A stretch of DNA of 64,000 nt from Anaerolineales bacterium (GTDB lineage: Bacteria > Chloroflexota > Anaerolineae > Anaerolineales > Villigracilaceae): assembly GCA_035574015.1 (NCBI GenBank), contig DATLZK010000024.1:19594-83593 (forward strand), given 5' to 3'. Below, piece by piece: positions 1 through 64,000 of the stretch; positions within the stretch are counted from its first letter, which is position 1; every line of letters begins with the position of its first letter. The notes under the pieces were generated by a model. That model was given only the letters and a program-made list of their open reading frames with translations, ran no database searches and was not told where the DNA came from. The position numbers and the translations under genes are program-made.

Positions 1-1
1 A

Positions 2-859
2 TTCGGCGCGTATGCCAAAGCGGTCGAGCGCGCTGCAGCACGCATACACAGATCGGCTGAGGGGTTGAGAAGGTTGGGTATCGGCGGCACAGCCGTCGGG
101 TCCGGTTTGAACGCCCACCCCGAATACCACACGCGCATGGTGAAGAAATTATCCGAACTCACCGGCCTCGAACTGTACACGTCCGATAATCTATTCGAAT
201 CCATGCAATCTATGGCTGATGCGGCAGACTTCTCTGCATCGCTGCGTACCCTCGCTTTGGAGTTGATCCGCATCGCCAACGATTTCCGCCTCCTTTCTTC
301 GGGACCTTCAACCGGTCTCGATGAGATTCGCCTTCCCGCCGTTCAGCCGGGCTCCTCGATCATGCCGGGAAAGGTAAATCCCGTGCTGGCTGAAATGCTC
401 GATCAAGCGATGTTCCATGTTATTGGCTGCGACACGACCATTGCGTTCGCCGCCCAAGCAGGACAATTGGAGTTGAATGTGATGATGCCTATCATCGCGC
501 ACAACTTATTCGAGATGATGCAGGTGATGATCGGATCGGTCAATGCGTTTACCGAGCGTGCCGTGAAAGGTGTGGTTGCCAATCGCGAAAAAGCCGAAGG
601 TTGGCTGGCGAAGAACGCCATCATCGTCACCGCACTGAACCCACTGATTGGATATGCACAAGGCGCGGCACTGGTAAAAGAGGCACTGGCGCAAAATGCT
701 TCAATCAAGGAACTCGCGCTCGAAAAAGCCCGCGCGGGCGCACTCAAACATCGTGACGAAGATCGTCCCGTAAAGCCGGAAGAGATCGAGTTCGCGCTGA
801 GCGATTTGCGCAAATTGACCGAAGGTGGAATCGTGGGAGGCGTGAGCGGCGGAGGGTAA
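2..859 (+). CDS. aspA: Aspartate ammonia-lyase / class II fumarase-family lyase, C-terminal ~285 aa (5' end lies outside the window)
   Basis: The frame is open from the window edge, and the ORF-track start at 65 is an internal TTG. Family signature 'GSSIMPGKVNP' is present. 'KVNPVLAEML' and 'AGQLELNVMMP' resemble aspartases (KVNPVVPE, AGQLQLNVMEP) more than FumC (KVNPTQCEA). Confidence 0.8.
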   Translation, partial: FGAYAKAVERAAARIHRSAEGLRRLGIGGTAVGSGLNAHPEYHTRMVKKLSELTGLELYTSDNLFESMQSMADAADFSASLRTLALELIRIANDFRLLSSGPSTGLDEIRLPAVQPGSSIMPGKVNPVLAEMLDQAMFHVIGCDTTIAFAAQAGQLELNVMMPIIAHNLFEMMQVMIGSVNAFTERAVKGVVANREKAEGWLAKNAIIVTALNPLIGYAQGAALVKEALAQNASIKELALEKARAGALKHRDEDRPVKPEEIEFALSDLRKLTEGGIVGGVSGGG

Positions 860-947
860 ACATACGAAAGTCTGCGCAACAGCCCTCGCGCTCGATACAC
901 ACCCGCCTCCTTATGCTTTCCCCATTTGGGCAAAGCGCGGAGCAAAC

Positions 948-1349
948 CTATTCCCCTGCAGCCCGCAGCAGATCAATGATCGCGCGCGCAATGTCATCGC
1001 GCACTTTGCGAAAATCGTCCATGTTATCTGTCTTCGCAGGGTCAGGAAAACCGCAATGAACGCGCTTACCCTTCCCAAGCCAGAGGGGACATTCTTCCGC
1101 CGCCGAATCGCAGACCGTGACGACGAGATCGAAATCCACATCCCGGAATTCATCCACTCGCTTCGATCTCCCCTCGTGCTGGATTCCGATTTCCCGAAGC
1201 GCCTCCAACGCCTTAGGGTGAACGTAGCCCGCAGGCTTCGTCCCCGCGCTGAAAGCTTGCCACCTGTCACCCAGCCGCGCGTTGACAATCGCTTCTGCCA
1301 TTTGTGAACGACAGGAATTTCCCGTGCAAAGGAACAGGACTTTTTTCAT
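948..1349 (-). CDS. arsC: Arsenate reductase, LMW-PTP / thioredoxin-coupled type
   Basis: P-loop 'LCTGNSCRSQMAEA' at the N-terminus plus 'VTVCDSAAEECP', the Cys pair typical of pI258/B. subtilis-type ArsC. The ATG at 1349 is preceded by AGAGG; the track start at 1352 is a GTG one codon upstream. Confidence 0.85.
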   Translation of the reverse strand: MKKVLFLCTGNSCRSQMAEAIVNARLGDRWQAFSAGTKPAGYVHPKALEALREIGIQHEGRSKRVDEFRDVDFDLVVTVCDSAAEECPLWLGKGKRVHCGFPDPAKTDNMDDFRKVRDDIARAIIDLLRAAGE

Positions 1350-1412
1350 CACAACCTCTTTGGATTAGAGGGATTGTAGCCTATTTTGAGGATACAGATT
1401 TGTTATCATCTT

Positions 1413-1530
1413 GTTAACTAACTTTGCTCTGTTGCAAACATGGACAAAGGATTGTCTTCAGCATTGCTTTTCGCTCTCACTCCTGCCCTTCTCCCCGTGG
1501 AAGAGGGGTTGGGGTGAGGAAAGCGGGGAT
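1413..1530 (+). repeat. Dispersed intergenic repeat, family A, copy 1 (conserved arm plus GC-rich hairpin)
   Basis: 'CTCTGTTGCAAACATGGACAAAGGATTGTC..GCATTGCTTTTCGC.CTCAC.CC' is followed by the hairpin 'CTTCTCCCCGTGGAAGAGGGGTTGGGGTGAGG'. It is near-identical to copies at 17760..17869 and 49785..49895 (both reverse-complemented). Confidence 0.9.
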
Positions 1531-1813
1531 TTGAAACAATCGCATCAGACACTTTTTACGGAACAACTTTCGCGCGCCGATGAAACTGCGCCTTTTCAAG
1601 CCTACCAAAGAGGCGTATAAATACTTTGCGCGAGGGACGCACCGCATCGTTCCAAACGAATGATCGCCAGCGCGTTTCTCGATGAAGCGTATGTTCAGCA
1701 AAAGGATAAACTGATTGCTGTGCACATGTAAGCAAACTAAAGTCACGGCAAGAAGTCCAGCGACTTCGCGACCTTGCCTTAAAAAGGCTTTTTACAACGG
1801 AGTCAGAAAGATC

Positions 1814-2881
1814 ATGGCCAATAAATCCACAAAACCCAGAACGAATTCCAAAAAACAGGAAGAACCCGAAGAGCCGGTTTGGACCTATCGCGGCTACAAA
1901 CTGAAGACCAGCGAATTCGTCACGGCAATGGTACATTTCTTCCGCGCCGAAATCCAACGCGCCAACGTGTGGCGTCAACGCCTGGATACCACTACCAATT
2001 GGGCTGTCGTCTCCACCGGCGCCACGCTTTCCGTTGCCTTCAGCCAGCCGTCCATTCATCACAGCGTCCTCATCCTCAATACTTTGCTGGTACTGTGGTT
2101 TCTTTTCATAGAAGCGCGGCGCTATCGTTACTATGAATTATGGAGTTATCGCGTGCGCCTGATGGAAACGGATTTCTACGCCGCCATGCTCGTGCCACCG
2201 TTCCATCCCTCCCCCGAATGGGCAGAAAGCCTGGCAGAAAACCTGCTCACCCCTCACTTCCCCATCTCGATGTGGGAAGCCTTCGGACGCCGCCTGCGCA
2301 GAAATTACCTCTGGATTTTCCTCGTTCTCTATGCCTCATGGGTGGCAAAGATCTGGCTTTTTCCTGAGCCGGCCGTAACACTCAGCGAATTCATCCAGCG
2401 CAGTGCTGTTGGTCCCGTGCCGGGCGAAATCATGATCATTCTCGGAGTATTACTTTACACCTTCCTCGCGCTCATTGCCATCGGCACGATTACCATGACC
2501 CGCGCCACCGGTGAAGTGCTCCCGCGCTTTGGAGAGGAAAGCGAGAGTGGCAAACCCTCCGAACAACGTGAATTCAAAGGACTGCGCGCCTGGCTTGTGC
2601 CGCGCCGCAAACGACGCCAGTTCATTGCAATGGTCATCACCAACAAAGCGCAGGCAGTCGCCAACCGCATTCTCACTGACCTTCAGCGCGGTGTAACGGC
2701 TATACCGGGCAAAGGCATGTACACTGGCGCAGATCGCACCGTGCTTCTTTGCGCCCTCACCGTCACCGAAGTACACAACCTCAAAACTGTGGTGGCAAAG
2801 GAAGACCCGCAAGCCTTCGTCATCGTCTCGCCTGCACAGGAGATACTCGGGCGCGGCTTTCTCCCCCTCGAGGAGGAATAA
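1814..2881 (+). CDS. Membrane protein, DUF2270-like N-terminal domain fused to a YitT-type DUF2179 C-terminal domain
   Basis: 'FFRAEIQRANVWRQRLDTTTNWAVV...IEARRYRYYELW' matches my memory of DUF2270. The C-terminal 'TAIPGKGMYTGADRTVLLCALTVTEVHNLKTVVAKEDPQAFVIVSPAQEILGRGF' matches the DUF2179 pattern. An in-frame ATG at 1814 starts 'MANKSTK'. Confidence 0.7.
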   Translation: MANKSTKPRTNSKKQEEPEEPVWTYRGYKLKTSEFVTAMVHFFRAEIQRANVWRQRLDTTTNWAVVSTGATLSVAFSQPSIHHSVLILNTLLVLWFLFIEARRYRYYELWSYRVRLMETDFYAAMLVPPFHPSPEWAESLAENLLTPHFPISMWEAFGRRLRRNYLWIFLVLYASWVAKIWLFPEPAVTLSEFIQRSAVGPVPGEIMIILGVLLYTFLALIAIGTITMTRATGEVLPRFGEESESGKPSEQREFKGLRAWLVPRRKRRQFIAMVITNKAQAVANRILTDLQRGVTAIPGKGMYTGADRTVLLCALTVTEVHNLKTVVAKEDPQAFVIVSPAQEILGRGFLPLEEE

Positions 2882-2887
2882 CATCGC

Positions 2888-4243
2888 ATGGATCGTCTGT
2901 ATGCTCTTTCGCCTTTGGATGGACGCTACGCGGACTCGAGCGCGCCCCTCGCAGACTACTTTTCTGAATTTGCCTATCTACGTGATCGCCTTCGCCTCGA
3001 ACTGGACCTTTTGCCGGCTCTTTCCAAAACAGGCATTCTTCGCCCCCTGACCGATTCCGAATCCGCCCAAATCGAAGCGATCAAGATTGGCTTTTCCACC
3101 GCCGACGCGGAATCCATCCGTGCCTACGAAAGGCAAACGCGACATGACGTAAAAGCCATCGAATACTTCCTGCGCGAACGTCTACACGGCACCTCCTTGC
3201 AAGACCTTCTCCCCTGGTTGCATTTTGGGCTTACTTCTGAAGACGTGAACAATCTCGCGCTTGCTCTGGCACTGCGCAATTCACGTGACCTTGTTCTGCT
3301 GCCGGCATTGGACGAATTGCTGGAGGCAATACGCGCCTTTGCCAAAAAGACGCGCGCCCTGCCCATGCTGGCGCGTACACATGGTCAATTCGCCGTACCT
3401 ACCACGCTTGGAAAAGAATTTGCCGTCTTCCTGGCGCGTTTGCAAAAGGTACGTCAGGAGATCGCCGCGCACCGCTTCGAGGCAAAACTCACGGGAGCGG
3501 TGGGAAACTTCAACGCGCTGCAAGCCGCCGCGCCACAGGTGGACTGGCTGGCATTCAGTAAATCTTTTGTTCAATCGCTTGGCTTTGAACCCAACCTCAT
3601 CACTACACAAATTCTTCCATACGAGAACTGGATTCGTTATTTCGACATGTTGCGCATGATCAATACCATCCTCATTGATCTGGCACAGGATGTTTGGCGT
3701 TATGTCAGTGATGGTTACCTCAAGCAGGCGGTCCTGGAAAACGAAGTTGGCTCTTCGACCATGCCGCAGAAGGTGAACCCGATTGATTTCGAGAACGCAG
3801 AGGGTAATCTTGGGATAGCCAATGCGATGTTTGCGCATTACGCGCAAAAACTGCCGGTTTCGCGCTTGCAGCGCGATCTCTCCGATTCAACGGTACGCCG
3901 CACGTTTGGCACGGCGCTCGGTCACACACTGGTTGCATGGAAGAGCCTGCGCAGCGGAATGAGCCGCCTCGCGCCGGATGAAGAAAAGATGAGGGCAGAG
4001 TTGAACGCGCATTGGGAGGTCATCGCCGAGGGAGCGCAAACGATTCTGCGCGCAGCAGGCAGAGAGGACGCGTACGAGTCGCTCCGGCTTCGGACGCGCG
4101 GACGCGTCTTAACGGAATCCGATTTCAGGTCCTGGCTCGAAGCGCTCGATGTGGATGAGGTGACGCGCGCACGTCTGCAAAGTCTCTCCCCAGAAACCTA
4201 TCTTGGGCTTGCCGTCCAATTGACTGATGAAGTGACCGGTTAG
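2888..4243 (+). CDS. purB: Adenylosuccinate lyase
   Basis: N-terminus 'LSPLDGRYADS' (E. coli PurB has 'VSPVDGRYGDK'). Fumarate-lyase signature 'GSSTMPQKVNPIDFEN'. A GAGGAGG Shine-Dalgarno sits upstream. Confidence 0.95.
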   Translation: MDRLYALSPLDGRYADSSAPLADYFSEFAYLRDRLRLELDLLPALSKTGILRPLTDSESAQIEAIKIGFSTADAESIRAYERQTRHDVKAIEYFLRERLHGTSLQDLLPWLHFGLTSEDVNNLALALALRNSRDLVLLPALDELLEAIRAFAKKTRALPMLARTHGQFAVPTTLGKEFAVFLARLQKVRQEIAAHRFEAKLTGAVGNFNALQAAAPQVDWLAFSKSFVQSLGFEPNLITTQILPYENWIRYFDMLRMINTILIDLAQDVWRYVSDGYLKQAVLENEVGSSTMPQKVNPIDFENAEGNLGIANAMFAHYAQKLPVSRLQRDLSDSTVRRTFGTALGHTLVAWKSLRSGMSRLAPDEEKMRAELNAHWEVIAEGAQTILRAAGREDAYESLRLRTRGRVLTESDFRSWLEALDVDEVTRARLQSLSPETYLGLAVQLTDEVTG

Positions 4244-5352
4244 CCCGTCCCCTCCACAAACGCTTGGAATTCCACGAGAAAGCGTTCTTTGTTGAAGCGT
4301 TGCGCGTTTTGCGTGAGATCAGCCGTTCGAAAGTGCGGCAGATATTTCTCGAATCGTTTTACCGCTTCGATCACACCGTCAGCGGACTGGTCATCGAAGA
4401 GCAGACCGGTTACACCATCCAAAACGGTTTCCGCTGCGCCTCCACGCCCATAGGCAAGGACCGGGCATCCCGCCGCCTGTGCTTCGACAATGGCAATGCC
4501 AAAATCCTCTTCCGCGGCGCAAACGAAACCGCGCGCCTTATTCATGAACTTCACGACCTCTTCATCCGATACATATCCCAAAAAGTGAACTGCCGAATTT
4601 GCCATGCGTTTTAGGCGCGGCAGTTCGGGTCCATCGCCAATCACAACGAGTGGAAGATTCAATTTTGAAAAAGCCTGGACGAGCAGATCAACCCTTTTGT
4701 GCGCTACTAGTCTGGTGACCGTCAGGTAGTACTCCTCGCGAGGGGAATGACTATGGAAGCGCTCCACTTCAACGGGAGGATAAATGATCGTGGCACTGCG
4801 CTGATAGGCTTGAGCGATGCGTTGTGAAATGGCTTGCGAGATAGCGGCAAACTGATGGACGCGCGAGGCGGCCCGACGATCCCATTTGCGAAAGTACTGC
4901 ATGAAGCCATCGAGGAGAAAATTTTTGCGTCGGCGCGTTCCATCCAGATTAATGTCAGTCCACGCATAGCGCATGGGGGTGTAGGTGTAGGAAAGATGGC
5001 GCGCTCCGTTTTGATTCGTGACGCCGTGCGCCACAGCATAACTGAAGCAAACGACGAGATCGTAGGCACGCAAATCGAAACGCTCGATGGCTGAGGGCAT
5101 GAGCGGCAGAAACAAGCGGTGATGGGTGTGGGCGAAGGGCAACTCATCGAGCCAGGACATGTGAACCTTGCGACGCGCCAGCGGTGTGTGGACAAAAGCC
5201 TTTTTGTTGTAGATGAGCGTGAAGACCTCCGCGCATGGATACGCCTCCAGTGCAGTGAAGAGTACCTTCTCTCCACCGCCCAACGCGGGAAGCGCATCAA
5301 TGACAAAGGCAATACGTGGTTCAGATTTCAAGTCTGTGTCCTCCTGATCCAT
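4240..5352 (-). CDS. Glycosyltransferase, GT4 (GT-B fold) family
   Basis: N-terminus 'RIAFVIDALPALGGGEKV'. C-terminal 'EEDFGIAIVEAQAAGCPVLAYGRGGAAETV' carries the E-x7-E GT4 motif. I chose the start at the internal ATG (MDQEDT); the longer ORF to 5484 runs into the upstream gene. Confidence 0.8.
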   Translation of the reverse strand: MDQEDTDLKSEPRIAFVIDALPALGGGEKVLFTALEAYPCAEVFTLIYNKKAFVHTPLARRKVHMSWLDELPFAHTHHRLFLPLMPSAIERFDLRAYDLVVCFSYAVAHGVTNQNGARHLSYTYTPMRYAWTDINLDGTRRRKNFLLDGFMQYFRKWDRRAASRVHQFAAISQAISQRIAQAYQRSATIIYPPVEVERFHSHSPREEYYLTVTRLVAHKRVDLLVQAFSKLNLPLVVIGDGPELPRLKRMANSAVHFLGYVSDEEVVKFMNKARGFVCAAEEDFGIAIVEAQAAGCPVLAYGRGGAAETVLDGVTGLLFDDQSADGVIEAVKRFEKYLPHFRTADLTQNAQRFNKERFLVEFQAFVEGTG

Positions 5353-8300
5353 TTTGTCCAAGAACAAGGGATTTTTCGCCGCTCTGCCCTGCCCAGAGAC
5401 CGAGAAGCAGTCCAAGCATGAGTCGTCCTGGAGCAAGTGTCCAAAGATAATGATCGAACAGGCTGATGATTCCAAGACCGGCAAGAGCCGCGCCTGTCAG
5501 AATGGCAGAGGGAGCCCTGCTTTCGCTCATGCTCCACGTGATGGAAAGATAAAGACCCAAAACGAGGAGTAAACCGCCGATGCCCAATTCAGTGCCTGCC
5601 AGCAAGAAAATGTTATGGACCGGTTCGACAATATAGCCCACACCGGCACGTCGTGAAAGTTCGATGATAAAGGAGCCAATGCCAACCCCTGTAAGTGGAT
5701 ATTCGCGCATGATTTGGATGGCTTCTTGGGTCAGCCAGGCGCGCCCAACGAACGAAAACTGTTCGGAGATGGTGACAATGTTTGTCGTGCGAGCCTGAAG
5801 CAGATGACGATAAGGGAGAATCGTAAGGGTCACACTCAAGATTGCCACAATCAGAAGGAGGTGGAGATGTAGGCGATTTAAATATTTTGATTTCAAAATC
5901 AGAATAAACAAAAAAACAATCATTCCCAGCCAGGCAGAACGGGAGAACGTCAATATGAGCAGGGAGATGCCCAGGGCGAAGAGAATCAAAACGGGATGCG
6001 CGGCTCTTCTTCCCGCAAGAGAAAGCCCAACCGGACCCAATAGTGAGACGAACACAAGTCCACCGAGAAGGTTGGGATGCGGCAGAGTTCCATAGGCGCG
6101 CAAGACGCGCGTTCCATCCGCTAGGGAGACGACGACCGAACCACGCACAGATGGATCAAGCAGGCCGGGCCATTTCAACTCAAGCGGCGCGAGAAAATCC
6201 GTGGACTGCAACGCAAAACCGACAAAACCGGCAATGAGTTGGAGGCTCAGCGCCGCGCAGAAGCCGTATAAGGTGGGCTTCCATGCCTCGCTCCATTCAC
6301 GGAGGGATAGGACAAAGAGAAAGACCAGCCAGAAGTGAAAGGAAATATAGGCAGAGGTGCGCCACTCTTTTGACCAGAGGAGACTGAGGGAGGAAAGCAG
6401 AAAGAGGAACAAGAGCGGAAAGAGAAACGAAGAAGGATGACGGGGAAATTTCTCAACCTTGGAACGGAGGCTCGCGAGGAAAGACGGAACAAGAAAAGAT
6501 GAAAAAGAAAAGAAGGAGGAGAATTGGGTAATTTTCACCGACAGCCAAAGAATCACCGCAATCAAAACCAGGGCATCGGTGAGGAAGAAGAGGGCATGGG
6601 TATAGGTAAAGTAAACGCGTCCATGTGGAAACTCCGCAATGACGCGATAATACCAAAAGCACAAACTCAGTGGAATCAAACCAACAAGAAAAGCATGGGC
6701 GCCGCGCAGGATTCTCTCGCCTCGAAGAGGCGCAAGGCGCAGTGTTCCAAGCGAGAGGGTTGTAATCAACGAAAGCATGGGGAAGACACCCCACGCAAAA
6801 GAGGTTATCGGTTTTGTTCGCGGCGGTGTGGAGGGCTTGGGGGGCACTGCGTTGGGGTTCTCGTAAACGAGGACCCCGTTTTCGAGCGTTTTCAATTTGA
6901 TCCAACCCTGTTTTTCCAAGACCGGAACAAAGGGGCTGCGGTGAATCTCCTTCCATTTCAAAGGAATGGCTTCGACAACATCAGGGTTCACAAAGCCCCA
7001 GCGCACGCCATATTCATCGGATGCTTGCAAGATCGGTTCGATGGCAGAAATTCCTTTGGTCGCCCAATATACAGTGTCAATTTGACCAATGCCGCTTTCG
7101 CGCAGTTCGGGAAGTTGACGTGCTGTGTGGTAACTGCCGTCAAGCGTAGTGGCTTTGGTGAGTAGATTCAAATAAGCAAATTGATCGCCAAAGCCGAATG
7201 TGAGGTACCGATAGTGGGCATGATCCGCTTCGTTCAAAAAATCAACGATGGGCTGCATATCAATCGGCTTGGGTTGGAGAGGGAGGAACAAAGGCGTGAG
7301 CCATACAGCAAAGGCGGTGATGGCAAAGAAGGAAAAGACCAGGGCGGGGATCAGGTTCCTTTGGCGCGCGGCAGGCTTCGGCTGAGTCACGAAGCGAAGT
7401 TTCATCCGCGTAAAAAGAATCCCGAAGAAGACGGTCAGGATCAGGCTTGCCCAAAAGGCAAAGCGTTCATAAGTCAGCCATTCCCAAGCCTTTCCAAAAA
7501 AGAGGCGCGGCAGTGGAGTCGTCCCGCCCAGGCCGAGCAAAAAAAGAAGAATGCACGAAACAAGTAGAGCGATGAAGCGCGCCGACCATTGGCGCATGAG
7601 AAATGGAATGACACCCAGAAGGGGACCATAGAGAGGAAAGAAAAATACGGCAAAGGCCAGCGGGCTTTCAAAGAAGTTGTGCCGTGAGAGATGATCAATG
7701 GGGGTCTGCATGGTTTGATCCATGCCCCATTGCCAAAAGGGAAAGACGACAAGGATGGAGACGAGCACAGCAAGAAAGCCGATCAGCACAAAACGCAGGA
7801 GGAATGATTGCCATTGAATAGTTCGAGGGGTTTGAAGGATAACATTCGAGACAACCGCGAAAAACAGAAAGGGATGAATCAATAATACAGCATGATGTGA
7901 GGCGGCTGTTGTGGCATAAAGCGAAATGGTGAGCAACAGATTGTGAAAGCCGCCCTCACGCAGAAAGCGATTCAGGCTTGCCGCGCTGAATAACGCCAGA
8001 AGCGTGCCTGCGAGAAACGGCAATTGTCCAAAAATGTAGGCAGTAACATAGACTGATACAAGAAGTGCCGAGGCAAGGCTGGCATAGGACGCGGAGGTTT
8101 TGCCTGTGAAAATTCGACTGAAGGCATAAATGGCAAACGGATAGAGGCTGGCAACGATCCACAAAACGAGGGCGAATGCTCGATCAAAGCCAAGGAGGGG
8201 AATCCACAACGCGATGAGTTGATGAATCAGCGGTGGGTAAGAAACGACAGAAAAGCCGGCATACCAGCGCGTCTCCCACAACGAAAACCAGTTCTCGGCA

Positions 8301-8434
8301 TAGTGATTCGCAAAGAGCATGTGAGTATACGCGTCATAACTCAGACGATAACGCGCAGTGAGAATGAATAAGCCATGAAAGAGAAAGGCAAAAAATGCGG
8401 CAAACCAAACGCGACGGGGCAACATGATGTTCAC
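5321..8434 (-). CDS. 1037-aa polytopic membrane protein: GT-C-like N-terminal half fused to an O-antigen ligase/polymerase (Wzy_C) C-terminal half
   Basis: More than 20 hydrophobic segments. The N-terminal part has an ArnT/PMT-like layout with 'SYDAYTH' after TM1. An S/F-rich low-complexity linker follows (FSSFFSFSSFLVPSFLASL). The C-terminal part has Wzy_C hallmarks 'TFSRSAWLGMIVFLF' and 'PVHNIFLLAGTELGIGGLLL'. The GTG start overlaps the stop of the upstream GT4 gene (GTGA). Confidence 0.8.
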   Translation of the reverse strand: MNIMLPRRVWFAAFFAFLFHGLFILTARYRLSYDAYTHMLFANHYAENWFSLWETRWYAGFSVVSYPPLIHQLIALWIPLLGFDRAFALVLWIVASLYPFAIYAFSRIFTGKTSASYASLASALLVSVYVTAYIFGQLPFLAGTLLALFSAASLNRFLREGGFHNLLLTISLYATTAASHHAVLLIHPFLFFAVVSNVILQTPRTIQWQSFLLRFVLIGFLAVLVSILVVFPFWQWGMDQTMQTPIDHLSRHNFFESPLAFAVFFFPLYGPLLGVIPFLMRQWSARFIALLVSCILLFLLGLGGTTPLPRLFFGKAWEWLTYERFAFWASLILTVFFGILFTRMKLRFVTQPKPAARQRNLIPALVFSFFAITAFAVWLTPLFLPLQPKPIDMQPIVDFLNEADHAHYRYLTFGFGDQFAYLNLLTKATTLDGSYHTARQLPELRESGIGQIDTVYWATKGISAIEPILQASDEYGVRWGFVNPDVVEAIPLKWKEIHRSPFVPVLEKQGWIKLKTLENGVLVYENPNAVPPKPSTPPRTKPITSFAWGVFPMLSLITTLSLGTLRLAPLRGERILRGAHAFLVGLIPLSLCFWYYRVIAEFPHGRVYFTYTHALFFLTDALVLIAVILWLSVKITQFSSFFSFSSFLVPSFLASLRSKVEKFPRHPSSFLFPLLFLFLLSSLSLLWSKEWRTSAYISFHFWLVFLFVLSLREWSEAWKPTLYGFCAALSLQLIAGFVGFALQSTDFLAPLELKWPGLLDPSVRGSVVVSLADGTRVLRAYGTLPHPNLLGGLVFVSLLGPVGLSLAGRRAAHPVLILFALGISLLILTFSRSAWLGMIVFLFILILKSKYLNRLHLHLLLIVAILSVTLTILPYRHLLQARTTNIVTISEQFSFVGRAWLTQEAIQIMREYPLTGVGIGSFIIELSRRAGVGYIVEPVHNIFLLAGTELGIGGLLLVLGLYLSITWSMSESRAPSAILTGAALAGLGIISLFDHYLWTLAPGRLMLGLLLGLWAGQSGEKSLVLGQNGSGGHRLEI

Positions 8435-9648
8435 TCTATGGATGGGAGGGGAATACGCTTGGTTTTTCCTCTCTTTTCGAGGACATAATTGAAAGCATGG
8501 AGGTATTTCAAACAGGTGACTTCGGGACGCATCCGCTGGATGGATTGAAAATTATATTCTGCCTGCTGTCGCCGTCTTTCGGGGGAATCGAGCAAGAGGC
8601 GAAGTGCCGTACATAAGCTTTCGACGTTTCCTTTCTGAAAAAATTCGACGCACAAGCCACTTTCGACAGCCACTTTGTAAATTTCTTTCAAATCGGAGGC
8701 TACAACAGCGCGCCCCCACATGGCGGCCTGGTACAGCACAGACGATGAACCTGTCGAAGCCAAATAGGGCAGAACTACAATCTGCGCACGACGAAACAAC
8801 GACATCACGTTCTCCTCAGGAACCTGTCCAAGCCATTGCACGCGAGGCGTCCCATTGAAGCGCGCTTTCAAATCTCGCGCATAACCGGGAAAGCGCACAT
8901 GCTCTGCGCCGGCAATCGTCAGGCCCAATTGAGGATACTCCTCACACAATCTGTAAAAGGCTTCGAGCAACAATTCCAGACCTTTGAAAGGCGTGAGCGT
9001 CGTAAAGAACAACAACTCTTGTGAATCCGATTCGGGTAAAAAGTTCGGCTCATGATAGGCACCAAGGGGAATATGAACGCAATCTATCTTGCGTTTGCTG
9101 AGCCAGTCGGCGTAATAGCGCATGGTCAAACAGAGTAGATCCGCCTGCGCCGCGACGAGGGTCAAAAGCCGCGCGCCCCATGATGCAAACGGTCCGCCCG
9201 GCGCGCGCAAGAGGCGTAAATCGGACAGTTCAACCAGCTCATGCAATGTGACAACGGTGGGAATGCCCATACGCTGTGTAAACATTGGAAGAAACCAGCC
9301 CAACACATTTACCCATGGCGAGCGACCAAAGACGGACGCACCCAAATTGAACCAAACAAGATCGGGCTGCAAACGCATCACGCGGGACAAAATGGCCTGC
9401 GGCGCGTTAAACTGATCGGGCACCCAGCAATATTCGACTTCCGTTAAACCGAGATGATTAGGCGTTGTTCCGTACGGACATCCCCCTGCCAGCACAGTCA
9501 GGCGCGTGAACACGTTCGCTTGCGCCAGCGCACGTGTAACATAATAACCATATTGTCCAATACCAGTGATCGTCGGAGGAAACGGGCTGACAATGGCAAG
9601 ATGCATGAGGGGATTTGACAGAACCTCCCACAAGTTGTATAGTTTCAT
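8431..9648 (-). CDS. Glycosyltransferase, GT4 family
   Basis: 'HLAIVSPFPPTITGIGQYGYY' N-terminus and a C-terminal GT-B half ('VVLPYLASTGSSSVLYQAAMWGRAVVASD'). An alternative start is the ATG at 9606 (MHLAIV). Confidence 0.75.
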   Translation of the reverse strand: MKLYNLWEVLSNPLMHLAIVSPFPPTITGIGQYGYYVTRALAQANVFTRLTVLAGGCPYGTTPNHLGLTEVEYCWVPDQFNAPQAILSRVMRLQPDLVWFNLGASVFGRSPWVNVLGWFLPMFTQRMGIPTVVTLHELVELSDLRLLRAPGGPFASWGARLLTLVAAQADLLCLTMRYYADWLSKRKIDCVHIPLGAYHEPNFLPESDSQELLFFTTLTPFKGLELLLEAFYRLCEEYPQLGLTIAGAEHVRFPGYARDLKARFNGTPRVQWLGQVPEENVMSLFRRAQIVVLPYLASTGSSSVLYQAAMWGRAVVASDLKEIYKVAVESGLCVEFFQKGNVESLCTALRLLLDSPERRRQQAEYNFQSIQRMRPEVTCLKYLHAFNYVLEKRGKTKRIPLPSIE

Positions 9649-9706
9649 GAAATAGTACGCTTGACGTTAGTGGAACGGATTGGGCGCGCTCGATGATTCT
9701 TTGAAC

Positions 9707-10579
9707 ATGTTATCCCAGGCAATCTTACAAACGGTCATTTATTCGGATGTTTTCGATTATCCACTAACCGCGCTAGAAATTCATCGCTATCTTACAGGGG
9801 TCAAAGCATCTTACCCGGAAGTGCTCCAAGCACTGAAAGAACATCCGCTCATCCGGCAAAGCGGAGAATACTTCATCCTCCCTGGGCGTGAGGACCTCAT
9901 TGCCACGCGCCAACAGCGCGAAGCGCGTTCGCACCAATTGCTACCATCTGCAATCCGCTACGGGCGCATCCTGGGCTCCCTGCCGTTTGTGCGCATGGTC
10001 GCCTTGACCGGTTCGCTTGCAGTGATGAACGTCTCCGCAGATGCCGATTTCGATTACCTGCTAGTCACGCAAGCCGGCCGATTGTGGACAGCGCGCGCCT
10101 TCGCTGTCACATTCGGGCGCCTCATGCGTCCATTTAGGCATCGAATCTGTGTGAACCTGCTTCTCGCCGAAAGCGCGCTACATTGGTCTCAGCATGACCT
10201 CTATTCAGCGCGCGAGTTATGTCAGATGATTCCTATCACAGGGCTAGATGTGTATCAAAGGTTGATGGAAGCCAACGAATGGGCGCAGGCATTTTTACCG
10301 AATGCGTTTCCACCCAAACCCATAGCGAAAGAGAAGCAGGCTCTGGCACTCCAGGCCCTTCTCGAACTTCCCCTGCGCGGCGAACTCGGCGACCGCCTCG
10401 AGCGATGGTTAATGACCTACCAACTACGTCGCATCGCGCGCCACTGGGGAACAGGTGAGGAGACTGCCTTTGGTGCCAATATCTGTCAATCCAATTTTCA
10501 CAATCATCGCAGAGGAACGCAGGAAACATTCGAAAAGAAAATGAATGCCTTGCTCAGGCAGGCGAGGGTGAGAGAATGA
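9707..10579 (+). CDS. Hypothetical protein with a nucleotidyltransferase-fold-like motif
   Basis: 'LTGSLAVMNVSADADFDYLLV' fits the pol-beta NTase pattern G-S-x(9-13)-D-x-D. The N-terminus ('YPLTALEIHRYL') looks like a winged helix. Its stop overlaps the next start (ATGA). The track start at 9680 is a TTG. Confidence 0.55.
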   Translation: MLSQAILQTVIYSDVFDYPLTALEIHRYLTGVKASYPEVLQALKEHPLIRQSGEYFILPGREDLIATRQQREARSHQLLPSAIRYGRILGSLPFVRMVALTGSLAVMNVSADADFDYLLVTQAGRLWTARAFAVTFGRLMRPFRHRICVNLLLAESALHWSQHDLYSARELCQMIPITGLDVYQRLMEANEWAQAFLPNAFPPKPIAKEKQALALQALLELPLRGELGDRLERWLMTYQLRRIARHWGTGEETAFGANICQSNFHNHRRGTQETFEKKMNALLRQARVRE

Positions 10580-12021
10580 CTCAAATCCTCCTCGGTCAAT
10601 CCTACTATTTGCGTTTCGACCCCAAACTCTGGCGGGCGATGATGCCCTATCCGCCACTGGGTACACTCTACGCCGCGAGTTGGCTGCGTCAGCATGGATA
10701 TGAGGTCGCCATGTTCGATGCGATGCTGGCGGAATCAGAAGAGGAATGGGCAAAGGCTTTGGATGAACACAGGCCGCGCTACGCTGTTATCTATGAAGAT
10801 AACTTCAACTATCTTTCCAAGATGTGTCTGCTTCGGATGCGCGAAGCCGCGTTCAAGATGATCCGCATGGCAAAGGAGCGTGGATGCACGGTCATTCTGT
10901 GCGGTGCAGATGTAAGCGACCACTACGATAAATATCTCAAACAAGGCGCGGATTACTGTCTCATCGGCGAAGGGGAGGAAACGTTGCTCGAATTGCTGGA
11001 TCAACTTTCGGGTAAGAGAGAAGCGGGGCTTGACTCCATCCCTGGTCTCGCGTACCGATCTTCCCCGCACGCCTCCCATTCTTCAATCGCCTGCACCCCT
11101 CGCCGCCCCGATATTACAAACCTCGATAAACTCCCCTTCCCCGCCTGGGACCTTGTGGACATCGAGAAATATAAATCCATCTGGCTGAAGCGACACGGCT
11201 ATTTTTCGATGAATATGGTTACCACGCGCGGCTGTCCTTATCACTGTAACTGGTGTGCCAAGCCAATTTGGGGTCAGCGCTACAATTCGCGTTCGCCGGA
11301 AAATGTGGTCGCGGAGATGAAATGGATCAAGGAAACATACGCGCCCGATCACATCTGGTTTGCGGATGACATTTTGGGATTGAAGCCAGGCTGGATCGAA
11401 AAATTTGCCGCGCTGGTCAACGAAGCCGATGCGGTCATTCCGTTCAAATGTTTACAGCGTGCGGATTTAGTGAACGAGAAGATCGCCCGCGCCCTGGCAA
11501 AGGCAGGGTGTAAAACCGTTTGGATTGGCGCCGAGTCTGGCTCGCAAAAGATTCTAGATGCCATGGAGAAGGGCGATCAGGTAGAGGACATTTATCGCGC
11601 TACCGCGCTGTTGCATCAGAACGGAATCGAAGTGGGCTTCTTCTTGCAGTTCGGCTATCCCGGTGAAACCTGGGAGGACATTCAAAAGACTTTGAAGATG
11701 GTCCGCGAGTGCGCACCCGATGACATTGGCATCTCGGTCTCGTACCCGCTACCTGGCACGAAATTCTACGAGCGCGTCAAAATGGAATTAGGCGAAAAGC
11801 AAAACTGGATTGACTCGGAAGACTTAGCAATGCTTTATCGCGGTCCATTTCCAACAGCGTTTTACCGCGTCCTACATAAAAGAGTGCATCATGAATTTCG
11901 CCTGAGGCAGGCATGGCGCAAACGCGATTGGGGGAAAATTCCTCGAACGCCTTATTACCTGGCGGGTATGCTTCTCTCTGAAATCTCTTTGCGCACGTGG
12001 CTGACAAAGCCGGCTCTTTGA
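10576..12021 (+). CDS. B12-binding-domain radical SAM protein (class B rSAM)
   Basis: The N-terminal Rossmann-like B12 domain ('YPPLGTLYAASWLRQHGYEVAMFD') is followed by 'TTRGCPYHCNWCAKP', a CxxxCxxC 4Fe-4S motif. Confidence 0.9.
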   Translation: MTQILLGQSYYLRFDPKLWRAMMPYPPLGTLYAASWLRQHGYEVAMFDAMLAESEEEWAKALDEHRPRYAVIYEDNFNYLSKMCLLRMREAAFKMIRMAKERGCTVILCGADVSDHYDKYLKQGADYCLIGEGEETLLELLDQLSGKREAGLDSIPGLAYRSSPHASHSSIACTPRRPDITNLDKLPFPAWDLVDIEKYKSIWLKRHGYFSMNMVTTRGCPYHCNWCAKPIWGQRYNSRSPENVVAEMKWIKETYAPDHIWFADDILGLKPGWIEKFAALVNEADAVIPFKCLQRADLVNEKIARALAKAGCKTVWIGAESGSQKILDAMEKGDQVEDIYRATALLHQNGIEVGFFLQFGYPGETWEDIQKTLKMVRECAPDDIGISVSYPLPGTKFYERVKMELGEKQNWIDSEDLAMLYRGPFPTAFYRVLHKRVHHEFRLRQAWRKRDWGKIPRTPYYLAGMLLSEISLRTWLTKPAL

Positions 12022-13565
12022 TGAGTATGAAAGCTGATCTCTATCTGCGCGTGCGAGAAAAAGAAGGGCGTCTTTATTCGGATGATATTGTCGTACACCT
12101 GCCTTCAATTCCAGACGGGCATCCGCTTGCAAACGAATGGCGCGCGCGTTCTCTCTCCGCTTCGCGCCTGACCCGTTACCTGGCGCGCCGACCCCAGCCG
12201 CTCACCATCCTTGACCTGGGCTGTGGCAATGGCTGGCTTTCCCATCACCTAAGTCAAATCGGGGCACAGGTCATTGGCATGGATGTGAATCATTTCGAAT
12301 TGGCGCAGGCAGCGCGGGTGTTTTCATCGCGTTCCAATCTGCTCTTCCTCGAAGGGGACATCTTTTCCGCGCCTTTTCCTCCCGCAGTGTTCGATATCAT
12401 TGTGCTTGCCAGCGTCATTCAATACTTTCCCGACCTGAACCGCTTGCTCCATGCCTTACTCCCCTTTTTGAAACCCGATGGAGAAATTCACATCTTGGAT
12501 AGTCCCCTCTACCCTTCTCAAGAGGAAAGAGAGGCCGCCGTTCAACGCACGCGAAGGTACTACAGCGAGCTGGGCTTTCCTGAAATGAGCGAACAGTATT
12601 TTCATCACTGCCTGTCGGAACTAAACGGTTTTTCTGTGAGCCGTCTGTATCATCCTCGCTCCTTTTTAGCGCGCCTGAAGCGTGTGCTTCGAGTGACCGA
12701 TTCCCCTTTCCCCTGGCTGGTTGTCCGTCATCCGCAATTGCAAATTTCCCTCATCGCCGAAGCCTTCTCGCGTACGGCTGAAAAATACGATGCTTTCGCA
12801 GAAGACCATCCGCACCTGACGCGCATGAGGAACAAGGTGTACGCGCAGGTCGAACGCTTTGTTCCGAAAGGGGCGCACATTCTCGAATTGAATTGTGGCA
12901 CCGGCACAGATGCAATCGAGCTGGCGCGGCGCGGTTACCGCATCCACGCCCTGGATATTGCCCCTGGCATGTTAGCGCGCCTGGAGAAAAAAGTGTTGGG
13001 GTTTGGTTTGCAGGAACGCGTCACCTTTCAACAAGGTTCTTTCCTGGAATTGCATCATGTTCGCGGCGGTCCTTTCGACGCGGTCTTTTCCAACCTGGGA
13101 GGCCTCAACTGCATTCCCGATCTTTCGCCAGTCATTGCACAACTCCCAAGCCTGTTACGGCCAGGCGGAACGATTATCTGGACGTTGATGCCACACATCT
13201 GCCTATGGGAAATGGCTGAAGCCCTGCGCGGTCACTTCAAACTAGCATTTCGACGATGGACGCGCGGTGCTGTGCGCGCTCATCTCGAAGGGTTGTATTT
13301 CGACGTGTATTATTTTTCACCGCGTCAGGTCATTGCCTGGTTTGGAGAAGATTTTGAAACGCTTGCGCTCGAAGGTTTATCGGTCATCACCCCCACTGCC
13401 GAAAATAAGGACCTCGCCAAAAAATTCCCGGCGCTCTACCGCCTCCTCTGCTGGCTCGATGACCGATTGGCGCCGCGCTATCCCTGGCATGGCTGGGGTG
13501 ACTTCTTCATCCTCACACTGCGCTATCAGCCGAAACACGCTTTCTCTCCATCTCACCCGAAGTAA
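12021..13565 (+). CDS. Tandem (two-domain) class I SAM-dependent methyltransferase
   Basis: It carries two separate motif-I regions: 'ILDLGCGNGWLS' and 'ILELNCGTGTDAIELARRG'. The ATG at 12021 overlaps the rSAM stop (TGATG); the track start at 11997 is a GTG inside the rSAM gene. Confidence 0.85.
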   Translation: MSMKADLYLRVREKEGRLYSDDIVVHLPSIPDGHPLANEWRARSLSASRLTRYLARRPQPLTILDLGCGNGWLSHHLSQIGAQVIGMDVNHFELAQAARVFSSRSNLLFLEGDIFSAPFPPAVFDIIVLASVIQYFPDLNRLLHALLPFLKPDGEIHILDSPLYPSQEEREAAVQRTRRYYSELGFPEMSEQYFHHCLSELNGFSVSRLYHPRSFLARLKRVLRVTDSPFPWLVVRHPQLQISLIAEAFSRTAEKYDAFAEDHPHLTRMRNKVYAQVERFVPKGAHILELNCGTGTDAIELARRGYRIHALDIAPGMLARLEKKVLGFGLQERVTFQQGSFLELHHVRGGPFDAVFSNLGGLNCIPDLSPVIAQLPSLLRPGGTIIWTLMPHICLWEMAEALRGHFKLAFRRWTRGAVRAHLEGLYFDVYYFSPRQVIAWFGEDFETLALEGLSVITPTAENKDLAKKFPALYRLLCWLDDRLAPRYPWHGWGDFFILTLRYQPKHAFSPSHPK

Positions 13566-13607
13566 CTCAACTCTACAGGATTACGCTACAAGCAAAGGAA
13601 TCCGCGC

Positions 13608-14384
13608 ATGAGTTTCCCCAACTACCCTGAGAAGCATCAACTCGATTCGTTGCTGAGTGGAAACGAAATGATCGAGTTCCGCAACAGACTGGGACGCCTT
13701 CCCAAAATTGAACCACCCGAGGCACTTCTCCTTTGTCTGCATCGCGGCTTGCCCGAAAGAATGCGCTGGAGGATCCCGATCCGATATGTGGGACGCATGA
13801 TGGGCGATTTGTACCTTGTCAAAAAGACCAACCGGCGTGTGGCTGTGCTAACTAACTTCGGCATCGGAGCGCCGGTGGTCACTGCACTGGCTGAGGAGTT
13901 TATTGCCTGGGGAGTAAGGCAAATCGTTTCGATCTCATGGGGTGGGGGGATCTCCGCCGAATTACAGGCGGGGGACATCGTAATTTGCGGACGCGCTCTC
14001 CGCGACGAGGGAACATCCCATCATTATTTGCCCTCCGGAAAGTATGTAGAGGCAAGCCAGAGACTCGTAAATCGTTTGAGCGAAGCATTGCAAGCACGAA
14101 ATGTTCCTTTCCACATAGGCACAACATGGACAACCGATGCTCCCTATCGCGAGACGCGCGAGGAAGTGAAACAATATCAATCCGAAGGCATCAAGACTGT
14201 GGAAATGGAAATCGCCGCCCTCTATGCACTGGGTCAGGTACGCCGCGTAGAAGCGGCATCAATCGTCGTTGTCGGCGATAGCCTTGCCAAACTTCGCTGG
14301 CAGGCGCCTGCAGATGTGCGTCCCATCGAGCGTTCACTCGAAATGGTTTACCGCGCTGCCATTGACGCACTAAACAATGCTTGA
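13608..14384 (+). CDS. Nucleoside phosphorylase, PNP_UDP_1 family (uridine phosphorylase / nucleosidase-like)
   Basis: 'NFGIGAPVVTALAEEFIAWG', 'GDIVICGRALRDEGTSHHY', 'WTTDAPYRETREE' and 'VEMEIAALYALG' follow the family-1 phosphorylase pattern. Confidence 0.8.
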   Translation: MSFPNYPEKHQLDSLLSGNEMIEFRNRLGRLPKIEPPEALLLCLHRGLPERMRWRIPIRYVGRMMGDLYLVKKTNRRVAVLTNFGIGAPVVTALAEEFIAWGVRQIVSISWGGGISAELQAGDIVICGRALRDEGTSHHYLPSGKYVEASQRLVNRLSEALQARNVPFHIGTTWTTDAPYRETREEVKQYQSEGIKTVEMEIAALYALGQVRRVEAASIVVVGDSLAKLRWQAPADVRPIERSLEMVYRAAIDALNNA

Positions 14385-14441
14385 GGCAATCAATCTTTCG
14401 TAAGTGGCTAATGATTTGTAATGAAGAGAGGAGAGATATTT

Positions 14442-15239
14442 ATGTGGAGACCAATCTGCCTCCTTACCTTTTTTCTCCTCGTAACTGCCTGTGCCAATGT
14501 CCCTTCAGCGATGCAAACGCCGCCATCCTTCACACAGACAGCATCGCCAGAAAAGACATCTGAAGACCTCGGGGGGGCATTCCGTGAGGAATGGGATAAA
14601 TTGATTGAAGAGATCAAAGCGCAGGGCATACAAAACTCGGATGTCCTGCGTGCCATGCGAACCGTCCCCCGCCATAAATTTGTGCTTCCCGAATATCTTG
14701 ATCAGGCTTATGAAAATCATCCTCTTCCCATCGGCTATGGGCAGACCATTTCACAACCGTTTATCGTTGCGTGGATGACCGAACTACTGGAATTGCAACC
14801 CGGCGAAAAGGTGTTGGAAATCGGTACAGGGTCAGGTTATCAAGCCGCTGTCCTTGCCGAATTAGGATATGTGGAGATATACAGCGTTGAGATTATCCCT
14901 GAATTGGCAGAACGCTCGGCGGCGTTGTTGAAGGAATTGGGATATGATGAAGTTCGCGTCAAACAAGGTGATGGGTATTACGGTTGGGCTGAACATGCTC
15001 CCTTCGATGCGATTCTCGTGACCGCCGCGCCGGATCATCTTCCCGGACCCCTTGTTGATCAATTGGCAGAGGGCGGGCGAATTGTCATCCCCATCGGTCC
15101 ACCGGGCTGGTATCAGAGTTTGTGGAAGTTTGTCAAAGAGAACGGGGATTTGAAAGCATATAATCTCGGCGGCGTAATGTTCGTGCCACTTACCGGTCCC
15201 GGCGTCGAAACGCATCATGGCGAGCCGCCGGTGCCATGA
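14442..15239 (+). CDS. pcm: Protein-L-isoaspartate O-methyltransferase with an N-terminal lipoprotein-like signal
   Basis: 'GYGQTISQPFIVAWMTE' and 'VLEIGTGSGYQAAVLA' are Pcm motifs. The N-terminus is 'MWRPICLLTFFLLVTAC' (lipobox V-T-A-C). The ATG at 14442 is preceded by GGAGAG. Confidence 0.9.
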   Translation: MWRPICLLTFFLLVTACANVPSAMQTPPSFTQTASPEKTSEDLGGAFREEWDKLIEEIKAQGIQNSDVLRAMRTVPRHKFVLPEYLDQAYENHPLPIGYGQTISQPFIVAWMTELLELQPGEKVLEIGTGSGYQAAVLAELGYVEIYSVEIIPELAERSAALLKELGYDEVRVKQGDGYYGWAEHAPFDAILVTAAPDHLPGPLVDQLAEGGRIVIPIGPPGWYQSLWKFVKENGDLKAYNLGGVMFVPLTGPGVETHHGEPPVP

Positions 15240-17664
15240 TCCACGCGCCCGCGTAGCAAAGCGCGCCAATCTTCAACACCCAACTAAACCCAAACGTCAG
15301 AGCCAGCAGCGCGGCAAAGATGGATGAAACAACGGACATTGCACCGTTCACTGCCCACACCCACGAGATGCTTTCGTCCTGCGCTTCGTTTTCGACGCCC
15401 GCGGCTTGGTCCCGTTTTATCAGGCGAATCCCGGCCGGAAACGGGATGCCCATCAAAAAGCCAAGCGGCGAGAGGACGAGGAGGGTCAGACCAAGCCGAA
15501 GGGTCAGAGGCAGGCCCAAGGTCAAAGCGAAGAAGCGGGGAAGCAAAGCAAGAGAGAGAAGTATGAGGATAACGAGAATGGCGAGCGAGGGACGAAGTGG
15601 GACGCGGTCGCTCCATCTGCTGCCCAACCCAGAGAAGAAGAGCAAGGAGAATAAGACCACAGTGAAAGCATAGGCGGGATTACCGAGATAGAGAATGAAA
15701 CGTTGAAGAAGAGGGATTTCAACTAAAAGAAAGGCAAGCCCCAATAAACCAAAATAAACAAGATTGTGAAGCCGAAAAGGTGAGAAGGCACGGCGCTGTG
15801 ACCGTTTGAACATTGCTACAGGAAAAAGGATGAGCCCAGCCGCAAGAAGAATGGCAAGCACAAGCAATGCGACCACCACAAAATATCCCGCGCCACCAAA
15901 AGGCTGCCATGCTCGGCCAAATTCAGCAATGACCTGTGGTGCCTGCGCCCATTTGAAATAATGTCCAAAAAACGGATGATCATCGGTGGGCGGGCGGATG
16001 TCGTAATCGTATTCGTCATAGAATTTTTCGCGCGGGCTTGTCTCGAGCAGATTGAGGTATGTCTGGTAATACTTCGATTCGGGCAGAATGTTGTATTGAT
16101 TCGTTTCTGCGGGGTGAACATTGGGCGCATAAGTAAGGTCAAACGCACGTTCGGCAAGGAAAGCGCGCAGGGAGACTAATTCATCGTTCGAGAATGCACC
16201 GTTTTTGAGAAGGATGGTTGCCGTGTTGAAGCCACGAAATGCAACGAGTTGTTCGCGCGGATTAACATCCTTCCTTTCCAATGCCGTGACTGCAAGTGCA
16301 AAGAGTCGCAAATCTTCACTGGGAGGGTCTTGCAACCAACGCGTGGCAATCAGCAATCCACCAGGGGTGAGATGCGAAAGCGCGTCGGTGAACGCCTCGA
16401 CCGTGTAGCGATAGTCTTCCATAAGGGTGTACGCGCCGGAGCGCACGGGATGAAACGATGAGGTAAGGGAAAGCACAATCACATCATATTTTGCTTGCGT
16501 GCGGTGAAGGAAACTTCTCTCGGACTCGACATGAACTTCTACGCGCGGGTCTTTGTAAATCGGCACAGCCTCGACGATGAGCGGGTTGATTTCAACGGCT
16601 GTGATTTCTCCCGAACTCAGCGCGAGCGCGGTGAAAATGTCCAAGCCGCCGCGCGGTTCGAGAATCAATGTGCGGGCATTGGGGCGGAGATGAAATGCGA
16701 GAGAAGTGGGGAGGTAGGAGGCGAAGGTGGGGGGAGAGGGTTGAGGGGATTGGGGGGATTGGGAGAATTGGGAGGATTGGAGGATTGGGCTGAGGTCGTC
16801 GCCATCTATGAACAGACCATCCAATGGCGGAAGGGGCTGCAGGTAACGATAACTGAGTCCAGGTATGGAATGTATCGCTTCACTACGTACGACATCCACA
16901 CGTGAGAAGGCATTCCACCGACGGTGAATGACCTGCGCACCGGGGTATTGCAGGGCATAGGAAAGGCTCTTATATGGAGAAATGCGGAGTTCGAGAAAAC
17001 CAAAAGAGGGATTGTCGGTAAAACGTAAGCCGAGGTCGAGAAGGGAAAAAAAGAGCAAAGCAGAGGTCGCAAGAAAAAGAAAAGTGGGAGATCGGAGGGG
17101 AAAAGAGGTAATTAGCCCCGCCAGCAGAGCAAGCGCGAGGCTCAAGGTCACCATGCCCTCCGCGCCGAGATAGGGAGGTGTAAACAGCGCGATGACACAT
17201 CCCACCGCCGCGCCAAACAGGTTGATTGCATAAGTCGTTCCAGCAGAGTGAGGGAAGATGTTCAATAAAAACCCAAGTGCCATGCCGCTGAAGAAGAATG
17301 GCGCAGCGAGGGCAATATAGTGCAAGGTGAGAATCCAAACCTGACGGCGATCCCAGGCAATACTGAACGAGTCAAAGGGTAAATGATTGACCAGCAAGTA
17401 AGCAGTCAGAATGCTGACGCCCATTGCAAATCCCAATTGACCCAAACGCATTTTTGGATCTCCCTTTCGGAGCGCAGGGAAGAGCGTCAAGGCAGTACCA
17501 CTGGCGCCAAAACCTAAAAGGGCGATACTGACAATCATGAAGGCGAAGTGATAAAACTGCGCGACAGAAAAAAGCCGGGTCAGGTTGATTTCAAATGTCA
17601 GCGTTGCTGCGGAGAGGAGGAATAGGCTCAATAAAATACTGCGCGTTCCATTTGTCAATTTCAT
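15190..17664 (-). CDS. Spermidine synthase-like (aminopropyltransferase-fold) protein embedded between two multi-TM membrane domains
   Basis: 'LTFEINLTRLFSVAQFYHFAFMIVSIALLGFG' is the N-terminal membrane module. The central part has a class I MTase/spermidine synthase-like fold ('TLILEPRGGLDIFTALA...EITAVEINP', 'YDVIVLSL'). The C-terminus has six or more TM segments. The start is the ATG at 17664 (MKLTNG); the longer ORF to 17871 translates a dispersed repeat. Confidence 0.8.
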   Translation of the reverse strand: MKLTNGTRSILLSLFLLSAATLTFEINLTRLFSVAQFYHFAFMIVSIALLGFGASGTALTLFPALRKGDPKMRLGQLGFAMGVSILTAYLLVNHLPFDSFSIAWDRRQVWILTLHYIALAAPFFFSGMALGFLLNIFPHSAGTTYAINLFGAAVGCVIALFTPPYLGAEGMVTLSLALALLAGLITSFPLRSPTFLFLATSALLFFSLLDLGLRFTDNPSFGFLELRISPYKSLSYALQYPGAQVIHRRWNAFSRVDVVRSEAIHSIPGLSYRYLQPLPPLDGLFIDGDDLSPILQSSQFSQSPQSPQPSPPTFASYLPTSLAFHLRPNARTLILEPRGGLDIFTALALSSGEITAVEINPLIVEAVPIYKDPRVEVHVESERSFLHRTQAKYDVIVLSLTSSFHPVRSGAYTLMEDYRYTVEAFTDALSHLTPGGLLIATRWLQDPPSEDLRLFALAVTALERKDVNPREQLVAFRGFNTATILLKNGAFSNDELVSLRAFLAERAFDLTYAPNVHPAETNQYNILPESKYYQTYLNLLETSPREKFYDEYDYDIRPPTDDHPFFGHYFKWAQAPQVIAEFGRAWQPFGGAGYFVVVALLVLAILLAAGLILFPVAMFKRSQRRAFSPFRLHNLVYFGLLGLAFLLVEIPLLQRFILYLGNPAYAFTVVLFSLLFFSGLGSRWSDRVPLRPSLAILVILILLSLALLPRFFALTLGLPLTLRLGLTLLVLSPLGFLMGIPFPAGIRLIKRDQAAGVENEAQDESISWVWAVNGAMSVVSSIFAALLALTFGFSWVLKIGALCYAGAWIMAPAARHDAFRRRDR
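16745..16790 (-). repeat. Short tandem repeat (five units of about 8-9 nt, CCAATYC core on the coding strand) inside the spermidine-synthase-like gene
   Basis: The plus strand reads 'GGGGATTGGGGGGATTGGGAGAATTGGGAGGATTGGAGGATTGGG' and encodes 'SQFSQSPQSPQPSPP'. Confidence 0.8.
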
Positions 17665-17759
17665 CTTGTCTCTCCTGCTTCGCGAGAGAGTTGATTCCAG
17701 TTTAACACAGGCGGATTCCTGCTTCAATAAAATCTGCGATGTGCTCTGTTGAGAAGATA

Positions 17760-17869
17760 CCCCCCACTTTCCTTCACTCCGACCTCTCTCCCAGTGGGAG
17801 AGGGGGTGAGGGCGAAAAGCAATGCCGACGACAATCCTTTGTCCATGTTTGCAACAGAACAAGTTAAAC
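17760..17869 (-). repeat. Dispersed intergenic repeat, family A, copy 2
   Basis: Its reverse complement aligns with 1413..1530 over about 105 nt with few mismatches. It lies about 95 nt upstream of the spermidine-synthase-like gene. Confidence 0.9.
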
Positions 17870-17902
17870 AAAAAACGGGATAGTCTTTACAGACCATCCC
17901 GT
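17868..17902 (-). terminator. Intrinsic terminator after the NCS2 permease gene
   Basis: The minus strand reads ACGGGAT-ggtctgtaaagact-ATCCCGT followed by TTTTTGT, 20 nt after the stop. Confidence 0.7.
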
Positions 17903-17921
17903 CTTCGATTGATGAAGATTG

Positions 17922-19424
17922 TCAGTCTGCCATCGCCACAGCTTCATCTATCACTTCGGTCTCAACCACAGGTGGTTTGAAGATCAGGAAGATGGCATTG
18001 ACGAGGATGCCGAGCACCGCCGCAGTGGCAATGGACGGCAAACCGCTGGGGAAGATATTCTGCAGGATGGGAATGGGCAAGAAGCCACCCTCAAAACCGA
18101 TATTTCCTCCAATGCCAACAACCATAATGGTAGCGCCAACGGCAAGATTGCGCGGATTGAACATGCTAACTTTGTGTTCCTGCATGAGGGCAATACCCTG
18201 CATGCCGATCACGCCGAAGAGATAGATCGCCAATCCACCGCTCACAGCCAGCGGAACAGTTTGTACCAGACCTGCCAGTTTGCCGACAAAGCCAAGTAAG
18301 ATCGCAATAACACCTGCCGCGATCAAGGCCGGCCCCGAATAGTTGCGAGTAATCGCCATCAGTGAATTGTTTTCACCATAGTTCGTTCCGGCCGTCGCGC
18401 CCAACAGGCCTTTTAACGTATCATCCACACCATCGAGAATCAGATTGAAGCCAATGTTCTTATCCAGTTCATAGGGTTCACGCTTGGTGTCTTTAGCAAA
18501 ACGATCCACATACAGACTGATCTGATACAAATGCGCGGTAGATTCGGGAATGGTAGCAATCGCCATCACCGAAATACTGAAGATCGCTGTGCCCACCAGC
18601 GGTCCACTAAAATTGGGGAACGTGAAATGTGGCACCGCAAACCAGGGCGCCTGGCGGACAGGCTCGAAATTCACCGAGCCGGGCGCAATGACGGCAGAAA
18701 CAATGTAGCCGACAATCGCACCCAGCAACACCGGCAACATCCCAATAAAACCGCGATTTTGCAGATAGACCGAAAACAGAATCGTCACCAGCAGCGTGAG
18801 GAGCGAAACCGCCCAGTTTGCAGAAGCCATATCCAAAGCGGCAAATGCCAAGCCGAAGCCAATGATGGCCGCCACAGAGCCGGTGACGACCGGGGGCAGA
18901 ATCAGATCAATCTTCTCTTTGCCGATCGCTCGAATAATCGCCCCAACGATGATGTTCAAAATGCCGGTTACAACGATACCAGCCTGCATCGTTTGAATAA
19001 CCTCATCTGGCGCGGGCTTGCCAAACTCAGGCAGGCTGCCGGTCATCTGCTGGACAATCGCCAGATAGGCAGCAATATAACTGAAACTGGAACCATAAAA
19101 GAGCGGGATGAATTTACCCAGTCGCCACTTTGAAAGCACCAGCGCGACGATCGTACCGGCCCCAGAAACCGTCAACACCGTTCCAACGTGAAAACCACAC
19201 AGCGCCGCGACGAAGACTGTTGCCGGAAACATCGTCAACACATGCTGGAATCCCAGCAGGATCATCTGCCCCAGAGGGGGCGTATCGTTGGGCAGGTAAC
19301 CCATCAAATTGTTGTTAGCTTTCATGGTCTCTCCTCTCTGAACAGATAGATTTGAAGGGATCGTATTTCTCTTTGTGGTCTTCGATTTCGTAGATTTGGA
19401 CTTACCTTTTTGAGTCTTTGCCAT
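17922..19424 (-). CDS. Nucleobase:cation symporter-2 (NCS2) family permease (uracil/xanthine permease-like)
   Basis: 'LLGFQHVLTMFPATV' and twelve or more TM segments, typical of UraA/PbuX-type permeases. The ATG at 19424 has AAGGAGG 10 nt upstream. The alternative ATG at 19325 (MKANNN, GGAGAG upstream) would remove a Lys/Ser/Thr-rich 33-aa tail. Confidence 0.85.
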   Translation of the reverse strand: MAKTQKGKSKSTKSKTTKRNTIPSNLSVQRGETMKANNNLMGYLPNDTPPLGQMILLGFQHVLTMFPATVFVAALCGFHVGTVLTVSGAGTIVALVLSKWRLGKFIPLFYGSSFSYIAAYLAIVQQMTGSLPEFGKPAPDEVIQTMQAGIVVTGILNIIVGAIIRAIGKEKIDLILPPVVTGSVAAIIGFGLAFAALDMASANWAVSLLTLLVTILFSVYLQNRGFIGMLPVLLGAIVGYIVSAVIAPGSVNFEPVRQAPWFAVPHFTFPNFSGPLVGTAIFSISVMAIATIPESTAHLYQISLYVDRFAKDTKREPYELDKNIGFNLILDGVDDTLKGLLGATAGTNYGENNSLMAITRNYSGPALIAAGVIAILLGFVGKLAGLVQTVPLAVSGGLAIYLFGVIGMQGIALMQEHKVSMFNPRNLAVGATIMVVGIGGNIGFEGGFLPIPILQNIFPSGLPSIATAAVLGILVNAIFLIFKPPVVETEVIDEAVAMAD

Positions 19425-19490
19425 TATGCTTGCTCCTCCTTAAGAAGGTTTGTATATGCATTTATCTTATGCAGCCTCGACACCTCCATT

Positions 19491-19529
19491 GAAAAATGAA
19501 AAAAATAGCCACGCAAGGCTCTGCATGGC
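19491..19529 (-). terminator. Intrinsic-terminator-like hairpin with U-tract inside the region upstream of the permease (attenuator or sRNA 3' end)
   Basis: The minus strand reads GCCATGC-agagcctt-GCGTGGC (7 bp including one G-U) followed by TATTTTTTTCATTTTTC. On the plus strand the same position would be a C-A mismatch, and no T-tract follows. Confidence 0.55.
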
Positions 19530-19872
19530 AAAAAGAGATATACAACCCCTTCCACAGGCATACGACCGGTGGACTTTGCGCAGGGTACCGTCATCGAAAG
19601 AGACAGCGGCGCGCACATGTCATTATGGATAACCCTTATCCAAAACAAGAGATACGCATTGGCCTGTCTACAGCTGCCGATTCTGTTTCGCCTCTTTCCC
19701 GACCCTCGGCCTGTTCCCGTTTCCCAGGTCTTATCTCCCCCGTCGCGAAAAACCGCCTCTACTCCCGCTCACCTCTGGGCGCGAATAGCAAGGATATGCT
19801 CCAGCACAGGGTGAAGGCAGTCAGACAAATTTTCCAGAAACATGGAATATCCCGAACTGAAGCATTAATGCA

Positions 19873-19902
19873 AGACCTCCCCGCGTATAGGCAGGGAGGT
19901 CT
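19873..19902 (-). terminator. Hairpin just downstream of the nuclease gene stop
   Basis: AGACCTCCC-N12-GGGAGGTCT, a 9-bp stem with no clear U-tract. Confidence 0.4.
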
Positions 19903-19919
19903 ATTATGTGTAGTGACGG

Positions 19920-22900
19920 TCACTTGAATTTGAAGTTAGCGTAATGGATAGAACCGTCCTTCAATGTTACGACCAGTTGGCGACACGTCCCCGCCCAGGC
20001 TTTCTCTGTCTTCCAGACATAAATGTACTGATCAGTAGTCGGATCATAGGTCAGGATGCTTCCACCAGCAGAAACTGTCTGTTCAATGCCGGTCGTTGGC
20101 ACACCCGAGTCGCACGCAATTTGCCGGGAAAGTGGATAACCGCTGAAGAAGATGTCCAGGCCCTGATCACCTCCAAGACTGAACTTCACAGGGATGCTAC
20201 TTCCAGCCTTTGCTACATTGAGCGCCGGCAAATTGTCAATCGGTGGGAAGAAGCCGCTGAAGTTGTAATGCATCAATTCAAGGCCCACGAGAAGGGGGTC
20301 ATGATCCGATGAACGGAAAGCGTTTGTTTCGAAGATCACCTCTTGAGCAGGTGGTTTGAAGGTGGTGTCGTAATCCAGCAAGTCCGGTTCGTCAGCGTTG
20401 ATGTGCCACTCGGTAGCGCCAGTCACTTGCGCGGCGAGGGAAGGACTGGCGAGGGCGTGATCGAGGTAGCCGAATTGCCCGTCGAACACGAACGAATAGG
20501 CATAAGGTCCCACAAAGTGCTCGATCAGATTAGTGTAATCATCGCCGGTGCCGGGAATATCATCGGGACCCGCCAGGATGGCATCAATCGGATCCTCTTT
20601 GGCATAGGAATTCAAATCGCCAATGATCAGATAGTCTGTGTCTCCACTTCCGGTGGGATCGGTGGCGAGCCAATCCACCAAAGCCTGCGCGGCGGCTTTG
20701 CGCGTTTGATTGCAGTTGCCCTGACCATCACCGATATCGGGATCGCCCACATCGTTACAGTCACTGCCCTTTGATTTGAGATGATTAACCGCCACCGTGA
20801 AGCGCGCACCTGTAGCCACTTCCTCGAAGGTTTGAGCCAACACTGGTCGGTTCTTTGTGTCAAGGAAGCGCGGGTCAACACTGGAATCGAGAATTTTGAA
20901 ATCGCCAACAGGCATTACTTTGCTGGGCTTATAAATCAAACCCACGCGAATAGCATCTGTTCCGATTACGCCAGTGTCAATGTAGGCATAGGTGCCTGCG
21001 CCCAGCATTTCATTGAGCCCAGTGACAATGCCGTTGGGATCGCCAAGCGGATCAACACCGGTAGTGTTCTCCAGTTCGTTGAGTCCGATGATGTCGGCGT
21101 TGAGGCCGGCAAGAGCCGCAAGGAGTTTAGCGCGCTGACGCGTGAATTCATCCGGTTGGTCCGCATCGTGACCGCGGCATTCCATGTTCTGCAAAGGACC
21201 ACATTTGTTGTCCAGTGGATTGCCTGTTGGATAATCCGGGGTAATGAAGAAGTTGAGCGTGTTCATGGCAGCGACGCGCAGACTTCCACCGACCTCTTCA
21301 GGCGCGGACGGACGCGGGTTGACGGACGCGTATTCAGCCGCGGCAGTAGGTTGAATGCGATATAAGCCAAAGTCAAAGCCGAGAACACCGACAGTATTCG
21401 TGACCGTATCGCCACCGCGGAATCGGTTATCCAGCGCGAAGGCGAGACCGTTCGGGTGGCGGACAAAAGATGGGTTCTGAATGCCCAACCCATCGTCCAG
21501 CGTGATGCGACGCAGGCTATTCGCCAGGGTACGCGCGGTAGCGGGCGCGCCCGGTTCATCCAGGGTAGTCCCTGTAAATGGACGGGTTTCCCCTTCAAGC
21601 GCTAAGGCAAGAACAATTTCACCAAAGCGTTCGTAATTGAAATATTCGGAGATGACTAGTGTTTGGGGGAGGCGTACCAACATGCCTTCGAAGCGTTCAG
21701 GGTAATCGGGGGTGGGGAAGGGGAGGGTTACATCCGTAGGCGCCACACTTCCTGTCCCGCAATTGATGACATTCGCAGCCGGTACTGGCGAGGTGTTGCT
21801 GTTCGAGCCGTTGAGCGTAGTCTGGTTGAAACGTTCGCGTGCAAAGCCCGTGACGCGTACCACCTGGCCAACGCTGACAAGATTGGCACTGCCAGTAAAG
21901 ACGAAGATGCCATCGGAAGTAGCAGGGTTTCCATCGCCAGTTGCATCTTGCATATAGAATCCCTGTAAGCCTGTGCTTCCTTCAAAATCGCCTACTACCA
22001 CTCCTTGTGTGGTGACAACGCCGGGGATCGGGGTGGAAAGTCCATTACCCTGAATAACGTAGATGGGAGTGTAGGATGTTGTGCAAATGTCGAACGCAGA
22101 GAAACCAACAACAAAATTCATGATCATGTTGTCAGGCGGATCATTACCATCCTGATCGCTGACTTGATTGGCAAAGATAGTCAGAGTGCAAGATTCGCCA
22201 TGAACAAGCGAGTCCCCTGGATCGAGTGTGAAAATTGTGGGTCCGCCGCTAAAGGCAGTGGAGACAACACCACTTACGGAGCAGGATAACTCAAACCATG
22301 AAGAGGTCACATTTACTGGCTCGCTGAAGGTCACCGTGAGATTGGCGTTGACTGGGAAGTTCGTTGCACCGTTAACCGGGAAAGTGCTGATCACTTCAGG
22401 AGCAAAGTCCGTCACGCGTGGGGTGAGAGAGAAATCATCCACCGCTAGGCCGTCATCTGCGCCGGGGGCAATGTCGAAATCTCTCCAGCGAATCCAAAAC
22501 GTCGAACCGTTGGGGATATTCAATCCAGTAATCGTAAAACTGACGGAGGTTTGGTTGCCCGACGAATTCCCGTTCAAAGCACCTGCGGATGCATTGAGAT
22601 TTGGGCTGTGAAAATCAAGGTCGTTATAATCAACCCATGTTCCGCTATTGAGGCTGGTGGCATTCGTACTGAGTTGGAAATCGAGACGGTCTGCCGCGCC
22701 GCGATTGGTCACGCCAGCACGCCACATCTCACCCGTATAGGAAATCTCAAGTGAGGTGATGGTCTCGCCCGTGTTGTTGATAAAGGAAGCGCCGATGGTT
22801 GGCGTAAGTGTTCCACTCAACAGTGTGCCGTAAGCACGTTCCATACTCCCCGAGGCGCCAAAACTGTAGACATCCCCCGCGTTATCTGAGCCAGTGCTGG

Positions 22901-23138
22901 CGGCGTATGCGCTATTGACTCTGCTACTGCTGCCGCTCTCATGAAGGTCCCACCCTGTGGGCAGCGTTGTATTGGCTGTGCCGCTGATGGCAAGCGTATT
23001 GAAGTCTTGGGTATAGGGAACATTCAGCGCGGTGAGGCTAATGGTGCCTGCGGCTTTTGCACTGTGTATAGGCAAAGCCAGGAACATCAGCGACAAAATA
23101 GTCGCCAAAGAAAGTATTTTGAATAAATTTTGGTTCAC
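19920..23138 (-). CDS. ExeM/NucH-family extracellular endonuclease (lamin-tail-like + Ig-like + OB-like + endonuclease/exonuclease/phosphatase domains)
   Basis: Signal peptide 'ILSLATILSLMFLALPIHSAKA'. 'YVIQGNGLSTPIPGVVTTQGVVVGDFEG...GFYMQD' is typical of ExeM/NucH. The EEP domain is bounded by 'LRVAAMNTLNFF' and 'SDHDPLLVGL'. The GTG at 23138 is preceded by GAGGAG; the track start at 23156 is a TTG. Confidence 0.85.
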   Translation of the reverse strand: MNQNLFKILSLATILSLMFLALPIHSAKAAGTISLTALNVPYTQDFNTLAISGTANTTLPTGWDLHESGSSSRVNSAYAASTGSDNAGDVYSFGASGSMERAYGTLLSGTLTPTIGASFINNTGETITSLEISYTGEMWRAGVTNRGAADRLDFQLSTNATSLNSGTWVDYNDLDFHSPNLNASAGALNGNSSGNQTSVSFTITGLNIPNGSTFWIRWRDFDIAPGADDGLAVDDFSLTPRVTDFAPEVISTFPVNGATNFPVNANLTVTFSEPVNVTSSWFELSCSVSGVVSTAFSGGPTIFTLDPGDSLVHGESCTLTIFANQVSDQDGNDPPDNMIMNFVVGFSAFDICTTSYTPIYVIQGNGLSTPIPGVVTTQGVVVGDFEGSTGLQGFYMQDATGDGNPATSDGIFVFTGSANLVSVGQVVRVTGFARERFNQTTLNGSNSNTSPVPAANVINCGTGSVAPTDVTLPFPTPDYPERFEGMLVRLPQTLVISEYFNYERFGEIVLALALEGETRPFTGTTLDEPGAPATARTLANSLRRITLDDGLGIQNPSFVRHPNGLAFALDNRFRGGDTVTNTVGVLGFDFGLYRIQPTAAAEYASVNPRPSAPEEVGGSLRVAAMNTLNFFITPDYPTGNPLDNKCGPLQNMECRGHDADQPDEFTRQRAKLLAALAGLNADIIGLNELENTTGVDPLGDPNGIVTGLNEMLGAGTYAYIDTGVIGTDAIRVGLIYKPSKVMPVGDFKILDSSVDPRFLDTKNRPVLAQTFEEVATGARFTVAVNHLKSKGSDCNDVGDPDIGDGQGNCNQTRKAAAQALVDWLATDPTGSGDTDYLIIGDLNSYAKEDPIDAILAGPDDIPGTGDDYTNLIEHFVGPYAYSFVFDGQFGYLDHALASPSLAAQVTGATEWHINADEPDLLDYDTTFKPPAQEVIFETNAFRSSDHDPLLVGLELMHYNFSGFFPPIDNLPALNVAKAGSSIPVKFSLGGDQGLDIFFSGYPLSRQIACDSGVPTTGIEQTVSAGGSILTYDPTTDQYIYVWKTEKAWAGTCRQLVVTLKDGSIHYANFKFK

Positions 23139-23352
23139 GCTATTCTCCTCTTGCAAATTGTGGGAAAGGGGCTGACATCAGGATATGAACCATGTCAAAT
23201 TGTGGATTGAGTGAGTCACCTCCATGTGCATGAAACATGAACCGAGCGAATTTCCTTTTACTGCCCTCTAGCAATTCAATTCTAGGGTAATCCTGACAAA
23301 AAAACAAGATACTTGTAACCATTTCAGGTTAACGTCTCGTTTAACCGGCTTG

Positions 23353-23358
23353 TATAAT
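23353..23358 (+). promoter_or_regulatory. -10 box placed for a leaderless transcript of the 23365 membrane-protein gene
   Basis: TATAAT ends 6 nt before the ATG at 23365. A possible -35 (TTAACG) sits 18 nt upstream. No Shine-Dalgarno is possible at this spacing. Confidence 0.5.
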
Positions 23359-23364
23359 CAGCCC

Positions 23365-24165
23365 ATGTTAACCCTCCGTGCCGCGTTATCGAAATTATGG
23401 ACGCGCGACAGTGGCATCCTGCTCGGCGGTTTTCTACTAACTCTTTTCCTCATCGTTTACATCTGGTGGCCCCTGGCAGAGGCGTATCTTGCATACATAG
23501 ATTGGCATGGCGCGTGGTGGCGCTATGTAGATTGGCTGTTGCTGGGCATCTTTGCATTCATGTCCCTCACAATTATCGCGTATGCAAATCTCAAAACAGA
23601 TCTGCTGATCATCTTCGTCGGAACCTTTGGCGGACTGGCTATCGAATCATGGGGAACCCAGACGAATCTCTGGCATTATTACACCGCTGAGCGTCCGCCT
23701 TTATGGATTATCCCCGCGTGGCCTATTGCCAGCCTCTCGATTGACCGCCTCACGCGGTTTCTGAACTGGATGACCGGAAGGGTGGAATGCTATTTCAAGC
23801 GGACGACACCTCATAGTTTACTTTCCATTTTTTACTGGATCACCTTCGCTTCTTTCCTGACCCTGATGCTGGTCTTCGTTTCCCCGACCCTCGACAAATC
23901 CCTAACTTGGCTCGCCCTCATTCTCTGTATTCTTCTTACCCTCACGCCCACCGATTATCGCCTTGCCCTCCTCACTTTTATCGCAGGCTCCTCGCTAGGA
24001 TATTCTCTTGAATTATGGGGAACCACGCGCGAGTGCTGGACGTATTACACCCTACAAAAGCCACCCCTGTTCGCGGTCCTCGCGCATGGCATGGCGGCGG
24101 TCGCGTTTTGGAGAACAGGATTATTGCTGAAAAGGATTGCGAAAAACCGATCTTCGTCACCTTGA
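23365..24165 (+). CDS. Integral membrane protein with an internal duplication; function unknown
   Basis: About 8 TM segments. The two halves share 'E(S/L)WGT..(N/E).W.YYT....PPL'. The ATG at 23365 lies 6 nt after a TATAAT; the track start at 23350 is a TTG inside that box. Confidence 0.65.
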   Translation: MLTLRAALSKLWTRDSGILLGGFLLTLFLIVYIWWPLAEAYLAYIDWHGAWWRYVDWLLLGIFAFMSLTIIAYANLKTDLLIIFVGTFGGLAIESWGTQTNLWHYYTAERPPLWIIPAWPIASLSIDRLTRFLNWMTGRVECYFKRTTPHSLLSIFYWITFASFLTLMLVFVSPTLDKSLTWLALILCILLTLTPTDYRLALLTFIAGSSLGYSLELWGTTRECWTYYTLQKPPLFAVLAHGMAAVAFWRTGLLLKRIAKNRSSSP

Positions 24166-24189
24166 CAAGCGGGGAAATCATCTTATAAT
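24162..24189 (+). promoter_or_regulatory. Near-consensus sigma-70-type promoter of the TetR gene
   Basis: TTGACA (24162..24167), a 16-nt spacer, then TATAAT (24184..24189). Confidence 0.65.
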
Positions 24190-24197
24190 GTGACCCG

Positions 24198-24213
24198 CTG
24201 GTCATATGACCAG
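24198..24213. promoter_or_regulatory. Perfect 16-bp palindrome, candidate TetR operator
   Basis: CTGGTCATATGACCAG lies at about +3 to +18 relative to the predicted transcription start and directly abuts the RBS. The half-site 'GGTCATAT' recurs at 24216..24223. Confidence 0.6.
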
Positions 24214-24227
24214 GAGGTCATATTTGT

Positions 24228-24890
24228 ATGCCAAAGCAAACCTTTTTCAATCTTCCCGAAGAAAAGCGCAAGAAAATCATCCATGCTGCAATTGAGGAAT
24301 TTGCCGAATATGGGCTGGAAAATGCTTCGATAAATCGTATCGTCGCAAACAGCGGCATCGCAAAAGGGAGTTTTTACCAGTATTTCGAAGACAAACAGGA
24401 TGTCTTTCGATATTTGCTCGACATGCTCGAAAAGGAAAAACTAGAATATTTCAAAGAGAAGCATCCACCGAGCATGAACATGGACACCTTCCAGTATTTT
24501 CGCTGGATGATCAAAACCGGCATGGAATTCAATTCTGCCTATCCCCGCCTGGTGCAAGCTATCAGTCGTGTCATGCTGACTGATGGCTTGTATTACGGAA
24601 AGAACTTTGCAGATGTCCGTGAACGAACTCGGCGGGGCTTGCACGAGATAATCGCCCAAGCCATTGCACGCGGCGAGATGGACCCTAGTGTGGATATGGA
24701 TTTAGCGGTGATGATCATGGAAACCTGGAGCAACGCCATCAGCAATTACATTCTGCAAGAAGGCATGAAGCAGAAAGACATTATGAAATGGGTGCGCTCC
24801 GCAAAGACACAGGAAATGATAGACAAAATGTTGTATGTGATGGAATACGGTCTGCGCAAGACCGAATCGGAATTCGTGGCAGGATCGTAA
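24228..24890 (+). CDS. TetR/AcrR-family transcriptional regulator
   Basis: N-terminal helix-turn-helix 'AAIEEFAEYGLENASINRIVANSGIAKGSFYQYFEDKQDVF'. Confidence 0.9.
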   Translation: MPKQTFFNLPEEKRKKIIHAAIEEFAEYGLENASINRIVANSGIAKGSFYQYFEDKQDVFRYLLDMLEKEKLEYFKEKHPPSMNMDTFQYFRWMIKTGMEFNSAYPRLVQAISRVMLTDGLYYGKNFADVRERTRRGLHEIIAQAIARGEMDPSVDMDLAVMIMETWSNAISNYILQEGMKQKDIMKWVRSAKTQEMIDKMLYVMEYGLRKTESEFVAGS

Positions 24891-24967
24891 TACTCAAGAG
24901 CCATCCATCTTTTCGAGCGCTCGCTAAAGATCAAGCGCAAAGAGGAGCGCCTAATAGCAAATCAAAC

Positions 24968-25117
24968 GTAATCACCTGCCCTCACCCTAACCTTCTCCCA
25001 AAGGGAGAGGGAATCAGCACCCAGAATGGGATTTTTGTCGCGCAACGACAAATTCGCTGCATTTTGCCTCCTCTCCCATCGAGAGAGGGGCTGGGGGTGA
25101 GGTGAGGTAGGCAGGAC
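24968..25117 (+). repeat. MITE-like intergenic repeat, family B, copy 1 (~150 bp, terminal inverted repeats)
   Basis: The ends are 'GTAATCACCTGCCCTCACCC' and 'GGTGAGGTAGGCAGGAC', with the core 'AATCAGCACCCAGAATGGGATTTTTGTCGCGCAACGACAAATTCGCTGC'. By eye it is about 80 percent identical to 34623..34762. Confidence 0.85.
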
Positions 25118-25137
25118 AATCAAAAGGAGAAACGAAT

Positions 25138-26367
25138 ATGACACTTTATCTGCGCCTAGCGTGGCGCAATGTTTGGAGACAACGCCGCAGGACGTTCTTG
25201 ATCGCCGGCGGCATGGGCGTCGTCACGGCTTTGCTCGTGTTTTACGACGCGCTCATCGGTGGCTTCCAACAGGCGATTTATGGTAATGCAATCCAATTGC
25301 TGGGCGGAAACATTCAAGTCCACGCGCCGGGCTACGGGCAGAAATCGAGCCACAAGCCGCTGCTTCCTTTGGATGAACCAGATGCCATCGTGCGCGCTGC
25401 AGAGGCACAATCGCAAGTCATTGCGGCATCGAAGCGCATTGTGACGAGCGGCCTGGTCACCAATCGAGAAGGCGCGTTTGCCGTTTCCATTGTGGGTGTG
25501 GAGCCAGAGAAAGAGGCGCAAATTACGCCAGTGGCAAAAAACATCTCCAAGGGCCGCTACTTGAATGCAGACGACGGTGATTTGATCGTCATCGGTCAAG
25601 GATTAGCGACGGCAATGAATGTGGAGGTTGGAGATCGAATCACCATGGTTGGCAACTCCACCCATGAACAAAGACGTCAGCGCACGATGACGATTGTCGG
25701 CATCTATGATGTCGGCGTACCTTCGGTGGAAAAGAACACCATCTATCTGTCATTGGCAGAGGCACAATCACTGTTTGGATTGGATGGAAAGGTGACCGAA
25801 GTAGTCATCTCGTTGAAGCAAATCGGGCAAGAGGCTGACGTCGTGCGCGCCATTCAGAAATCGGTTCCGGGTTATGAAGTGGATACATGGGAAAACGCGT
25901 TTCCCGATCTGAAACAAACGATGGAAATGAAAACTGGCGTGATGAGCATATTCGGCGTGTTCATGCTGGGCATTGCCGCCATTGGCATTCTCAACTTGCT
26001 CATGATGGCAGTGTTCGAGCGCACGCGCGAGATCGGCATCATCGGCGCACTGGGGTTAAAGCCAGGACAAATTGCCTTTCTGTTTCTATTGGAAGGTATC
26101 CTGATTGGAGCGATGGGTGCGGTTGTAGGTGCGGTACTTGGCACGCTGCTTACCGGTACGCTCGGCATCGTTGGATTGGATTACAGCGCTTTTGCCAATC
26201 TGACAGAATATACCGCCCTGATCAGCGGACGCATTTACCCTCAATTGGCGCCCCTGAAAATTCTTCAGCATGCCATCACCGTCGCAGTGATTGCCGCGCT
26301 GGCGGCGCTCTATCCGGCAATTCAAGCCTCGCAGCGCGAACCGGCTGAGGCGTTGCATTATGTATGA
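25138..26367 (+). CDS. ABC transporter permease, FtsX/MacB-type (4 TM plus a large extracytoplasmic loop)
   Basis: 'LAWRNVWRQRRRT' N-terminus, a ~230-aa loop, and 'MAVFERTREIGIIGALGL' followed by three TM segments. Confidence 0.9.
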   Translation: MTLYLRLAWRNVWRQRRRTFLIAGGMGVVTALLVFYDALIGGFQQAIYGNAIQLLGGNIQVHAPGYGQKSSHKPLLPLDEPDAIVRAAEAQSQVIAASKRIVTSGLVTNREGAFAVSIVGVEPEKEAQITPVAKNISKGRYLNADDGDLIVIGQGLATAMNVEVGDRITMVGNSTHEQRRQRTMTIVGIYDVGVPSVEKNTIYLSLAEAQSLFGLDGKVTEVVISLKQIGQEADVVRAIQKSVPGYEVDTWENAFPDLKQTMEMKTGVMSIFGVFMLGIAAIGILNLLMMAVFERTREIGIIGALGLKPGQIAFLFLLEGILIGAMGAVVGAVLGTLLTGTLGIVGLDYSAFANLTEYTALISGRIYPQLAPLKILQHAITVAVIAALAALYPAIQASQREPAEALHYV

Positions 26368-26403
26368 ACCTTTTCTTTCCTCTTCAGTTTGGGGGAATGA
26401 AAA

Positions 26404-27666
26404 ATGAAAGAGGTAAAGAAGAAAGAACGAGCGAAGAGAACAACCATGATTAACTATTTCAAACTTGCATATCGCAATCTGGGCAGGAACCGCCGCCGCT
26501 CATTCTTTTCGGCGCTGGCGCTCGCTCTGGGAACAGCGTTGTTGATGTTCATTGCCGCCTTCTTTCAAGGCGAAATGCGCGGCTCGATGGAAACCACCCT
26601 GCGCCTGCACAGCGGACATCTTCAAGTGCAGGATGCAGATTACGACCCCGATAAACTCAGCGTGGCATGGGAATACTTGATCGAAAACCCGACTCAAGCC
26701 GCGGCACAAATCGAATCGCTGGAACAGGTAGCGGTGGCGACCCCGCGCCTGTTTGCCAGCGGAATCGTTTCGGTCCGGGATGAAGCGAGCGGTGTGCAAA
26801 TCATAGGCATTGATCCCGCCTCGGAGGCGAACGCGCCTTATCGCGATGGCATCGTCTCCGGTGAATTCCTCACCGCCGAAGACCGTGAAGGAATCCTCAT
26901 TGGATATCCGCTTGCGCAAAGTTTGAATCTGAAAGCAGGCGATCAACTCAATCTGTTGATCAATACTGCTGATGGAACAGTGGACGAGCAGTTGTTCACC
27001 GTGCGCGGCATCTTCAGCACCGGCACAAGCGCTTATGACAAAGGTGTAGTGCTGTTGCCGCTTGCGAAGGCGCAAACGTTCTCCGGCGCAGGAGACCGCG
27101 CCAGCATTATCTTCGTCCTGTTACATGATCGAGAGCAAGCAGATGCCGTTGCGGCGGCCATCCAAGGTGAAGGCATTCAGGTAAAGACGTGGCGGCAGTT
27201 GAATGAACTGCTTGTGCTGGTCAACGATTTTTCTAATGCCTATCTAACCGTTATCAATCTGATTGTGCTGGGTGTGACGGCAACAGTGATCGTCAACACG
27301 CTGTTGATGTCGGTGTTCGAGCGCACACGTGAGATTGGCATTCTTTCTGCAATTGGCATGCAGGGGCGGCAGATCATCACGCTGTTCCTGGCCGAAGCAG
27401 CTTTGCTGGCTGCCTTCGGTGTTGCGTTCGGTTCTCTGGTGGGATGGGCATTTTCCGCCTATTTTTCCAAAGTCGGATTCTATTTAGGCGATTTGGGCAT
27501 AAGCGGCGATATGCTTCTTGCAGATCGCATCTACACCTACCTGCCATTGAGCACCGCCCTCAACCTGATCATCACTTCATTTGTCATCACTTTGCTTGCT
27601 TCGCTCTATCCGGCGCGCATGGCCGCGCGCATGGAGCCAGTCGAAGCCTTACACAGCGCACAGTAG
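26404..27666 (+). CDS. ABC transporter permease, FtsX/MacB-type (second paralogous subunit)
   Basis: 'LAYRNLGRNRRRS' and 'MSVFERTREIGILSAIGM'. An alternative start is the ATG at 26446. Confidence 0.9.
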   Translation: MKEVKKKERAKRTTMINYFKLAYRNLGRNRRRSFFSALALALGTALLMFIAAFFQGEMRGSMETTLRLHSGHLQVQDADYDPDKLSVAWEYLIENPTQAAAQIESLEQVAVATPRLFASGIVSVRDEASGVQIIGIDPASEANAPYRDGIVSGEFLTAEDREGILIGYPLAQSLNLKAGDQLNLLINTADGTVDEQLFTVRGIFSTGTSAYDKGVVLLPLAKAQTFSGAGDRASIIFVLLHDREQADAVAAAIQGEGIQVKTWRQLNELLVLVNDFSNAYLTVINLIVLGVTATVIVNTLLMSVFERTREIGILSAIGMQGRQIITLFLAEAALLAAFGVAFGSLVGWAFSAYFSKVGFYLGDLGISGDMLLADRIYTYLPLSTALNLIITSFVITLLASLYPARMAARMEPVEALHSAQ

Positions 27667-27718
27667 AACAAATCGTTGTGCAAGTCTATAGACTTGTGCT
27701 ACCTCAGGAGAAAAAAAC

Positions 27719-28411
27719 ATGGAAGTCGCAAAATTGACCAACGTCACTCGCATCTATAAAGTCGGTGAAGTGGAAACACGCGCCTTGAACGGTGTTACCA
27801 TGAGCATCGAAAGTGGAGAGTTTACTTCGCTGGTCGGTCCTTCCGGTTCGGGAAAGACCACTTTGCTGCAAATTCTCGGCTGTCTCGATCAACCCACATC
27901 GGGCAGTGTCCTCATCAACGGCCAGGAAGTCACCCATCTCAACCGCAATCAGCGCGCTGAGCTGCGCAAAGGGACCATCGGTTTTGTATTCCAGTTCTTT
28001 GCCCTTATCCCTACCCTCACGGCTTATGAGAATGTGGAAATGCCGTTGCTGCTCAACGGCAAACCTGCCGCGGAACGCAGGCAGCGCGTGATGGAACTGC
28101 TTGATGCAGTGGGGATGGCAGATCGCGCCAATAACCGCCCCGACCAACTCTCCGGCGGACAGCAACAACGCGTCGCTGTTGCCCGCGCGCTGGTCACCAA
28201 TCCAAAGTTGGTCCTCGCCGATGAGCCCACTGCCAACCTCGACACCGAAAACGGCGAACAGGTGATGGAAATCATGAAAAAACTCAACCGTGAGACAGGT
28301 GTAACTTTCGTCTTCGCCACGCACGATCCGCGTGTGATCAAGTTTGCCAATCGGGTGATTACTTTGAAGGATGGCGTCATCGAAAAGGACAGCAAAACCA
28401 ACGGAAAGTGA
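27719..28411 (+). CDS. ABC transporter ATP-binding protein (MacB/LolD-like)
   Basis: Walker A 'GPSGSGKTT', signature '[15 protein letters not shown]', Walker B 'LVLADEPT'. Confidence 0.95.
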
Positions 28412-28420
28412 AGACCTGCA

Positions 28421-29629
28421 ATGAAAAACGCTTCGTTCGCAGAACATAAACGCATCGCCGCGTTCATCTTGATCATCCTTCTTTTCGTCTGGATACTCTC
28501 TGCATGCACGTCGAACGCATCACCCACGCCCATTCCAACCATTGTGTTGAGCGGCGGGAATGCCGATGAGATTCCGGAATCCGCTTCGGGCGGAGAGGGA
28601 GTCGTTGCCTCGGCTGTCGTTGTCCCTGAGCGGGAGGCGCATCTGGCGTTCGTCATCGGGGGAAATATCGCGGCATTGCATGTCAAGGTGGGTGATCACG
28701 TGAAAGCCGGTCAGGTTTTGATGGAACTAGAAAACCACCTCGCCCAACTGGAGGTGGAACGTGCAAAACGTGCCCTGCGGGAACTGACTTCACCCGCCAT
28801 GATCGCCGCCGCCGAAGAGGCACTCGCCTCTGCTCAAAAGGAACTGGAGGAGGCACAAAACAATGTGTCCGGTTTGTTCTACCCACGCGCCTCCGACGCG
28901 CTGATAGACAAAGTCAAAGCAGAGATCACGCTTGCAGAAGAGCAACTTGCCATGGCTTCGGATACTTATAGACACTTTGCCAGACGGCCAGATGGTGATC
29001 CTCAAAAAGCGGCAGCGCTACTTGCCCTCACCAACGCACAGTTGAACCTGAACGCGTTACGTGCCAAATATAACTGGTACACCGGCAAGCCCTCTGAAAC
29101 AGATATCGCGATTGCACAGGCAAGATTGAGCGCGGCTCAAGCCGCTGTGCAAGAGGCGCAATGGTATCTTGCCGCGCTGAAAGGCGAAAGTGTGCCACCG
29201 GAGGCTTCGGGCGCGAAACTGGCACAATTACAACAGGCAAGGGATGATCTTGCCGCCGCACAGGCGCGCCTCGAACAAACTCGGCTGGTTGCACCCTTCG
29301 ATGGTGTAATCTCTCAAATCAATAGTATTGCTGGCGAATATGCCGTACCTGGCCAAATCTTGATCATTGTTAGCGATCTTGAACATTTGCAAGTCAGGAC
29401 TACTGATTTGAGCGAACGCGATGTAGTGAGGATCAAAGTCGGTGATCCTGCCCTCATCACGATCAACGCTTTGAATCAGGATTTTCATGGAAAGGTTATT
29501 TCAATTTCCCCACTGGCAAATCTGCTGGGCGGAGATGTGGTGTATGAGGTGACAGTTGCTTTTGAAGAACAACCCCATGGCGCACTCGCCGGCATGACAG
29601 CAGATGTAATATTTGAGGAAAGCGAGTGA
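28421..29629 (+). CDS. HlyD/MacA-type periplasmic adaptor (membrane fusion protein), lipoprotein-anchored
   Basis: Lipobox 'WILSAC', a biotinyl-lipoyl-like 'VKVGDHVKAGQVLMELE', a long coiled coil, and 'VAPFDGVISQI'. Confidence 0.85.
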   Translation: MKNASFAEHKRIAAFILIILLFVWILSACTSNASPTPIPTIVLSGGNADEIPESASGGEGVVASAVVVPEREAHLAFVIGGNIAALHVKVGDHVKAGQVLMELENHLAQLEVERAKRALRELTSPAMIAAAEEALASAQKELEEAQNNVSGLFYPRASDALIDKVKAEITLAEEQLAMASDTYRHFARRPDGDPQKAAALLALTNAQLNLNALRAKYNWYTGKPSETDIAIAQARLSAAQAAVQEAQWYLAALKGESVPPEASGAKLAQLQQARDDLAAAQARLEQTRLVAPFDGVISQINSIAGEYAVPGQILIIVSDLEHLQVRTTDLSERDVVRIKVGDPALITINALNQDFHGKVISISPLANLLGGDVVYEVTVAFEEQPHGALAGMTADVIFEESE

Positions 29630-29741
29630 GCAGGAAGCAGCGAGCAGAGATTACGAAATTGACGACGCGGATAGACTATAATCTCCGCGTCGTTTGCGTT
29701 TTAACGCGACATTTGAATCCGCTATTGGAGAACTTTGGACT

Positions 29742-31133
29742 ATGCTTCCTACCAAAATCACTGTCATTGGTGCAGGCTCAGCCTCGTTTGGAGAAAATAC
29801 CCTCTCTGCCCTGATGCGTTCGAAAAAATTGCGCGGCTCCACCCTTGCGCTCGTGGATCGAAACGCCGAAAGTCTGGATATCGTCCGTCGTCTGGCAGAA
29901 CGGCTCAATCGTGAGTGGGACGCGCAGTTTGTTATCACCGCGCACACGCATCATGAAGAGGCACTGCCCGGCAGTCAGTTCGTCGTCAACGCTATCGAGG
30001 TCGGCGCACGCGAAAATTTATGGCAGAAGGATTTCGAAATTCCGCTGAAATATGGCGTGCGTCAACCCTACGCGGAAAACGGCGGACCCGGCGGCTTTGC
30101 CCACGCGGCGCGTAACATTGGTCCTATCCTGCAAATTGCACGCGAGATGGAACAGGCTTGTCCCGACGCGTGGTGGATCAACTTCACCAACCCGATGATC
30201 CGCATTTGCGACGCGCTCAACCGCCACACCAAAATCAAATCGGTTGGCTTATGTCATCAAATTTACGCGGGCTACGTCATGGTGGGAGTTGCGCTGGCAA
30301 ACGATCTGGGCCTTGAAATCCCCGAAGAGTTGAACGGCGTGCATGCCGCCGCAGATCAATATCCGCTTCAACATCGCGTGCGCCAACAAATCGTTCCCCT
30401 CGTTGACATTTGCGCGGCGGGGTTGAATCACTTCACTTGGATTCTTTCCATTACAGATCGCCGCACCGGCGAGGACCTCTACCCACTCTTTCGCAAACGC
30501 TTCTTTGAACTGAACCCACAATTTGAACCTCTCACGAGGGATGTTTTCTCAGCCTTTGGTTTGTTCCCCGTTCCCGGTGATACGCACTTGTGCGAATACC
30601 TCCCCTGGATGAGCGATCCACAGACTAAACCCTGGGAGAAATACAACATCCGCCTCTATGATTGGGAAGTCATGGCGGCAGTACGCGAATTTGAACTCTA
30701 TCGCCTGAACGAAATGGCAAACGGAAATATGACAATCGAAGGTTTGCTCGATACAGATTCAGAGGGAGCACTCGAAATGATCGAAAATGTGGCTGGCGCC
30801 GGAAACCATTATCACCTCGCGGCAAACCTCCCCAATGCAGGGCAGATTGCAAATCTGCCTCAAGGAGCAACCGTCGAAACGCCCGTGCATGTGAGCGGCG
30901 CGGGCATTCATCCCATACACGTTGGCGCGCTGCCCGAGCCCATCGCCGAACTCTGTCGCAGAGAAATCACCGTCGCGCAGTTGTGCGTGGATGCCGTTGT
31001 GGAAGGCTCGCGCGAAAAAGCCCTGCAATGCCTGTTGCTCGATCCTGTCATTACCGATATAGACACAGCAAGGAAGATATTGGATGAATACTTGAGAGAG
31101 TATAGAGAATACCTTCCACAATTCTGGAACTGA
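29742..31133 (+). CDS. Glycoside hydrolase family 4 (NAD+/Mn2+-dependent alpha-glucosidase/galactosidase-like)
   Basis: 'KITVIGAGSASFG' NAD-binding N-terminus. 'WWINFTNPM', 'VGLCHQ' and 'AGLNHFTW' parallel T. maritima AglA (ANPIFEG, VGFCHG, AGVNHGIW). The start is the ATG at 29742. Confidence 0.85.
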   Translation: MLPTKITVIGAGSASFGENTLSALMRSKKLRGSTLALVDRNAESLDIVRRLAERLNREWDAQFVITAHTHHEEALPGSQFVVNAIEVGARENLWQKDFEIPLKYGVRQPYAENGGPGGFAHAARNIGPILQIAREMEQACPDAWWINFTNPMIRICDALNRHTKIKSVGLCHQIYAGYVMVGVALANDLGLEIPEELNGVHAAADQYPLQHRVRQQIVPLVDICAAGLNHFTWILSITDRRTGEDLYPLFRKRFFELNPQFEPLTRDVFSAFGLFPVPGDTHLCEYLPWMSDPQTKPWEKYNIRLYDWEVMAAVREFELYRLNEMANGNMTIEGLLDTDSEGALEMIENVAGAGNHYHLAANLPNAGQIANLPQGATVETPVHVSGAGIHPIHVGALPEPIAELCRREITVAQLCVDAVVEGSREKALQCLLLDPVITDIDTARKILDEYLREYREYLPQFWN

Positions 31134-31347
31134 ACGCCCCCGCGCATCGAACAGCACATCATCGTGATTGTTGAACACCCACCCATACAGGATTGCAGAA
31201 CCAATTAGCCATAACCGCATGCACACTGGCAGACATGGTGATTCACGTGACCCTGACACTTGAAAAACCCTCATCCTTCCTCACAATCTCGCCTCCCCCG
31301 TGAGACGACCCCCGCCTCATTCCCAGCCGATGCCTGCTCATTCCAAA

Positions 31348-31899
31348 ATGAACATCATCTCCCCGACGCGCACTGACGAACACCTCCTCTACCAAGCCGC
31401 GCAACTACTTGTAGACGCGTTCCGTGAACATTGGCCCCACGCGTGGCCCACCCTTGAAGAGGGATTGAAAGAAGTACACGAAATGCTCGAAACGGAACGC
31501 ATTTGCCGCTTCGCAGTGGATGAAGAGGGGTATCTGCTCGGCATCATAGGCGGCATCCCACAATACGATGGCCGCGTGTGGGAACTCCACCCGCTTGCCG
31601 TTCAGCCAAGCCTGCAAGGCAAAGGCATCGGCCGCGCTCTCGTTGAAGACTTTGAATCACAAGTCCGTCAGCGCGGCGGATTGACGATCACGCTCGGCAC
31701 GGATGATGTAGACGGCATGACCTCGCTGTCAAATGTGGATTTGTATGAAAACCTCTGGGAAAAGATCCAAAACATCCGCAACTTGAAGAATCATCCTTAC
31801 ACGTTTTATCAAAAGATGGGCTATGTTATTACAGGCGTGATTCCCGATGCCAACGGAAGAGGTAAGCCTGATATTTTGATGTCGAAAAAGGTGGGGTGA
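31348..31899 (+). CDS. GNAT N-acetyltransferase, AAC(6')-I-like
   Basis: 'WELHPLAVQPSLQGKGIGRALV', 'LGTDD' and 'HPYTFYQKMGYVITGVIPDANGRGKPDILMSKK' closely follow the AAC(6')-I pattern (HP..FY...G...GV.P.ANG..KPDI.MAK). The start is uncertain (31300, 31330 or 31348). Confidence 0.75.
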   Translation: MNIISPTRTDEHLLYQAAQLLVDAFREHWPHAWPTLEEGLKEVHEMLETERICRFAVDEEGYLLGIIGGIPQYDGRVWELHPLAVQPSLQGKGIGRALVEDFESQVRQRGGLTITLGTDDVDGMTSLSNVDLYENLWEKIQNIRNLKNHPYTFYQKMGYVITGVIPDANGRGKPDILMSKKVG

Positions 31900-31940
31900 A
31901 GATTTTATCTCTCGCCATAAACGAAAATCTATTTAGAGTA

Positions 31941-31990
31941 TTTGCCCCTCTTCCAGTGGGAGAGGGGTTGGGGTGAGAGAAAGTGGGGAT
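31941..31990 (+). repeat. Solo hairpin module of the family A/B repeats
   Basis: 'CCCCTCTTCCAGTGGGAGAGGGGTTGGGGTGAGAGAAAGTGGGGA' matches the right part of copy A1. Confidence 0.8.
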
Positions 31991-32351
31991 AAATACCCAA
32001 GTCTATCATCCTCGCAACAGAGCAGTTTGAACTTCCTTTTTCATCACAAATGAACAGAGATAAGAAAGAGCGTTTTTATATAAGCGTTACAAAAAATGTT
32101 CAGCGTGTTATTCTACATTTCCATATTCCATCCTAAAAGTATTGGGTGGTTAGCAATCTTTATATTTGATTCAATTTGAAATCACAATGAAGTTAACTGT
32201 ATACAGTGTGATGATATAAGATCAAAACATCAATCTTTTATCAATAAATGATTGATGGTGCTTGCGAAATTTTAAAGTTAATTCATCATCAAAAACCTTT
32301 ACACGAATCAAATAATGGATACAATCTATATTGCTACATTTCATTGTTACA

Positions 32352-32380
32352 TGATTCAATTGAAATGTTTTATTGAATCA
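32352..32380. promoter_or_regulatory. 9-bp perfect inverted repeat in the AT-rich island (candidate protein-binding site)
   Basis: TGATTCAAT-N11-ATTGAATCA. A related 'TGATTCAATTTGAAATCA' lies at 32167..32184. Confidence 0.4.
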
Positions 32381-32495
32381 GCAATGAACAACTCCAAAAA
32401 AACATCGCTTTGCAAAATGCGATGCAACATAACAATCAAGATTGAACAATGCCAGTTGAAAGCATCTTGATTGCAACGACGAAAAGGACACGACA

Positions 32496-33518
32496 ATGTA
32501 TCTCTGCGTATTATCAAGTCTTCCCGATGACCCGAACGATAAGCCTTACGACCCATCGCCACACATGAACGGGTTCAAATGGATCCACCACCGTGTACAT
32601 CCAGTCAATGTAGAAAAACAAATTCGGAATTTGCTCAACCAGGGTGTAGATGTATTCCTCAATTTGTGCGATGGCACACCGGATGACGCACTTTCAGGAG
32701 TGGGTCTTGTGCAACTTCTGGAAAAAATGGGCGTGGCATTCACCGGGGCAGACTCAAAATTTTTCGATCCCACCCGTCAAGAAATGAAAGCCTGTGCCAG
32801 AAAAGTTAACGTCCCCACCCCAAACTGGGTCATGGTAGATCGCGTGGAGGATGTGGAACGCGCTGCAAAACGCCTGCGCTTTCCGATCCTCGTCAAACCA
32901 CCGCATGGCTACGCCAGCGTAGGTATCACACGCGACTCACGTTGCGAAGATATAGAGCACCTTAGAACCCGCACAGAACGTGCAATCAATGACTTTGGAC
33001 GAGCCCTCCTTGAAGAGTTCATTGAAGGGCGCGAGTTTACCTGCCTCATCGCAGAGAATCCAGACGATCCCAAGAACCCCATCACCTTCAAACCGGTGGA
33101 GTTTATTTTCCCACAAGGCGAATCGTTCAAACATTACCATATGAAATGGGTCGAATACGAGAAAATGTCTGTTGCGCCAGTCAACGATGCGCGCATCGAA
33201 AAAACGCTTCGCGATCAGACAACGCGGCTCTTCAAAGCCATGAACGGCAATGGATACGCCCGTTGCGATTTCCGCATGGCTGCGGATGGCACGATTTACA
33301 TGCTCGAAATTAACCCCAACTGCGGCATCTTCTATGCTCCCGATGAGCCGGGGTCTGCTGACTTTTCACTCCTCAACGACCCGGTCTACGATCATCATAA
33401 ATTCTTGCATTTGATCATCCGCGCCGCACAAAAAAGGCAAGCCGCTATGCTAGCCGCAAAGGCAAAAAAGCGCACGGTGCGAAAGCAGCGTACTGTCGAA
33501 CAAATGGTATATGCGTAG
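32496..33518 (+). CDS. ATP-grasp protein, D-alanine--D-alanine ligase-like family
   Basis: 'FPILVKPPHGYASVGI', 'ALLEEFIEGREFTC' and 'YARCDFRMAADGTIYMLEINPNCG' are ATP-grasp motifs. By eye the gene is less GC-rich than its neighbours. Confidence 0.8.
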   Translation: MYLCVLSSLPDDPNDKPYDPSPHMNGFKWIHHRVHPVNVEKQIRNLLNQGVDVFLNLCDGTPDDALSGVGLVQLLEKMGVAFTGADSKFFDPTRQEMKACARKVNVPTPNWVMVDRVEDVERAAKRLRFPILVKPPHGYASVGITRDSRCEDIEHLRTRTERAINDFGRALLEEFIEGREFTCLIAENPDDPKNPITFKPVEFIFPQGESFKHYHMKWVEYEKMSVAPVNDARIEKTLRDQTTRLFKAMNGNGYARCDFRMAADGTIYMLEINPNCGIFYAPDEPGSADFSLLNDPVYDHHKFLHLIIRAAQKRQAAMLAAKAKKRTVRKQRTVEQMVYA

Positions 33519-33545
33519 GTATAAACAAGCGATTAGAACCCAGTG

Positions 33546-33580
33546 AACAGGTGAGCGGACAAGCAGTTCGCTCACCTGTT
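33546..33580 (+). terminator. Hairpin after the ATP-grasp gene
   Basis: AACAGGTGAGCG-N11-CGCTCACCTGTT, a 12-bp stem. Only a short T run follows it. Confidence 0.5.
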
Positions 33581-33641
33581 TACAATAAGGGTGGTTGTCC
33601 TTTCGGCAGGAATCTACCACCCTAACCTTTTGGAGGAATGC

Positions 33642-34493
33642 ATGCTCGAAAAGAAAATTGCATTTATTGGTCCCGGCGTGATGGCAGAAGCCATGATCGC
33701 GGGACTGCTGCGCCAAAATCTTGCCCGCGCCGAAACGATCGTCGCTTCGGGGCCGCGCGAAGAACGATTGACCGAACTCAAGAAAAAATATGACATCGAA
33801 ACAATGACCGACAACGCCCTCGCTGCCTCGCGCGCGGACGTGGTAGTCCTTTCTGTCAAACCGCAGCGACTCAGCGAAGTGATGAAGGGCATCAAAAGCA
33901 TTCGTGCCGACGCGTTAGTGCTTTCGATTGTTGCCGGCGCATCCATCAAGAAGATTAGCGCCGGGCTCAAGCACAAAGCCATTGTGCGCTCCATGCCCAA
34001 TACCCCTGGACAGATCGGTGAAGGGATTACAGTATGGACCTGTTCAAAAGAAGTGACGGAAGAACAGCAAGCCACCGCGCGTGCGCTTCTTGGCGCGCTA
34101 GGCACGGAGATCTTCGTCGAAGACGAAGGGTATCTCGATATGGCAACAGCGCTTTCTGGAACAGGACCCGCATACGTGTTCCTCTTCACCGAAGCCCTCA
34201 TTGATGCCGGGGTGCATATGGGATTTCCGCGCCGCATCGCCGAGCAACTGGTTTTGCAGACCATCAAAGGTTCCATCTCTTTCTATCAGCAGGCGGGTCG
34301 GCATCCTGCAACGTTGAGAAATCAGGTGACTTCTCCAGGTGGGACTTCTGCCGAGGCACTGTATTATCTCGAAAAAGCGGGCTTCCGCACGGCAATTTCG
34401 CGTGCCGTCTGGGCGGCATATCAAAGATCGCTGGAATTGGGCAGGGAAAAAGCCGTACATATTCCCAATGCACACGAGGATGAAGTGAAATAG
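33642..34493 (+). CDS. proC: Pyrroline-5-carboxylate reductase
   Basis: 'KIAFIGPGVMAEAMIAGL' dinucleotide fold, 'VRSMPNTP' and 'VTSPGGTSAEAL'. The ATG at 33642 is preceded by GGAGG. Confidence 0.9.
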   Translation: MLEKKIAFIGPGVMAEAMIAGLLRQNLARAETIVASGPREERLTELKKKYDIETMTDNALAASRADVVVLSVKPQRLSEVMKGIKSIRADALVLSIVAGASIKKISAGLKHKAIVRSMPNTPGQIGEGITVWTCSKEVTEEQQATARALLGALGTEIFVEDEGYLDMATALSGTGPAYVFLFTEALIDAGVHMGFPRRIAEQLVLQTIKGSISFYQQAGRHPATLRNQVTSPGGTSAEALYYLEKAGFRTAISRAVWAAYQRSLELGREKAVHIPNAHEDEVK

Positions 34494-34622
34494 TCCCCTC
34501 TGTCCATACACTTTGCCCGTTCCGGGACTACGACGCAAGCACTTACAAGAGGAGCGCTAGCGCTTTCCCTATGTCTCGACAGTGTAAAAGTCCTTATCCC
34601 GAACCGACATTACTGAAAAAAG

Positions 34623-34762
34623 GTAATTACCTACCCTCACCCTAACCCTCTCCCACAGGGAATCAGCACTCAGAATGAGATTTTTGGTCGCGAAACGATA
34701 AATTCGCTGCCTTATGCTCCCCTCTCCCGATGGAGGGGCCGGGAGCGAGGGCGGGCAGTTAC
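34623..34762 (+). repeat. MITE-like intergenic repeat, family B, copy 2
   Basis: The ends are 'GTAATTACCTACCCTCACCC' and 'GAGCGAGGGCGGGCAGTTAC' (an inverted repeat of the left end). The core is the same as copy 1. Confidence 0.85.
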
Positions 34763-34928
34763 AAAAAGACTTTTTTGCCAAGAACACAAACAAAAAGCAA
34801 AACGCTTATAAGATTTACTGCGCGCTTAGCAATGCAATGGCTTCTTTTCGGTAGGAGCCATTGGTAGCATTTATAATTCGATACCGATCGCATCTACTTT
34901 ACCCTCTATCTCTTGGTTTCAGCCTTTC

Positions 34929-36956
34929 ATGTCCCTCATTACTGTTTCCTCTCTCTCCAAATCTTTCGGCGCGGAGGATCTCTTTCGTGATGTGTCCTTC
35001 TCCGTCGCCAAAGGCGCTCGGCTTGCCATTGTCGGTCCCAATGGCATTGGCAAAACGACACTGCTGCGCATCCTTGCCGGCTTAGAGGAACCTTCTTCAG
35101 GAACGGTTACACGCGCTAAAAACTTGCGTATCGGTTACCTCTCACAGGAAGCAAATTTTGAACTCGAAGGGGTGCTATGGGATCTTTGCCTTGAGCCATT
35201 CGCCGATCTGATTCGTCTGCAAGGGGAATTGGAAAAACTCGAAAGCGAAATGTCAGACCCCGTTAAACGGGAGCAGGCTTTGGTCCGTTATGGAAGCGTT
35301 CAGCACGAGTTCGAGCGACGCGGTGGATATGTTTATGAAGTCAGGATCAAACAAGTCTTGCGAGGTCTTGGCTTCGATGAATCGGATTTTCATCTGTCGC
35401 TCGATCATCTCTCAGGCGGGCAACGCACACGCGCCCATTTAGCGCGTTTGTTGCTGTCGAATCCCGATTTGCTGTTGCTTGATGAGCCGACGAATCATCT
35501 TGACATGCAAGCCATCGAATGGCTTGAAAGTTATCTGACCCAATGGGACGGCGCAGCAATCATTATTTCGCACGACCGATATTTTCTCGATCATACCTGC
35601 AATGCACTGCTCGAAATGGCAGGGAGCGGGGTGGAATATTACCGCGGGAACTACAGCGCCTATTTGCAGGAGCGCGAGAACCGCTGGCAGCATCGCTTTG
35701 AAGTTTTCGAAAGCGAGAAGGAAAAACTACTCAAGGAAGTCGAATACATCAAGAAAAACATTTCGGGTCAAAACGTACAGCAAGCCAAGGGCAGATTGCG
35801 GCGCTTGACGCGCATAGTGCAGGCGATCGAACAAGTCGGCCTGGAGGCAGCGCTTGGTACAAACTGGTCGCAATTGGATGTGGAAACGACAACCAGTCCG
35901 TTTAGCGTAGAGGAAGCCGAACGACGTGTGCGCGCACTTCGCCCACCCAAACGCGTCACGCCCAACCTGAACTTACATCTGCGTTCGACGCGCCGCTCCG
36001 GCGATGTGGTCATTCGCACCAGAAATTTGAAGGTCGGTTATTCTGCTGAAGATGGATTGCCCGAAAGGGTCTTATTCTCCGCGCCGGATATTGAACTTCG
36101 ACGTCAGGAGTGCGCCGCGTTGATCGGGCCGAACGGCGCGGGCAAAACCACGTTTCTCAAGACAATCTTCGGTTCTCTCCCCCCTTTAGCGGGTGAGGTG
36201 ATTCTGGGAGCGAGTCTGCACGTGGGATATTTCGCGCAGGCGCACGAGGGACTCGATCCCAATAAAACGGTTTTGGAGGAAATCCTTGCTGCCGCCCCCG
36301 GCATGTTGCCCTCCCAGGCACGTGACTATCTCGGCAAATATCTTTTCTCCGGCGATGACGCGTTCAAGAAGGTCTCCATGCTTTCGGGTGGCGAGCGCGG
36401 GCGCCTCGCTTTAGCCAAACTCGGCTTGCAGGATACCAATCTTTTACTGCTCGACGAGCCAACGAATCACCTGGATATTCCTTCACAAGAGGCTTTACAA
36501 TCCGTCCTGGAGGCGTATGCAGGGACGATCATCCTCGTCACCCACGACCGCTATCTCGTGGATGCGTTGGCGACCCAAATTTGGGAAATTGACCCAGACG
36601 AATCGCATCTCACAGTTTTCAACGGTACGTACTCGCAAATGAAAGAGGAAAAAAGGAAAGAAGAGGAGCGTAGAGCGACGCAGCACGCTTCGATCTTTAC
36701 TTCTCCATCATCCCCTGTTCGCTCTACCAAAAATATCAAAAACAAAGAGACAAAAGAGGAGAGGCAAAAGATCGCCCGTTTGCAGGAACTCGAAAATACA
36801 ATTGCCGAACTCGAATCCAAACTGGCGAATCTCACGGCACAACTAGAGAGTCCGCTTGTGAAGCCGGAGGAGGTGGCAAGATTGGGGATCGAATATGAGC
36901 GCGTACAAAGGGAGATAGACGACCGTCTCGCCGAATGGGAACAACTGCAAACATGA
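34929..36956 (+). CDS. ABC-F family ATPase (two NBDs, no TMD; translation-factor type) with a C-terminal coiled-coil
   Basis: 'GPNGIGKTT' / 'LSGGQRTRAHLARLL' and 'GPNGAGKTT' / 'LSGGERGRLALAKL'. The C-terminal tail is rich in K and E. Confidence 0.9.
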   Translation: MSLITVSSLSKSFGAEDLFRDVSFSVAKGARLAIVGPNGIGKTTLLRILAGLEEPSSGTVTRAKNLRIGYLSQEANFELEGVLWDLCLEPFADLIRLQGELEKLESEMSDPVKREQALVRYGSVQHEFERRGGYVYEVRIKQVLRGLGFDESDFHLSLDHLSGGQRTRAHLARLLLSNPDLLLLDEPTNHLDMQAIEWLESYLTQWDGAAIIISHDRYFLDHTCNALLEMAGSGVEYYRGNYSAYLQERENRWQHRFEVFESEKEKLLKEVEYIKKNISGQNVQQAKGRLRRLTRIVQAIEQVGLEAALGTNWSQLDVETTTSPFSVEEAERRVRALRPPKRVTPNLNLHLRSTRRSGDVVIRTRNLKVGYSAEDGLPERVLFSAPDIELRRQECAALIGPNGAGKTTFLKTIFGSLPPLAGEVILGASLHVGYFAQAHEGLDPNKTVLEEILAAAPGMLPSQARDYLGKYLFSGDDAFKKVSMLSGGERGRLALAKLGLQDTNLLLLDEPTNHLDIPSQEALQSVLEAYAGTIILVTHDRYLVDALATQIWEIDPDESHLTVFNGTYSQMKEEKRKEEERRATQHASIFTSPSSPVRSTKNIKNKETKEERQKIARLQELENTIAELESKLANLTAQLESPLVKPEEVARLGIEYERVQREIDDRLAEWEQLQT

Positions 36957-37080
36957 GTGGAGAGATGGTATTGTGGCTTATGACCCACGGTTGCTTTGGT
37001 ACAAACTGCATTCCCTCACCTCTCTCCTAGTACATTCTCTTCAAACCCACCGCTTACATTCACACTTTCCTATTCCCAAT

Positions 37081-37105
37081 GGCATGGCAGATGCCTTTTG
37101 TTTTA
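37081..37105 (+). terminator. Intrinsic terminator downstream of the ABC-F gene
   Basis: GGCAT-ggcag-ATGCC followed by TTTTGTTTT. Confidence 0.5.
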
Positions 37106-37167
37106 CTCGGTTTCGCGGTTACGGTTTTGTCATTCTTGACCTGTTCACAACAAAGGAAACCTGATCA

Positions 37168-38175
37168 TCAGCGTTTCACCTTTACCCTCATCACATACCG
37201 ATTCACACCCCCAAACCGATACTTGTATTCCTCATCCCCACGCATAAAGTCGAATTCATAGCGTCCATGTTCACAGCACCATTGAATGGTGTGTGCAAGA
37301 AGTACCCAGCCCGGCGAAAGTTCCATAAAGTCGCGGCTGACGCCGGAGTTGTATCCCCATAATTTATTTTTGTAATCGAAATTGAGGGAGGCTGCGGCTT
37401 TGATACCATCAATCTCCAGAAAGCCAAGCCAGAGATAACCGTATACATGCGCGGCGCGAATAGAACGGGACATTTGATCGCGCATCACATCGCGCAGGAA
37501 CAAGGCTTTGTTGGGGTCCTGGATCATCAAGTGAAAGAAGGACTCCAGTTCAGCCTCGATGTCTGCATTCCGATCCACCACATAGAAACGCACCCGGCCG
37601 CTCTCTGCGGCGCGGCGCATCTTGCGGCGAATCTCGTGGCGCTGTTTCTTATCGAGGCGAGCCAGATACTCCTCGAACGAGCCGTTCAAGGCAATACGCG
37701 GAGTAGGACGATAGATTTCCTCGTGATATGTCCAGCCGCGTCGCGCAGATTCCGCTCTGAGGGCGGGGAGCGTGGGAGAGTCGTCGGGGAGGTTATACCA
37801 ATCGAGGGCTGACCAGGCTGAGGCGTAGTCTGAAGCGAGGATGTCCATGAGACCTGCCAAAAAGCGTGGTAACTCCTCCGCTCCGACAATCAAATCCAGA
37901 TAATCAGAAATTTCAATACTGCCGACGAACAAAAGCGCCTGCTCTCCATCGTGTTCCGCGAGGAAGAGCGGTGCAATGCCGATAAGTTGATCGTTTTCCA
38001 CGGCAGAGATCAGCACCAGTTGAGCCGTCTTCCATTCCCCTCCGCCTCCTGTCTTCCACCATTCGCTGAGATATTCATAACGTGAGAACGGCGTATCGGC
38101 AATGCTTTTCTCCACGAGCGCGTTCCAATCTTGAGGGTCAATTTCGGAAAAATCTTTGTGTATTCGAAAGTCCAT
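37168..38175 (-). CDS. GNAT-fold acetyltransferase, BioF2-like/CelD-type (FemAB-like) family
   Basis: The length and layout ('LGFLEIDGIKAAASLNFDYKNKLWGYNSG', 'GRYEFDFMRGDEEYKYRFG') match my memory of Acetyltransf_6-type proteins. The assignment is at family level only. Confidence 0.6.
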   Translation of the reverse strand: MDFRIHKDFSEIDPQDWNALVEKSIADTPFSRYEYLSEWWKTGGGGEWKTAQLVLISAVENDQLIGIAPLFLAEHDGEQALLFVGSIEISDYLDLIVGAEELPRFLAGLMDILASDYASAWSALDWYNLPDDSPTLPALRAESARRGWTYHEEIYRPTPRIALNGSFEEYLARLDKKQRHEIRRKMRRAAESGRVRFYVVDRNADIEAELESFFHLMIQDPNKALFLRDVMRDQMSRSIRAAHVYGYLWLGFLEIDGIKAAASLNFDYKNKLWGYNSGVSRDFMELSPGWVLLAHTIQWCCEHGRYEFDFMRGDEEYKYRFGGVNRYVMRVKVKR

Positions 38176-38282
38176 AAGATGATTTCACCGCGAAGGCTTG
38201 GAGTTTTCTTTATCTTTCTCCCTCCGCTTCTGATTAGATTTTACCAGTATAATGATAGAGAGTTTTTCATTATTCTTACGCC

Positions 38283-40712
38283 GTGACTGCATTCGATTTA
38301 AACATTCTCCCCCTTCATCGTCTCAACGGGCAGGAGATGACAAACCTGCCGGGGCTACTTGCGCTCGCGCCTTCGCGCAAAGCCGCGCGGGAACGTATGC
38401 AGGATAGCCTTGTCCTTTATTTCATGCTTTCGGGCAATGCGCGGGTTGAGGCACATGAAATTGAAGAGTGGTTGCAAAACGCGGCGCATCAATTCTATCA
38501 ATGGCGTGGCTCCCTCACGGCCGCGATGAGGAAAGCTGCCGAGAGCCTCAACACGGCTTTGCTCGAACGCAATCTCTCCACCACCGGACGCGGACAATAT
38601 GCGCTCGGTTTGCTTGTGATTGCCTCCACGCGCGAGGCGCGCTGCACGCTGTTGCTGAGTGGACCAGCGCATGCGGTTTGGATCAGCGAGGGGCAATCGC
38701 GTCACTTTCACGACCCGGCGCTTTCGGGCAAGGGATTGGGATCGAGTCAGAGTTTGCGACCCTATTTCTCACAAGTGGAACTCCACCACAACGACCTACT
38801 CGTCTTGAGCGGAAAATTCCCGAAAGAGTGGGAAGCCGACTTGATGAACGAACGCCCGCCTGCCTCGCTGGAGGCAAGTTACCGCAAATTGATGTTTGCA
38901 AAAGGCGACCTGCACGCCGCGTTGATCCAAGCACAAAGCGGGCGGGGCAACATCACCCTCCTACGCCCTGCCAATTCTCCAATCTCCTCTTCTCCAATCT
39001 CCGCTCCTCCAATCTCCGCTCCTCCATTCCCCAATTCTCCAACCTCCTCTTCTCCAATCTCCCCTCCTCCATCCCCCAATTCTCCAACCTCCTCCCCGCC
39101 CTCCGAAAAAAAGCCTCCTTCTCTTGCCGACTTTCCCGCGCATGTGATACAGCCATCCGCCTATGCCATTCCACCGCGAACAGAAAGCCTGCCCACGCCC
39201 ACCGAAGAAAAAGCGACGGTGCGGTCTTTTCCTCCGTCCATACCTCGCGCGAAATCTGTTGATATAAAAATCGAAGCCGCGTCCAAAGAAGAAAAGCCCC
39301 CCGCAAAAGCGGAAAGCGATGCCCAAGCCTCCTCATCCCTCACGGAGGCCAAGCCCGGAGCGCACGCCGAAGCTGCGCGGCAGATGGCAAAAGCCGTTGT
39401 AAAAGGCATCCGCACCGGGCGACGTGTGAACGAACGATTAGGTGACCTTCTGCGCCGCTTCGTTCCCCGCATCATCCCCAACACCGATTCCACACAGGCA
39501 CTGACCATCCCCACTTATGCTATGGTCTTCATGGCTATCATCATTCCTGTTTTGGTGGTGACCATCGCAACCGTTGTTTATCTGCGCTTCGGTCAAAGTG
39601 TGCAGTATGATGAACTCTATCGTCAGGCGCTTGCTGTGCGCGCACAGGCTGTCAGCGAAGCAGATCCCATTCGCCAGCGCGATTTGTGGAATCAAGTGCT
39701 TTCATACGTGGATCAGGCAGAACGATACCGCGAAACCGACGAATCGAGATTGCTGCGTTCTGAAGCGCAATCGAATCTCGATGCGCTTATGGGCGTGTTG
39801 CGGCTTGAATTTATCCCCTCCTTCACCGGAGGGCTCGGCGGCTCCACGCAGATCAGCCGCATGGCAGCGAGCGAAAGCGACCTGTATATGCTCGATGCCG
39901 AAGGGGGCAACATCCTGCACGCCTCCTTCACAGGCCGTAGCCTTCAATTCGATAGCGCCTTCAATTGTCAACCGGGCACTTATGCGGGGTATCAGGTCGG
40001 CACACTCGTGGACATCGCGGCACTTCCCAAAGTCAACACCATCGGTGCGACCGTCATGGGCTTGGATACGGGTGGCACCCTGCTCTATTGCGCGCCGGGA
40101 CAGATTCCACAAGCCGTTCCCCTCCCTCCCCTGCCCAACACCAACTGGGTACGCATCACCGCCTTTGCGCTTGACAACGACAGGCTCTATGTGCTGGATG
40201 CGGGGGCACGCGCCGTCTGGGTTTTTCCCGGCAAAGATAGTGCCTTTCTCGACGCGCCTTACTTCTTCTTCGGCAACCAGATTCCCAACATCGAAAATGC
40301 GATTGATCTCGCGGTGAACGGCGACGACCTTTATCTTCTCCATTCCGACGGTCACCTCTCGACTTGCACCTTCAGCCGCGTCAACGGCGTTCCCACACGC
40401 TGCCAGGACCCTGCGCCCTTCGTGGATAACTTCCCCGCACATCAAGACCTCGCTCTCTTCGCACAAGCACACTTCACCCAAATCGCACTGACCAGTCCGC
40501 CAAACGTTGTGCTCCTCCTCCTCGATTCCGAAAATCGAAATGTCTATCGCTTCTCACCGCGCTCGCTCGAACTACAAAACATGATCACCGGCTTCGCAGG
40601 TAAAGCCAATCCATTCCAGGCCGGCCCCTTCACCGCAATGACCGTCAGCCCGAACTATGTGCTGTACGTTGCCATTGGCAACCAGGTTTACTTCACCACG
40701 AGCCTGCCGTGA
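38283..40712 (+). CDS. 809-aa protein of unknown function: cytoplasmic N-domain, Pro/Ser-rich tandem repeat, single TM, extracytoplasmic repeat (beta-propeller-like) domain
   Basis: Long ORF with protein-like composition. The linker is 'SPISSSPISAPPISAPPFPNSPTSSSPISPPPSPNSPTSSPPSE'. The TM segment is 'YAMVFMAIIIPVLVVTIATVVYL'. The C-terminal half has repeated 'LYVLD/LYLLH' strand-like motifs. The GTG start at 38283 is uncertain; an alternative ATG is at 38337. Confidence 0.65.
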   Translation: MTAFDLNILPLHRLNGQEMTNLPGLLALAPSRKAARERMQDSLVLYFMLSGNARVEAHEIEEWLQNAAHQFYQWRGSLTAAMRKAAESLNTALLERNLSTTGRGQYALGLLVIASTREARCTLLLSGPAHAVWISEGQSRHFHDPALSGKGLGSSQSLRPYFSQVELHHNDLLVLSGKFPKEWEADLMNERPPASLEASYRKLMFAKGDLHAALIQAQSGRGNITLLRPANSPISSSPISAPPISAPPFPNSPTSSSPISPPPSPNSPTSSPPSEKKPPSLADFPAHVIQPSAYAIPPRTESLPTPTEEKATVRSFPPSIPRAKSVDIKIEAASKEEKPPAKAESDAQASSSLTEAKPGAHAEAARQMAKAVVKGIRTGRRVNERLGDLLRRFVPRIIPNTDSTQALTIPTYAMVFMAIIIPVLVVTIATVVYLRFGQSVQYDELYRQALAVRAQAVSEADPIRQRDLWNQVLSYVDQAERYRETDESRLLRSEAQSNLDALMGVLRLEFIPSFTGGLGGSTQISRMAASESDLYMLDAEGGNILHASFTGRSLQFDSAFNCQPGTYAGYQVGTLVDIAALPKVNTIGATVMGLDTGGTLLYCAPGQIPQAVPLPPLPNTNWVRITAFALDNDRLYVLDAGARAVWVFPGKDSAFLDAPYFFFGNQIPNIENAIDLAVNGDDLYLLHSDGHLSTCTFSRVNGVPTRCQDPAPFVDNFPAHQDLALFAQAHFTQIALTSPPNVVLLLLDSENRNVYRFSPRSLELQNMITGFAGKANPFQAGPFTAMTVSPNYVLYVAIGNQVYFTTSLP
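38971..39095 (+). repeat. Imperfect in-frame tandem repeat (units of ~60 and ~45 nt built from CCAAT(T/C)(T/C)C(T/C)CC sub-repeats) inside the 809-aa gene
   Basis: 'CCAATTCTCCAA(T/C)CTCCTCTTCTCCAATCTCC' recurs at 38971 and 39031, with a partial copy at 39076. 'CTCCAATCTCCGCTC' is duplicated at 38993 and 39008. Confidence 0.85.
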
Positions 40713-41740
40713 AAAAAAGATCTCCTCTCCTGGATTTCCTCCTCTCCCTCCTCTTTCGCTGGAGACAAAAACCCTCGCCTCCGACTCAGCCGACGCCGAC
40801 TCCCGTTGATTCGGCCTCCCCTCCGCTGACAACCATTCTGCGCACCCTCCTCATCGTCTACGACCCCATTGTTGATCCTCAAAACGGCAAGCGCCTTTCC
40901 GAATACATGCACTGGAACAAAGTAGAAGACCTTGTCAGGGGATTCATGTCCGACATCCTTCAAATCAGTGGAGGCCTGGCGCGATATCAGATCGTCCAAC
41001 GCTTCGACGTAGATGACTTCCCGGCGAAAGTGGACGGCTACAAATACGACGCACAAACCTACCTCGACGTTATACGTGGACAGGCGCGCCCCTATCTGCC
41101 GCAGGAAGCCGACTATTACGCCATCCTCAAACGCTTCAATATACTGTATCGTGTGGCCAAAGGCGATCTTGACGAAGTCTGGCTCTTTGCCTTTCCCCAT
41201 GCAGGCTTCTATGAATCCATCATGGGCGGTCCTGGCGCCTTCTGGTGCAATGCCCCTCCGCTCAAAAACACCGAGGCGGCTAAAAGGCGCTTTGTCATCA
41301 TGGGCTTCTCGTTCGAACGCGGCATCGGCGAAATGCTCGAAAACATGGGGCATCGCGCCGAATCCATCATGGAAAAGGTCTTCGAGAACACAAACGAGGA
41401 AGACAACCTCTGGAAACGCTTCACGCGCTATGACCGAATTGCACCAGGTCGAGCCGCGTGCGGCAACGTCCACTTTGCGCCAAACAGTGAAAGGGACTAC
41501 GACTGGAACAATCCACGCCCCGTCCTCAGCGAATGTGATGACTGGCTGTACAACTTTCCCGATTTCAAAGGTATGATCCGTGAAGTCACGGCGGACGAAT
41601 GGGGCAGGGGCGACATCCGCGAACATCACAAGTGGTGGTTCAACCACTTCCCCAAAACTTCAGGTGAGAGAAATGGAGTTTACAACAATTGGTGGATGTA
41701 CGTGATGAACCCCAACTATGTCAAAGTCAAAAGCGGGTGA
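40709..41740 (+). CDS. 343-aa hypothetical protein (N-terminal hydrophobic segment plus Pro-rich linker; probably exported), translationally coupled to the preceding gene
   Basis: The GTG start overlaps the upstream stop (GTGA). The composition is protein-like with Trp/His-rich motifs ('ACGNVHFAPNSERDYDW', 'HHKWWFNHFP', 'NNWWMYVMNP'). The antisense ORF 40688..41647 has the composition typical of a shadow ORF. Confidence 0.65.
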   Translation: MKKRSPLLDFLLSLLFRWRQKPSPPTQPTPTPVDSASPPLTTILRTLLIVYDPIVDPQNGKRLSEYMHWNKVEDLVRGFMSDILQISGGLARYQIVQRFDVDDFPAKVDGYKYDAQTYLDVIRGQARPYLPQEADYYAILKRFNILYRVAKGDLDEVWLFAFPHAGFYESIMGGPGAFWCNAPPLKNTEAAKRRFVIMGFSFERGIGEMLENMGHRAESIMEKVFENTNEEDNLWKRFTRYDRIAPGRAACGNVHFAPNSERDYDWNNPRPVLSECDDWLYNFPDFKGMIREVTADEWGRGDIREHHKWWFNHFPKTSGERNGVYNNWWMYVMNPNYVKVKSG

Positions 41741-41818
41741 GAGGCTTGCAAAACTATTAACCCGATGTTGACAAGTTGTAACGTTTCGCTGCTTGCTATC
41801 CACATAAAATAATAAACA

Positions 41819-44278
41819 ATGTTTATCGTTAGACAGATTCTCGATATTACTGACAAGCCAACCCGCTATTTCATTGTCATCACTACTTTTGTCTTCTATG
41901 TGGGGATCTTCACGCGCTATCACAACGAGATTGGAATGACCATCACCTCCCTGGCCATCTTTCCAGTGATCGCCGGCAGCTGGTATTTTGGCGTGGGAGG
42001 TGGAATCGTGATGACGCTCATGACCATCCTAGCCGACATCGGCTCCCTGCTTGCCTTTGATCGCTCAATTGCCGCGTTATTTAGCGGGTATGGATATTCG
42101 ATTGGCAATCTCATCATCCTCTTCATTGCCATTCTTGTCGGGCGCATGGCAACCCTTCTTCGAGAACATAATGCCTCCATCCAGAGGCTCAAGGAACTCG
42201 AAGCAGAACAACGCACATATACCAACCTGCTCGAATCGCTTCAGGAAATTACCACTGTGGTACTTGAAGCCCGCGATTTGAATCTCGCCATTCAAATTCT
42301 GCTGGAAAAGGTTGCTCATCTTTTCCAGGCAGATGACAGTTACCTAGCCTTGTGGGATGAAGTCGCCAAAAAGCCGATCCCCTTCGCGGCTTACGGCGTG
42401 ATGAAGGATGCTTATCCTCACATGGATTTGCGGGAATCCACTCTCACACGCTACCTCCTCAACCAGCAGCGCCCCATTGGAATTTCAGATCTCAACTCCT
42501 TCCCTCATACCAATCCCGCCTTGCTGGCAAAGTTTCCCACGCGAGCAGTATTGGCTTTGCCCCTCATGGCAGAAGGACGTAAACTGGGACTTCTCTACGT
42601 TGGTTACCATAACCCACGTCCATTTGATGAAAAGGAAATTGCCTATGCCGAAATGGTCGCTCGTCAAATTGCCCTCGTGCTGACCAAAATCCACCTCGTC
42701 GAGGAAGCGCAGAAACAGGTCAAGCAATTGACCGTTCTCCACGAAGTCGCCATCATCGCCACGGAAGCAGAAACCCTCGATGAGCTAATCGAACGCGTCA
42801 CTGACATCATTGGCCAAAATCTGTTTCCAGATAATTTCGGGGTGTTATTGTTGGATCAGGCAAAAGGCGTGTTGAAACCTCATCCATCCTATCGCTTTGC
42901 TTCCAGAGAGAGGATAGACATGCCGGAGGTTCCCCTGGGTCAGGGAGTCAGTGGGCTGGTAGCAAAAACCGGAGAGGCGCTCCGTCTTGGAAACATCCGT
43001 GATTTCGAGCATTACATCAATATAGACTCCGACATTGTTTCCGAACTATGTGTACCGATCAAAATCAAAGATCAGGTGCTTGGTGTAATCAACACGGAAA
43101 GCACAAAGCCCAATGCCTTCACAGCAGATGACGAAGTGCTGTTGGGAACCTTAGCCGGTCAACTTGCTACCGCCATCGAACAACTACATGCCGAAGAAGC
43201 AGAAAGAAAATGGCTCAAACAACTGGCGCACTCCAACGATCTGATCTACTCGCTTGCTCACATTGTCACTGACATGGAAAAAGCCCTCAACATAAACGAC
43301 ATTTTGCAAGTGATGGGCGCACAACTGCGACAAATCAACATTACTTGCGCGGTGAGTTTGTTCGATCCCCAACATCAACGCTTTATCTTCACCTATACCT
43401 CCATGCCCTCCCACGTTCTCGATCAATTCGAAACCGGCCTGGGCTACCCTTTTTCTGCTTATCGTTTCACGCTCGATACGCTGAAGTCCCTTGTCGGGGA
43501 CAACCTCAATCATGCCATCCTTGTCGAAGACCCGCTGAATGAATTGCGCACTATTTTTACCCAACGCCGCGCAGAGGACGACGTCAAAATTCTCGCCTCC
43601 GCCGGTATTTACTCACACACCGTCCTCATGCGCCTGCCCCTCCTGTTCGAGGAGAAAATGCTTGGCATCCTCTGGCTGTGGGGCGATGGCATCCTCAAAT
43701 CCGATTTGCCCATCATGTCCATCTTTGCCAAACAAGTCAGCAGTTCGCTCGAGCGTGCCCGTCTCTTCGAGGAGGTGCAAAGCCTTGCACTCACCGATCC
43801 CCTCACCGGCTTGCACAACCGCCGCAACCTCTTCGAACTCGGCAAAATCGAATTCTACCGGGCACGCCGTTTGAACCGTCCCTTTTCCTGCATGATGCTC
43901 GATTTGGATCACTTCAAACAAATCAATGATACCTATGGTCATCAGGTAGGCGATGAAGTCTTACAAGAATTTGCCAAACGCTGCAAACAATCGGTGCGAG
44001 AGGTGGATATTGTGGGGCACTATGGAGGTGAGGAAATCCTGATCCTTCTACCCGAAACAACGATGACAACCACCCAACAGGTAGCAGAACGTTTGCGCCG
44101 CAACATCACTGAAAAACCCTTCGATGTGGCCGGTCACAAACTGTATATTACCGTCAGCATTGGAATCGCCAGTCTCGATGAGCACACGCTCGAACTAGAC
44201 ACCCTCATCGCTCGCGCCGATCAAGCCATGTACATTGCCAAGCACAAGGGGCGAGATCGCGTGGCAATCAGCGTTTAA
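41819..44278 (+). CDS. Membrane-anchored GAF-domain diguanylate cyclase (GGDEF family)
   Basis: About 4 N-terminal TM segments and two or three GAF-like segments. The C-terminal domain has 'LTDPLTGLHNRRNLFE...DLDHFKQINDTYGH' and the active-site variant 'YGGEEI', with an RxxD I-site ('REVD') five residues upstream. Confidence 0.85.
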   Translation: MFIVRQILDITDKPTRYFIVITTFVFYVGIFTRYHNEIGMTITSLAIFPVIAGSWYFGVGGGIVMTLMTILADIGSLLAFDRSIAALFSGYGYSIGNLIILFIAILVGRMATLLREHNASIQRLKELEAEQRTYTNLLESLQEITTVVLEARDLNLAIQILLEKVAHLFQADDSYLALWDEVAKKPIPFAAYGVMKDAYPHMDLRESTLTRYLLNQQRPIGISDLNSFPHTNPALLAKFPTRAVLALPLMAEGRKLGLLYVGYHNPRPFDEKEIAYAEMVARQIALVLTKIHLVEEAQKQVKQLTVLHEVAIIATEAETLDELIERVTDIIGQNLFPDNFGVLLLDQAKGVLKPHPSYRFASRERIDMPEVPLGQGVSGLVAKTGEALRLGNIRDFEHYINIDSDIVSELCVPIKIKDQVLGVINTESTKPNAFTADDEVLLGTLAGQLATAIEQLHAEEAERKWLKQLAHSNDLIYSLAHIVTDMEKALNINDILQVMGAQLRQINITCAVSLFDPQHQRFIFTYTSMPSHVLDQFETGLGYPFSAYRFTLDTLKSLVGDNLNHAILVEDPLNELRTIFTQRRAEDDVKILASAGIYSHTVLMRLPLLFEEKMLGILWLWGDGILKSDLPIMSIFAKQVSSSLERARLFEEVQSLALTDPLTGLHNRRNLFELGKIEFYRARRLNRPFSCMMLDLDHFKQINDTYGHQVGDEVLQEFAKRCKQSVREVDIVGHYGGEEILILLPETTMTTTQQVAERLRRNITEKPFDVAGHKLYITVSIGIASLDEHTLELDTLIARADQAMYIAKHKGRDRVAISV

Positions 44279-44281
44279 CCT

Positions 44282-45007
44282 TTACCTTTTATTCCAGACT
44301 TGATACAAACTCAAGCGACGATTCTCGCCATCCGAATAAAAAGTTTCGGCAACGACAAAGCCGCTTTCTTGCGCCAGGGCAGATAATTCCTCCTCACTGA
44401 AGTGATGAACGTAGCGCAAACCTCTCCCTCCGCTTCGCCAATCGAGCAAATAATCCCCCGCTTCCACCTCCGACAAGGGAATGGATACCGCTTCCCAGGG
44501 CTGAATCCTCGCCTTGAGTTTTTCACTGCTCAAGAACTGCCAGTTCGAGTGGATGAACTTTCCAGCGGGTTTGAGCAGCGAATGGACGGTTTTCAAGACC
44601 TCCAGCCGCAGGTCGAAAGATGGAATGTGATGAAGGACGGCGAAAGCAGTAATCACCGACCATTGACCAGCAACGGATAACTGATCACTGATCGCTGACA
44701 ACCTCGTCAAATCCGCCTTCATAAATCTGGCAGAAAAACCCTCAGCGTGAGACTCCGCCTCTCGGAGCAGGGGCAGGCTAAAGTCCACGCCCAGATACGA
44801 GCCGCGGTGACCGCGTTTCGCCAGTTCGCGCGCGAGTTCCCCATTGCCGCATCCCAAATCTAATATGTCCTCATCCCCCTTCAAATTTTCGAGAATGCGG
44901 CGCACGCCCGGTTGCAATCTTCGGCGCGTGGCGGAAAACGAATCACCAAAGCGCGTGTAAAACTCGCGATTGAGTTCGAGCAGGCGCGCCGCAATGGCAG
45001 AATCCAT
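44282..45007 (-). CDS. Class I SAM-dependent methyltransferase, Trm9/ALKBH8-MTase-like
   Basis: 'FGDSFSATRRRLQPGV..IL', 'ILDLGCGNGELA', 'AVLHHIPS', 'LRYVHHFSEEEL' and 'DGENRRLSLYQVWNK' parallel yeast Trm9 (HFSQTRYKPWPIV..FL, DVGCGNGKYL, AVVHH, RYYHLYREGEL, ERDNWWVVAQK). The ATG at 45007 lies 6 nt after a TATAAT; the ORF extension to 45439 is antisense to Elp3. Confidence 0.75.
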   Translation of the reverse strand: MDSAIAARLLELNREFYTRFGDSFSATRRRLQPGVRRILENLKGDEDILDLGCGNGELARELAKRGHRGSYLGVDFSLPLLREAESHAEGFSARFMKADLTRLSAISDQLSVAGQWSVITAFAVLHHIPSFDLRLEVLKTVHSLLKPAGKFIHSNWQFLSSEKLKARIQPWEAVSIPLSEVEAGDYLLDWRSGGRGLRYVHHFSEEELSALAQESGFVVAETFYSDGENRRLSLYQVWNKR

Positions 45008-45013
45008 ATTGCG

Positions 45014-45030
45014 ATTATAACGGGTATAAT
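45014..45030. promoter_or_regulatory. Two opposed -10 boxes in the 30-bp Trm9-like/Elp3 spacer (leaderless geometry on both strands)
   Basis: On the minus strand, TATAAT (45019..45014) is followed by 6 nt and the ATG at 45007. On the plus strand, TATAAT (45025..45030) is followed by 7 nt and the ATG at 45038. Confidence 0.5.
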
Positions 45031-45037
45031 CCACTTG

Positions 45038-46702
45038 ATGATTCACATCGAACGAAGAGAACGCTGGAGAGAAACGCATCTCCTCACACCTGATAAAAAG
45101 GCTCTGGCGCGCGTCGTGCTGGAGGAGATTCGGCGCGGGCGCGATGTCACGCGCACCCTGCGCAGTCACCCGCTCAAGGGTGGCGGCTACCTCAACAAGT
45201 CTATGCTGGTTTCGATTTACAACGAGATGGTCGCCGCCGGGGAAATAAATGAGGATCCCCATCTGCTTGAGCGTATTCGCATGAAGCCCATGCGCACACT
45301 TTCCGGCGTGACGACGGTGACCGTTCTCACCAAGCCGTATCCATGCCCGGGCAAATGCATTTTCTGCCCAACTGATGTACGCATGCCCAAATCGTATTTG
45401 CCCGATGAGCCGGGCGCCATGCGCGCTGTGGAGCATCAATTCGATCCATATGCACAGGTGCGCTCACGCCTTGAACAATTGCAGAGTTTGGGGCATCCCA
45501 CCGACAAAATCGAGTTGTTGATTCTGGGCGGGACATGGTCATCCTATAAGCGCAGTTACCAGGAATGGTTCGTCAAGCGCTGCTTCGACGCGATGAACGA
45601 GAGGCACTCCTCTTTCTCCCCGCTCGTTCCACAGCCCAACCGCCAGGAGGGAGAGAGAAAACTGGAAAGCGGAGAATTGGCGAACGCCCACGCAATCAAT
45701 GAGACAGCCATTCACCGCAACGTGGGATTGGTGATCGAAACCCGTCCCGATGAAATCACGCCTGATGAAATCCGCTGGCTTCGTTATCTTGGCGTGACCA
45801 AAGTGCAACTGGGCGCGCAAAGCCTCGATGACCGCATTCTTGAACTCAACAAGCGCGGTCATGATGTGGAATGCACGCGCAAAGCCGTCGCCCTGCTACG
45901 CGCCGCAGGATTCAAAATCGTCTTGCACTGGATGCCCAATCTGCTAGGCGCAACACCTGCCTCAGACCGTGAGGACTTCGCGCGCCTCTGGCAGGATTTT
46001 TGCCCAGATGAAATCAAAATCTACCCCAACCAGTTGCTCCCAAACGCCGAGTTGTATGAATATTGGTTGCGCGGTGAATTCAAACCCTATACCACGCAGG
46101 AACTCATTGATTTGCTCGCCGACATCAAACCGACCATTCCGCGCTATTGCCGCGTCAACCGTGTCATTCGTGATATTCCCTCCACAAACGTGGTAGAGGG
46201 CAACCGCCGAACAAGCTTGCGGCAGGATGTGCAAAATGAATTGAAACGGCGCGGCACGCGGTGCGAATGCATCCGATGCCGCGAAGTGCGCGGAAAACCG
46301 GTAAACCCCGAATCGCTGAAACTGGATGATCTGGTCTATCGAGCCGGCACGGCGGAGGAACACTTCCTCTCGTTCATCACGCCCGACGATAGATTGGCCG
46401 GCTTCTTGCGCCTCTCCCTGCCCGGCGCGGCTTCCCCGCAAACGGGACTGCACGATCTGGATGGAGCGGCATTGATTCGCGAGGTGCATGTGTACGGACA
46501 GTCGCTCCCCGTAGGCATGGAAAAGGAAGGTGCGGCACAACATGCCGGTCTAGGCACGCGTTTGCTTCAGCAGGCAGAAGCAATTGCAAAAGAAAAGGGC
46601 TTCAAGCGAATGGCGGTCATTTCCGCCGTTGGCACACGTGGATATTATCTCGAACGCGGATTCGAGCGGGGAGAACTTTATCTTGTGAAAGAGATCGGTT
46701 AA
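45038..46702 (+). CDS. elp3: Elp3-type radical SAM / GNAT acetyltransferase (tRNA wobble-uridine cm5U synthase homologue)
   Basis: 'KPMRTLSGVTTVTVLTKPYPCPGKCIFCP' (C-x4-C-x2-C), an rSAM barrel, and a C-terminal GNAT 'QHAGLGTRLLQQAEAIAKEKGFKRMAVISAVGTRGYYLERGF'. The ATG at 45038 lies 7 nt after a TATAAT. Confidence 0.85.
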   Translation: MIHIERRERWRETHLLTPDKKALARVVLEEIRRGRDVTRTLRSHPLKGGGYLNKSMLVSIYNEMVAAGEINEDPHLLERIRMKPMRTLSGVTTVTVLTKPYPCPGKCIFCPTDVRMPKSYLPDEPGAMRAVEHQFDPYAQVRSRLEQLQSLGHPTDKIELLILGGTWSSYKRSYQEWFVKRCFDAMNERHSSFSPLVPQPNRQEGERKLESGELANAHAINETAIHRNVGLVIETRPDEITPDEIRWLRYLGVTKVQLGAQSLDDRILELNKRGHDVECTRKAVALLRAAGFKIVLHWMPNLLGATPASDREDFARLWQDFCPDEIKIYPNQLLPNAELYEYWLRGEFKPYTTQELIDLLADIKPTIPRYCRVNRVIRDIPSTNVVEGNRRTSLRQDVQNELKRRGTRCECIRCREVRGKPVNPESLKLDDLVYRAGTAEEHFLSFITPDDRLAGFLRLSLPGAASPQTGLHDLDGAALIREVHVYGQSLPVGMEKEGAAQHAGLGTRLLQQAEAIAKEKGFKRMAVISAVGTRGYYLERGFERGELYLVKEIG

Positions 46703-46862
46703 ACGGAATCCGTCCAAAATTCGGAGAAAGAAGCGCAAAAAAGCGTGGGAACGACCTCGCCGTTTTTCATCGTCTGCCACGCAGAGACCACACAATTAGA
46801 GTTATGTTAGACGCGTGCTCATATGCTTGACTCGAAACTCGCAGGGTGATAACAATAGAAGT

Positions 46863-47744
46863 ATGGAGTACAAGGACTACTACAAAATTCTGGGTGTGAG
46901 CCGCAACGCCAGCGAGGAGGAGATTCGCAAGGCGTACCGCAAACTCGCCATGCAATACCACCCGGATCGCAACCCTAACAACAAACAGGCCGAGGAACGC
47001 TTCAAGGAAATCAACGAAGCCTATCAAGTGTTGAGCGATCCGAAAAAGCGCGCCTTATATGATCGGGTGGGTAGCGATTACTCTTCCTGGCAACGACGCG
47101 GCGCGCCCGGCGACTTCGACTGGAGTCAATACACCGGTTTCCCCGGCGGCGTCCATGTAGAATTCGGTGACCTCGATGAAATGTTCGGAGGCTTCTCCGA
47201 ATTCTTTCAAACTCTCTTCGGCATGGGCGGCGCGCGGGCATCCTCACGCGTACAGCCGCAGGGATATCAGCAAGAAGTCGAAATCACACTCGAAGAAGCA
47301 TATAAAGGAACCACCCGCCGCATTCAAGCCGATGGCAAAATCAAACAGGTTCGCATCCCTCCCGGTGTGCGCACCGGTTCAAAGGTTCGCGTGGCGGGTG
47401 CGGGCCCAAATGGACTCGACCTGTATCTCATTATTGAAGTCGCGGAAGATAAACGCTTCGAACGACGGGGCAACGATTTGTACACCACTGCCACAGTGGA
47501 TGTCTTCACTGCCATTCTCGGCGGCGAGGCTGTGGTAGAAACCCTCGATGGAAAAATCAAACTCAGCATACCGGCAGGCACCCAGCCCGACCAAGTCTTT
47601 CGCCTGGCCGGGCGCGGCATGCCCAGCGTAAAGAACCCCAACGAAAAGGGCGACCTGTACGTAAAACTCAAAGTGCAAATCCCGCGTTATCTCTCACCAA
47701 AACAGCGCGAATTGCTCGAAGAAGCATCCAAAATCAAATTCTAG
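46863..47744 (+). CDS. J-domain co-chaperone without a zinc finger (CbpA-like DnaJ)
   Basis: '[33 protein letters not shown]' (HPD). There is no CxxCxGxG repeat. The C-terminal substrate-binding domains include '[12 protein letters not shown]'. Confidence 0.9.
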
Positions 47745-47759
47745 GAGAAATCAAAACCG

Positions 47760-48890
47760 ATGAAAAGAATGATCTCTGCATGGGTGATTTTGACGCTTGC
47801 CGTCTTGGCTTGTCAAATGCCGAGTCTCACGCCTCTTTCCCAGCCGACGGAGGCTCCACCGACCCAGGCACTTCCCCCCGCTTTGAGTGCTTCCGCGAAT
47901 CCCCTCCCCGAAGAGGGAACGCTTCCCGCGCTGTATCAAAGGGTCTTACCCGGTGTCGTCTCGATCCGTACCGATATAGGGGAAGGCTCCGGTTTCGTCT
48001 ATGATGACAAGGGACACATCATCACCAATCATCATGTGATCGAAGGCGCCAGCACGGTGGAAGTGAGTTTTGCTTCTGGCTTCAAAGTGTATGGAACGGT
48101 CATCGGTTCCGATCCTGATGCGGATATAGCGGTTGTCAAAGTGGATGCGCCTGCTGAAGAACTCCATCCCTTGCCGCTTGGCGATTCGGATACGCTTCAG
48201 GTCGGGCAACCCGTTGTGGCGGTCGGCAATCCGTTTGGGTTGAGAGGCACGATGACCTACGGCATCATCTCCGGCTTGGGGCGCACACAACCCGCCCATG
48301 CCGATCCCAGCGGTGGGGGATTCTTTAGCACCGCTGACATTATCCAGACGGATGCGGCGATCAATCCTGGCAACTCGGGTGGTCCGCTATTCAATATGAA
48401 CGGCGAAGTGATCGGCGTCAACCAATCCATTCGCACAAACAACTTCAACCTGGAAACAGGGAATGCCGTCAATTCGGGCGTAGGCTTTTCGATTTCGATC
48501 AATCTGGTCAAACGCATCGTGCCTGTTCTAATTCGTGATGGCAAATACGAATATCCTTACCTTGGGATTTCCTCTTCGAGCGACCTGAGCCTTGAGGAAA
48601 TCGAAGCTTTGGGTTTGGAAACTTATCAGGGTGCATACGTGATCAGCGTCGTCCCGGATGGACCTGCAGACAAGGCAGGCATCAAAGCCGGTGAGACCCC
48701 AACGAGCATCCCAGGTTTGAACGCAGGTGGCGACCTGATCATCGCCTTTGATGGAAAGCCTGTCAAGACGTTCGATGATCTACTGAGTTATCTCATCAAA
48801 ACGAAATCTCCCGGCGATACAGCCGTGCTCACCGTCCTCCGTGACGGGGGGACACTCGATATTACCGTTACCCTCGGCAAGCGACCCTAA
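47760..48890 (+). CDS. HtrA/DegP-family serine protease with one PDZ domain; lipoprotein signal
   Basis: Lipobox 'LAVLAC', catalytic 'TNHHV', 'DIAVVKV' and 'GNSGGPLFN', and a PDZ domain 'GAYVISVVPDGPADKAGIKAGE'. Confidence 0.9.
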   Translation: MKRMISAWVILTLAVLACQMPSLTPLSQPTEAPPTQALPPALSASANPLPEEGTLPALYQRVLPGVVSIRTDIGEGSGFVYDDKGHIITNHHVIEGASTVEVSFASGFKVYGTVIGSDPDADIAVVKVDAPAEELHPLPLGDSDTLQVGQPVVAVGNPFGLRGTMTYGIISGLGRTQPAHADPSGGGFFSTADIIQTDAAINPGNSGGPLFNMNGEVIGVNQSIRTNNFNLETGNAVNSGVGFSISINLVKRIVPVLIRDGKYEYPYLGISSSSDLSLEEIEALGLETYQGAYVISVVPDGPADKAGIKAGETPTSIPGLNAGGDLIIAFDGKPVKTFDDLLSYLIKTKSPGDTAVLTVLRDGGTLDITVTLGKRP

Positions 48891-48896
48891 AAAAGA

Positions 48897-48920
48897 CGGA
48901 CGGTGGAGTTCCACCGTCCG
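48897..48920. terminator. Bidirectional terminator between convergent htrA-like and sulfite-oxidase-like genes
   Basis: CGGACGGTGG-agtt-CCACCGTCCG, a 10-bp stem flanked by an A-run upstream and 'ATCTTTT' downstream. Confidence 0.7.
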
Positions 48921-48928
48921 ATCTTTTA

Positions 48929-49570
48929 TCATCCAAAGCGCTCCTCGCGCCAGACATCTGCTCGATTGTGATAGCCCGCCTGCTCCCAAAAGCCACGCCG
49001 ATCGTGAGGCATAAACTCAAGCGACCTCAGCCATTTGGCGCCTTTCCAAAAGTAGGGGGTTTCAAGGTCTTTGCGGCCAGGGATGAAACCAACTACGCCT
49101 CGCAACGGATAACCATGTTCTGGCGAAAGTGGTTCACCGTTGAAATGTGTTGCCAGCAGAAAGTTCTCTTGCAATACCACTTCGAGCGGCAGATTGACGG
49201 TAAAACCGTATTCTGCATGCTGCATTACATGGGTAGCAGTCGGTTTGATTTTGATAATGCCGTTCTCGACCAGCGTTTTGACCGAGACGCCCTCCCAAAC
49301 CGTATCAAATTTACTCCAGCGCGTTACACAGTGAATATCCATCTGGACTTTCGTGCGCGGCAGTTGGTTGAATTCTTCCCATGTCCAGCGCTTTTCCTCT
49401 TCCACTTCGCCCCAGATGCGGAAGTCCCACGTGGCAGGGTTGAATGGTGGAACGGGACCATAGTGCAACACCGGAAACTTGAAGGTAAGTGCCTGGCCGG
49501 GAGGTAACCTCCCCTCCAGCCGCACGCGTTCCTCTTCTTTGCGTCGGTCAGGACCTTCGAATGAAAACAT
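48929..49570 (-). CDS. Sulfite oxidase-like (molybdopterin-binding) oxidoreductase, small cytoplasmic type
   Basis: 'LPPGQ...FPVLHYGPVP', 'W.F.IWGEVE' and 'DIHCVTRWSKFDTVWEGV' match my memory of the ~200-aa sulfite-oxidase-like family. A GGAG Shine-Dalgarno sits upstream. Confidence 0.75.
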   Translation of the reverse strand: MFSFEGPDRRKEEERVRLEGRLPPGQALTFKFPVLHYGPVPPFNPATWDFRIWGEVEEEKRWTWEEFNQLPRTKVQMDIHCVTRWSKFDTVWEGVSVKTLVENGIIKIKPTATHVMQHAEYGFTVNLPLEVVLQENFLLATHFNGEPLSPEHGYPLRGVVGFIPGRKDLETPYFWKGAKWLRSLEFMPHDRRGFWEQAGYHNRADVWREERFG

Positions 49571-49784
49571 GGACTTCTCCTCTCTAAAAAATTATATCCA
49601 TAAAGTCACGGAATAGACCTGTTGGAAACGTTATTTGTTACCTTGCAAATCTAAGCAATTCCTTAAATGAGGCCAGCCCAGAACAGATAAAGCAGTATCA
49701 CGCGCCATCACATTGTATGAAGCCTCACGGTAACTCGACATGAACTTGCCCTATTGCGAAGATAATAGGCCCGGGTACTCATCC

Positions 49785-49895
49785 CTGCTTTCCCTCAGCC
49801 TAACCCCTCTCCCAGTGGGAGGGGCAGGGGTGAGGGTGAAAACCAACGCCGACGACAACCCTTTGTCCATGTTGGCAACAGAGCGAAGTAGAGAA
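49785..49895 (-). repeat. Dispersed intergenic repeat, family A, copy 3
   Basis: Its reverse complement reads 'CGCTCTGTTGCCAACATGGACAAAGGGTTGTCGTCGGCGTTGGTTTTCACCCTCACCCC...CTCCCACTGGGAGAGGGG'. It lies about 215 nt upstream of the sulfite-oxidase-like gene. Confidence 0.85.
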
Positions 49896-50136
49896 TTTAC
49901 CGCCAAGTTACCCAGTGGCGAAAAATCTTTTATCCCGAACTGACGTTATCATGAATAAACTCCGTTGGCATTTGGCATGAGGACACAAACCCTGGCACAC
50001 AATCGCAAGGATACCGCAAGTGCCGTTCTCTGGACACCTGGAGCGGTTTATAATAGGATACCAGCGTCCAGATAGGTAACTTTTTCACCCATGACCAGCA
50101 TCTCATCTATGAAACCCACAATTGAGGCGGCAACCC

Positions 50137-50697
50137 ATGGCTAGAGATGATGTTGCTCTCCTCAAAGCTGCCCAAAAACTGGACGAAGAGGCGCTTGCCG
50201 CGATCTTCGATGAATTTGCGCCTGCCATTTACAAATATGCCCTGAGGCTGTGCCACGATCCCATCCTCGCAGACAATATTGTGGGGGACGTATTTGCTCA
50301 ATTGCTGGAACAATTTGCAGCGGGAAAAGGTCCTCGTACTAACCTGCGTTCGTATCTCTACCAGACCGCCTATCACCTCGTAGTGGACCGCTCCCGTGAT
50401 AACAAACATTCCGCGCCGCTCGAAATTGCCATCAATCTGCAGGAAAAGGGACAATCCGTTTCCACACAATCCCAGATTGAAGAGCGCGTGTTGATGGAAG
50501 CGCTGGTCAGCGCTATGAACTCGGTCCTGACCGAGGACCAGCGTCATGTAATTATCCTACGATTTCTGGAGGATTTCAGCCTGAAGGAAACTGCCGAAAT
50601 CATCGGGAAGGATGTCAACAACGTCAAAGTCATCCAGAACCGAGGGATAGCCAAGTTGAGGAAAGCGCTGGGCTTTCAACTTGGAGATGAGCAGTAG
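50137..50697 (+). CDS. ECF-type sigma-70 family RNA polymerase sigma factor
   Basis: Region 2 'AIYKYALRLCHDPILADNIVGDVF', and region 4 'ILRFLEDFSLKETAEIIGKDVNNVKVIQNRGIAKLR'. Confidence 0.85.
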   Translation: MARDDVALLKAAQKLDEEALAAIFDEFAPAIYKYALRLCHDPILADNIVGDVFAQLLEQFAAGKGPRTNLRSYLYQTAYHLVVDRSRDNKHSAPLEIAINLQEKGQSVSTQSQIEERVLMEALVSAMNSVLTEDQRHVIILRFLEDFSLKETAEIIGKDVNNVKVIQNRGIAKLRKALGFQLGDEQ

Positions 50698-50705
50698 GTA
50701 ACCTA

Positions 50706-51365
50706 ATGAAACATGCTGTTAGTGAAAAGGAAATTATAGAATATCTGAGGAGCCTCAAACTTGCTGAAGGCGACTATCCTTCGGATCTGTTCAAGGCGCG
50801 GCGTGAAATGTTCATCAGACAGGCCGCGTCGCTTGCCATGACACTTCACCTTTCGGGAGGAAATGGAGGGGGCATATCTTCATCCAGCGCTTCGCACAGC
50901 ACTTTCCTTCCTACCATGGGGACTCTGGTGGAAATCGTTCTGGTGACTGTTATCATCATCGAAGCAGGGCTGACAGCATACCTCTATCGTGAACGCATTG
51001 CTGAACGATTGAACCCGACTGCCTCCCCGCGCGTGGAACAAACAATTGAAGCGCCTGCTAATCCATTGCTTGAAAATATTTCGATCACCGGAGAAATACC
51101 CGTTTCTGCCACCCCGTCTCCTGCTTCTACGACGACAGCGACAGGCACTCTCTCTTCCACCACTCCGACAGCTCAGGAGACCAACATCAAAGACACACAA
51201 GTCAGTGGCACGCCGACCCCTCGCGATCACCCCGGCTTACATCTGGGGCAAACACCCAAACCAGAACGCACGCTGCCCTCGGATAAACCAGATAAGCCAG
51301 GTGATGACGGAGGGGGGAAGGATAGAGAGCCAAGGGACGATCGGGAGCCAAAAAAGAACAGGTAA
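50706..51365 (+). CDS. Putative anti-sigma factor (single-pass membrane protein with a Pro/Thr-rich extracytoplasmic tail)
   Basis: Starts 8 nt after the sigma gene. Single TM 'LVEIVLVTVIIIEAGLTAYLY' and a low-complexity C-terminus. The assignment rests on position and topology only. Confidence 0.5.
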   Translation: MKHAVSEKEIIEYLRSLKLAEGDYPSDLFKARREMFIRQAASLAMTLHLSGGNGGGISSSSASHSTFLPTMGTLVEIVLVTVIIIEAGLTAYLYRERIAERLNPTASPRVEQTIEAPANPLLENISITGEIPVSATPSPASTTTATGTLSSTTPTAQETNIKDTQVSGTPTPRDHPGLHLGQTPKPERTLPSDKPDKPGDDGGGKDREPRDDREPKKNR

Positions 51366-51368
51366 GCA

Positions 51369-51408
51369 GGAATCGAAAAATCATGAGGCACCTCATGATT
51401 TTTCGATT
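51369..51408 (+). terminator. Very strong hairpin immediately after the anti-sigma gene
   Basis: GAATCGAAAAATCATGAGG-ca-CCTCATGATTTTTCGATTC, a 19-bp perfect stem. The T-run lies within the descending arm. Confidence 0.6.
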
Positions 51409-51448
51409 CGCTTGGAAGACGTTTTGAAAAGTCAGCTAACTGTCAACC

Positions 51449-51508
51449 TGCTCTCATCTCCTGCACTCTTCTGCTGGGAGAGAGGTTGGAGTGTGGGGAC
51501 GCAGGGAT
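51449..51508 (+). repeat. Degenerate solo hairpin module of the family A/B repeats
   Basis: 'CTCTCATCTCCTGCACTCTTCTGCTGGGAGAGAGGTTGGAGTGTGGGGACGCAGGGA' aligns with 1471..1528. Confidence 0.65.
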
Positions 51509-51661
51509 GAGCACACATGGTCTATTATCTTCACACCAAAGTAAGAGACTCAATAAAAATACGCACCTCATCTATGGGGTAAAATTCATGAGGGGCATTC
51601 ATTTATATTCCGCTAACAAATGAATGATAGACTTCGAATTTGATTTTTATCTGCGAAACGC

Positions 51662-51692
51662 TTGCAGAATCATGGTCAGAGACAGTTATAAT
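51662..51692 (+). promoter_or_regulatory. Candidate secA promoter
   Basis: TTGCAG, a 19-nt spacer (longer than optimal), then TATAAT, 20 nt upstream of the ATG. Confidence 0.35.
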
Positions 51693-51712
51693 CTCGCCTT
51701 GAAAGGTTTTCA

Positions 51713-54700
51713 ATGCTAAAGAATTTCGTCAAACTTCTTGGGGGCGACCCCCATAAAAAAGTCATCGAACAACTTAGCGGCATTGTCGAGCAGATCAATG
51801 CTTTGGAGCCTCAATTCGAGAAATTGAGCGACGAAGCGCTCCGCGCCAAGACCGATGAATTCCGCGCCCGCATCGCCGAGGCGCTGGGGAATTTGGAAGG
51901 GCTTGATGAACGGGAACAGTTCAAGGCTGAGCAAGAAGCGTTGAACGAAATCCTGCCCGAAGCCTTTGCCGCGGTACGTGAAGCCTCCAAACGCACAATA
52001 GGTCTGCGTCACTATGATGTTCAATTGATCGGCGGCATTGTCCTGCATCGCGGCGCTATCGCTGAGATGCGCACTGGCGAAGGAAAGACACTTGTCGCTA
52101 CCCTCCCTATTTACCTCAATGCACTTCTTGGAAAAGGCGTTCATCTGGTGACAGTAAACGATTACCTGGCGCGGCGCGACGCGCGCTGGATGGCACCTAT
52201 CTTTCATATGCTTGGGCTTTCGGTTGGCGTGCTGCAAATGGCGGCGGTGACCGAGAACGGGAAAAAAGCATTCCTTGTTGATTTCACGCGCGAATCCCCA
52301 CACGAAGATCAGCATCACCTTCGCATGGTGGATCGTGCGGAGGCGTACGCGGCGGATGTCACCTATGGGACAAATTCCGAGTTCGGCTTCGACTATCTGC
52401 GCGATAACATGGCCATGCGCCTGAGCGACCGTGTCCAGCGCGGACATTATTACGCCATCGTGGATGAGGTAGACAATGTATTGATTGATGAAGCGCGCAC
52501 GCCCCTGATTATTTCCGGCCCCGCCTCAGGCAACCTCGAATGGTATGCCAAAATGGCGCAGGTAGTACGACAACTCAAACCGGAAGATTATGAAATCAAC
52601 GAAAAGGATCGCGTTGTTTCACTCACAGAAGTCGGCATGGCTCACGTCGAGCAACTCCTGGGCTTCCCGCTGATGGACGCCGACCGCCCTGAAGATGTGA
52701 CACCTGAACAGGCACGCCTGCGCGGCTATCTCGAACAGGCTCTGCGCGCGCAATTCCTTTTCAAGCGCAACAAGGATTATCTCGTGCAGGGTGGCAAGGT
52801 GGTGATCGTGGATGAATTCACCGGGCGCCTCATGCCCGGCCGAAGGTGGAGCGATGGGCTTCATCAGGCAGTGGAGGCAAAAGAGGGCGTAAAGATCGAA
52901 CCGGAAAACATTACCTATGCCACCATCACCCTGCAAAACTATTTCCGCATGTACAAAAAATTGGCGGGCATGACCGGCACCGCCCTCACCGAGGCGGAAG
53001 AGTTCAGCAAAATCTACAACCTCGAAGTCGTCCCCATCCCCCCCCACCTGGAATATCTGGCGTTCGGCAAGAATGCTCAACTTGTTGAAATCAAAACAAA
53101 GGACGAAGACGGCTACCCCTATTCCTATTTTGCGAAGCGCGACGACCCGCAAAAAAAACCGCTCTTCTATCGCCGTAAGGATTATCCTGATGTGATCTAC
53201 CGCACAGTGGAGGCAAAACTGCGCGCTATCGTGATGGAGATTGTGCGCGAACACGCGCGCGGACGCCCCTTGTTAATCGGTACCACATCGGTCGAATCTT
53301 CCGAACGACTTTCGCTTCGCCTCAAGGCGGAGTCTGTGCGCCGTTTAATGCAAATTGCCCTCGTCCGACGCTTTTGGATGCAGGCGAATAACCGCGAAGA
53401 GGATGGGAGGCTGATATCCGAACTGGCGCAATTCAACGAGCCGCTCGAAAAAATCACCCCCGATGCACTTCGCAAATTCATCCAACCTTACGGGATTACC
53501 AATATCAATCCTGAAGATCCAGCCAACCTGTCTATCATCCTCGAACTCCTGCGACTCGATGAGAGTCATGCAGAACGCGTCAAAAAGATCCTTCAGGGCG
53601 GTGTGCCACATCAGGTATTGAACGCGCGTAAACACACTGAAGAATCGCAGATCATCGCAGGCGCCGGCGCGTTCGGCGCAGTGACCATTGCCACCAATAT
53701 GGCCGGGCGTGGCGTGGATATCAAACTCGGCGGTGAACTGGCTGAAGAAGTCATTGCCGCTGTTAATCGCGTGCTCGGCAGAGCCGGCTATAAGGACCCG
53801 TTCGACATGACCCATGAGGAACGCCGCGCCGCCCTGAAAGAAATTGATCCCTCCCTCTATGGCATTTACGCGGCGGAGGTCAAACTCTTCCTGCAATACT
53901 TCGAAGACATGGAGCGCGTGAAGGAACTTGGCGGTTTGCACGTCATCGGTACTGAACGACACGAGGCGCGTCGCATTGATAATCAACTGCGCGGGCGCGC
54001 CGCGCGTCAGGGCGACCCTGGCTCCTCGCGCTTCTATCTTTCTCTCGAAGATGACCTGTTGCGGCTGTTCGGCGGTGACCGCATCAAAAACCTGATGCAA
54101 ACCATCAAGGTAGATGACTCGCTTCCACTGGAAATGCGGCTTGTTGGCAGCATCATCGAAAGTTCCCAACACCGCGTTGAAGGCGCAAACTTTGACGTTC
54201 GCAAGCATCTGCTCGAATATGACGATGTGCTGAACAAACAGCGCATGCAAATTTATGCCCAGCGCGATCGCATCTTCCTCAAGGAGGATTTGAGCGACGA
54301 CATCGCGGAAATGTTGGAAACCGAAGTGAAACAGCGCGTACAAGCGGGACTGGCAGATGAAGAAGGTCCCTGGAAGTTGATTGCCTGGCTCGAACAAATT
54401 CAGCCGCCGTTCATGTCGGGGGAACGCATCTTCCCCAGTTTTGGCATGTCTCTTCTGCTAAAGGAGTTATCCCATTCCAACAACCTTCGCCAGGCTGTGT
54501 TCGATCTGATTGCCCGTGCCATCGAAATGGAGAACGCACATCATTTGCGCGCCATCGAGGCATTTCTCGAACACACCACGGAAAGTTTGCACGCGCAACT
54601 CTCTGCGCGGGAAGACACGCTGGACGCTTACTTTGACGGTCTGCGCGACCGGGAAGGAGCGGAACGCCCGCGGCCCCAAAAGATGTTGGAGGAAATCAAC

Positions 54701-55732
54701 GCCCTGATTGGCATGCAACTGCGCCTCAACAACGAACAACTGCGCATGCTCGGCGAAAACCCGATAGAAGTCAAAGATGACATCAAACAACATGTCACCA
54801 CACAATTTGCTACCCTGTATAGCCTGCGTGCTGTCAATGCCATTTCGCAGCGGATTGGGGAATCGCTAGGGGAACGCTTTGAAATTTCGGGGTGGGAAGA
54901 TGCGGCAGAGAAATTGCTCGAAGCCGCGCGCCAGGCACTTGAGCGCCGCCGTGAAAGGTTAATCGGTACGAATGGACAGATCGCGCGCGACCTCGAAACC
55001 CTCATCCCTCCTGATGCCTCACAGACCTGGAACGATACAGACAAACTCAAATTACTCATCAACATTTCCCAAGGCACGCGCACTTCCTTCGATCAGAGAA
55101 CACATAAGCAAGTTAAGCAGATTTTCAATCGCTTTCAATACACCTTCCTGATGGCGCGATTGCTCGAAGGACGCGAAGCCGACGCGTTGACCGAAGAAGT
55201 GCTGGCGCATCTCGAGGAAGCCGAAGAGGCGTTGCGTTTTGCGGTTGGACAGATGGAATACACTCGGCTTGCCGCCAATGCAACGCACCTGGCAGATTTC
55301 GGTGTGGCAGCGAAGATGGCTTTCGGGGAGGAGCGGCTGAATGAAACGGTAGCCAGCCTCGGGGAGTCCGATCGGGAGGCGTTGATCGAGGCGCTGGGCA
55401 AATTTGTGTTGAACGAGACACGCCGACAACTCCTCCTCGGCGCGACCACCGAGTTATGGGTGGATTACCTGACGCGTATCGAAGCCTTGCGCGTTTCCAT
55501 TGGCCTTGAGGCCTACGCCCAACGCGACCCGCTGGTACAATATAAATCCAGAGCCTCTGAAATGTTTGCACAGTTGATGGAAGATATTCGCGGACTGGTG
55601 ATCAACCGCTTGTTCGTGGCGCAACGCAGAGCGGTAGCAATTACCCCTGTAGAAACAACAGAGGCATCCCCTCCTTTACCGCAAAGCACGGTTACAGAAG
55701 GCGGTAAAAAGAGGAAAAGACGACGGCATTGA
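51713..55732 (+). CDS. secA: Preprotein translocase ATPase SecA, unusually long (1339 aa)
   Basis: 'MRTGEGKTLVATLP' Walker A, 'DEVDNVLIDEARTPLIISG', 'TNMAGRGVDIKLGG', 'GTERHEARRIDNQLRGRAARQGDPGSSRFYLSLEDDL' and 'AYAQRDPLVQYK'. Confidence 0.95.
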   Translation: MLKNFVKLLGGDPHKKVIEQLSGIVEQINALEPQFEKLSDEALRAKTDEFRARIAEALGNLEGLDEREQFKAEQEALNEILPEAFAAVREASKRTIGLRHYDVQLIGGIVLHRGAIAEMRTGEGKTLVATLPIYLNALLGKGVHLVTVNDYLARRDARWMAPIFHMLGLSVGVLQMAAVTENGKKAFLVDFTRESPHEDQHHLRMVDRAEAYAADVTYGTNSEFGFDYLRDNMAMRLSDRVQRGHYYAIVDEVDNVLIDEARTPLIISGPASGNLEWYAKMAQVVRQLKPEDYEINEKDRVVSLTEVGMAHVEQLLGFPLMDADRPEDVTPEQARLRGYLEQALRAQFLFKRNKDYLVQGGKVVIVDEFTGRLMPGRRWSDGLHQAVEAKEGVKIEPENITYATITLQNYFRMYKKLAGMTGTALTEAEEFSKIYNLEVVPIPPHLEYLAFGKNAQLVEIKTKDEDGYPYSYFAKRDDPQKKPLFYRRKDYPDVIYRTVEAKLRAIVMEIVREHARGRPLLIGTTSVESSERLSLRLKAESVRRLMQIALVRRFWMQANNREEDGRLISELAQFNEPLEKITPDALRKFIQPYGITNINPEDPANLSIILELLRLDESHAERVKKILQGGVPHQVLNARKHTEESQIIAGAGAFGAVTIATNMAGRGVDIKLGGELAEEVIAAVNRVLGRAGYKDPFDMTHEERRAALKEIDPSLYGIYAAEVKLFLQYFEDMERVKELGGLHVIGTERHEARRIDNQLRGRAARQGDPGSSRFYLSLEDDLLRLFGGDRIKNLMQTIKVDDSLPLEMRLVGSIIESSQHRVEGANFDVRKHLLEYDDVLNKQRMQIYAQRDRIFLKEDLSDDIAEMLETEVKQRVQAGLADEEGPWKLIAWLEQIQPPFMSGERIFPSFGMSLLLKELSHSNNLRQAVFDLIARAIEMENAHHLRAIEAFLEHTTESLHAQLSAREDTLDAYFDGLRDREGAERPRPQKMLEEINALIGMQLRLNNEQLRMLGENPIEVKDDIKQHVTTQFATLYSLRAVNAISQRIGESLGERFEISGWEDAAEKLLEAARQALERRRERLIGTNGQIARDLETLIPPDASQTWNDTDKLKLLINISQGTRTSFDQRTHKQVKQIFNRFQYTFLMARLLEGREADALTEEVLAHLEEAEEALRFAVGQMEYTRLAANATHLADFGVAAKMAFGEERLNETVASLGESDREALIEALGKFVLNETRRQLLLGATTELWVDYLTRIEALRVSIGLEAYAQRDPLVQYKSRASEMFAQLMEDIRGLVINRLFVAQRRAVAITPVETTEASPPLPQSTVTEGGKKRKRRRH

Positions 55733-55747
55733 GCCATCCGTAGAAGT

Positions 55748-56788
55748 ATGATGGAACGAATCACTGCATCCCTGAACAAATACCGCGCCCTACCCAAGGT
55801 GGAGTTGCATCGTCATCTGGAAGGCTCATTGCGTCTCGAAACGATGCTCGATATTGCCCGTCAACATGGCATCACCATTCCAGCGGACGTGTTGCGCTTG
55901 AGCACACTAGTACAGGTGCAGGAGCAAGAGAAATATACCTTCCAGAATTTTCTTGCCAAGTTCAACACGCTGCGCCTGTTCTATCGTTCACCAGATGTCA
56001 TTCACCGCATCACACGTGAAGCGGTGGAGGACGCGGCGAAAGACAACATTAGATATCTGGAACTGCGTTTCACACCTGTTGCGTTGAGCCGCGCGGAGCG
56101 ATTTCCTCTTCATGATGTGATTGACTGGGTGATTACCAGCGCGAAAGAAGCCGCCCAAAAATATAATGTAATCGTGCGCCTGATCGCCTCGGTGAATCGG
56201 CATGAAAGCGCCGATCTCGCGGAACAGGTGGCATGGCTGGCGGCAGAACACTTAAACGATGGGCTGGTCGCGCTCGATCTGGCAGGCAATGAGGCGGAAT
56301 TTCCCTCCCGCCCGTTCTATGGCATCTTCAAGGAAGCCAAGCAGGCCGGTATGCATATTACCATCCATGCCGGGGAATGGGGCCCCGCCGAACACGTCCG
56401 CGAAGCAATCGAGGAAATCGGCGCGGAGCGCATTGGCCATGGTGTGCGCGTCCTGGAGGATGAAAACATAACTGCTTTAGCAAAAGAACGCGGCATCGCC
56501 TTCGAGGTATGCATCACCAGCAATTATCAATCCGGCGTGATCGAATCGCTGGAAACGCACCCCCTGATGGAGATGCTCGACAAAGGTATTAACGTCACCA
56601 TCAATACTGATGACCCAAGCATTTCGCGCATCACGCTGAGCCACGAATACTATACGGCTTGCGAGGAATTGCATATGCCGCTCAGCACACTCAAGCAACG
56701 CATCCTTGCCGCCGCGCAGGCTGGCTTTCTGCCGCCAAACGAAAAAGAGAAAATAGTCAGGCAACTCGAACAGGAACTGAACTTGTAA
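55748..56788 (+). CDS. add: Adenosine deaminase
   Basis: '[11 protein letters not shown]', 'ITIHAGE' and 'VTINTDDP'. Confidence 0.9.
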
Positions 56789-56910
56789 ACACCACCACAA
56801 CGGTTATAAGGGTATCAAAGGCGCTCCTTTGTATTCTTGGTAAGTTTGTGGTGTTTCCTCATCGCCCTTTCATGGTGCGAGGAGAAAATCACATACCAAA
56901 GGAGACACTC

Positions 56911-59604
56911 ATGAAGGATTACTTTAACGCACGGGATGTTTTGAAGGTGGGGGATAGAGAATATCTCTACTACCGACTCGACGCCCTGGAAAAAGCGGGT
57001 CTGACTCAACTCAAGCGACTTCCGTTTTCGATCCGCATCATGCTCGAAGCCGCGCTCCGTCAATGCAATGAGCGGGAAATCACCCAACAGGACGTAAAGA
57101 ATATTGCCGCGTGGAGGCCACAAGGCAACCGCCCCGGCATCCCCTTTTTACCTGCTCGCGTCGTCATGCAGGACTTCACAGGTGTCCCCGCCGTGGTGGA
57201 CCTTGCGGCTATGCGTGCGGCGGTGGCACGTCTCGGCGGCGACCCGAAGCGCATCAACCCGCTCGTGCCGGTGGACCTCGTCATTGATCATTCTGTGCAG
57301 GTAGACTTCTTTGCCACACCCGACGCGCTCAAACGCAATACCGAAATGGAATTCCAACGCAACCGTGAACGCTATGAATTCCTCAAATGGGGGCAAAAAG
57401 CGTTCCGCAATTTCCGCGTCGTCCCGCCGATGACGGGCATCGTGCATCAGGTTAACCTGGAATATCTGGCTGAAGTCGTGATGACCAAATCTGAAGAAGG
57501 GGAGGTCCTGGCGTTTCCCGACACATTGGTCGGAACCGACTCGCATACTACCATGATCAACGGCCTGGGTGTAGTCGGCTGGGGTGTAGGCGGTATTGAA
57601 GCCGAGGCGGTCATGTTAGGTCAGCCGATGGATATGCTCTTGCCCGATGTGATTGGATTCAAGTTATATGGCAAACTGCGCGACGGCGTCACCGCGACAG
57701 ACCTTGTCCTGACCGTAACACAAATGCTTCGCAAGAAGGGCGTTGTGGATAAGTTCGTGGAGTTCTACGGTGAAGGGCTTGACTCGATGTCGTTGCCCGA
57801 TCGCGCCACCATTGGCAACATGGCTCCCGAATATGGCGCAACCATCGGCTATTTCCCGGTGGATGCCGAGACGATTCGCTACCTTGAATTGACCGGTCGT
57901 CCAAAGGAAGTGATCGAACGCGTTGATGCGTACATGCGCGCCCAGGGACTCTTCCGCGATGCCTCTACGCCCGACCCCGAATTCACCGACACGCTCGAAC
58001 TGGACCTTGCGTCTGTTGAGCCCTCTCTTGCAGGTCCCAAGCGTCCACAAGATCGCGTGCCGATGGCTCAACTGAAGGAAACTTTCCGAAAAGCCCTTAC
58101 TGCCCCCGTCAAAGAACGCGGCTTCGAACTCAAGCCGGAAGCCCTTGAGGCAGAAGCAACCTTTAGCACGAACGGTAGTTCGATAAAGATGAGGCATGGA
58201 GCAGTTGTCATTGCGGCGATTACCTCCTGCACAAACACCTCGAATCCCTCTGTGATGATCGGCGCAGGGCTGCTTGCCAAGAAAGCCATCGAAAAAGGGT
58301 TGAGCGTCAAACCCTATGTCAAAACCAGCCTCGCGCCTGGTTCGCGCGTCGTGACCGAATACCTCAAGCGGGCAAATCTGCTTGAGCCGCTTGCACAACT
58401 TGGATTCAACGTCGTCGCCTACGGATGTACCACCTGTATTGGAAACTCGGGTCCGTTGCCGGGCGAGGTGGCGAAGGCAGTGACGGGTAGCGATCTGGTC
58501 GCCGCGGCAGTGCTTTCGGGCAACCGCAACTTCGAGGGCAGGATCCATCCGCTGGTCAAGGCAAACTTTCTCGCCTCTCCTCCACTTGTCATCGCCTATG
58601 CCCTGGCTGGAACGGTTGACATTGATCTCGATAAAGAACCGCTTGGCATTGGCAAGGATGGACCTGTTTATTTGCGAGACATCTGGCCTACCCAACAGGA
58701 AATTGCAGAAGCCATCGCATCGAGTTTGAACGTAGATATGTTCAAAGAACGATATGCAAGCGTCTTTGAAGGTTCAGAGATGTGGCAGGAGATTAAAGTC
58801 TCAGGCGGTGACCTCTACGAATGGGACGAGTCTTCGACGTACATCCATCATCCGCCCTACTTCCAGACCTTGACGCTCGACATTCCTCCTCTGAAGGATA
58901 TCAAAGGCGCGCGCGTCCTGGGTCTCTTCGGCGATTCGATCACCACCGATCACATCTCACCCGCCGGCAGCATCGCGCCAGACTCACCCGCCGGAAAATA
59001 CCTGCAAAGTTTAGGTATCCAACCCAAGGATTTCAATTCCTACGGTTCACGTCGCGGTAACGACCTCGTGATGGTGCGCGGCACATTTGCCAACATCCGC
59101 CTGAAGAATCTTCTGGTTGCGCCGAGGGAAGGAAACTGGACAAAGCACTTCCCCGATGGAGAGGAAATGAGTTTTTATGACGCGGCAATGAAGTATCAAA
59201 GCGAGGGCGTACCGGTGATCATCATGGCCGGCAAGGAATATGGAACTGGCTCCAGCCGCGATTGGGCAGCAAAGGGTCCCCTCCTTCAAGGTGTGAAAGC
59301 CGTGATAGCCGAATCCTTCGAGCGCATCCATCGTTCGAATCTCGTCGGCATGGGCATCCTGCCGCTAAAATTCATGGACGGCGAGAATGCCGAGTCATTG
59401 GGTTTGAAAGGCAATGAAGTCTTCGATATCGAAGGCTTAAGCGATGACATGAGACCAAAGTCAATCCTGAACGTGAAAGCCACAAGGCCGGATGGTTCCG
59501 TCGTCGAATTCAAGGTCACTGCCCTGCTCAATACCGAAGTGGAAGTCAATTACTACCGCAATGGAGGCATCTTGCATACGGTGTTGAGGAATTTGGTGAG
59601 ATAA
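56911..59604 (+). CDS. acnA: Aconitate hydratase A
   Basis: '[27 protein letters not shown]', '[13 protein letters not shown]', '[14 protein letters not shown]' and '[10 protein letters not shown]'. The ATG at 56911 is preceded by AAGGAG; the track ORF from 56659 overlaps add. Confidence 0.95.
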
Positions 59605-59614
59605 CTGCATCCAG

Positions 59615-59661
59615 CCCCCAAGTTTGTTGATGTATGGAAATTTCATTTACAAACTTGGGGG
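59615..59661 (+). terminator. Hairpin after acnA
   Basis: CCCCCAAGTTTGT-N21-ACAAACTTGGGGG, a 13-bp stem 10 nt after the stop. Confidence 0.6.
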
Positions 59662-59778
59662 CATCTATTTAATCCCTGAGAAAAAAGATTTTTACCACGA
59701 AGCCCGCAAAGAAGGCGAAGAAAATATAAACAACGTCTGTTTGGAGTATTACACACTTCTGGAAAACTCGCCTGACCG

Positions 59779-59853
59779 TCCTCACCGCTCCGACCGGCTC
59801 AGCGCGGTGTCACAATCCTCTCTCGCAGAGGGGTGATGGGGAAAGCGAACGGG
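59779..59853 (+). repeat. Degenerate solo hairpin module of the family A/B repeats
   Basis: 'CCTCACCGCTCC...TCCTCTCTCGCAGAGGGGTGATGGGGAAAGCGAACGGG' resembles the A1 hairpin and its 3' flank. Confidence 0.55.
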
Positions 59854-60014
59854 AAATGCGATATGCTGAAATGCTTTGATCGCTAACTCAAATTCACGTT
59901 AAAACACTTGTTCGCTTTTAAAAAATCCGCGTTTCCCATCTTCTATTCCAAAGGACAACGTTAGCGAATGACTTCTATGCTCGATTCAACGATTTTCAAA
60001 ACGCGTCTCAAGAT

Positions 60015-61634
60015 TCAGGCAAGATCGGTTTTCAAATCGGTCAATCTCCTTTCAATCGAAGCCAGTCGTTCCAAGATGTTCAGCCCGGTGTTCTCACGAA
60101 GTTTGGCGATATAAAGCACTTTGCCCGCTTCCGCTCCGAATTTTTGCAAGCTCTTGATGACCGAGGAGGAATAACCAACCCCATTCTCCCTCCTGCCGAG
60201 CGCCACCACACCGAGAAATTCGTGTTTCGCTGCACGCCTTAACATCAGTGGAAGGTAAAGCGAAACTTGCGAAGCATCTGCCGGGACCACGACATCCCCC
60301 TTTTCCAACGCCCTGCGTTCCGCTTCAGGCAGGGACAGCACATGCGCGGGGGGTTCTGACTGCGCAGGTTCACTAAGGAGCAAATGTCCTTCTCCGCCTC
60401 TTAGATAAATCTCCACGCCGGAGACATTCAATTGCTCCTTTACCTGCCTTGAAAGAATCTTCAAGATGTCGCCCGAAGAAAGCATTAACTGTGCTTCGGG
60501 CGAAAATTCCACCATTGTGCCACTGAAGTCTATTTCCTCCGGTTTAAAATGACGATCCACAAAATTCTGCAAGGCATCGCGTACGGGAACGAATAGAATC
60601 ACCAATGGCAGAATCACAAATAAGGCTAGCACCGGCGAACTTTCATCCAAAAACAATTTGGCATAATAATCAAAGAGCACTGCGCCCGCGATGCCCAATG
60701 AACCTAAAATGGTAGTCAGCGCGCTGTACACCAATGCCTTGTTGACGACAATATCCATATCCCATAACCGATAACGGAAGATGGAAATCACAAAAGCCCC
60801 AATGAAGCCGTACGTAAAGATCAACAGAAACAGGAAAAGTGTGATGCGCAATGCTGACTCGGCTTCTAACTGGAAGACGATATCCCCAATGTTGAACGCC
60901 ACGTAGAAAAAGGTCATCCCTACGAGCATGAACGTGACCCATTTGATCTGCTGACGATGCAGCGCGTCACGTGTAGTGATCAGGCGATAGATTTGCACAA
61001 ATGCCCCCAACACCAGAACCCCGAGTCGGAATAACTCAGGAAGGATAACGAAGAAAAGTTCGAAGAACGCGTTGGACCCCAAAAAGTTCTCAAACATAGT
61101 TCCCATCAGTGCTAGGACGAAGACCGCGCACAGATAAACGGGGGTCAAGAGCGTCCAGATGACAGCAAGAATGAAGAACACGCGCGTCCATCTGGGCGTC
61201 CATTTGCCATCCGGGAAGGTCAATAGTACACAGAGAATCAAAATCGAAAGCAGCAGCGTGTAGGGCAAAGAGAGGAAATAAGCAAGGAGCATATTCAAAT
61301 CCTCTCCCCCGATACCGGTGGCCACCCAGAACTCATAACCCGCACCAGTGCTGGTCCACGTCACAAGCATCAACGAGACGACAATCGCCAGCCAGTCGCG
61401 CGGCTTGCGCCAGAAGATCCCAATCGCCGCAATCACACCCACAACGAACGAACCGAAATTGATATATCCATATACCCATTTGGAGATATCCTTTTCATAC
61501 TCTGAAAGGGTGGTTTGCGTAGCAATCACACTGAAAACGATTGAAGGAACGACAACAGCCAGCCAGCCCATCCTGATCAAAATATCCTTCAGGGCAGGCA
61601 TTCTCAAACCAGATCGAATAACATTGAGAAGCAT
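60015..61634 (-). CDS. Multi-pass membrane sensor-like protein with a C-terminal GAF-like domain and no recognisable output domain
   Basis: About 10 TM segments end in 'FRYRLWDMDIVVNKALVYSALT', a junction motif I associate with Chloroflexi/Actinobacteria sensor kinases. The C-terminal ~170 aa is soluble and GAF-like. GAGGAGG sits upstream of the ATG at 61634. Confidence 0.65.
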   Translation of the reverse strand: MLLNVIRSGLRMPALKDILIRMGWLAVVVPSIVFSVIATQTTLSEYEKDISKWVYGYINFGSFVVGVIAAIGIFWRKPRDWLAIVVSLMLVTWTSTGAGYEFWVATGIGGEDLNMLLAYFLSLPYTLLLSILILCVLLTFPDGKWTPRWTRVFFILAVIWTLLTPVYLCAVFVLALMGTMFENFLGSNAFFELFFVILPELFRLGVLVLGAFVQIYRLITTRDALHRQQIKWVTFMLVGMTFFYVAFNIGDIVFQLEAESALRITLFLFLLIFTYGFIGAFVISIFRYRLWDMDIVVNKALVYSALTTILGSLGIAGAVLFDYYAKLFLDESSPVLALFVILPLVILFVPVRDALQNFVDRHFKPEEIDFSGTMVEFSPEAQLMLSSGDILKILSRQVKEQLNVSGVEIYLRGGEGHLLLSEPAQSEPPAHVLSLPEAERRALEKGDVVVPADASQVSLYLPLMLRRAAKHEFLGVVALGRRENGVGYSSSVIKSLQKFGAEAGKVLYIAKLRENTGLNILERLASIERRLTDLKTDLA

Positions 61635-61704
61635 CTCTCCTCCTCAGCCGATTTTCGGCTTGGAATATGTTCGCGCTCACCCCCGCGCTTTAGAAAACAG
61701 GAAA

Positions 61705-62157
61705 TCAAGCACTCAGCAATTCTAACAGCCCGCTCGGATATAAAATGGACTTTCCTTCCCTGAACTCATTGAGACTCTTCCACATCACGTGGAAGCCCTC
61801 GCCGTTCGATTCTTTTCCAAGGATTACGGCCTGATCATACAACCCGTAAGGAATCAACTCCCCCTCATATACTAGCACGATCTCATGGCCTATCTTTCCG
61901 TTAAAGACGAAGATATTCTCCAGCACACCGAGATAATGGAGCGCGCTAACATCGGCATTGATCTCCTCCCTCATTTCCCGACGAAGCGCATCCTCGCTTC
62001 TCTCGCCGAACTCAATGCCGCCTCCAAGTGGACGATAAAAGGTCTCGCCTTTGACGGAATCATATCCCTCTGCGACAAGGAGGCGACCGTTTTTTCGAAA
62101 CAAACAAATGGCTATAGGGCGGATTTGTTTTTTTTCATGCTCTTCAAAAAAGTGCAT
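61705..62157 (-). CDS. NUDIX hydrolase
   Basis: Nudix box 'GGGIEFGERSEDALRREMREEINA'. Confidence 0.9.
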   Translation of the reverse strand: MHFFEEHEKKQIRPIAICLFRKNGRLLVAEGYDSVKGETFYRPLGGGIEFGERSEDALRREMREEINADVSALHYLGVLENIFVFNGKIGHEIVLVYEGELIPYGLYDQAVILGKESNGEGFHVMWKSLNEFREGKSILYPSGLLELLSA

Positions 62158-62178
62158 GATTTACCCTGTGCTACGGAA

Positions 62179-63516
62179 TTACACTGTAATCAACTCAGGT
62201 TGTTTCTGTACACGCGCTTGCATGGACCAGGGTCCCGTCCAGGTGATGATCACAGGGAGAATCTTGCCTCGCAGGTCCTCTTCTGATTCGACAAAGACAA
62301 GTTTATTTGTGGGTGTGCGTCCCTTCCAGCGGTTCTTCACCTTTTCTTCGAACAGCACTTCCACGGTCTGACCAAGATAGTTTTGATTGATTTCGGCAGA
62401 AATGCGCTCCTGCAACTCCTCCAACATGCGGAATCGGCGCATTTTCTCCTCATCGGGGACATTATCCACCATACGGCGCGCGGAAACGGTACCCTCTCGA
62501 GGCGAGTAGCGAGCCAAATGGGCAACATCCAGTTTGAGGTCCGCGAGGACGCGATAGGTATCCATGAATTGTTCTTCAGTTTCGCCGGGAAATCCAACGA
62601 TGATGTCTGTTGCGATGGAGCATCCCGGAATCTTTTTGCGGATTTTTTCGATGAGCGCTCGATAATCCTTTTGTGTGTAACCGCGCCTCATATTTGCCAG
62701 CACTTCATCGTTGCCAGCCTGAATGGGAACTTCGATGTGCGGCATGACCTTAGGAAGTTCGGCAACGGCATCCATCAAGTCTTCGGTGAAGTAGTTGGGG
62801 TGTGAGGTGAGGAAGCGAATGCGCTCAATGCCTTCAACCTCGTGCACGACGCGAAGCAAGCCTGCAAGATTGGGACCCTCTGGAATGTCTTTCCCATAGC
62901 GATCCACAATTTGACCCAGCAAGGTAACTTCCTTGACGCCCTGCGCAACGAGCGAACGAATCTCTGCGACAATGTCGCCAACGGGACGTGAGCGTTCGGG
63001 TCCGCGTCGGTATGGGATGATGCAGAACGTGCAGGCGTGCGAGCAGCCGTAGACCACCGGAACATGTGCGCTCACAAGTTGCCCGCGCTCATGCAGAGGG
63101 AGGAGGAGATCGCCGTCCATGTAGGCGAAGCGACGCGCTGTCTCGCTCGATTCGAGGGCGCGGATTTCGCCTTGTGTGAGGTAGGAGATCAGCGGTCCTG
63201 GATCGGAAGGTGGTGAGAACACATCCACATAGGGAAATTTTTCGCGCAGTTTGTCCGCGCCGCGCACGCCGACGAGGCATCCCATCAGATTGATGACAAG
63301 ATTGGGATTTCGCTTCTTGAGTGGAAGCAGGCTGGAGAGGCGTCCGAGTGCCTTGTCTTCCGCAGACTGCCTCACGACGCAGGTATTTAAAACAATAACG
63401 TCTGCTTCTTCGGCTTTATCGGTAAAGGTGTATCCAAGATGCTCAAGTGACGAGCCGACGCGCTGCGAGTCGGCAACATTCATTTGGCATCCTTCGGTCC
63501 AAATATGATACTTCAT
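62179..63516 (-). CDS. miaB: tRNA-2-methylthio-N6-dimethylallyladenosine synthase (methylthiotransferase)
   Basis: 'TEGCQMNVADS', 'VVYGCSHACTFCIIPYRRG' (CxxxCxxC) and a C-terminal TRAM domain. Confidence 0.9.
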   Translation of the reverse strand: MKYHIWTEGCQMNVADSQRVGSSLEHLGYTFTDKAEEADVIVLNTCVVRQSAEDKALGRLSSLLPLKKRNPNLVINLMGCLVGVRGADKLREKFPYVDVFSPPSDPGPLISYLTQGEIRALESSETARRFAYMDGDLLLPLHERGQLVSAHVPVVYGCSHACTFCIIPYRRGPERSRPVGDIVAEIRSLVAQGVKEVTLLGQIVDRYGKDIPEGPNLAGLLRVVHEVEGIERIRFLTSHPNYFTEDLMDAVAELPKVMPHIEVPIQAGNDEVLANMRRGYTQKDYRALIEKIRKKIPGCSIATDIIVGFPGETEEQFMDTYRVLADLKLDVAHLARYSPREGTVSARRMVDNVPDEEKMRRFRMLEELQERISAEINQNYLGQTVEVLFEEKVKNRWKGRTPTNKLVFVESEEDLRGKILPVIITWTGPWSMQARVQKQPELITV

Positions 63517-63610
63517 CCTGCTCCTAACCTTGTCTGTGAGATCATGTGGCTTAGGTTCAGGATTATACCGTAGGTATTTGGGATTGGTTTGAGCAACTTT
63601 GGGGTGACGG

Positions 63611-63970
63611 TCAGGGACAGGTGTCGTATTGTAGGACGTCGGTCTGATCTATGTAGCCCGGTGGCGGTGTCCCTCCAGCCGGTCCGGCAACCCAGAGGTT
63701 GGTATCGAGGTTGTGGTACATATTGTGGGCGGTGCCGGAAGGCTGCCCTGCGCAGAATTCATTCTGAGCATCATGCCAGTCCGCATAAGCAGCCGTATAT
63801 CCTCCTGTGCCACCTAGTGAGTTGTTGATCGAACTAAAAATGTTTCCGACGCCGGGTCCAAGCACGCTAACGACAGCAATCACCATGATGGCGACAAGAG
63901 AGAGGATGACCGCGTATTCAACCAATCCTTGTCCTGCCTTGTGGCTTGAGGAAGATAAGAATGGGATCAT
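63611..63970 (-). CDS. Flp/Fap-type (type IVb) prepilin with a long C-terminal extension
   Basis: 'KAGQG|LVEYAVILSLVAIMVIAVV' fits the Flp motif G/xxxxEY followed by a hydrophobic helix. The protein is 119 aa with two C-terminal Cys residues. Confidence 0.75.
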   Translation of the reverse strand: MIPFLSSSSHKAGQGLVEYAVILSLVAIMVIAVVSVLGPGVGNIFSSINNSLGGTGGYTAAYADWHDAQNEFCAGQPSGTAHNMYHNLDTNLWVAGPAGGTPPPGYIDQTDVLQYDTCP

Positions 63971-64000
63971 TTTGGAGGACTCCTGACTTATATTATACCC

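Follow-up and report, generated by a model that had tools for sequence, protein, structure and literature searches.

What four closely packed genes of a hot-spring Anaerolineales bacterium act upon, and whether their products work together with those of the glycan-assembly genes that run away from them on the other strand, is the question raised by this locus. Within the window, meaning here the whole stretch of 64,000 nucleotides analysed, the two groups of genes are laid out as follows.

4240..5484, minus strand: GT4_b, a GT4 glycosyltransferase (Glycos_transf_1 at 100 bits)
5321..8434, minus strand: Wzy_C-type polytopic membrane protein of 1037 aa (PF04932 at 56.5 bits, residues 818-959)
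8431..9648, minus strand: GT4_a, a GT4 glycosyltransferase divergent from G1 (Glycos_transf_1 at 66 bits)
9615..9643, plus strand: candidate sigma-70-like promoter of the operon (TTGACA, 17-nt spacer, TATAGT; 11/12 consensus matches), a consensus match only, such sites being no more numerous in the region than in shuffled sequence
9680..10579 (alternative start ATG 9707), plus strand: G1, with a predicted winged helix, Pol-beta-type nucleotidyltransferase core and helical C-terminal part
10576..12021, plus strand: B12-binding-domain radical SAM (rSAM) enzyme of class-B architecture (PF02310 and PF04055)
12021..13565 (open reading frame from 11997 or 12021), plus strand: G3, two class-I SAM methyltransferases fused in one protein (each methyltransferase family matching two stretches)
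13608..14384, plus strand: G4, of NP-I (PNP_UDP_1) fold (PF01048 at 118 bits)

Layout and conservation of the locus

The gene content and tight packing that a sequence-only reading had described for the plus-strand genes are borne out by open reading frames, junctions and domains alike. As read from the sequence, G1 and the rSAM gene overlap in an ATGA (10576-10579), the rSAM gene and G3 in a TGATG (12019-12023), and G3 ends at the TAA 13563-13565, 42 nt before the ATG of G4 at 13608, which is preceded by AAAGGA and whose frame closes with the stop codon 14382-14384. The start of G1 is probably TTG 9680, which makes a protein of 299 aa, since the N-terminus so obtained aligns with those of homologues and the public records are of 299 aa. 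The true start of GT4_b is probably near 5325, because its homologues have about 360 aa and the listed frame overlaps the end of the Wzy_C gene.

The divergent neighbours are likewise identified by their domain matches, the Wzy_C domain (O-antigen ligase/polymerase-type) forming the C-terminal part of a protein with about 19 hydrophobic segments and membrane blocks at residues 8-387 and 575-994. True membrane segments are absent from G1, the rSAM, G3, G4 and both GT4s, which would fit action at a cytoplasmic stage. The window holds no Polysacc_synt flippase and no initiating phosphoglycosyl transferase.

Across Anaerolineales G1 was found in 233 matching species-level genomes, from which 80 loci were retrieved, and the return of the same gene set in these excludes a chance assembly. 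The operon of G1, the rSAM, the fused methyltransferases and G4 is real and tightly conserved: G1 has the rSAM directly after it in 63/63 loci, and of 51 loci 50 contain a methyltransferase and 47 the PNP-like gene, and so the operon genes do stay together in related genomes. A Polysacc_synt flippase belongs to the operon in 46 of the 51. Membership is constant through several gene orders, namely R-Mc-flippase-PNP-Mn, R-flippase-PNP-Mn, R-PNP-Mn-flippase and R-Mn~Mc-PNP (R, rSAM; Mn and Mc, N-type and C-type methyltransferase; ~, fusion), and one relative has an acyl-carrier-protein phosphodiesterase inserted.

The adjoining glycan-assembly genes are co-conserved with the operon. GT4 and Wzy_C each occur in all 57 related loci, with a GT4_b orthologue upstream of G1 wherever an Anaerolineales locus has enough sequence. 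The type I layout, in which GT4_a diverges from G1, is seen in 22 of the 57, and in 30 G1 is immediately preceded, on its own strand, by a Wzy_C gene and a GT2 with the QxxRW motif, so that in about half of the loci these are part of the operon. Taken with the GT4~rSAM fusions described below, the gene neighbourhoods support the functional tie between operon and glycan-assembly genes that had been proposed.

The operon proteins

G1 gave no match in Pfam, NCBIfam or PADLOC, and among the 120 listed of its 2260 homologues every source name given is 'hypothetical protein'. The G-S...D-x-D motif noticed earlier is nonetheless invariant in Anaerolineales (G102-S103...D114-x-D116) and mostly kept in 47 distant homologues (G in 40/47, the two D in 41/47 and 38/47). 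An AlphaFold2 model (pLDDT 74) predicts an N-terminal winged helix plus a Pol-beta nucleotidyltransferase core, for which Foldseek returned weak matches to MNT, AadA, ANT and HalB (best E 2e-3, TM about 0.25) and the family profile matched the MNT antitoxin 7ae2 at E 0.012. The G-S...D-x-D core and fold would thus be common to G1, MNT antitoxins, AadA and ANT(4'), a weak likeness at E 2e-3 to 0.2, and AadA and ANT also have a helical domain after the core. In contrast to all of these G1 has the additional winged helix and an obligate rSAM as neighbour or fusion partner, and it lacks the HEPN partner of the MNT antitoxins.

For the second protein the class-B identity suggested by CPYHCNWC holds, both PF04055 (91 bits) and PF02310 (42 bits) being above their cut-offs and the motif reading as C220-x3-C224-x2-C227. 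Identity is 65-92% within Anaerolineales and 50-71% in other lineages, and broad conservation is limited to the three CxxxCxxC cluster cysteines. The enzyme does not fall into a characterised subfamily with an unrelated substrate, as it scores far below the cut-off of every curated NCBIfam family, BchE, HpnJ and HpnR included: HpnJ is the top model (137 bits, cut-off 578), followed by 'lipid biosynthesis B12-binding/radical SAM protein' (132 bits), with BchE at 126 (cut-off 481), PhpK-type P-methylase at 113 (600), AprD4 at 90 (500) and RiPP C-methyltransferase at 79 bits (282). The nearest solved structures are remote, among them AprD4 (PDB 6fd2, 76.5 bits), a cobalamin-free diol dehydratase that does not methylate, and the methylase QCMT (74 bits). 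Methylation by the window rSAM is plausible, and its use of cobalamin presumptive.

G3 does carry two methyltransferase domains in one polypeptide, in separate stretches at residues 63-154 and 288-385, and a glycine-rich motif for SAM binding occurs in both (LDLGCGNG and LELNCGTG, respectively). The N-type half (about 12021-12770) is BioC-like and the C-type half (about 12771-13565) UbiE/CpaM-like, with CpaM at 102 bits and BioC at 100 bits, both below cut-off. On these alignments G3 joins two different methyltransferase families in a fusion peculiar to its lineage, and the double enzyme is not a general feature, since the fusion is limited to the window and three relatives (L018, L047, L055) and most others have two separate genes.

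G4 belongs, as had been read, to the PNP_UDP_1 family, and its AlphaFold2 model (pLDDT 90) best matches the S. solfataricus MTA phosphorylase 1jds (TM 0.77-0.86). By sequence and model it is closest to the hexameric MTA/purine/uridine phosphorylases yet atypical. It shares with 1jds and hexameric DeoD/Udp the fold, the ribose-binding E-M-E motif (Glu201) and a catalytic-type aspartate (Asp224), both residues being invariant, but in profile alignments to four phosphorylases the canonical phosphate-binding R-x-G-S/T is replaced by Ser108...Trp111, the family consensus there being l-i-g-l. Peculiar to the family and invariant are R132, D133, H139, Y140 and a W174-T-T-D-A-P motif. G4 is under the cut-off of every curated model, with AMP-nucleosidase models at 66 and DeoD at 69 bits. 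G4 is neither of MtnN type, by the MTAN model (30 bits, cut-off 169), nor a conventional Udp or DeoD, by the loss of the phosphate motif and because it remains an operon member while the gene order varies.

The core trio, its fusions and its recurrence in other phyla

Judged by sequence neighbourhoods, the evolutionary unit is smaller than the operon and consists of G1, the rSAM and one UbiE/CpaM-like methyltransferase. This trio recurs in several other phyla, without a described function, in loci that point to Elusimicrobia, the FCB group and Acidobacteria, their lineage being read from neighbouring genes or source names. G1 is fused to the rSAM in P0125, P0132, P0161, P0177, P0185, P0193 and P0213, and the rSAM to the C-type methyltransferase in six representative proteins (P0123, P0124, P0127, P0130, P0173, P0204). 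A full GT4~rSAM fusion is found in P0121 (910 aa), the rSAM part of which is 61% identical to that of the window. G4 is missing from the module outside Anaerolineales, the sole nearby homologue being in L108, and being specific to that order it is an accessory part and not core.

Glycan genes accompany the trio in various arrangements: Wzz-Wzy_C-Mn-G1-rSAM-Mc in L097 and L111, GT4-G1-rSAM-GT87-GT9 in L133, rSAM-Mc-flippase-GT4 in L112, Wzy_C-GT4~rSAM-SPASM rSAM-Mc-Mn with G1 divergent in L167, GT9/GT87/flippase nearby in L102 and L104, and a divergent GT4 adjoining rSAM-MT-G1~rSAM-Mc on an Elusimicrobia contig. Soil relatives have two to six (2-6) paralogous B12 rSAMs with a SPASM rSAM, an NTP_transf_5 protein and an HPr-kinase-like protein, in clusters that carry flippase, Wzy_C and GT87 genes too. 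However, no glycan genes lie within 6 kb of the unit in L084, where haem-synthesis genes surround a G1~rSAM-MT unit, with hemB and hemL on either side, or in L169, where it is among unrelated genes, and the pooled neighbours of 27 non-Anaerolineales loci recur little (GT87 3, GT9 3 and Wzy_C 2 of 121 ORFs). On these neighbourhoods the glycan association of the trio is recurrent and not universal, and a self-contained module is not supported in the form proposed, as in other phyla the trio lacks the PNP-like gene and at times also has no glycan genes nearby.

Proposed function and alternatives

The most likely role of the module, going by its gene context, would be to tailor in the cytoplasm, probably by methylation, a sugar that the adjoining GT4s have installed. 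On the cytoplasmic face the soluble GT4s would build either a lipid-linked oligosaccharide or the head group of a glycolipid, a sugar of which would then be modified by G1, the B12-domain rSAM and the methyltransferases of G3 before the product passes to the Wzy_C-type membrane protein and, in most relatives, a flippase. The most likely chemistry would be methylation of an unactivated carbon by the rSAM followed by O- or N-methylation by the SAM methyltransferases, and class-B rSAMs that C-methylate sugars are known in GenK and MoeK5 (PMC12931638). GenK, GenD1 and MoeK5 (C-methylases), like the dehydratase AprD4, have the domain architecture of the window rSAM and carbohydrate substrates; they act, however, on secondary metabolites (aminoglycosides, moenomycin) and not on Wzy-type surface glycans, and none has a G1-type partner. 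G1, as obligate partner of the rSAM, may activate or tag the substrate by nucleotidyl transfer, or may present it. G4 would most likely hydrolyse, and not phosphorolyse, an adenine nucleoside (such as 5'-deoxyadenosine, MTA or SAH); the built-in removal of by-products suggested for it before is not supported in that form and is at most conjectural.

A different use of G1 and G4, which we think rather unlikely, is that G1 nucleotidylates a sugar hydroxyl or phosphate, the rSAM modifies that intermediate and G4, in Anaerolineales, takes the base off this handle and does no clearing of by-products. The precedent is fosfomycin synthesis (PMC8158854), where Fom1 cytidylylation, methylation of cytidylyl-HEP by the class-B Fom3 and hydrolysis by FomD likewise put a nucleotidyltransferase, a B12-domain rSAM and a nucleotide-cleaving enzyme in series. 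Such a path would suit a G1 that is always adjacent, translationally coupled or fused to the rSAM, with G1 first, and that keeps its nucleotidyltransferase motif so well, and a G4 that has nucleoside-binding and catalytic residues, lacks the phosphate site and matches AMP-nucleosidase models as well as DeoD. Against it the fold evidence for G1 is weak, its nucleotide specificity is not readable from sequence, and the trio outside Anaerolineales has no handle-removing enzyme; the operon also differs from the Fom system in its glycan-assembly context without phosphonate genes and in the NP-I fold of G4, unlike FomD, and the low PhpK-type score limits the likeness further. The cytidylyltransferase domain of Fom1 has a sugar-nucleotidyltransferase-type fold, another class than the Pol-beta type of G1. 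The rSAM might, alternatively, be no methylase and rearrange, contract or dehydrate the sugar, like HpnJ, OxsB and AprD4, leaving methylation to the class-I enzymes alone. In the HpnH/HpnG/HpnI/HpnJ hopanoid side-chain pathway (PMC13459092) the glycosyltransferase HpnI installs a sugar that the B12-type rSAM HpnJ remodels, and the PNP-family HpnG stands alongside rSAMs as G4 does here. HpnJ as top model, the non-cobalamin-binding AprD4 as best solved structure, and a dedicated SAM methyltransferase always attached, so that methylation needs no rSAM, all speak for this, and yet we find it rather unlikely as well: HpnJ and AprD4 scores are far below cut-off, models of methylases (QCMT, PhpK-type and Sden_1168-type) reach much the same scores, and methylases are the majority of characterised class-B rSAMs. 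From the hopanoid system the locus differs in that squalene-hopene cyclase and other hpn genes were not found in the window or related loci, an HpnH-type rSAM is absent, and G4 is far below the HpnG cut-off (33 bits, cut-off 187).

Unlikely, too, is a target in the membrane lipid or polyprenyl carrier and not the sugar, in which case a glycolipid anchor would be methylated in mid-chain or on its head group and the glycan genes would adjoin by virtue of using the same lipid. Trios standing alone in some genomes, the lipid-biosynthesis model in second place, the GT2/GT21-like enzyme typical of glycolipid synthesis in type II operons and near the Elusimicrobia locus, the inserted phosphodiesterase and the existence of class-B rSAMs acting on lipids would be consistent with it, but fatty-acid, isoprenoid and hopanoid genes are not recurrent in the loci, and the rSAM has no membrane segment and is found fused to a soluble GT-B glycosyltransferase. 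Maturation of a ribosomal peptide is very improbable and disfavoured, because the overlaps, the 42-nt gap and less than 60 nt upstream of G1 leave no space for a precursor gene in the window operon and the RiPP C-methyltransferase score, though present, is far below cut-off; the additional soil-cluster proteins are common in peptide-maturation clusters, but those same clusters have flippase, Wzy_C and GT87 genes. A tetrapyrrole enzyme, as a BchE-like cyclase or methylase, we disfavour as scarcely credible: JGI calls several homologues 'anaerobic Mg-protoporphyrin IX monomethyl ester cyclase', and there are a BchE score and the hemB-hemL fusion to point to, but the score is far under its cut-off, the haem context occurs only once, and photosynthesis and haem genes are absent from the window and the 81 Anaerolineales loci.

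Tailoring of a GT4-installed sugar thus stays the reading that we prefer, and on balance we lean, by somewhat more than an even chance, towards 4240-14384 being one conserved locus that would build and decorate a cell-surface glycan or glycolipid.

Operon layout and divergent genes

The four plus-strand reading frames that the sequence-only reading had placed in one tight operon are indeed so arranged, the junctions being readable directly from the sequence, and the divergent GT4, 1037-aa Wzy_C membrane protein and second GT4 are likewise present by Pfam.

Features of the cluster
4240..9648, divergent: glycan genes, GT4 / Wzy_C / GT4
5321-8434, minus: Wzy_C protein, 1037 aa, with polytopic blocks at 8-387 and 575-994 and a loop of about 190 aa between them
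9615-9643: sigma-70-like hexamer pair, strong, though a consensus match only
9680/9707-10579, plus: G1, protein of predicted nucleotidyltransferase fold
10576-12021, plus: rSAM, B12-domain radical SAM enzyme
12021-13565, plus: G3, fused N-type (BioC-like) and C-type (UbiE/CpaM-like) methyltransferases
13608-14384, plus: G4, PNP-like (NP-I) protein

G1 and the rSAM share an ATGA overlap (10576-10579) and the rSAM and G3 a TGATG overlap (12019-12023), while G3 ends at a TAA (13563-13565) followed by a 42-nt spacer with AAAGGA before the ATG of G4 at 13608, the stop codon of G4 lying at 14382-14384. For G1 the TTG at 9680 is the likelier start, its N-terminus aligning with those of homologues, and 299 aa is also the length of the public copies. 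A terminator scan gave matches not above shuffled expectation. G1, the rSAM, G3, G4 and the GT4s are all predicted to be soluble. In the 1037-aa protein the C-terminal part is Wzy_C, and no family is assigned to the N-terminal block.

Two genes further downstream, for a PIMT (14421-15239) and for an 893-aa membrane protein (15190-17871, minus), were set aside as cluster members since they are not co-conserved. In the 893-aa protein about 13 segments are hydrophobic and one stretch faintly resembles spermidine synthase; two relatives, too, have a 733-aa Spermine_synth membrane protein downstream of the cluster. Transcript data, from one metatranscriptome and one small run of guessed RNA type, yielded only pieces of 36 nt and 583 nt; the 583-nt contig (library type uncertain) is a 100% match to 13940-14522, running from the 3' half of G4 into the PIMT gene.

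Elsewhere in the window several further features were seen.

Other features of the window
19920-23156, minus: protein of 1078 aa that combines a Big_5 Ig-like domain with an endonuclease/exonuclease/phosphatase domain
32001-34000: GC down to 0.465 around a D-Ala-D-Ala-ligase-like ATP-grasp gene (about 0.52-0.55 in the rest of the window)
38283-41740, plus: two consecutive reading frames of 809 and 343 aa with no Pfam match, followed directly by a GAF-GAF-GGDEF diguanylate cyclase (41819-44278)
44912-46702, plus: ELP3-like rSAM with GNAT, of housekeeping type and unrelated to the cluster
51713-55732, plus: SecA of 1339 aa, much above the usual length, its P-loop and wing/scaffold domains each matching as two stretches, which suggests large insertions
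62179-63516, minus: MiaB/RimO-like rSAM with UPF0004 and TRAM domains, of housekeeping type and unrelated to the cluster

The radical SAM enzyme and its methyltransferases

The rSAM has the class-B layout, with PF02310 at 42.2 bits (cut-off 32.1), PF04055 at 91.1 bits and the motif C220-P-Y-H-C224-N-W-C227. These three cluster cysteines are the only ones broadly conserved, so that the enzyme has no auxiliary cluster. The sequence-only reading would have been refuted by a place in a characterised subfamily with an unrelated substrate; the enzyme falls by far under every curated NCBIfam cut-off. Assignment to the hopanoid, bacteriochlorophyll or ladderane enzymes was rejected on the scores and because the context genes are missing.

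Scores of the rSAM and of G3 against curated models (bits; cut-off in brackets, none reached)
rSAM, HpnJ: 137.5 (577.6)
rSAM, ladderane-type lipid rSAM: 131.6 (360)
rSAM, BchE: 126.2 (481)
rSAM, PhpK: 112.7 (600)
rSAM, AprD4: 89.8 (500)
rSAM, HpnR: 73.2 (650)
G3, CpaM: 101.8 (180)
G3, BioC: 100.3 (185)
G3, UbiE: 66.6 (216)

The closest solved structures are remote, namely AprD4 (76 bits) and the glutamine C-methyltransferase QCMT (PDB 9ccb, 74 bits), and AprD4 has the same B12-type domain as the rSAM yet binds no cobalamin. In G3 the families Methyltransf_25, _11 and _31 each match two stretches, so that there are two independent class-I methyltransferase domains, with the glycine-rich SAM motifs LDLGCGNG and LELNCGTG.

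G1, a partner of predicted nucleotidyltransferase fold

G1 has 2260 database homologues, and all source names shown among the 120 listed are ‘hypothetical protein’. It has no Pfam or NCBIfam family, and no Pfam domain appears among the homologues listed. The AlphaFold2 model (pLDDT 74) has an N-terminal winged helix, a beta-alpha-beta core and a helical tail. The Pol-beta-fold motif hG[GS] ... [DE]h[DE]h is present as G102-S103 and D114-F-D116, flanked by strands in the model and invariant in 18 sequences, and among 47 distant homologues the glycine is kept in 40 and the two aspartates in 41 and 38 (about 80-87%). Foldseek searches with the model gave a best E of 2.4e-3 at a probability of 0.99, but with TM scores of about 0.23-0.45, the best matches (MNT antitoxins, AadA/ANT aminoglycoside nucleotidyltransferases and HalB) all being weak; the family profile matched MNT 7ae2 with E 0.012. 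Membership of NTP_transf_5 (PF14907) was rejected, hhalign against eight PF14907 proteins having aligned just the motif region (E 0.064, probability 0.9), which is not significant.

A defence or toxin-antitoxin role for an MNT-like G1 was likewise rejected, with no HEPN partner and no PADLOC match. For the cluster as an anti-phage system PADLOC gave only generic matches, to a methyltransferase (mad2) and to the rSAM, and none to G1, G4, the GT4s or Wzy_C.

G4, an NP-I protein with an altered phosphate site

G4 belongs to the NP-I superfamily (PF01048, 117.9 bits; Foldseek E 2e-19 to 1jds). Its model (pLDDT 90) superposes best on the MTA phosphorylase of S. solfataricus (TM 0.77-0.86); hexameric PNP and Udp come next, and no MtnN or MTAN is found among its top 50 structural matches. 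Where the four best PDB phosphorylases carry the R-x-G-S/T phosphate motif (IRYGTT, IRVGSA, VRVGTA, IRVGTC), profile alignments give the G4 family a hydrophobic l-v-l-i-g-l-a-G and the window's own protein V-S-I-S-W-G (Ser108, Trp111). The check on its active site, Udp-type or MtnN-type, shows that it is not a conventional Udp, since the phosphate-binding Arg and Ser/Thr are missing. Scores against the curated phosphorolytic DeoD and Udp models (69 of 230 and 57 of 280 bits) lie under cut-off, as does that against the MtnN-type nucleosidase model NF004079 (30.4 bits, cut-off 169). With the phosphate motif replaced and no MtnN match, G4 is therefore of neither type. Glu201 and Asp224 are invariant in the family, together with the family-specific R132, D133, H139, Y140 and W174-T-T-D-A-P.

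The most economical reading would be a hydrolase acting on an adenine nucleoside. Removal of inhibitory by-products, as the sequence-only reading proposed, fits an MTA phosphorylase as nearest relative of the modelled fold, but the loss of the phosphate site and the position of G4 outside the core unit of G1, rSAM and C-type methyltransferase (the trio) count against it.

Co-conservation in the Anaerolineales

One genome per species was scanned, and G1 was found in 233 genomes; the best 80 loci from these, nearly all labelled Anaerolineales or Chloroflexota, were examined, the counts taking in only loci with sufficient flanking sequence.

Genes co-conserved with G1
rSAM directly after G1: 63/63 loci
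GT4 upstream: 57/57 loci
Wzy_C: 57/57 loci
A methyltransferase: 50/51 loci
PNP-like gene: 47/51 loci
Polysacc_synt flippase: 46/51 loci

With its GT4s and Wzy_C (by Pfam) the window holds two of the four components of a Wzx/Wzy locus; a flippase gene, so frequent in the relatives, is absent from the entire 64 kb, and no initiating phosphoglycosyl transferase was identified in the loci. In the window's own layout (type I) GT4-GT4-Wzy_C-GT4, with a Wzy_C of about 1000 aa, diverges from G1. In type II (30/57 loci) Wzy_C is shorter, at only about 450-500 aa against the 1037 aa of the window, and sits together with a QxxRW-motif membrane GT2 directly upstream of G1 on the same strand. Downstream, the gene order differs among lineages and the gene membership is retained, which argues that the co-conservation reflects function rather than inherited synteny.

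Within the order the rSAM is 65-92% identical and G1 only 40-60%. Only the window and L018, L047 and L055 have the N-type fused to the C-type methyltransferase; this is the rarer state, the two being separate genes elsewhere. In one relative (P0034 locus, 12374-12979) an acyl-carrier-protein phosphodiesterase (ACP_PD) gene lies between rSAM and methyltransferase.

The core unit in other phyla

An exhaustive rSAM search against 1.84 billion representatives gave 4215 matches at E<=1e-30, with source names that include Elusimicrobia, the FCB group, Bacteroidota, Bryobacteraceae and KSB1. Annotations of these homologues are generic or probably wrong, those named BchE or YgiQ being probably misnamed. 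Among the best matches, seven representatives are G1~rSAM fusions and six are rSAM~C-type methyltransferase fusions. A full GT4~rSAM fusion (P0121, 910 aa) joins Glyco_transf_4, Glycos_transf_1, B12-binding and Radical_SAM domains, its rSAM part being 61% identical to the window's.

The order G1, rSAM, C-type methyltransferase was shown in 80 metagenome loci, in which the rSAM after G1 is 37-71% identical to the window's (median 56%) and G1 23-44%. Outside Anaerolineales the PNP-like gene is all but missing from these loci. In several independent settings the trio again has glycan genes nearby. L097 and L111 read Wzz, Wzy_C, N-type methyltransferase, G1, rSAM, C-type methyltransferase; L133 reads GT4, G1, rSAM, GT87, GT9; L102 and L104 have GT9, GT87, a metallophosphoesterase and a flippase around the trio; L112 reads rSAM, C-type methyltransferase, flippase, GT4; L167 reads Wzy_C, GT4~rSAM, SPASM rSAM, C-type and N-type methyltransferases, with G1 divergent; and on an Elusimicrobia contig a divergent GT4 adjoins the trio. 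The link is not universal: one G1~rSAM fusion (L084) lies amid haem-synthesis genes and another amid unrelated genes, and in the pooled neighbours of 27 loci every family recurs only at a low level. These distant-locus counts were taken from Pfam scans, the custom HMMs (Wzy_C, GT4, flippase) having proved too narrow and having missed Pfam-confirmed Wzy_C.

Soil loci (L105, L130, L134, L140, L145, L150, L153, L165 and similar) contain 2-6 paralogous B12-domain rSAMs. These are accompanied by a SPASM rSAM, NTP_transf_5, an HPr-kinase-like protein, methyltransferases, a flippase, Wzy_C and GT87, and some of the loci encode N-type methyltransferase~G1 fusions of about 655 aa. On two unrelated contigs (L084, 10001-13888; L170, 7090-10967) a DUF5777 protein (membrane-bound beta-barrel domain) follows G1~rSAM and a methyltransferase.

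Proposed function and alternatives

Co-conservation with GT4 and Wzy_C, the same-operon layouts, the GT4~rSAM, G1~rSAM and rSAM~methyltransferase fusions and the predicted solubility together argue for tailoring of a sugar before export. The trio would act in the cytoplasm on a sugar of a probably lipid-linked intermediate, and in the leading proposal C-methylation by the rSAM would come first and O- or N-methylation would follow. C-methylation is put first because the class-B rSAMs characterised so far mostly methylate unactivated carbons, some of them on sugars, as with GenK and MoeK5 (PMC12931638). We hold this overall picture to be somewhat better than evenly supported.

A route through a nucleotide handle, by analogy with Fom1/Fom3/FomD (PMC8158854), would make G1 catalytic, consistent with its invariant motif, and would have G4 remove the base; given how nearly G4 is restricted to one order, we think it unlikely. 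Rearrangement of the sugar in place of methylation, as in HpnI/HpnJ (PMC13459092), is similarly improbable; HpnJ is the model on which the rSAM scores highest of those tabulated, which speaks for this reading, and the score, far under its cut-off, speaks against it. A lipid target is more doubtful again. A peptide (RiPP) target is disfavoured, there being no space in the window for a precursor gene. So is a tetrapyrrole target, to which one fusion unit might point by its position, lying in L084 (10001-13888) amid hemA, cobA-hemD, hemB and hemL, between hemB and hemL. The boldest combination, also quite unlikely as a whole, would be an undescribed three-enzyme machine of several phyla, in which G1 puts a nucleotide handle on the lipid-linked sugar, the highly conserved cobalamin rSAM, with identities of 50-71% between phyla, C-methylates or rearranges that sugar before export, and in Anaerolineales an NP-I enzyme without a phosphate site removes the base.

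Significance

Hot springs, sediments and activated sludge harbour Anaerolineales in abundance, and the source organism recurs in hot-spring metagenomes; to our knowledge the cell envelope of the order is poorly known and radical SAM tailoring of Wzy-type surface glycans essentially unexplored. A full-text literature search on rSAM/cobalamin enzymes with surface-glycan genes or Anaerolineae found no description of the system. Its logic resembles known rSAM tailoring; by sequence score, its proteins belong to none of the curated rSAM, phosphorylase and methyltransferase equivalogs tried. We read it as a class-B rSAM family, recruited to surface-glycan loci, whose obligate partner has a predicted nucleotidyltransferase fold and to which a methyltransferase is attached. 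The system is a solid and experimentally tractable lead, not surprising in kind, and a testable core unit of G1, rSAM and methyltransferase is now defined, with three kinds of natural fusion and occurrence in several phyla.

A family of more than 2000 proteins, every name shown being uninformative, would gain a first structural assignment from the predicted fold of G1, and an NP-I subfamily annotated ‘uridine phosphorylase’ is flagged as one in which canonical phosphate binding would not be possible. Should the rSAM turn out to introduce C-methyl or rearranged sugars, a further type of glycan modification would be added to those known, and with it a new way for class-B rSAMs to work with a partner protein. 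The three-enzyme machine, if true, would mean that Chloroflexota, Elusimicrobiota, the FCB group and Acidobacteriota make radical-modified surface glycans of a new class.

Follow-up and report, generated by a model that had tools for sequence, protein, structure and literature searches.

A Trm9-like methyltransferase gene divergently paired with elp3 across bacterial phyla suggests a two-step wobble-uridine pathway

The side chains at C5 of the tRNA wobble uridine (U34) are built in the bacterial xm5U pathway by MnmE and MnmG, which occupy the same niche as Elp3 with entirely different enzymes and chemistry. A second bacterial enzyme, CmoM, converts cmo5U to mcmo5U by SAM-dependent methyl esterification of a wobble-uridine carboxylate. 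Trm112 is required by the Trm9 enzymes known so far, bacterial Elp3 is regarded in the Elongator literature as a curiosity, and mcm5U is not known from any bacterium. In 2020 the laboratory behind the Elp3 structures reviewed the field, confined bacterial Elp3 to Dehalococcoides and noted no direct evidence of xcm5U derivatives in Elp3-bearing bacteria (PMC7663514), and a review of Trm112 found the eukaryotic methyltransferases that depend on it to be without similar genes in bacteria (PMC5372719). Among archaea, H. volcanii Trm9 (HVO_1032) makes mcm5U together with Trm112, which the archaeal enzyme needs, and the Elp3 and Trm9 genes of S. solfataricus are clustered (PMC6144793, PMC2584109). 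Eight residues are essential in yeast Trm9, namely R29, D72, H116, W145, W168, R241, Y243 and N271; R29A keeps 5% activity and H116A is inactive (PMC4678810). It has been proposed that R29, H116 (with H115) and R241 position the carboxylate and that W145 and W168 are stacking tryptophans, and Y243 and N271 have been modelled near the docked cm5U nucleotide, the latter as reading the uracil ring (PMC4678810).

Here, we describe a computational analysis of two divergent genes in a window of 64,000 nt, one strand of a contig from an uncultured Anaerolineales bacterium (GCA_035574015.1 DATLZK010000024.1:19594-83593). We present evidence that Elp3 and a Trm9-like methyltransferase form a conserved two-gene unit that recurs in many bacterial phyla and also in D. 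mccartyi, whose own Elp3 has been crystallised. We put at roughly two in three the probability that the pair encodes a two-step pathway in which Elp3 makes cm5U34 and the methyltransferase then makes mcm5U34.

Table 1. Features of the divergent gene pair, in window coordinates
Feature	Coordinates	Strand	Basis or remark
Trm9-like class I SAM-dependent methyltransferase, 241 aa	44282..45007	-	ORF and translation
N-terminal helix motif Y17...F24-S-A-T-R28 (ScTrm9 Y18...F-S-Q-T-R29)	44924..44959	-	Proposed carboxylate-positioning Arg
SAM-binding motif I, LDLGCGNG, aa 49-56	44840..44863	-	G52 and C53 invariant
D75, acidic SAM-ribose ligand (ScTrm9 D72)	44783..44785	-	Kept in 89/91
His126-His127 dyad (ScTrm9 H115/H116)	44627..44632	-	H127 91/91, H126 81/91
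Lid region, W156 (W145) via hairpin D185-YLLD-W190 (W168) to G-L-R198-Y199-V200-H201	44405..44542	-	Alignment and model
Spacer between divergent start codons, exactly 30 bp	45008..45037		Sequence
Elp3 (tRNA U34 carboxymethyl synthase: radical SAM and GNAT/KAT), 554 aa	45038..46702	+	TIGR01211, Pfam and PDB matches
N-terminal extension of Elp3, ~aa 1-82, 16 K/R	45038..45283	+	Without counterpart in D. mccartyi Elp3
Radical-SAM [4Fe-4S] motif C103-PGK-C107-IF-C110-P	45344..45370	+	Aligns with CPGKCIYCP of D. mccartyi Elp3
Three-Cys Zn motif C409-E-C411-IR-C414, inter-domain linker	46262..46279	+	Aligns with CRCIRC of M. infernus and D. mccartyi Elp3
GNAT/KAT acetyl-CoA domain, aa 440-542, includes QHAGLGTRLL	46355..46663	+	Pfam Acetyltransf_1

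Translation places both ORFs where a preliminary description of this DNA had put them, 30 bp apart on opposite strands (Table 1). The stretches it quoted from the methyltransferase (FSATRRRLQPGV, LDLGCGNG, AVLHHIPS, RYVHHFSEEEL and DGENRRLSLYQVWNK) all lie in the 241-aa translation, and those from Elp3 (CPGKCIFCP and AVISAVGTRGYYLERGF) in the 554-aa translation. Longer alternative starts exist at TTG 45439 for the methyltransferase and TTG 44912 for Elp3, either of which would make the genes overlap; methyltransferase homologues in other assemblies share the chosen start Met (MDSAVAARLL...), and Elp3 homologues are called at 554-557 aa, matching the chosen start. By homology both ORFs are real genes and not chance ORFs, because Elp3 scores 494.8 bits against TIGR01211 and 1e-112 against a solved Elp3, and the methyltransferase has thousands of homologues, with 264 clusters (50% identity) matching at E<=1e-30. 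A consensus-based scan for promoters and terminators was empty in the 30-bp spacer, with no sigma-70-like site; the promoters of the divergent pair must overlap the coding sequence of the partner.

The protein encoded at the plus-strand ORF is, on its domain and profile matches, a full Elp3. The TIGR01211 match covers residues 66-553 and exceeds the NCBIfam cutoff of 350 bits, Radical_SAM (PF04055) and Radical_SAM_C (PF16199) are both above their Pfam cutoffs, and Acetyltransf_1 (PF00583) spans residues 440-542, in agreement with the earlier assignment of an Elp3-type protein with a radical-SAM barrel and a C-terminal GNAT domain. The best PDB matches are the Elp3 proteins of M. infernus (1e-112) and D. 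mccartyi (4e-110), followed by eukaryotic Elp3 (~1e-79), and the alignment with the solved structures is colinear up to the C-terminus. The D. mccartyi alignment begins at residue 83 and the M. infernus alignment at residues 71-74. An important role in tRNA binding has been ascribed to the N-terminal extension of Elp3, and the three-Cys Zn motif has been described for bacterial and archaeal Elp3 (PMC6367351).

The linkage of the two genes was assessed in 80 GTDB species-level loci carrying the methyltransferase at 28-70% identity, which were gathered with 18 closer sequences and come from Chloroflexota, many Patescibacteria, Acidobacteriota and others, at least eight phylum-level groups in total. 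Homologues above 73% identity share the whole 12-kb neighbourhood, are uninformative on linkage, and were left out of this evidence. Elp3 lies at the methyltransferase locus in 67 of the 80, immediately divergent (roughly <250 nt) in about 54 and divergent with a 0.6-2.4 kb spacer in 10; in ten informative loci the methyltransferase has no nearby Elp3. Of the remaining window neighbours, each is retained in 0-3 of these 80 loci, and all-against-all ORF clustering across loci found no third recurring gene family, only shadow ORFs of the pair. Furthermore, the pairwise distances of Elp3 and the methyltransferase correlate (r=0.92, Mantel p<=0.001). By this genomic proxy the methyltransferase appears functionally dependent on Elp3, and we propose that the two genes are passed on together and share one very short divergent control region. 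The earlier characterization of bacterial Elp3 as sporadic understates its spread.

The same arrangement is found in the organism of the structural model: upstream of D. mccartyi elp3 (CP019867.1), at a distance of 43 nt, lies a divergent methyltransferase, and four of five further informative Dehalococcoidia Elp3 genes also have a divergent methyltransferase of the same subfamily, a second and shorter one. The Dehalococcoides-type proteins are homologous to the window family (hhalign 99.8%) at 25% identity. All eight essential Trm9 residues are invariant in them, or nearly so (W164), including the equivalents of Y243 and N271, which are Y175 and N212 and are both invariant. At the level of gene order the Dehalococcoidia pairs constitute an independent replication of the Elp3-methyltransferase linkage. 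Together with the conservation of neighbourhood across phyla, they strongly support the earlier suggestion that the divergent pair is one functional unit.

In the pathway that we favor, Elp3 would use a SAM-derived 5'-deoxyadenosyl radical and acetyl-CoA to form cm5U by placing a carboxymethyl group on C5 of the U34 of some tRNAs, a step that follows from family membership and from the published biochemistry of archaeal and bacterial Elp3. The methyltransferase would in turn esterify the carboxylate of cm5U with a methyl group from SAM and so produce mcm5U34; in line with the proposal for yeast Trm9, Arg28, His127 and Arg198 would position the carboxylate, and Trp156 and Trp190 would stack on the nucleotide. 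Six of the eight essential yeast residues are kept: R29, D72, H116, W145, W168 and R241 are R28, D75, H127, W156, W190 and R198 in the window, each conserved in 89-91 of 91 diverse family members and in 57-59 of 59 Elp3-paired sequences (58 loci plus the window). Y17 and R28 of the N-terminal helix each occur in 90/91 and 59/59. In the Elp3-paired set H127 and R198 are likewise kept in 59/59 and H126 in 58/59. Within the lid, where the AlphaFold2 model has a beta-hairpin at 185-190/196-201, W156 (90/91), W190 (91/91), R198 (90/91) and Y199 (89/91) are conserved, and the G-L-R198-Y199-V200-H201 segment corresponds to R241-Y242-Y243-H244 of Trm9. The equivalence of W190 and W168 is drawn from HMMER and, by transitivity, from the Dehalococcoides subfamily; when the yeast sequence alone is aligned by hhalign, W168 pairs with W171 instead. 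The yeast Trm9 sequence used in these comparisons was accepted on two checks, a 4.5e-71 match to Yarrowia Trm9 and agreement with all 14 of the residue numbers in PMC4678810.

Two of the eight residues are not kept. The counterpart of Y243 is V200, at a position that is mostly V or C in the family and Y in 6/59, and that of N271 is probably R231, in a column of N, D or R where the alignment is uncertain. These replacements bear on the most serious alternative, namely that the methyltransferase is tied to Elp3 without making mcm5U and acts on another atom or intermediate, on another nucleotide of the same tRNAs, or in forming a bacterial-specific xcm5U derivative. Synteny demonstrates linkage and not chemistry, the window subfamily has Val for Y243 and Arg or a variable residue for N271, its lid segment from W156 to W190 is longer (33 aa; yeast 22, Dehalococcoides type 17), and no Trm112 is found nearby. 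We nonetheless regard this alternative as unlikely, for Arg28, His126/127, Arg198 and both tryptophans are almost invariant, and the subfamily beside D. mccartyi Elp3 keeps the complete Trm9 set. Additionally, Tyr occupies position 200 in Patescibacteria members, which also carry the canonical motifs HFSQTR..PW and RYYH/RYYY and therefore suggest a graded series within the family and not a shift in function. As for the activator, two motif searches that covered the window and 93 related loci (~1 Mb in total) found no credible Trm112-like Zn-knuckle ORF, and the methyltransferase probably works without a neighbouring Trm112.

The relationship of the methyltransferase to Trm9 rests on family-level comparison. 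Pfam and NCBIfam scans of the methyltransferase yield no more than generic class I families, and none of the matches passes an equivalog cutoff. When a profile built from 91 diverse relatives is searched against the PDB, its best match is Yarrowia Trm9 (5CM2_Z, 4.9e-17, 65 bits), whose best single stretch scores 62 bits against at most 50 for any other PDB match and which alone aligned over profile positions 25-221, from the N-terminal TR to the C-terminal RY motif. By hhalign the family matches Trm9 with 99.4% probability (E 5e-21, 199 columns), although class I methyltransferases mostly match one another at high probability and the value alone is not specific. Single sequences disagree on the rank of Trm9: a Paceibacterota member (L075) finds it first (3.4e-18, residues 25-216), and the window protein finds first 3SM3, an uncharacterised M. 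mazei methyltransferase, and Trm9 only 17th (1.9e-4), a conflict that is resolved only by the family profile. The AlphaFold2 model (pLDDT 96.2) has a Rossmann-type fold, and Foldseek against the PDB gives 926 matches at E<=0.001, of which the top 50 are near-tied; Trm9 is fifth and has the highest target-normalised TM-score among those 50 (0.76). We judge Foldseek to be non-discriminating among class I methyltransferases for this model, and Pfam, NCBIfam and Foldseek cannot separate Trm9 from other members of the class. The family profile, the conserved residues and the linkage to Elp3 support the identification of the methyltransferase as a bacterial relative of Trm9 and of the ALKBH8 methyltransferase domain, and the Trm9 resemblance claimed in the preliminary description stands on the same evidence.

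It is very improbable that the methyltransferase is an ordinary small-molecule or protein enzyme of the UbiE, UbiG, BioC or CpaM kind that neighbors Elp3 by chance. Such families do supply the best NCBIfam and Pfam matches (CpaM 45 bits, BioC 41.6, UbiG 36.8, UbiE 32.6, Ubie_methyltran 24), UbiG structures are among the PDB matches of the single-sequence search, and the JGI automatic pipeline names some homologues UbiG/UbiE-like, along with the many family members that it labels TRM9. However, these scores fall far under the curated cutoffs (UbiG 36.8 against 102.95, UbiE 32.6 against 216, BioC 41.6 against 184.95, and the MenG/UbiE subfamily 28.8 against 158.35 bits), and in both the NCBIfam and PDB searches the small-molecule methyltransferase matches span the Rossmann core only. 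The grouping with UbiE or UbiG that would have counted against the Trm9 assignment did not appear, as those models reach 29-37 bits against cutoffs of 103-216. Moreover, adjacency to Elp3 holds down to 28% identity in unrelated phyla while the other neighbours change. Least credible of all is that Elp3 acetylates proteins or other substrates, or that the target of the pair is an RNA other than tRNA, and that the methyltransferase modifies that substrate; Elp3 was historically proposed as a histone or lysine acetyltransferase, and nothing in the window, in which no tRNA genes were found, identifies the substrate. Against this, bacterial, archaeal and eukaryotic Elp3 hydrolyse acetyl-CoA only when tRNA triggers the reaction (PMC6367351), and the window Elp3 has every catalytic motif of the tRNA enzyme.

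On the combined evidence of gene order and conserved residues, bacteria carrying the pair probably make mcm5U of the eukaryotic and archaeal type. The bacterial Elp3 and its Trm9-like methyltransferase would represent a new bacterial member of a known pathway, one that automatic annotation flags and of which the literature searched holds no description. The pair bears on the purpose of bacterial Elp3, on a possible Trm9 chemistry independent of Trm112, on how the Elongator pathway arose in evolution, and on the decoding of split codon boxes in reduced-genome Patescibacteria. If the proposed pathway is correct, it would offer a minimal two-protein system for studying mcm5U formation, which is relevant in human disease. 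A broader conjecture, which we consider doubtful, is that Anaerolineae, Dehalococcoidia, much of Patescibacteria/CPR, some Acidobacteriota and others decode with an Elp3-dependent xcm5U system of the archaeal and eukaryotic type, completed by a Trm9 relative that needs no Trm112 and forms a co-inherited two-gene cassette with Elp3. The product of the window subfamily, in which Y243 and N271 are replaced, might then be an uncatalogued derivative and not plain mcm5U, and the cassette might replace MnmE/MnmG.

The methyl esterification proposed here is analogous in chemistry to that of CmoM, but the window methyltransferase is not a member of that family (21 bits against a cutoff of 366), and neither MnmE/MnmG nor CmoM is encoded in the window. 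With yeast Trm9-Trm112 and the human ALKBH8 domain-TRMT112 the methyltransferase shares the class I SAM fold, the N-terminal helix with FS-x-TR, the HH dyad after strand 4, the Trp after strand 5, the C-terminal beta-hairpin lid with W...RY-x-H, six of the eight essential residues and, as proposed, a place downstream of Elp3. Unlike them it is bacterial and physically paired with Elp3, has ~19-26% identity to Trm9 in the Foldseek and hhalign alignments, carries Val for Y243, Arg or a variable residue at N271 and a longer lid segment, and lacks both AlkB/RRM domains and a nearby Trm112 gene. The window Elp3 resembles D. mccartyi Elp3 (PDB 5L7J) in architecture (4e-110), CxxxCxxC cluster, Zn motif and divergent methyltransferase, but has an ~80-aa N-terminal extension, as in archaeal and eukaryotic Elp3, that the D. 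mccartyi protein lacks; the D. mccartyi partner differs in belonging to the shorter subfamily, 25% identical, that keeps all eight Trm9 residues. The archaeal systems, likened here by their published descriptions, likewise combine a prokaryotic stand-alone Elp3 with a Trm9 homologue, the two genes being clustered in S. solfataricus, whereas in bacteria they stand as a tight divergent pair that many phyla conserve.

The two divergent genes named in the preliminary description, for a methyltransferase and Elp3, are both borne out by the ORF list, the peptides quoted from them are all present in the translations, and their start codons lie exactly 30 bp apart. TTG codons further upstream are available to both genes, and their use would make the genes overlap; homologues in other assemblies share the starting methionine of the window's methyltransferase ('MDSAVAARLL...') and of its Elp3, the homologues of the latter being 554-557 aa long. 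The closest relatives of the window are uncultured Anaerolineales (Chloroflexota) MAGs.

Judged by its sequence, the 554-aa product of the plus-strand gene is a member of the Elp3 family. It scores 494.8 bits on NCBIfam TIGR01211 (cutoff 350), carries the Pfam domains Radical_SAM, Radical_SAM_C and a C-terminal GNAT, and matches the solved Elp3 structures of M. infernus (1e-112), D. mccartyi (4e-110) and eukaryotes (~1e-79). Its cluster motif, C103-x3-C107-x2-C110, and its Zn motif, C409/C411/C414, line up with the solved enzymes, so that the earlier identification holds for every family feature testable in sequence. Unlike D. mccartyi Elp3 (DmcElp3), the protein has an N-terminal extension of ~80 residues, which resembles that of archaeal and eukaryotic Elp3 and is common to the Elp3 proteins paired with the window's methyltransferase subfamily. 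The N-terminal region of Elp3 is reported to be important for tRNA binding and is missing in DmcElp3 (PMC6367351).

Coordinates of the gene pair, its D. mccartyi counterpart and other features of the window
Sequence	Coordinates	Strand	Feature
Window	44282-45007	-	Methyltransferase, 241 aa
Window	45038-46702	+	Elp3, 554 aa
Window	45038-45283	+	Elp3 N-terminal extension, aa 1-82, 16 K/R (alignment to DmcElp3)
CP019867.1 (L087)	4283-4957	-	Class I methyltransferase, 224 aa
CP019867.1 (L087)	5001-6380	+	Elp3
Window	4240-5484		Group-1 glycosyltransferase
Window	8431-9648		Group-1 glycosyltransferase
Window	10576-12021	+	B12-binding radical-SAM enzyme
Window	11997-13565	+	Two tandem class I methyltransferase domains, 522 aa
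Window	38283-40712	+	809-aa ORF
Window	40709-41740	+	343-aa ORF
Window	51713-55732	+	SecA, 1339 aa
Window	62179-63516	-	UPF0004 and Radical_SAM domains, 445 aa

With each GTDB species represented by one genome, a scan yielded 80 loci with a methyltransferase relative at 28-70% identity; relatives above 73% were left out as linkage evidence because they have the whole 12-kb neighbourhood in common. The loci belong to Chloroflexota (Anaerolineales and others, with relatives of Anaerolinea, Bellilinea and Longilinea among them), Patescibacteria (Saccharibacteria, Paceibacterota, Woesebacteria, WWE3, Dojkabacteria, Kuenenbacteria and Komeilibacteria), Fermentibacteria, Acidobacteriota ('Multivorans') and MAGs labelled Myxococcales, Gammaproteobacteria and Omnitrophota. 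Of these loci, 67 contain Elp3: in ~54 the two genes are immediately divergent, in 10 they are divergent with a spacer of 0.6-2.4 kb and in 3 they are arranged otherwise. Three loci, in which the sequence runs out no more than 150 nt from the start of the methyltransferase, are uninformative, and locus L046 stops in a weak Elp3 fragment. In 10 informative loci (L013, L026, L031, L034, L055, L056, L058, L061, L069 and L080) Elp3 was not found within the locus sequence. Each of the other window neighbours checked (GAF-GGDEF, DnaJ, HtrA-like protease, two unknown proteins, molybdopterin oxidoreductase and a sigma factor) persists in just 0-3 of the 80 loci, and all-against-all ORF clustering of the related loci revealed no third recurrent gene family. 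Pairwise distances of Elp3 and methyltransferase are correlated (r=0.92, Mantel p<=0.001), and of the two proteins the methyltransferase evolves faster (mean distance 0.63 vs 0.48). This linkage pattern marks the two genes as one functional unit, as had been proposed from the window alone.

Fragmented Elp3 matches in L029, L044 and L063 may stem from frameshifts or pseudogenes. Some MAGs labelled Proteobacteria or Myxococcota carry the pair as well (L025, Nitrosomonadaceae; L067, Myxococcales; L070, L072 and L082, Gammaproteobacteria/Pseudomonadales). Both L025 proteins show identity at the typical Anaerolineales level (methyltransferase 51%, Elp3 63%), so this locus could be a binning error or a recent horizontal transfer of the cassette.

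Pfam, NCBIfam and the fold search alone do not establish the Trm9 identity of the methyltransferase. Pfam detects only generic class I domains (Methyltransf_23/25/12/31/11), and no NCBIfam score comes near a curated cutoff (103-366 bits): CpaM reaches 45, BioC 42, UbiG 37, UbiE 33 and CmoM 21 bits. An assignment to UbiE/UbiG, which the preliminary description had set against a Trm9-like enzyme, is therefore rejected, both models falling far under their cutoffs. A single-sequence search of the PDB placed the uncharacterised M. mazei methyltransferase 3SM3 on top and Yarrowia Trm9 (5CM2_Z) at 1.9e-4, with an unusually long alignment (residues 27-225). The AlphaFold2 model built with 91 relatives as input (pLDDT 96.2, pTM 0.92) again gave 3SM3 first in Foldseek against the PDB, with Trm9 fifth among hundreds of near-equivalent class I methyltransferases; the target-normalised TM-score of Trm9, 0.76, is the highest among the listed matches, which are themselves near-equivalent. 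3SM3 (Q8PUK2) and 1VE3 (P. horikoshii PH0226), uncharacterised archaeal methyltransferases from structural genomics, recurrently score next to Trm9 when the bacterial families are the query; 1VE3 also turns up among the matches of yeast Trm9, and both could be archaeal representatives of the same wider group.

Family profiles are more discriminating. An exhaustive HMMER search found relatives in 264 clusters at 50% identity (E<=1e-30), full-length ones reaching down to ~35% identity. A profile of 91 diverse relatives ranked Trm9 first in the PDB (4.9e-17), with a best single stretch of 62 bits against at most 50 for every other chain. Trm9 was the sole match to span profile positions 25-221, all others being limited to the Rossmann core (~positions 40-155). 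Profile against profile, the family and an alignment of two Trm9 sequences matched with 99.4% probability (E 5e-21) over 199 columns; the informative part is the extent, since class I methyltransferases commonly reach such probabilities with one another. With phmmer, the methyltransferase adjoining Elp3 in a Paceibacterota locus (L075) has Trm9 as its first match (3.4e-18, residues 25-216; runner-up 13 bits lower), and Patescibacteria members carry the nearly canonical Trm9 motifs 'HFSQTRvmPW' and 'RYYH/RYYY'; from these two observations the family appears to grade into classical Trm9. The JGI automatic pipeline labels many members 'tRNA (uracil-5-)-methyltransferase TRM9'.

Yeast Trm9 activity requires R29, D72, H116, W145, W168, R241, Y243 and N271 (Létoquart et al., PMC4678810). 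The yeast sequence used for mapping was accepted because it matches Yarrowia Trm9 at 4.5e-71 and fits 14 of 14 residue numbers in PMC4678810. The window protein has R28, D75, H127 (with H126), W156, W190 and R198 as counterparts; these six are kept in 89-91 of the 91 diverse relatives (H126 in 81) and in 57-59 of 59 Elp3-paired sequences (58 genomic loci and the window), and the kept set includes residues proposed for positioning of the cm5U carboxylate and for nucleotide stacking (PMC4678810). Y243 is replaced by V200, the family having mostly V or C and Y in 6 of 59, and the probable equivalent of N271 is R231, in an N/D/R column of uncertain register. The Trm9-like pattern originally recognised thus stands for the family profile, the L075 match and six essential residues, but not for Y243 and N271, a defining feature of Trm9.

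Relatives of DmcElp3 were sought with its sequence rebuilt from the PDB alignment. In D. mccartyi, the species of the crystallised enzyme, a divergent methyltransferase lies 43 nt upstream of Elp3 on the opposite strand, an arrangement that recurs in four of the five additional Dehalococcoidia contigs that are informative; one more contig ends too near Elp3 to judge. In Dehalococcoidia the pair, seen also in L088, L090, L091 and L092, is part of a conserved block that further includes RuvB, a GNAT and QueH, likewise a tRNA-modification enzyme. Its methyltransferase represents a shorter subfamily, which shares 25% identity with the window protein (E 8e-11) and is homologous to the window subfamily by hhalign (99.8%, E 3e-28). 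R24, D69, H116/H117, W146, Q150, R173, Y175 and N212 are invariant and W164 nearly so, a set covering all eight essential Trm9 residues. The profile of this subfamily aligns with Trm9 over nearly the full length (71.7 bits); PH0226 outranks Trm9 at 74 bits with a core-only alignment. Elp3 of this type is ~460 aa long and without the extension. On this comparison, Elp3 clades with long and short N-termini pair with two respective Trm9-like clades.

In the pathway we propose, Elp3 would form cm5U34 with acetyl-CoA as donor via a 5'-deoxyadenosyl radical, a step based on family membership and published Elp3 biochemistry, and the partner would methyl-esterify cm5U to mcm5U, as Trm9 does. We put the probability of this second reaction at about two in three. 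The main rival reading, unlikely though worth weighing, is that the linked methyltransferase gives a different product, which the window protein's longer lid and its replacements V200 and R231 would allow. A fortuitous small-molecule methyltransferase is very improbable, and a non-tRNA substrate slightly more so. Motif searches found no Trm112-like ORF in the window or in ~1 Mb of sequence from related loci; the enzyme may do without Trm112 or have its partner encoded elsewhere. The window has no tRNA genes, and its scanned ORFs include no MnmE/MnmG.

The UPF0004/Radical_SAM protein looks like a MiaB/MtaB/RimO-type methylthiotransferase, and as such would be a second probable enzyme of tRNA or ribosome modification in the window. 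The genes for the B12-binding enzyme and the tandem methyltransferase overlap by 25 nt and lie beside the two glycosyltransferases and a 1037-aa ORF, a region whose possible role is the tailoring of a lipid, glycan or natural product. A typical SecA is several hundred residues shorter than that of the window, in which the DEAD-like domain, with 290 profile positions, is matched over 422 residues, and two separate stretches match each of the P-loop and wing/scaffold domains; this suggests large insertions. The overlapping 809-aa and 343-aa ORFs have no Pfam match, the former containing a Pro/Ser-rich repeat region (SSSPISAPPISAPPFPNSPTSSSPISPPPSPNSPTSSPPS), and accompany the GAF-GGDEF gene in a few of the related Anaerolineales loci (L009, L011 and L016).

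In eukaryotes the Elongator/Trm9-Trm112 pathway has been studied in depth; among archaea, H. volcanii Trm9-Trm112 produces mcm5U, and clustering of Elp3 and Trm9 genes has been noted in S. solfataricus (PMC6144793, PMC2584109). For bacteria, a 2020 review by the group behind the Elp3 structures limits Elp3 to Dehalococcoides and describes direct evidence for xcm5U derivatives in the Elp3-bearing bacteria as lacking (PMC7663514), a review of Trm112 reports no bacterial genes resembling Trm112-dependent methyltransferases (PMC5372719), and a 2026 paper says just that 'numerous bacteria' carry Elp3. In the literature searched we found no described partner of bacterial Elp3. Automatic KO-based annotation already hints at the Elp3-methyltransferase pair, which we regard as a newly recognised, uncharacterised bacterial member of this known pathway.
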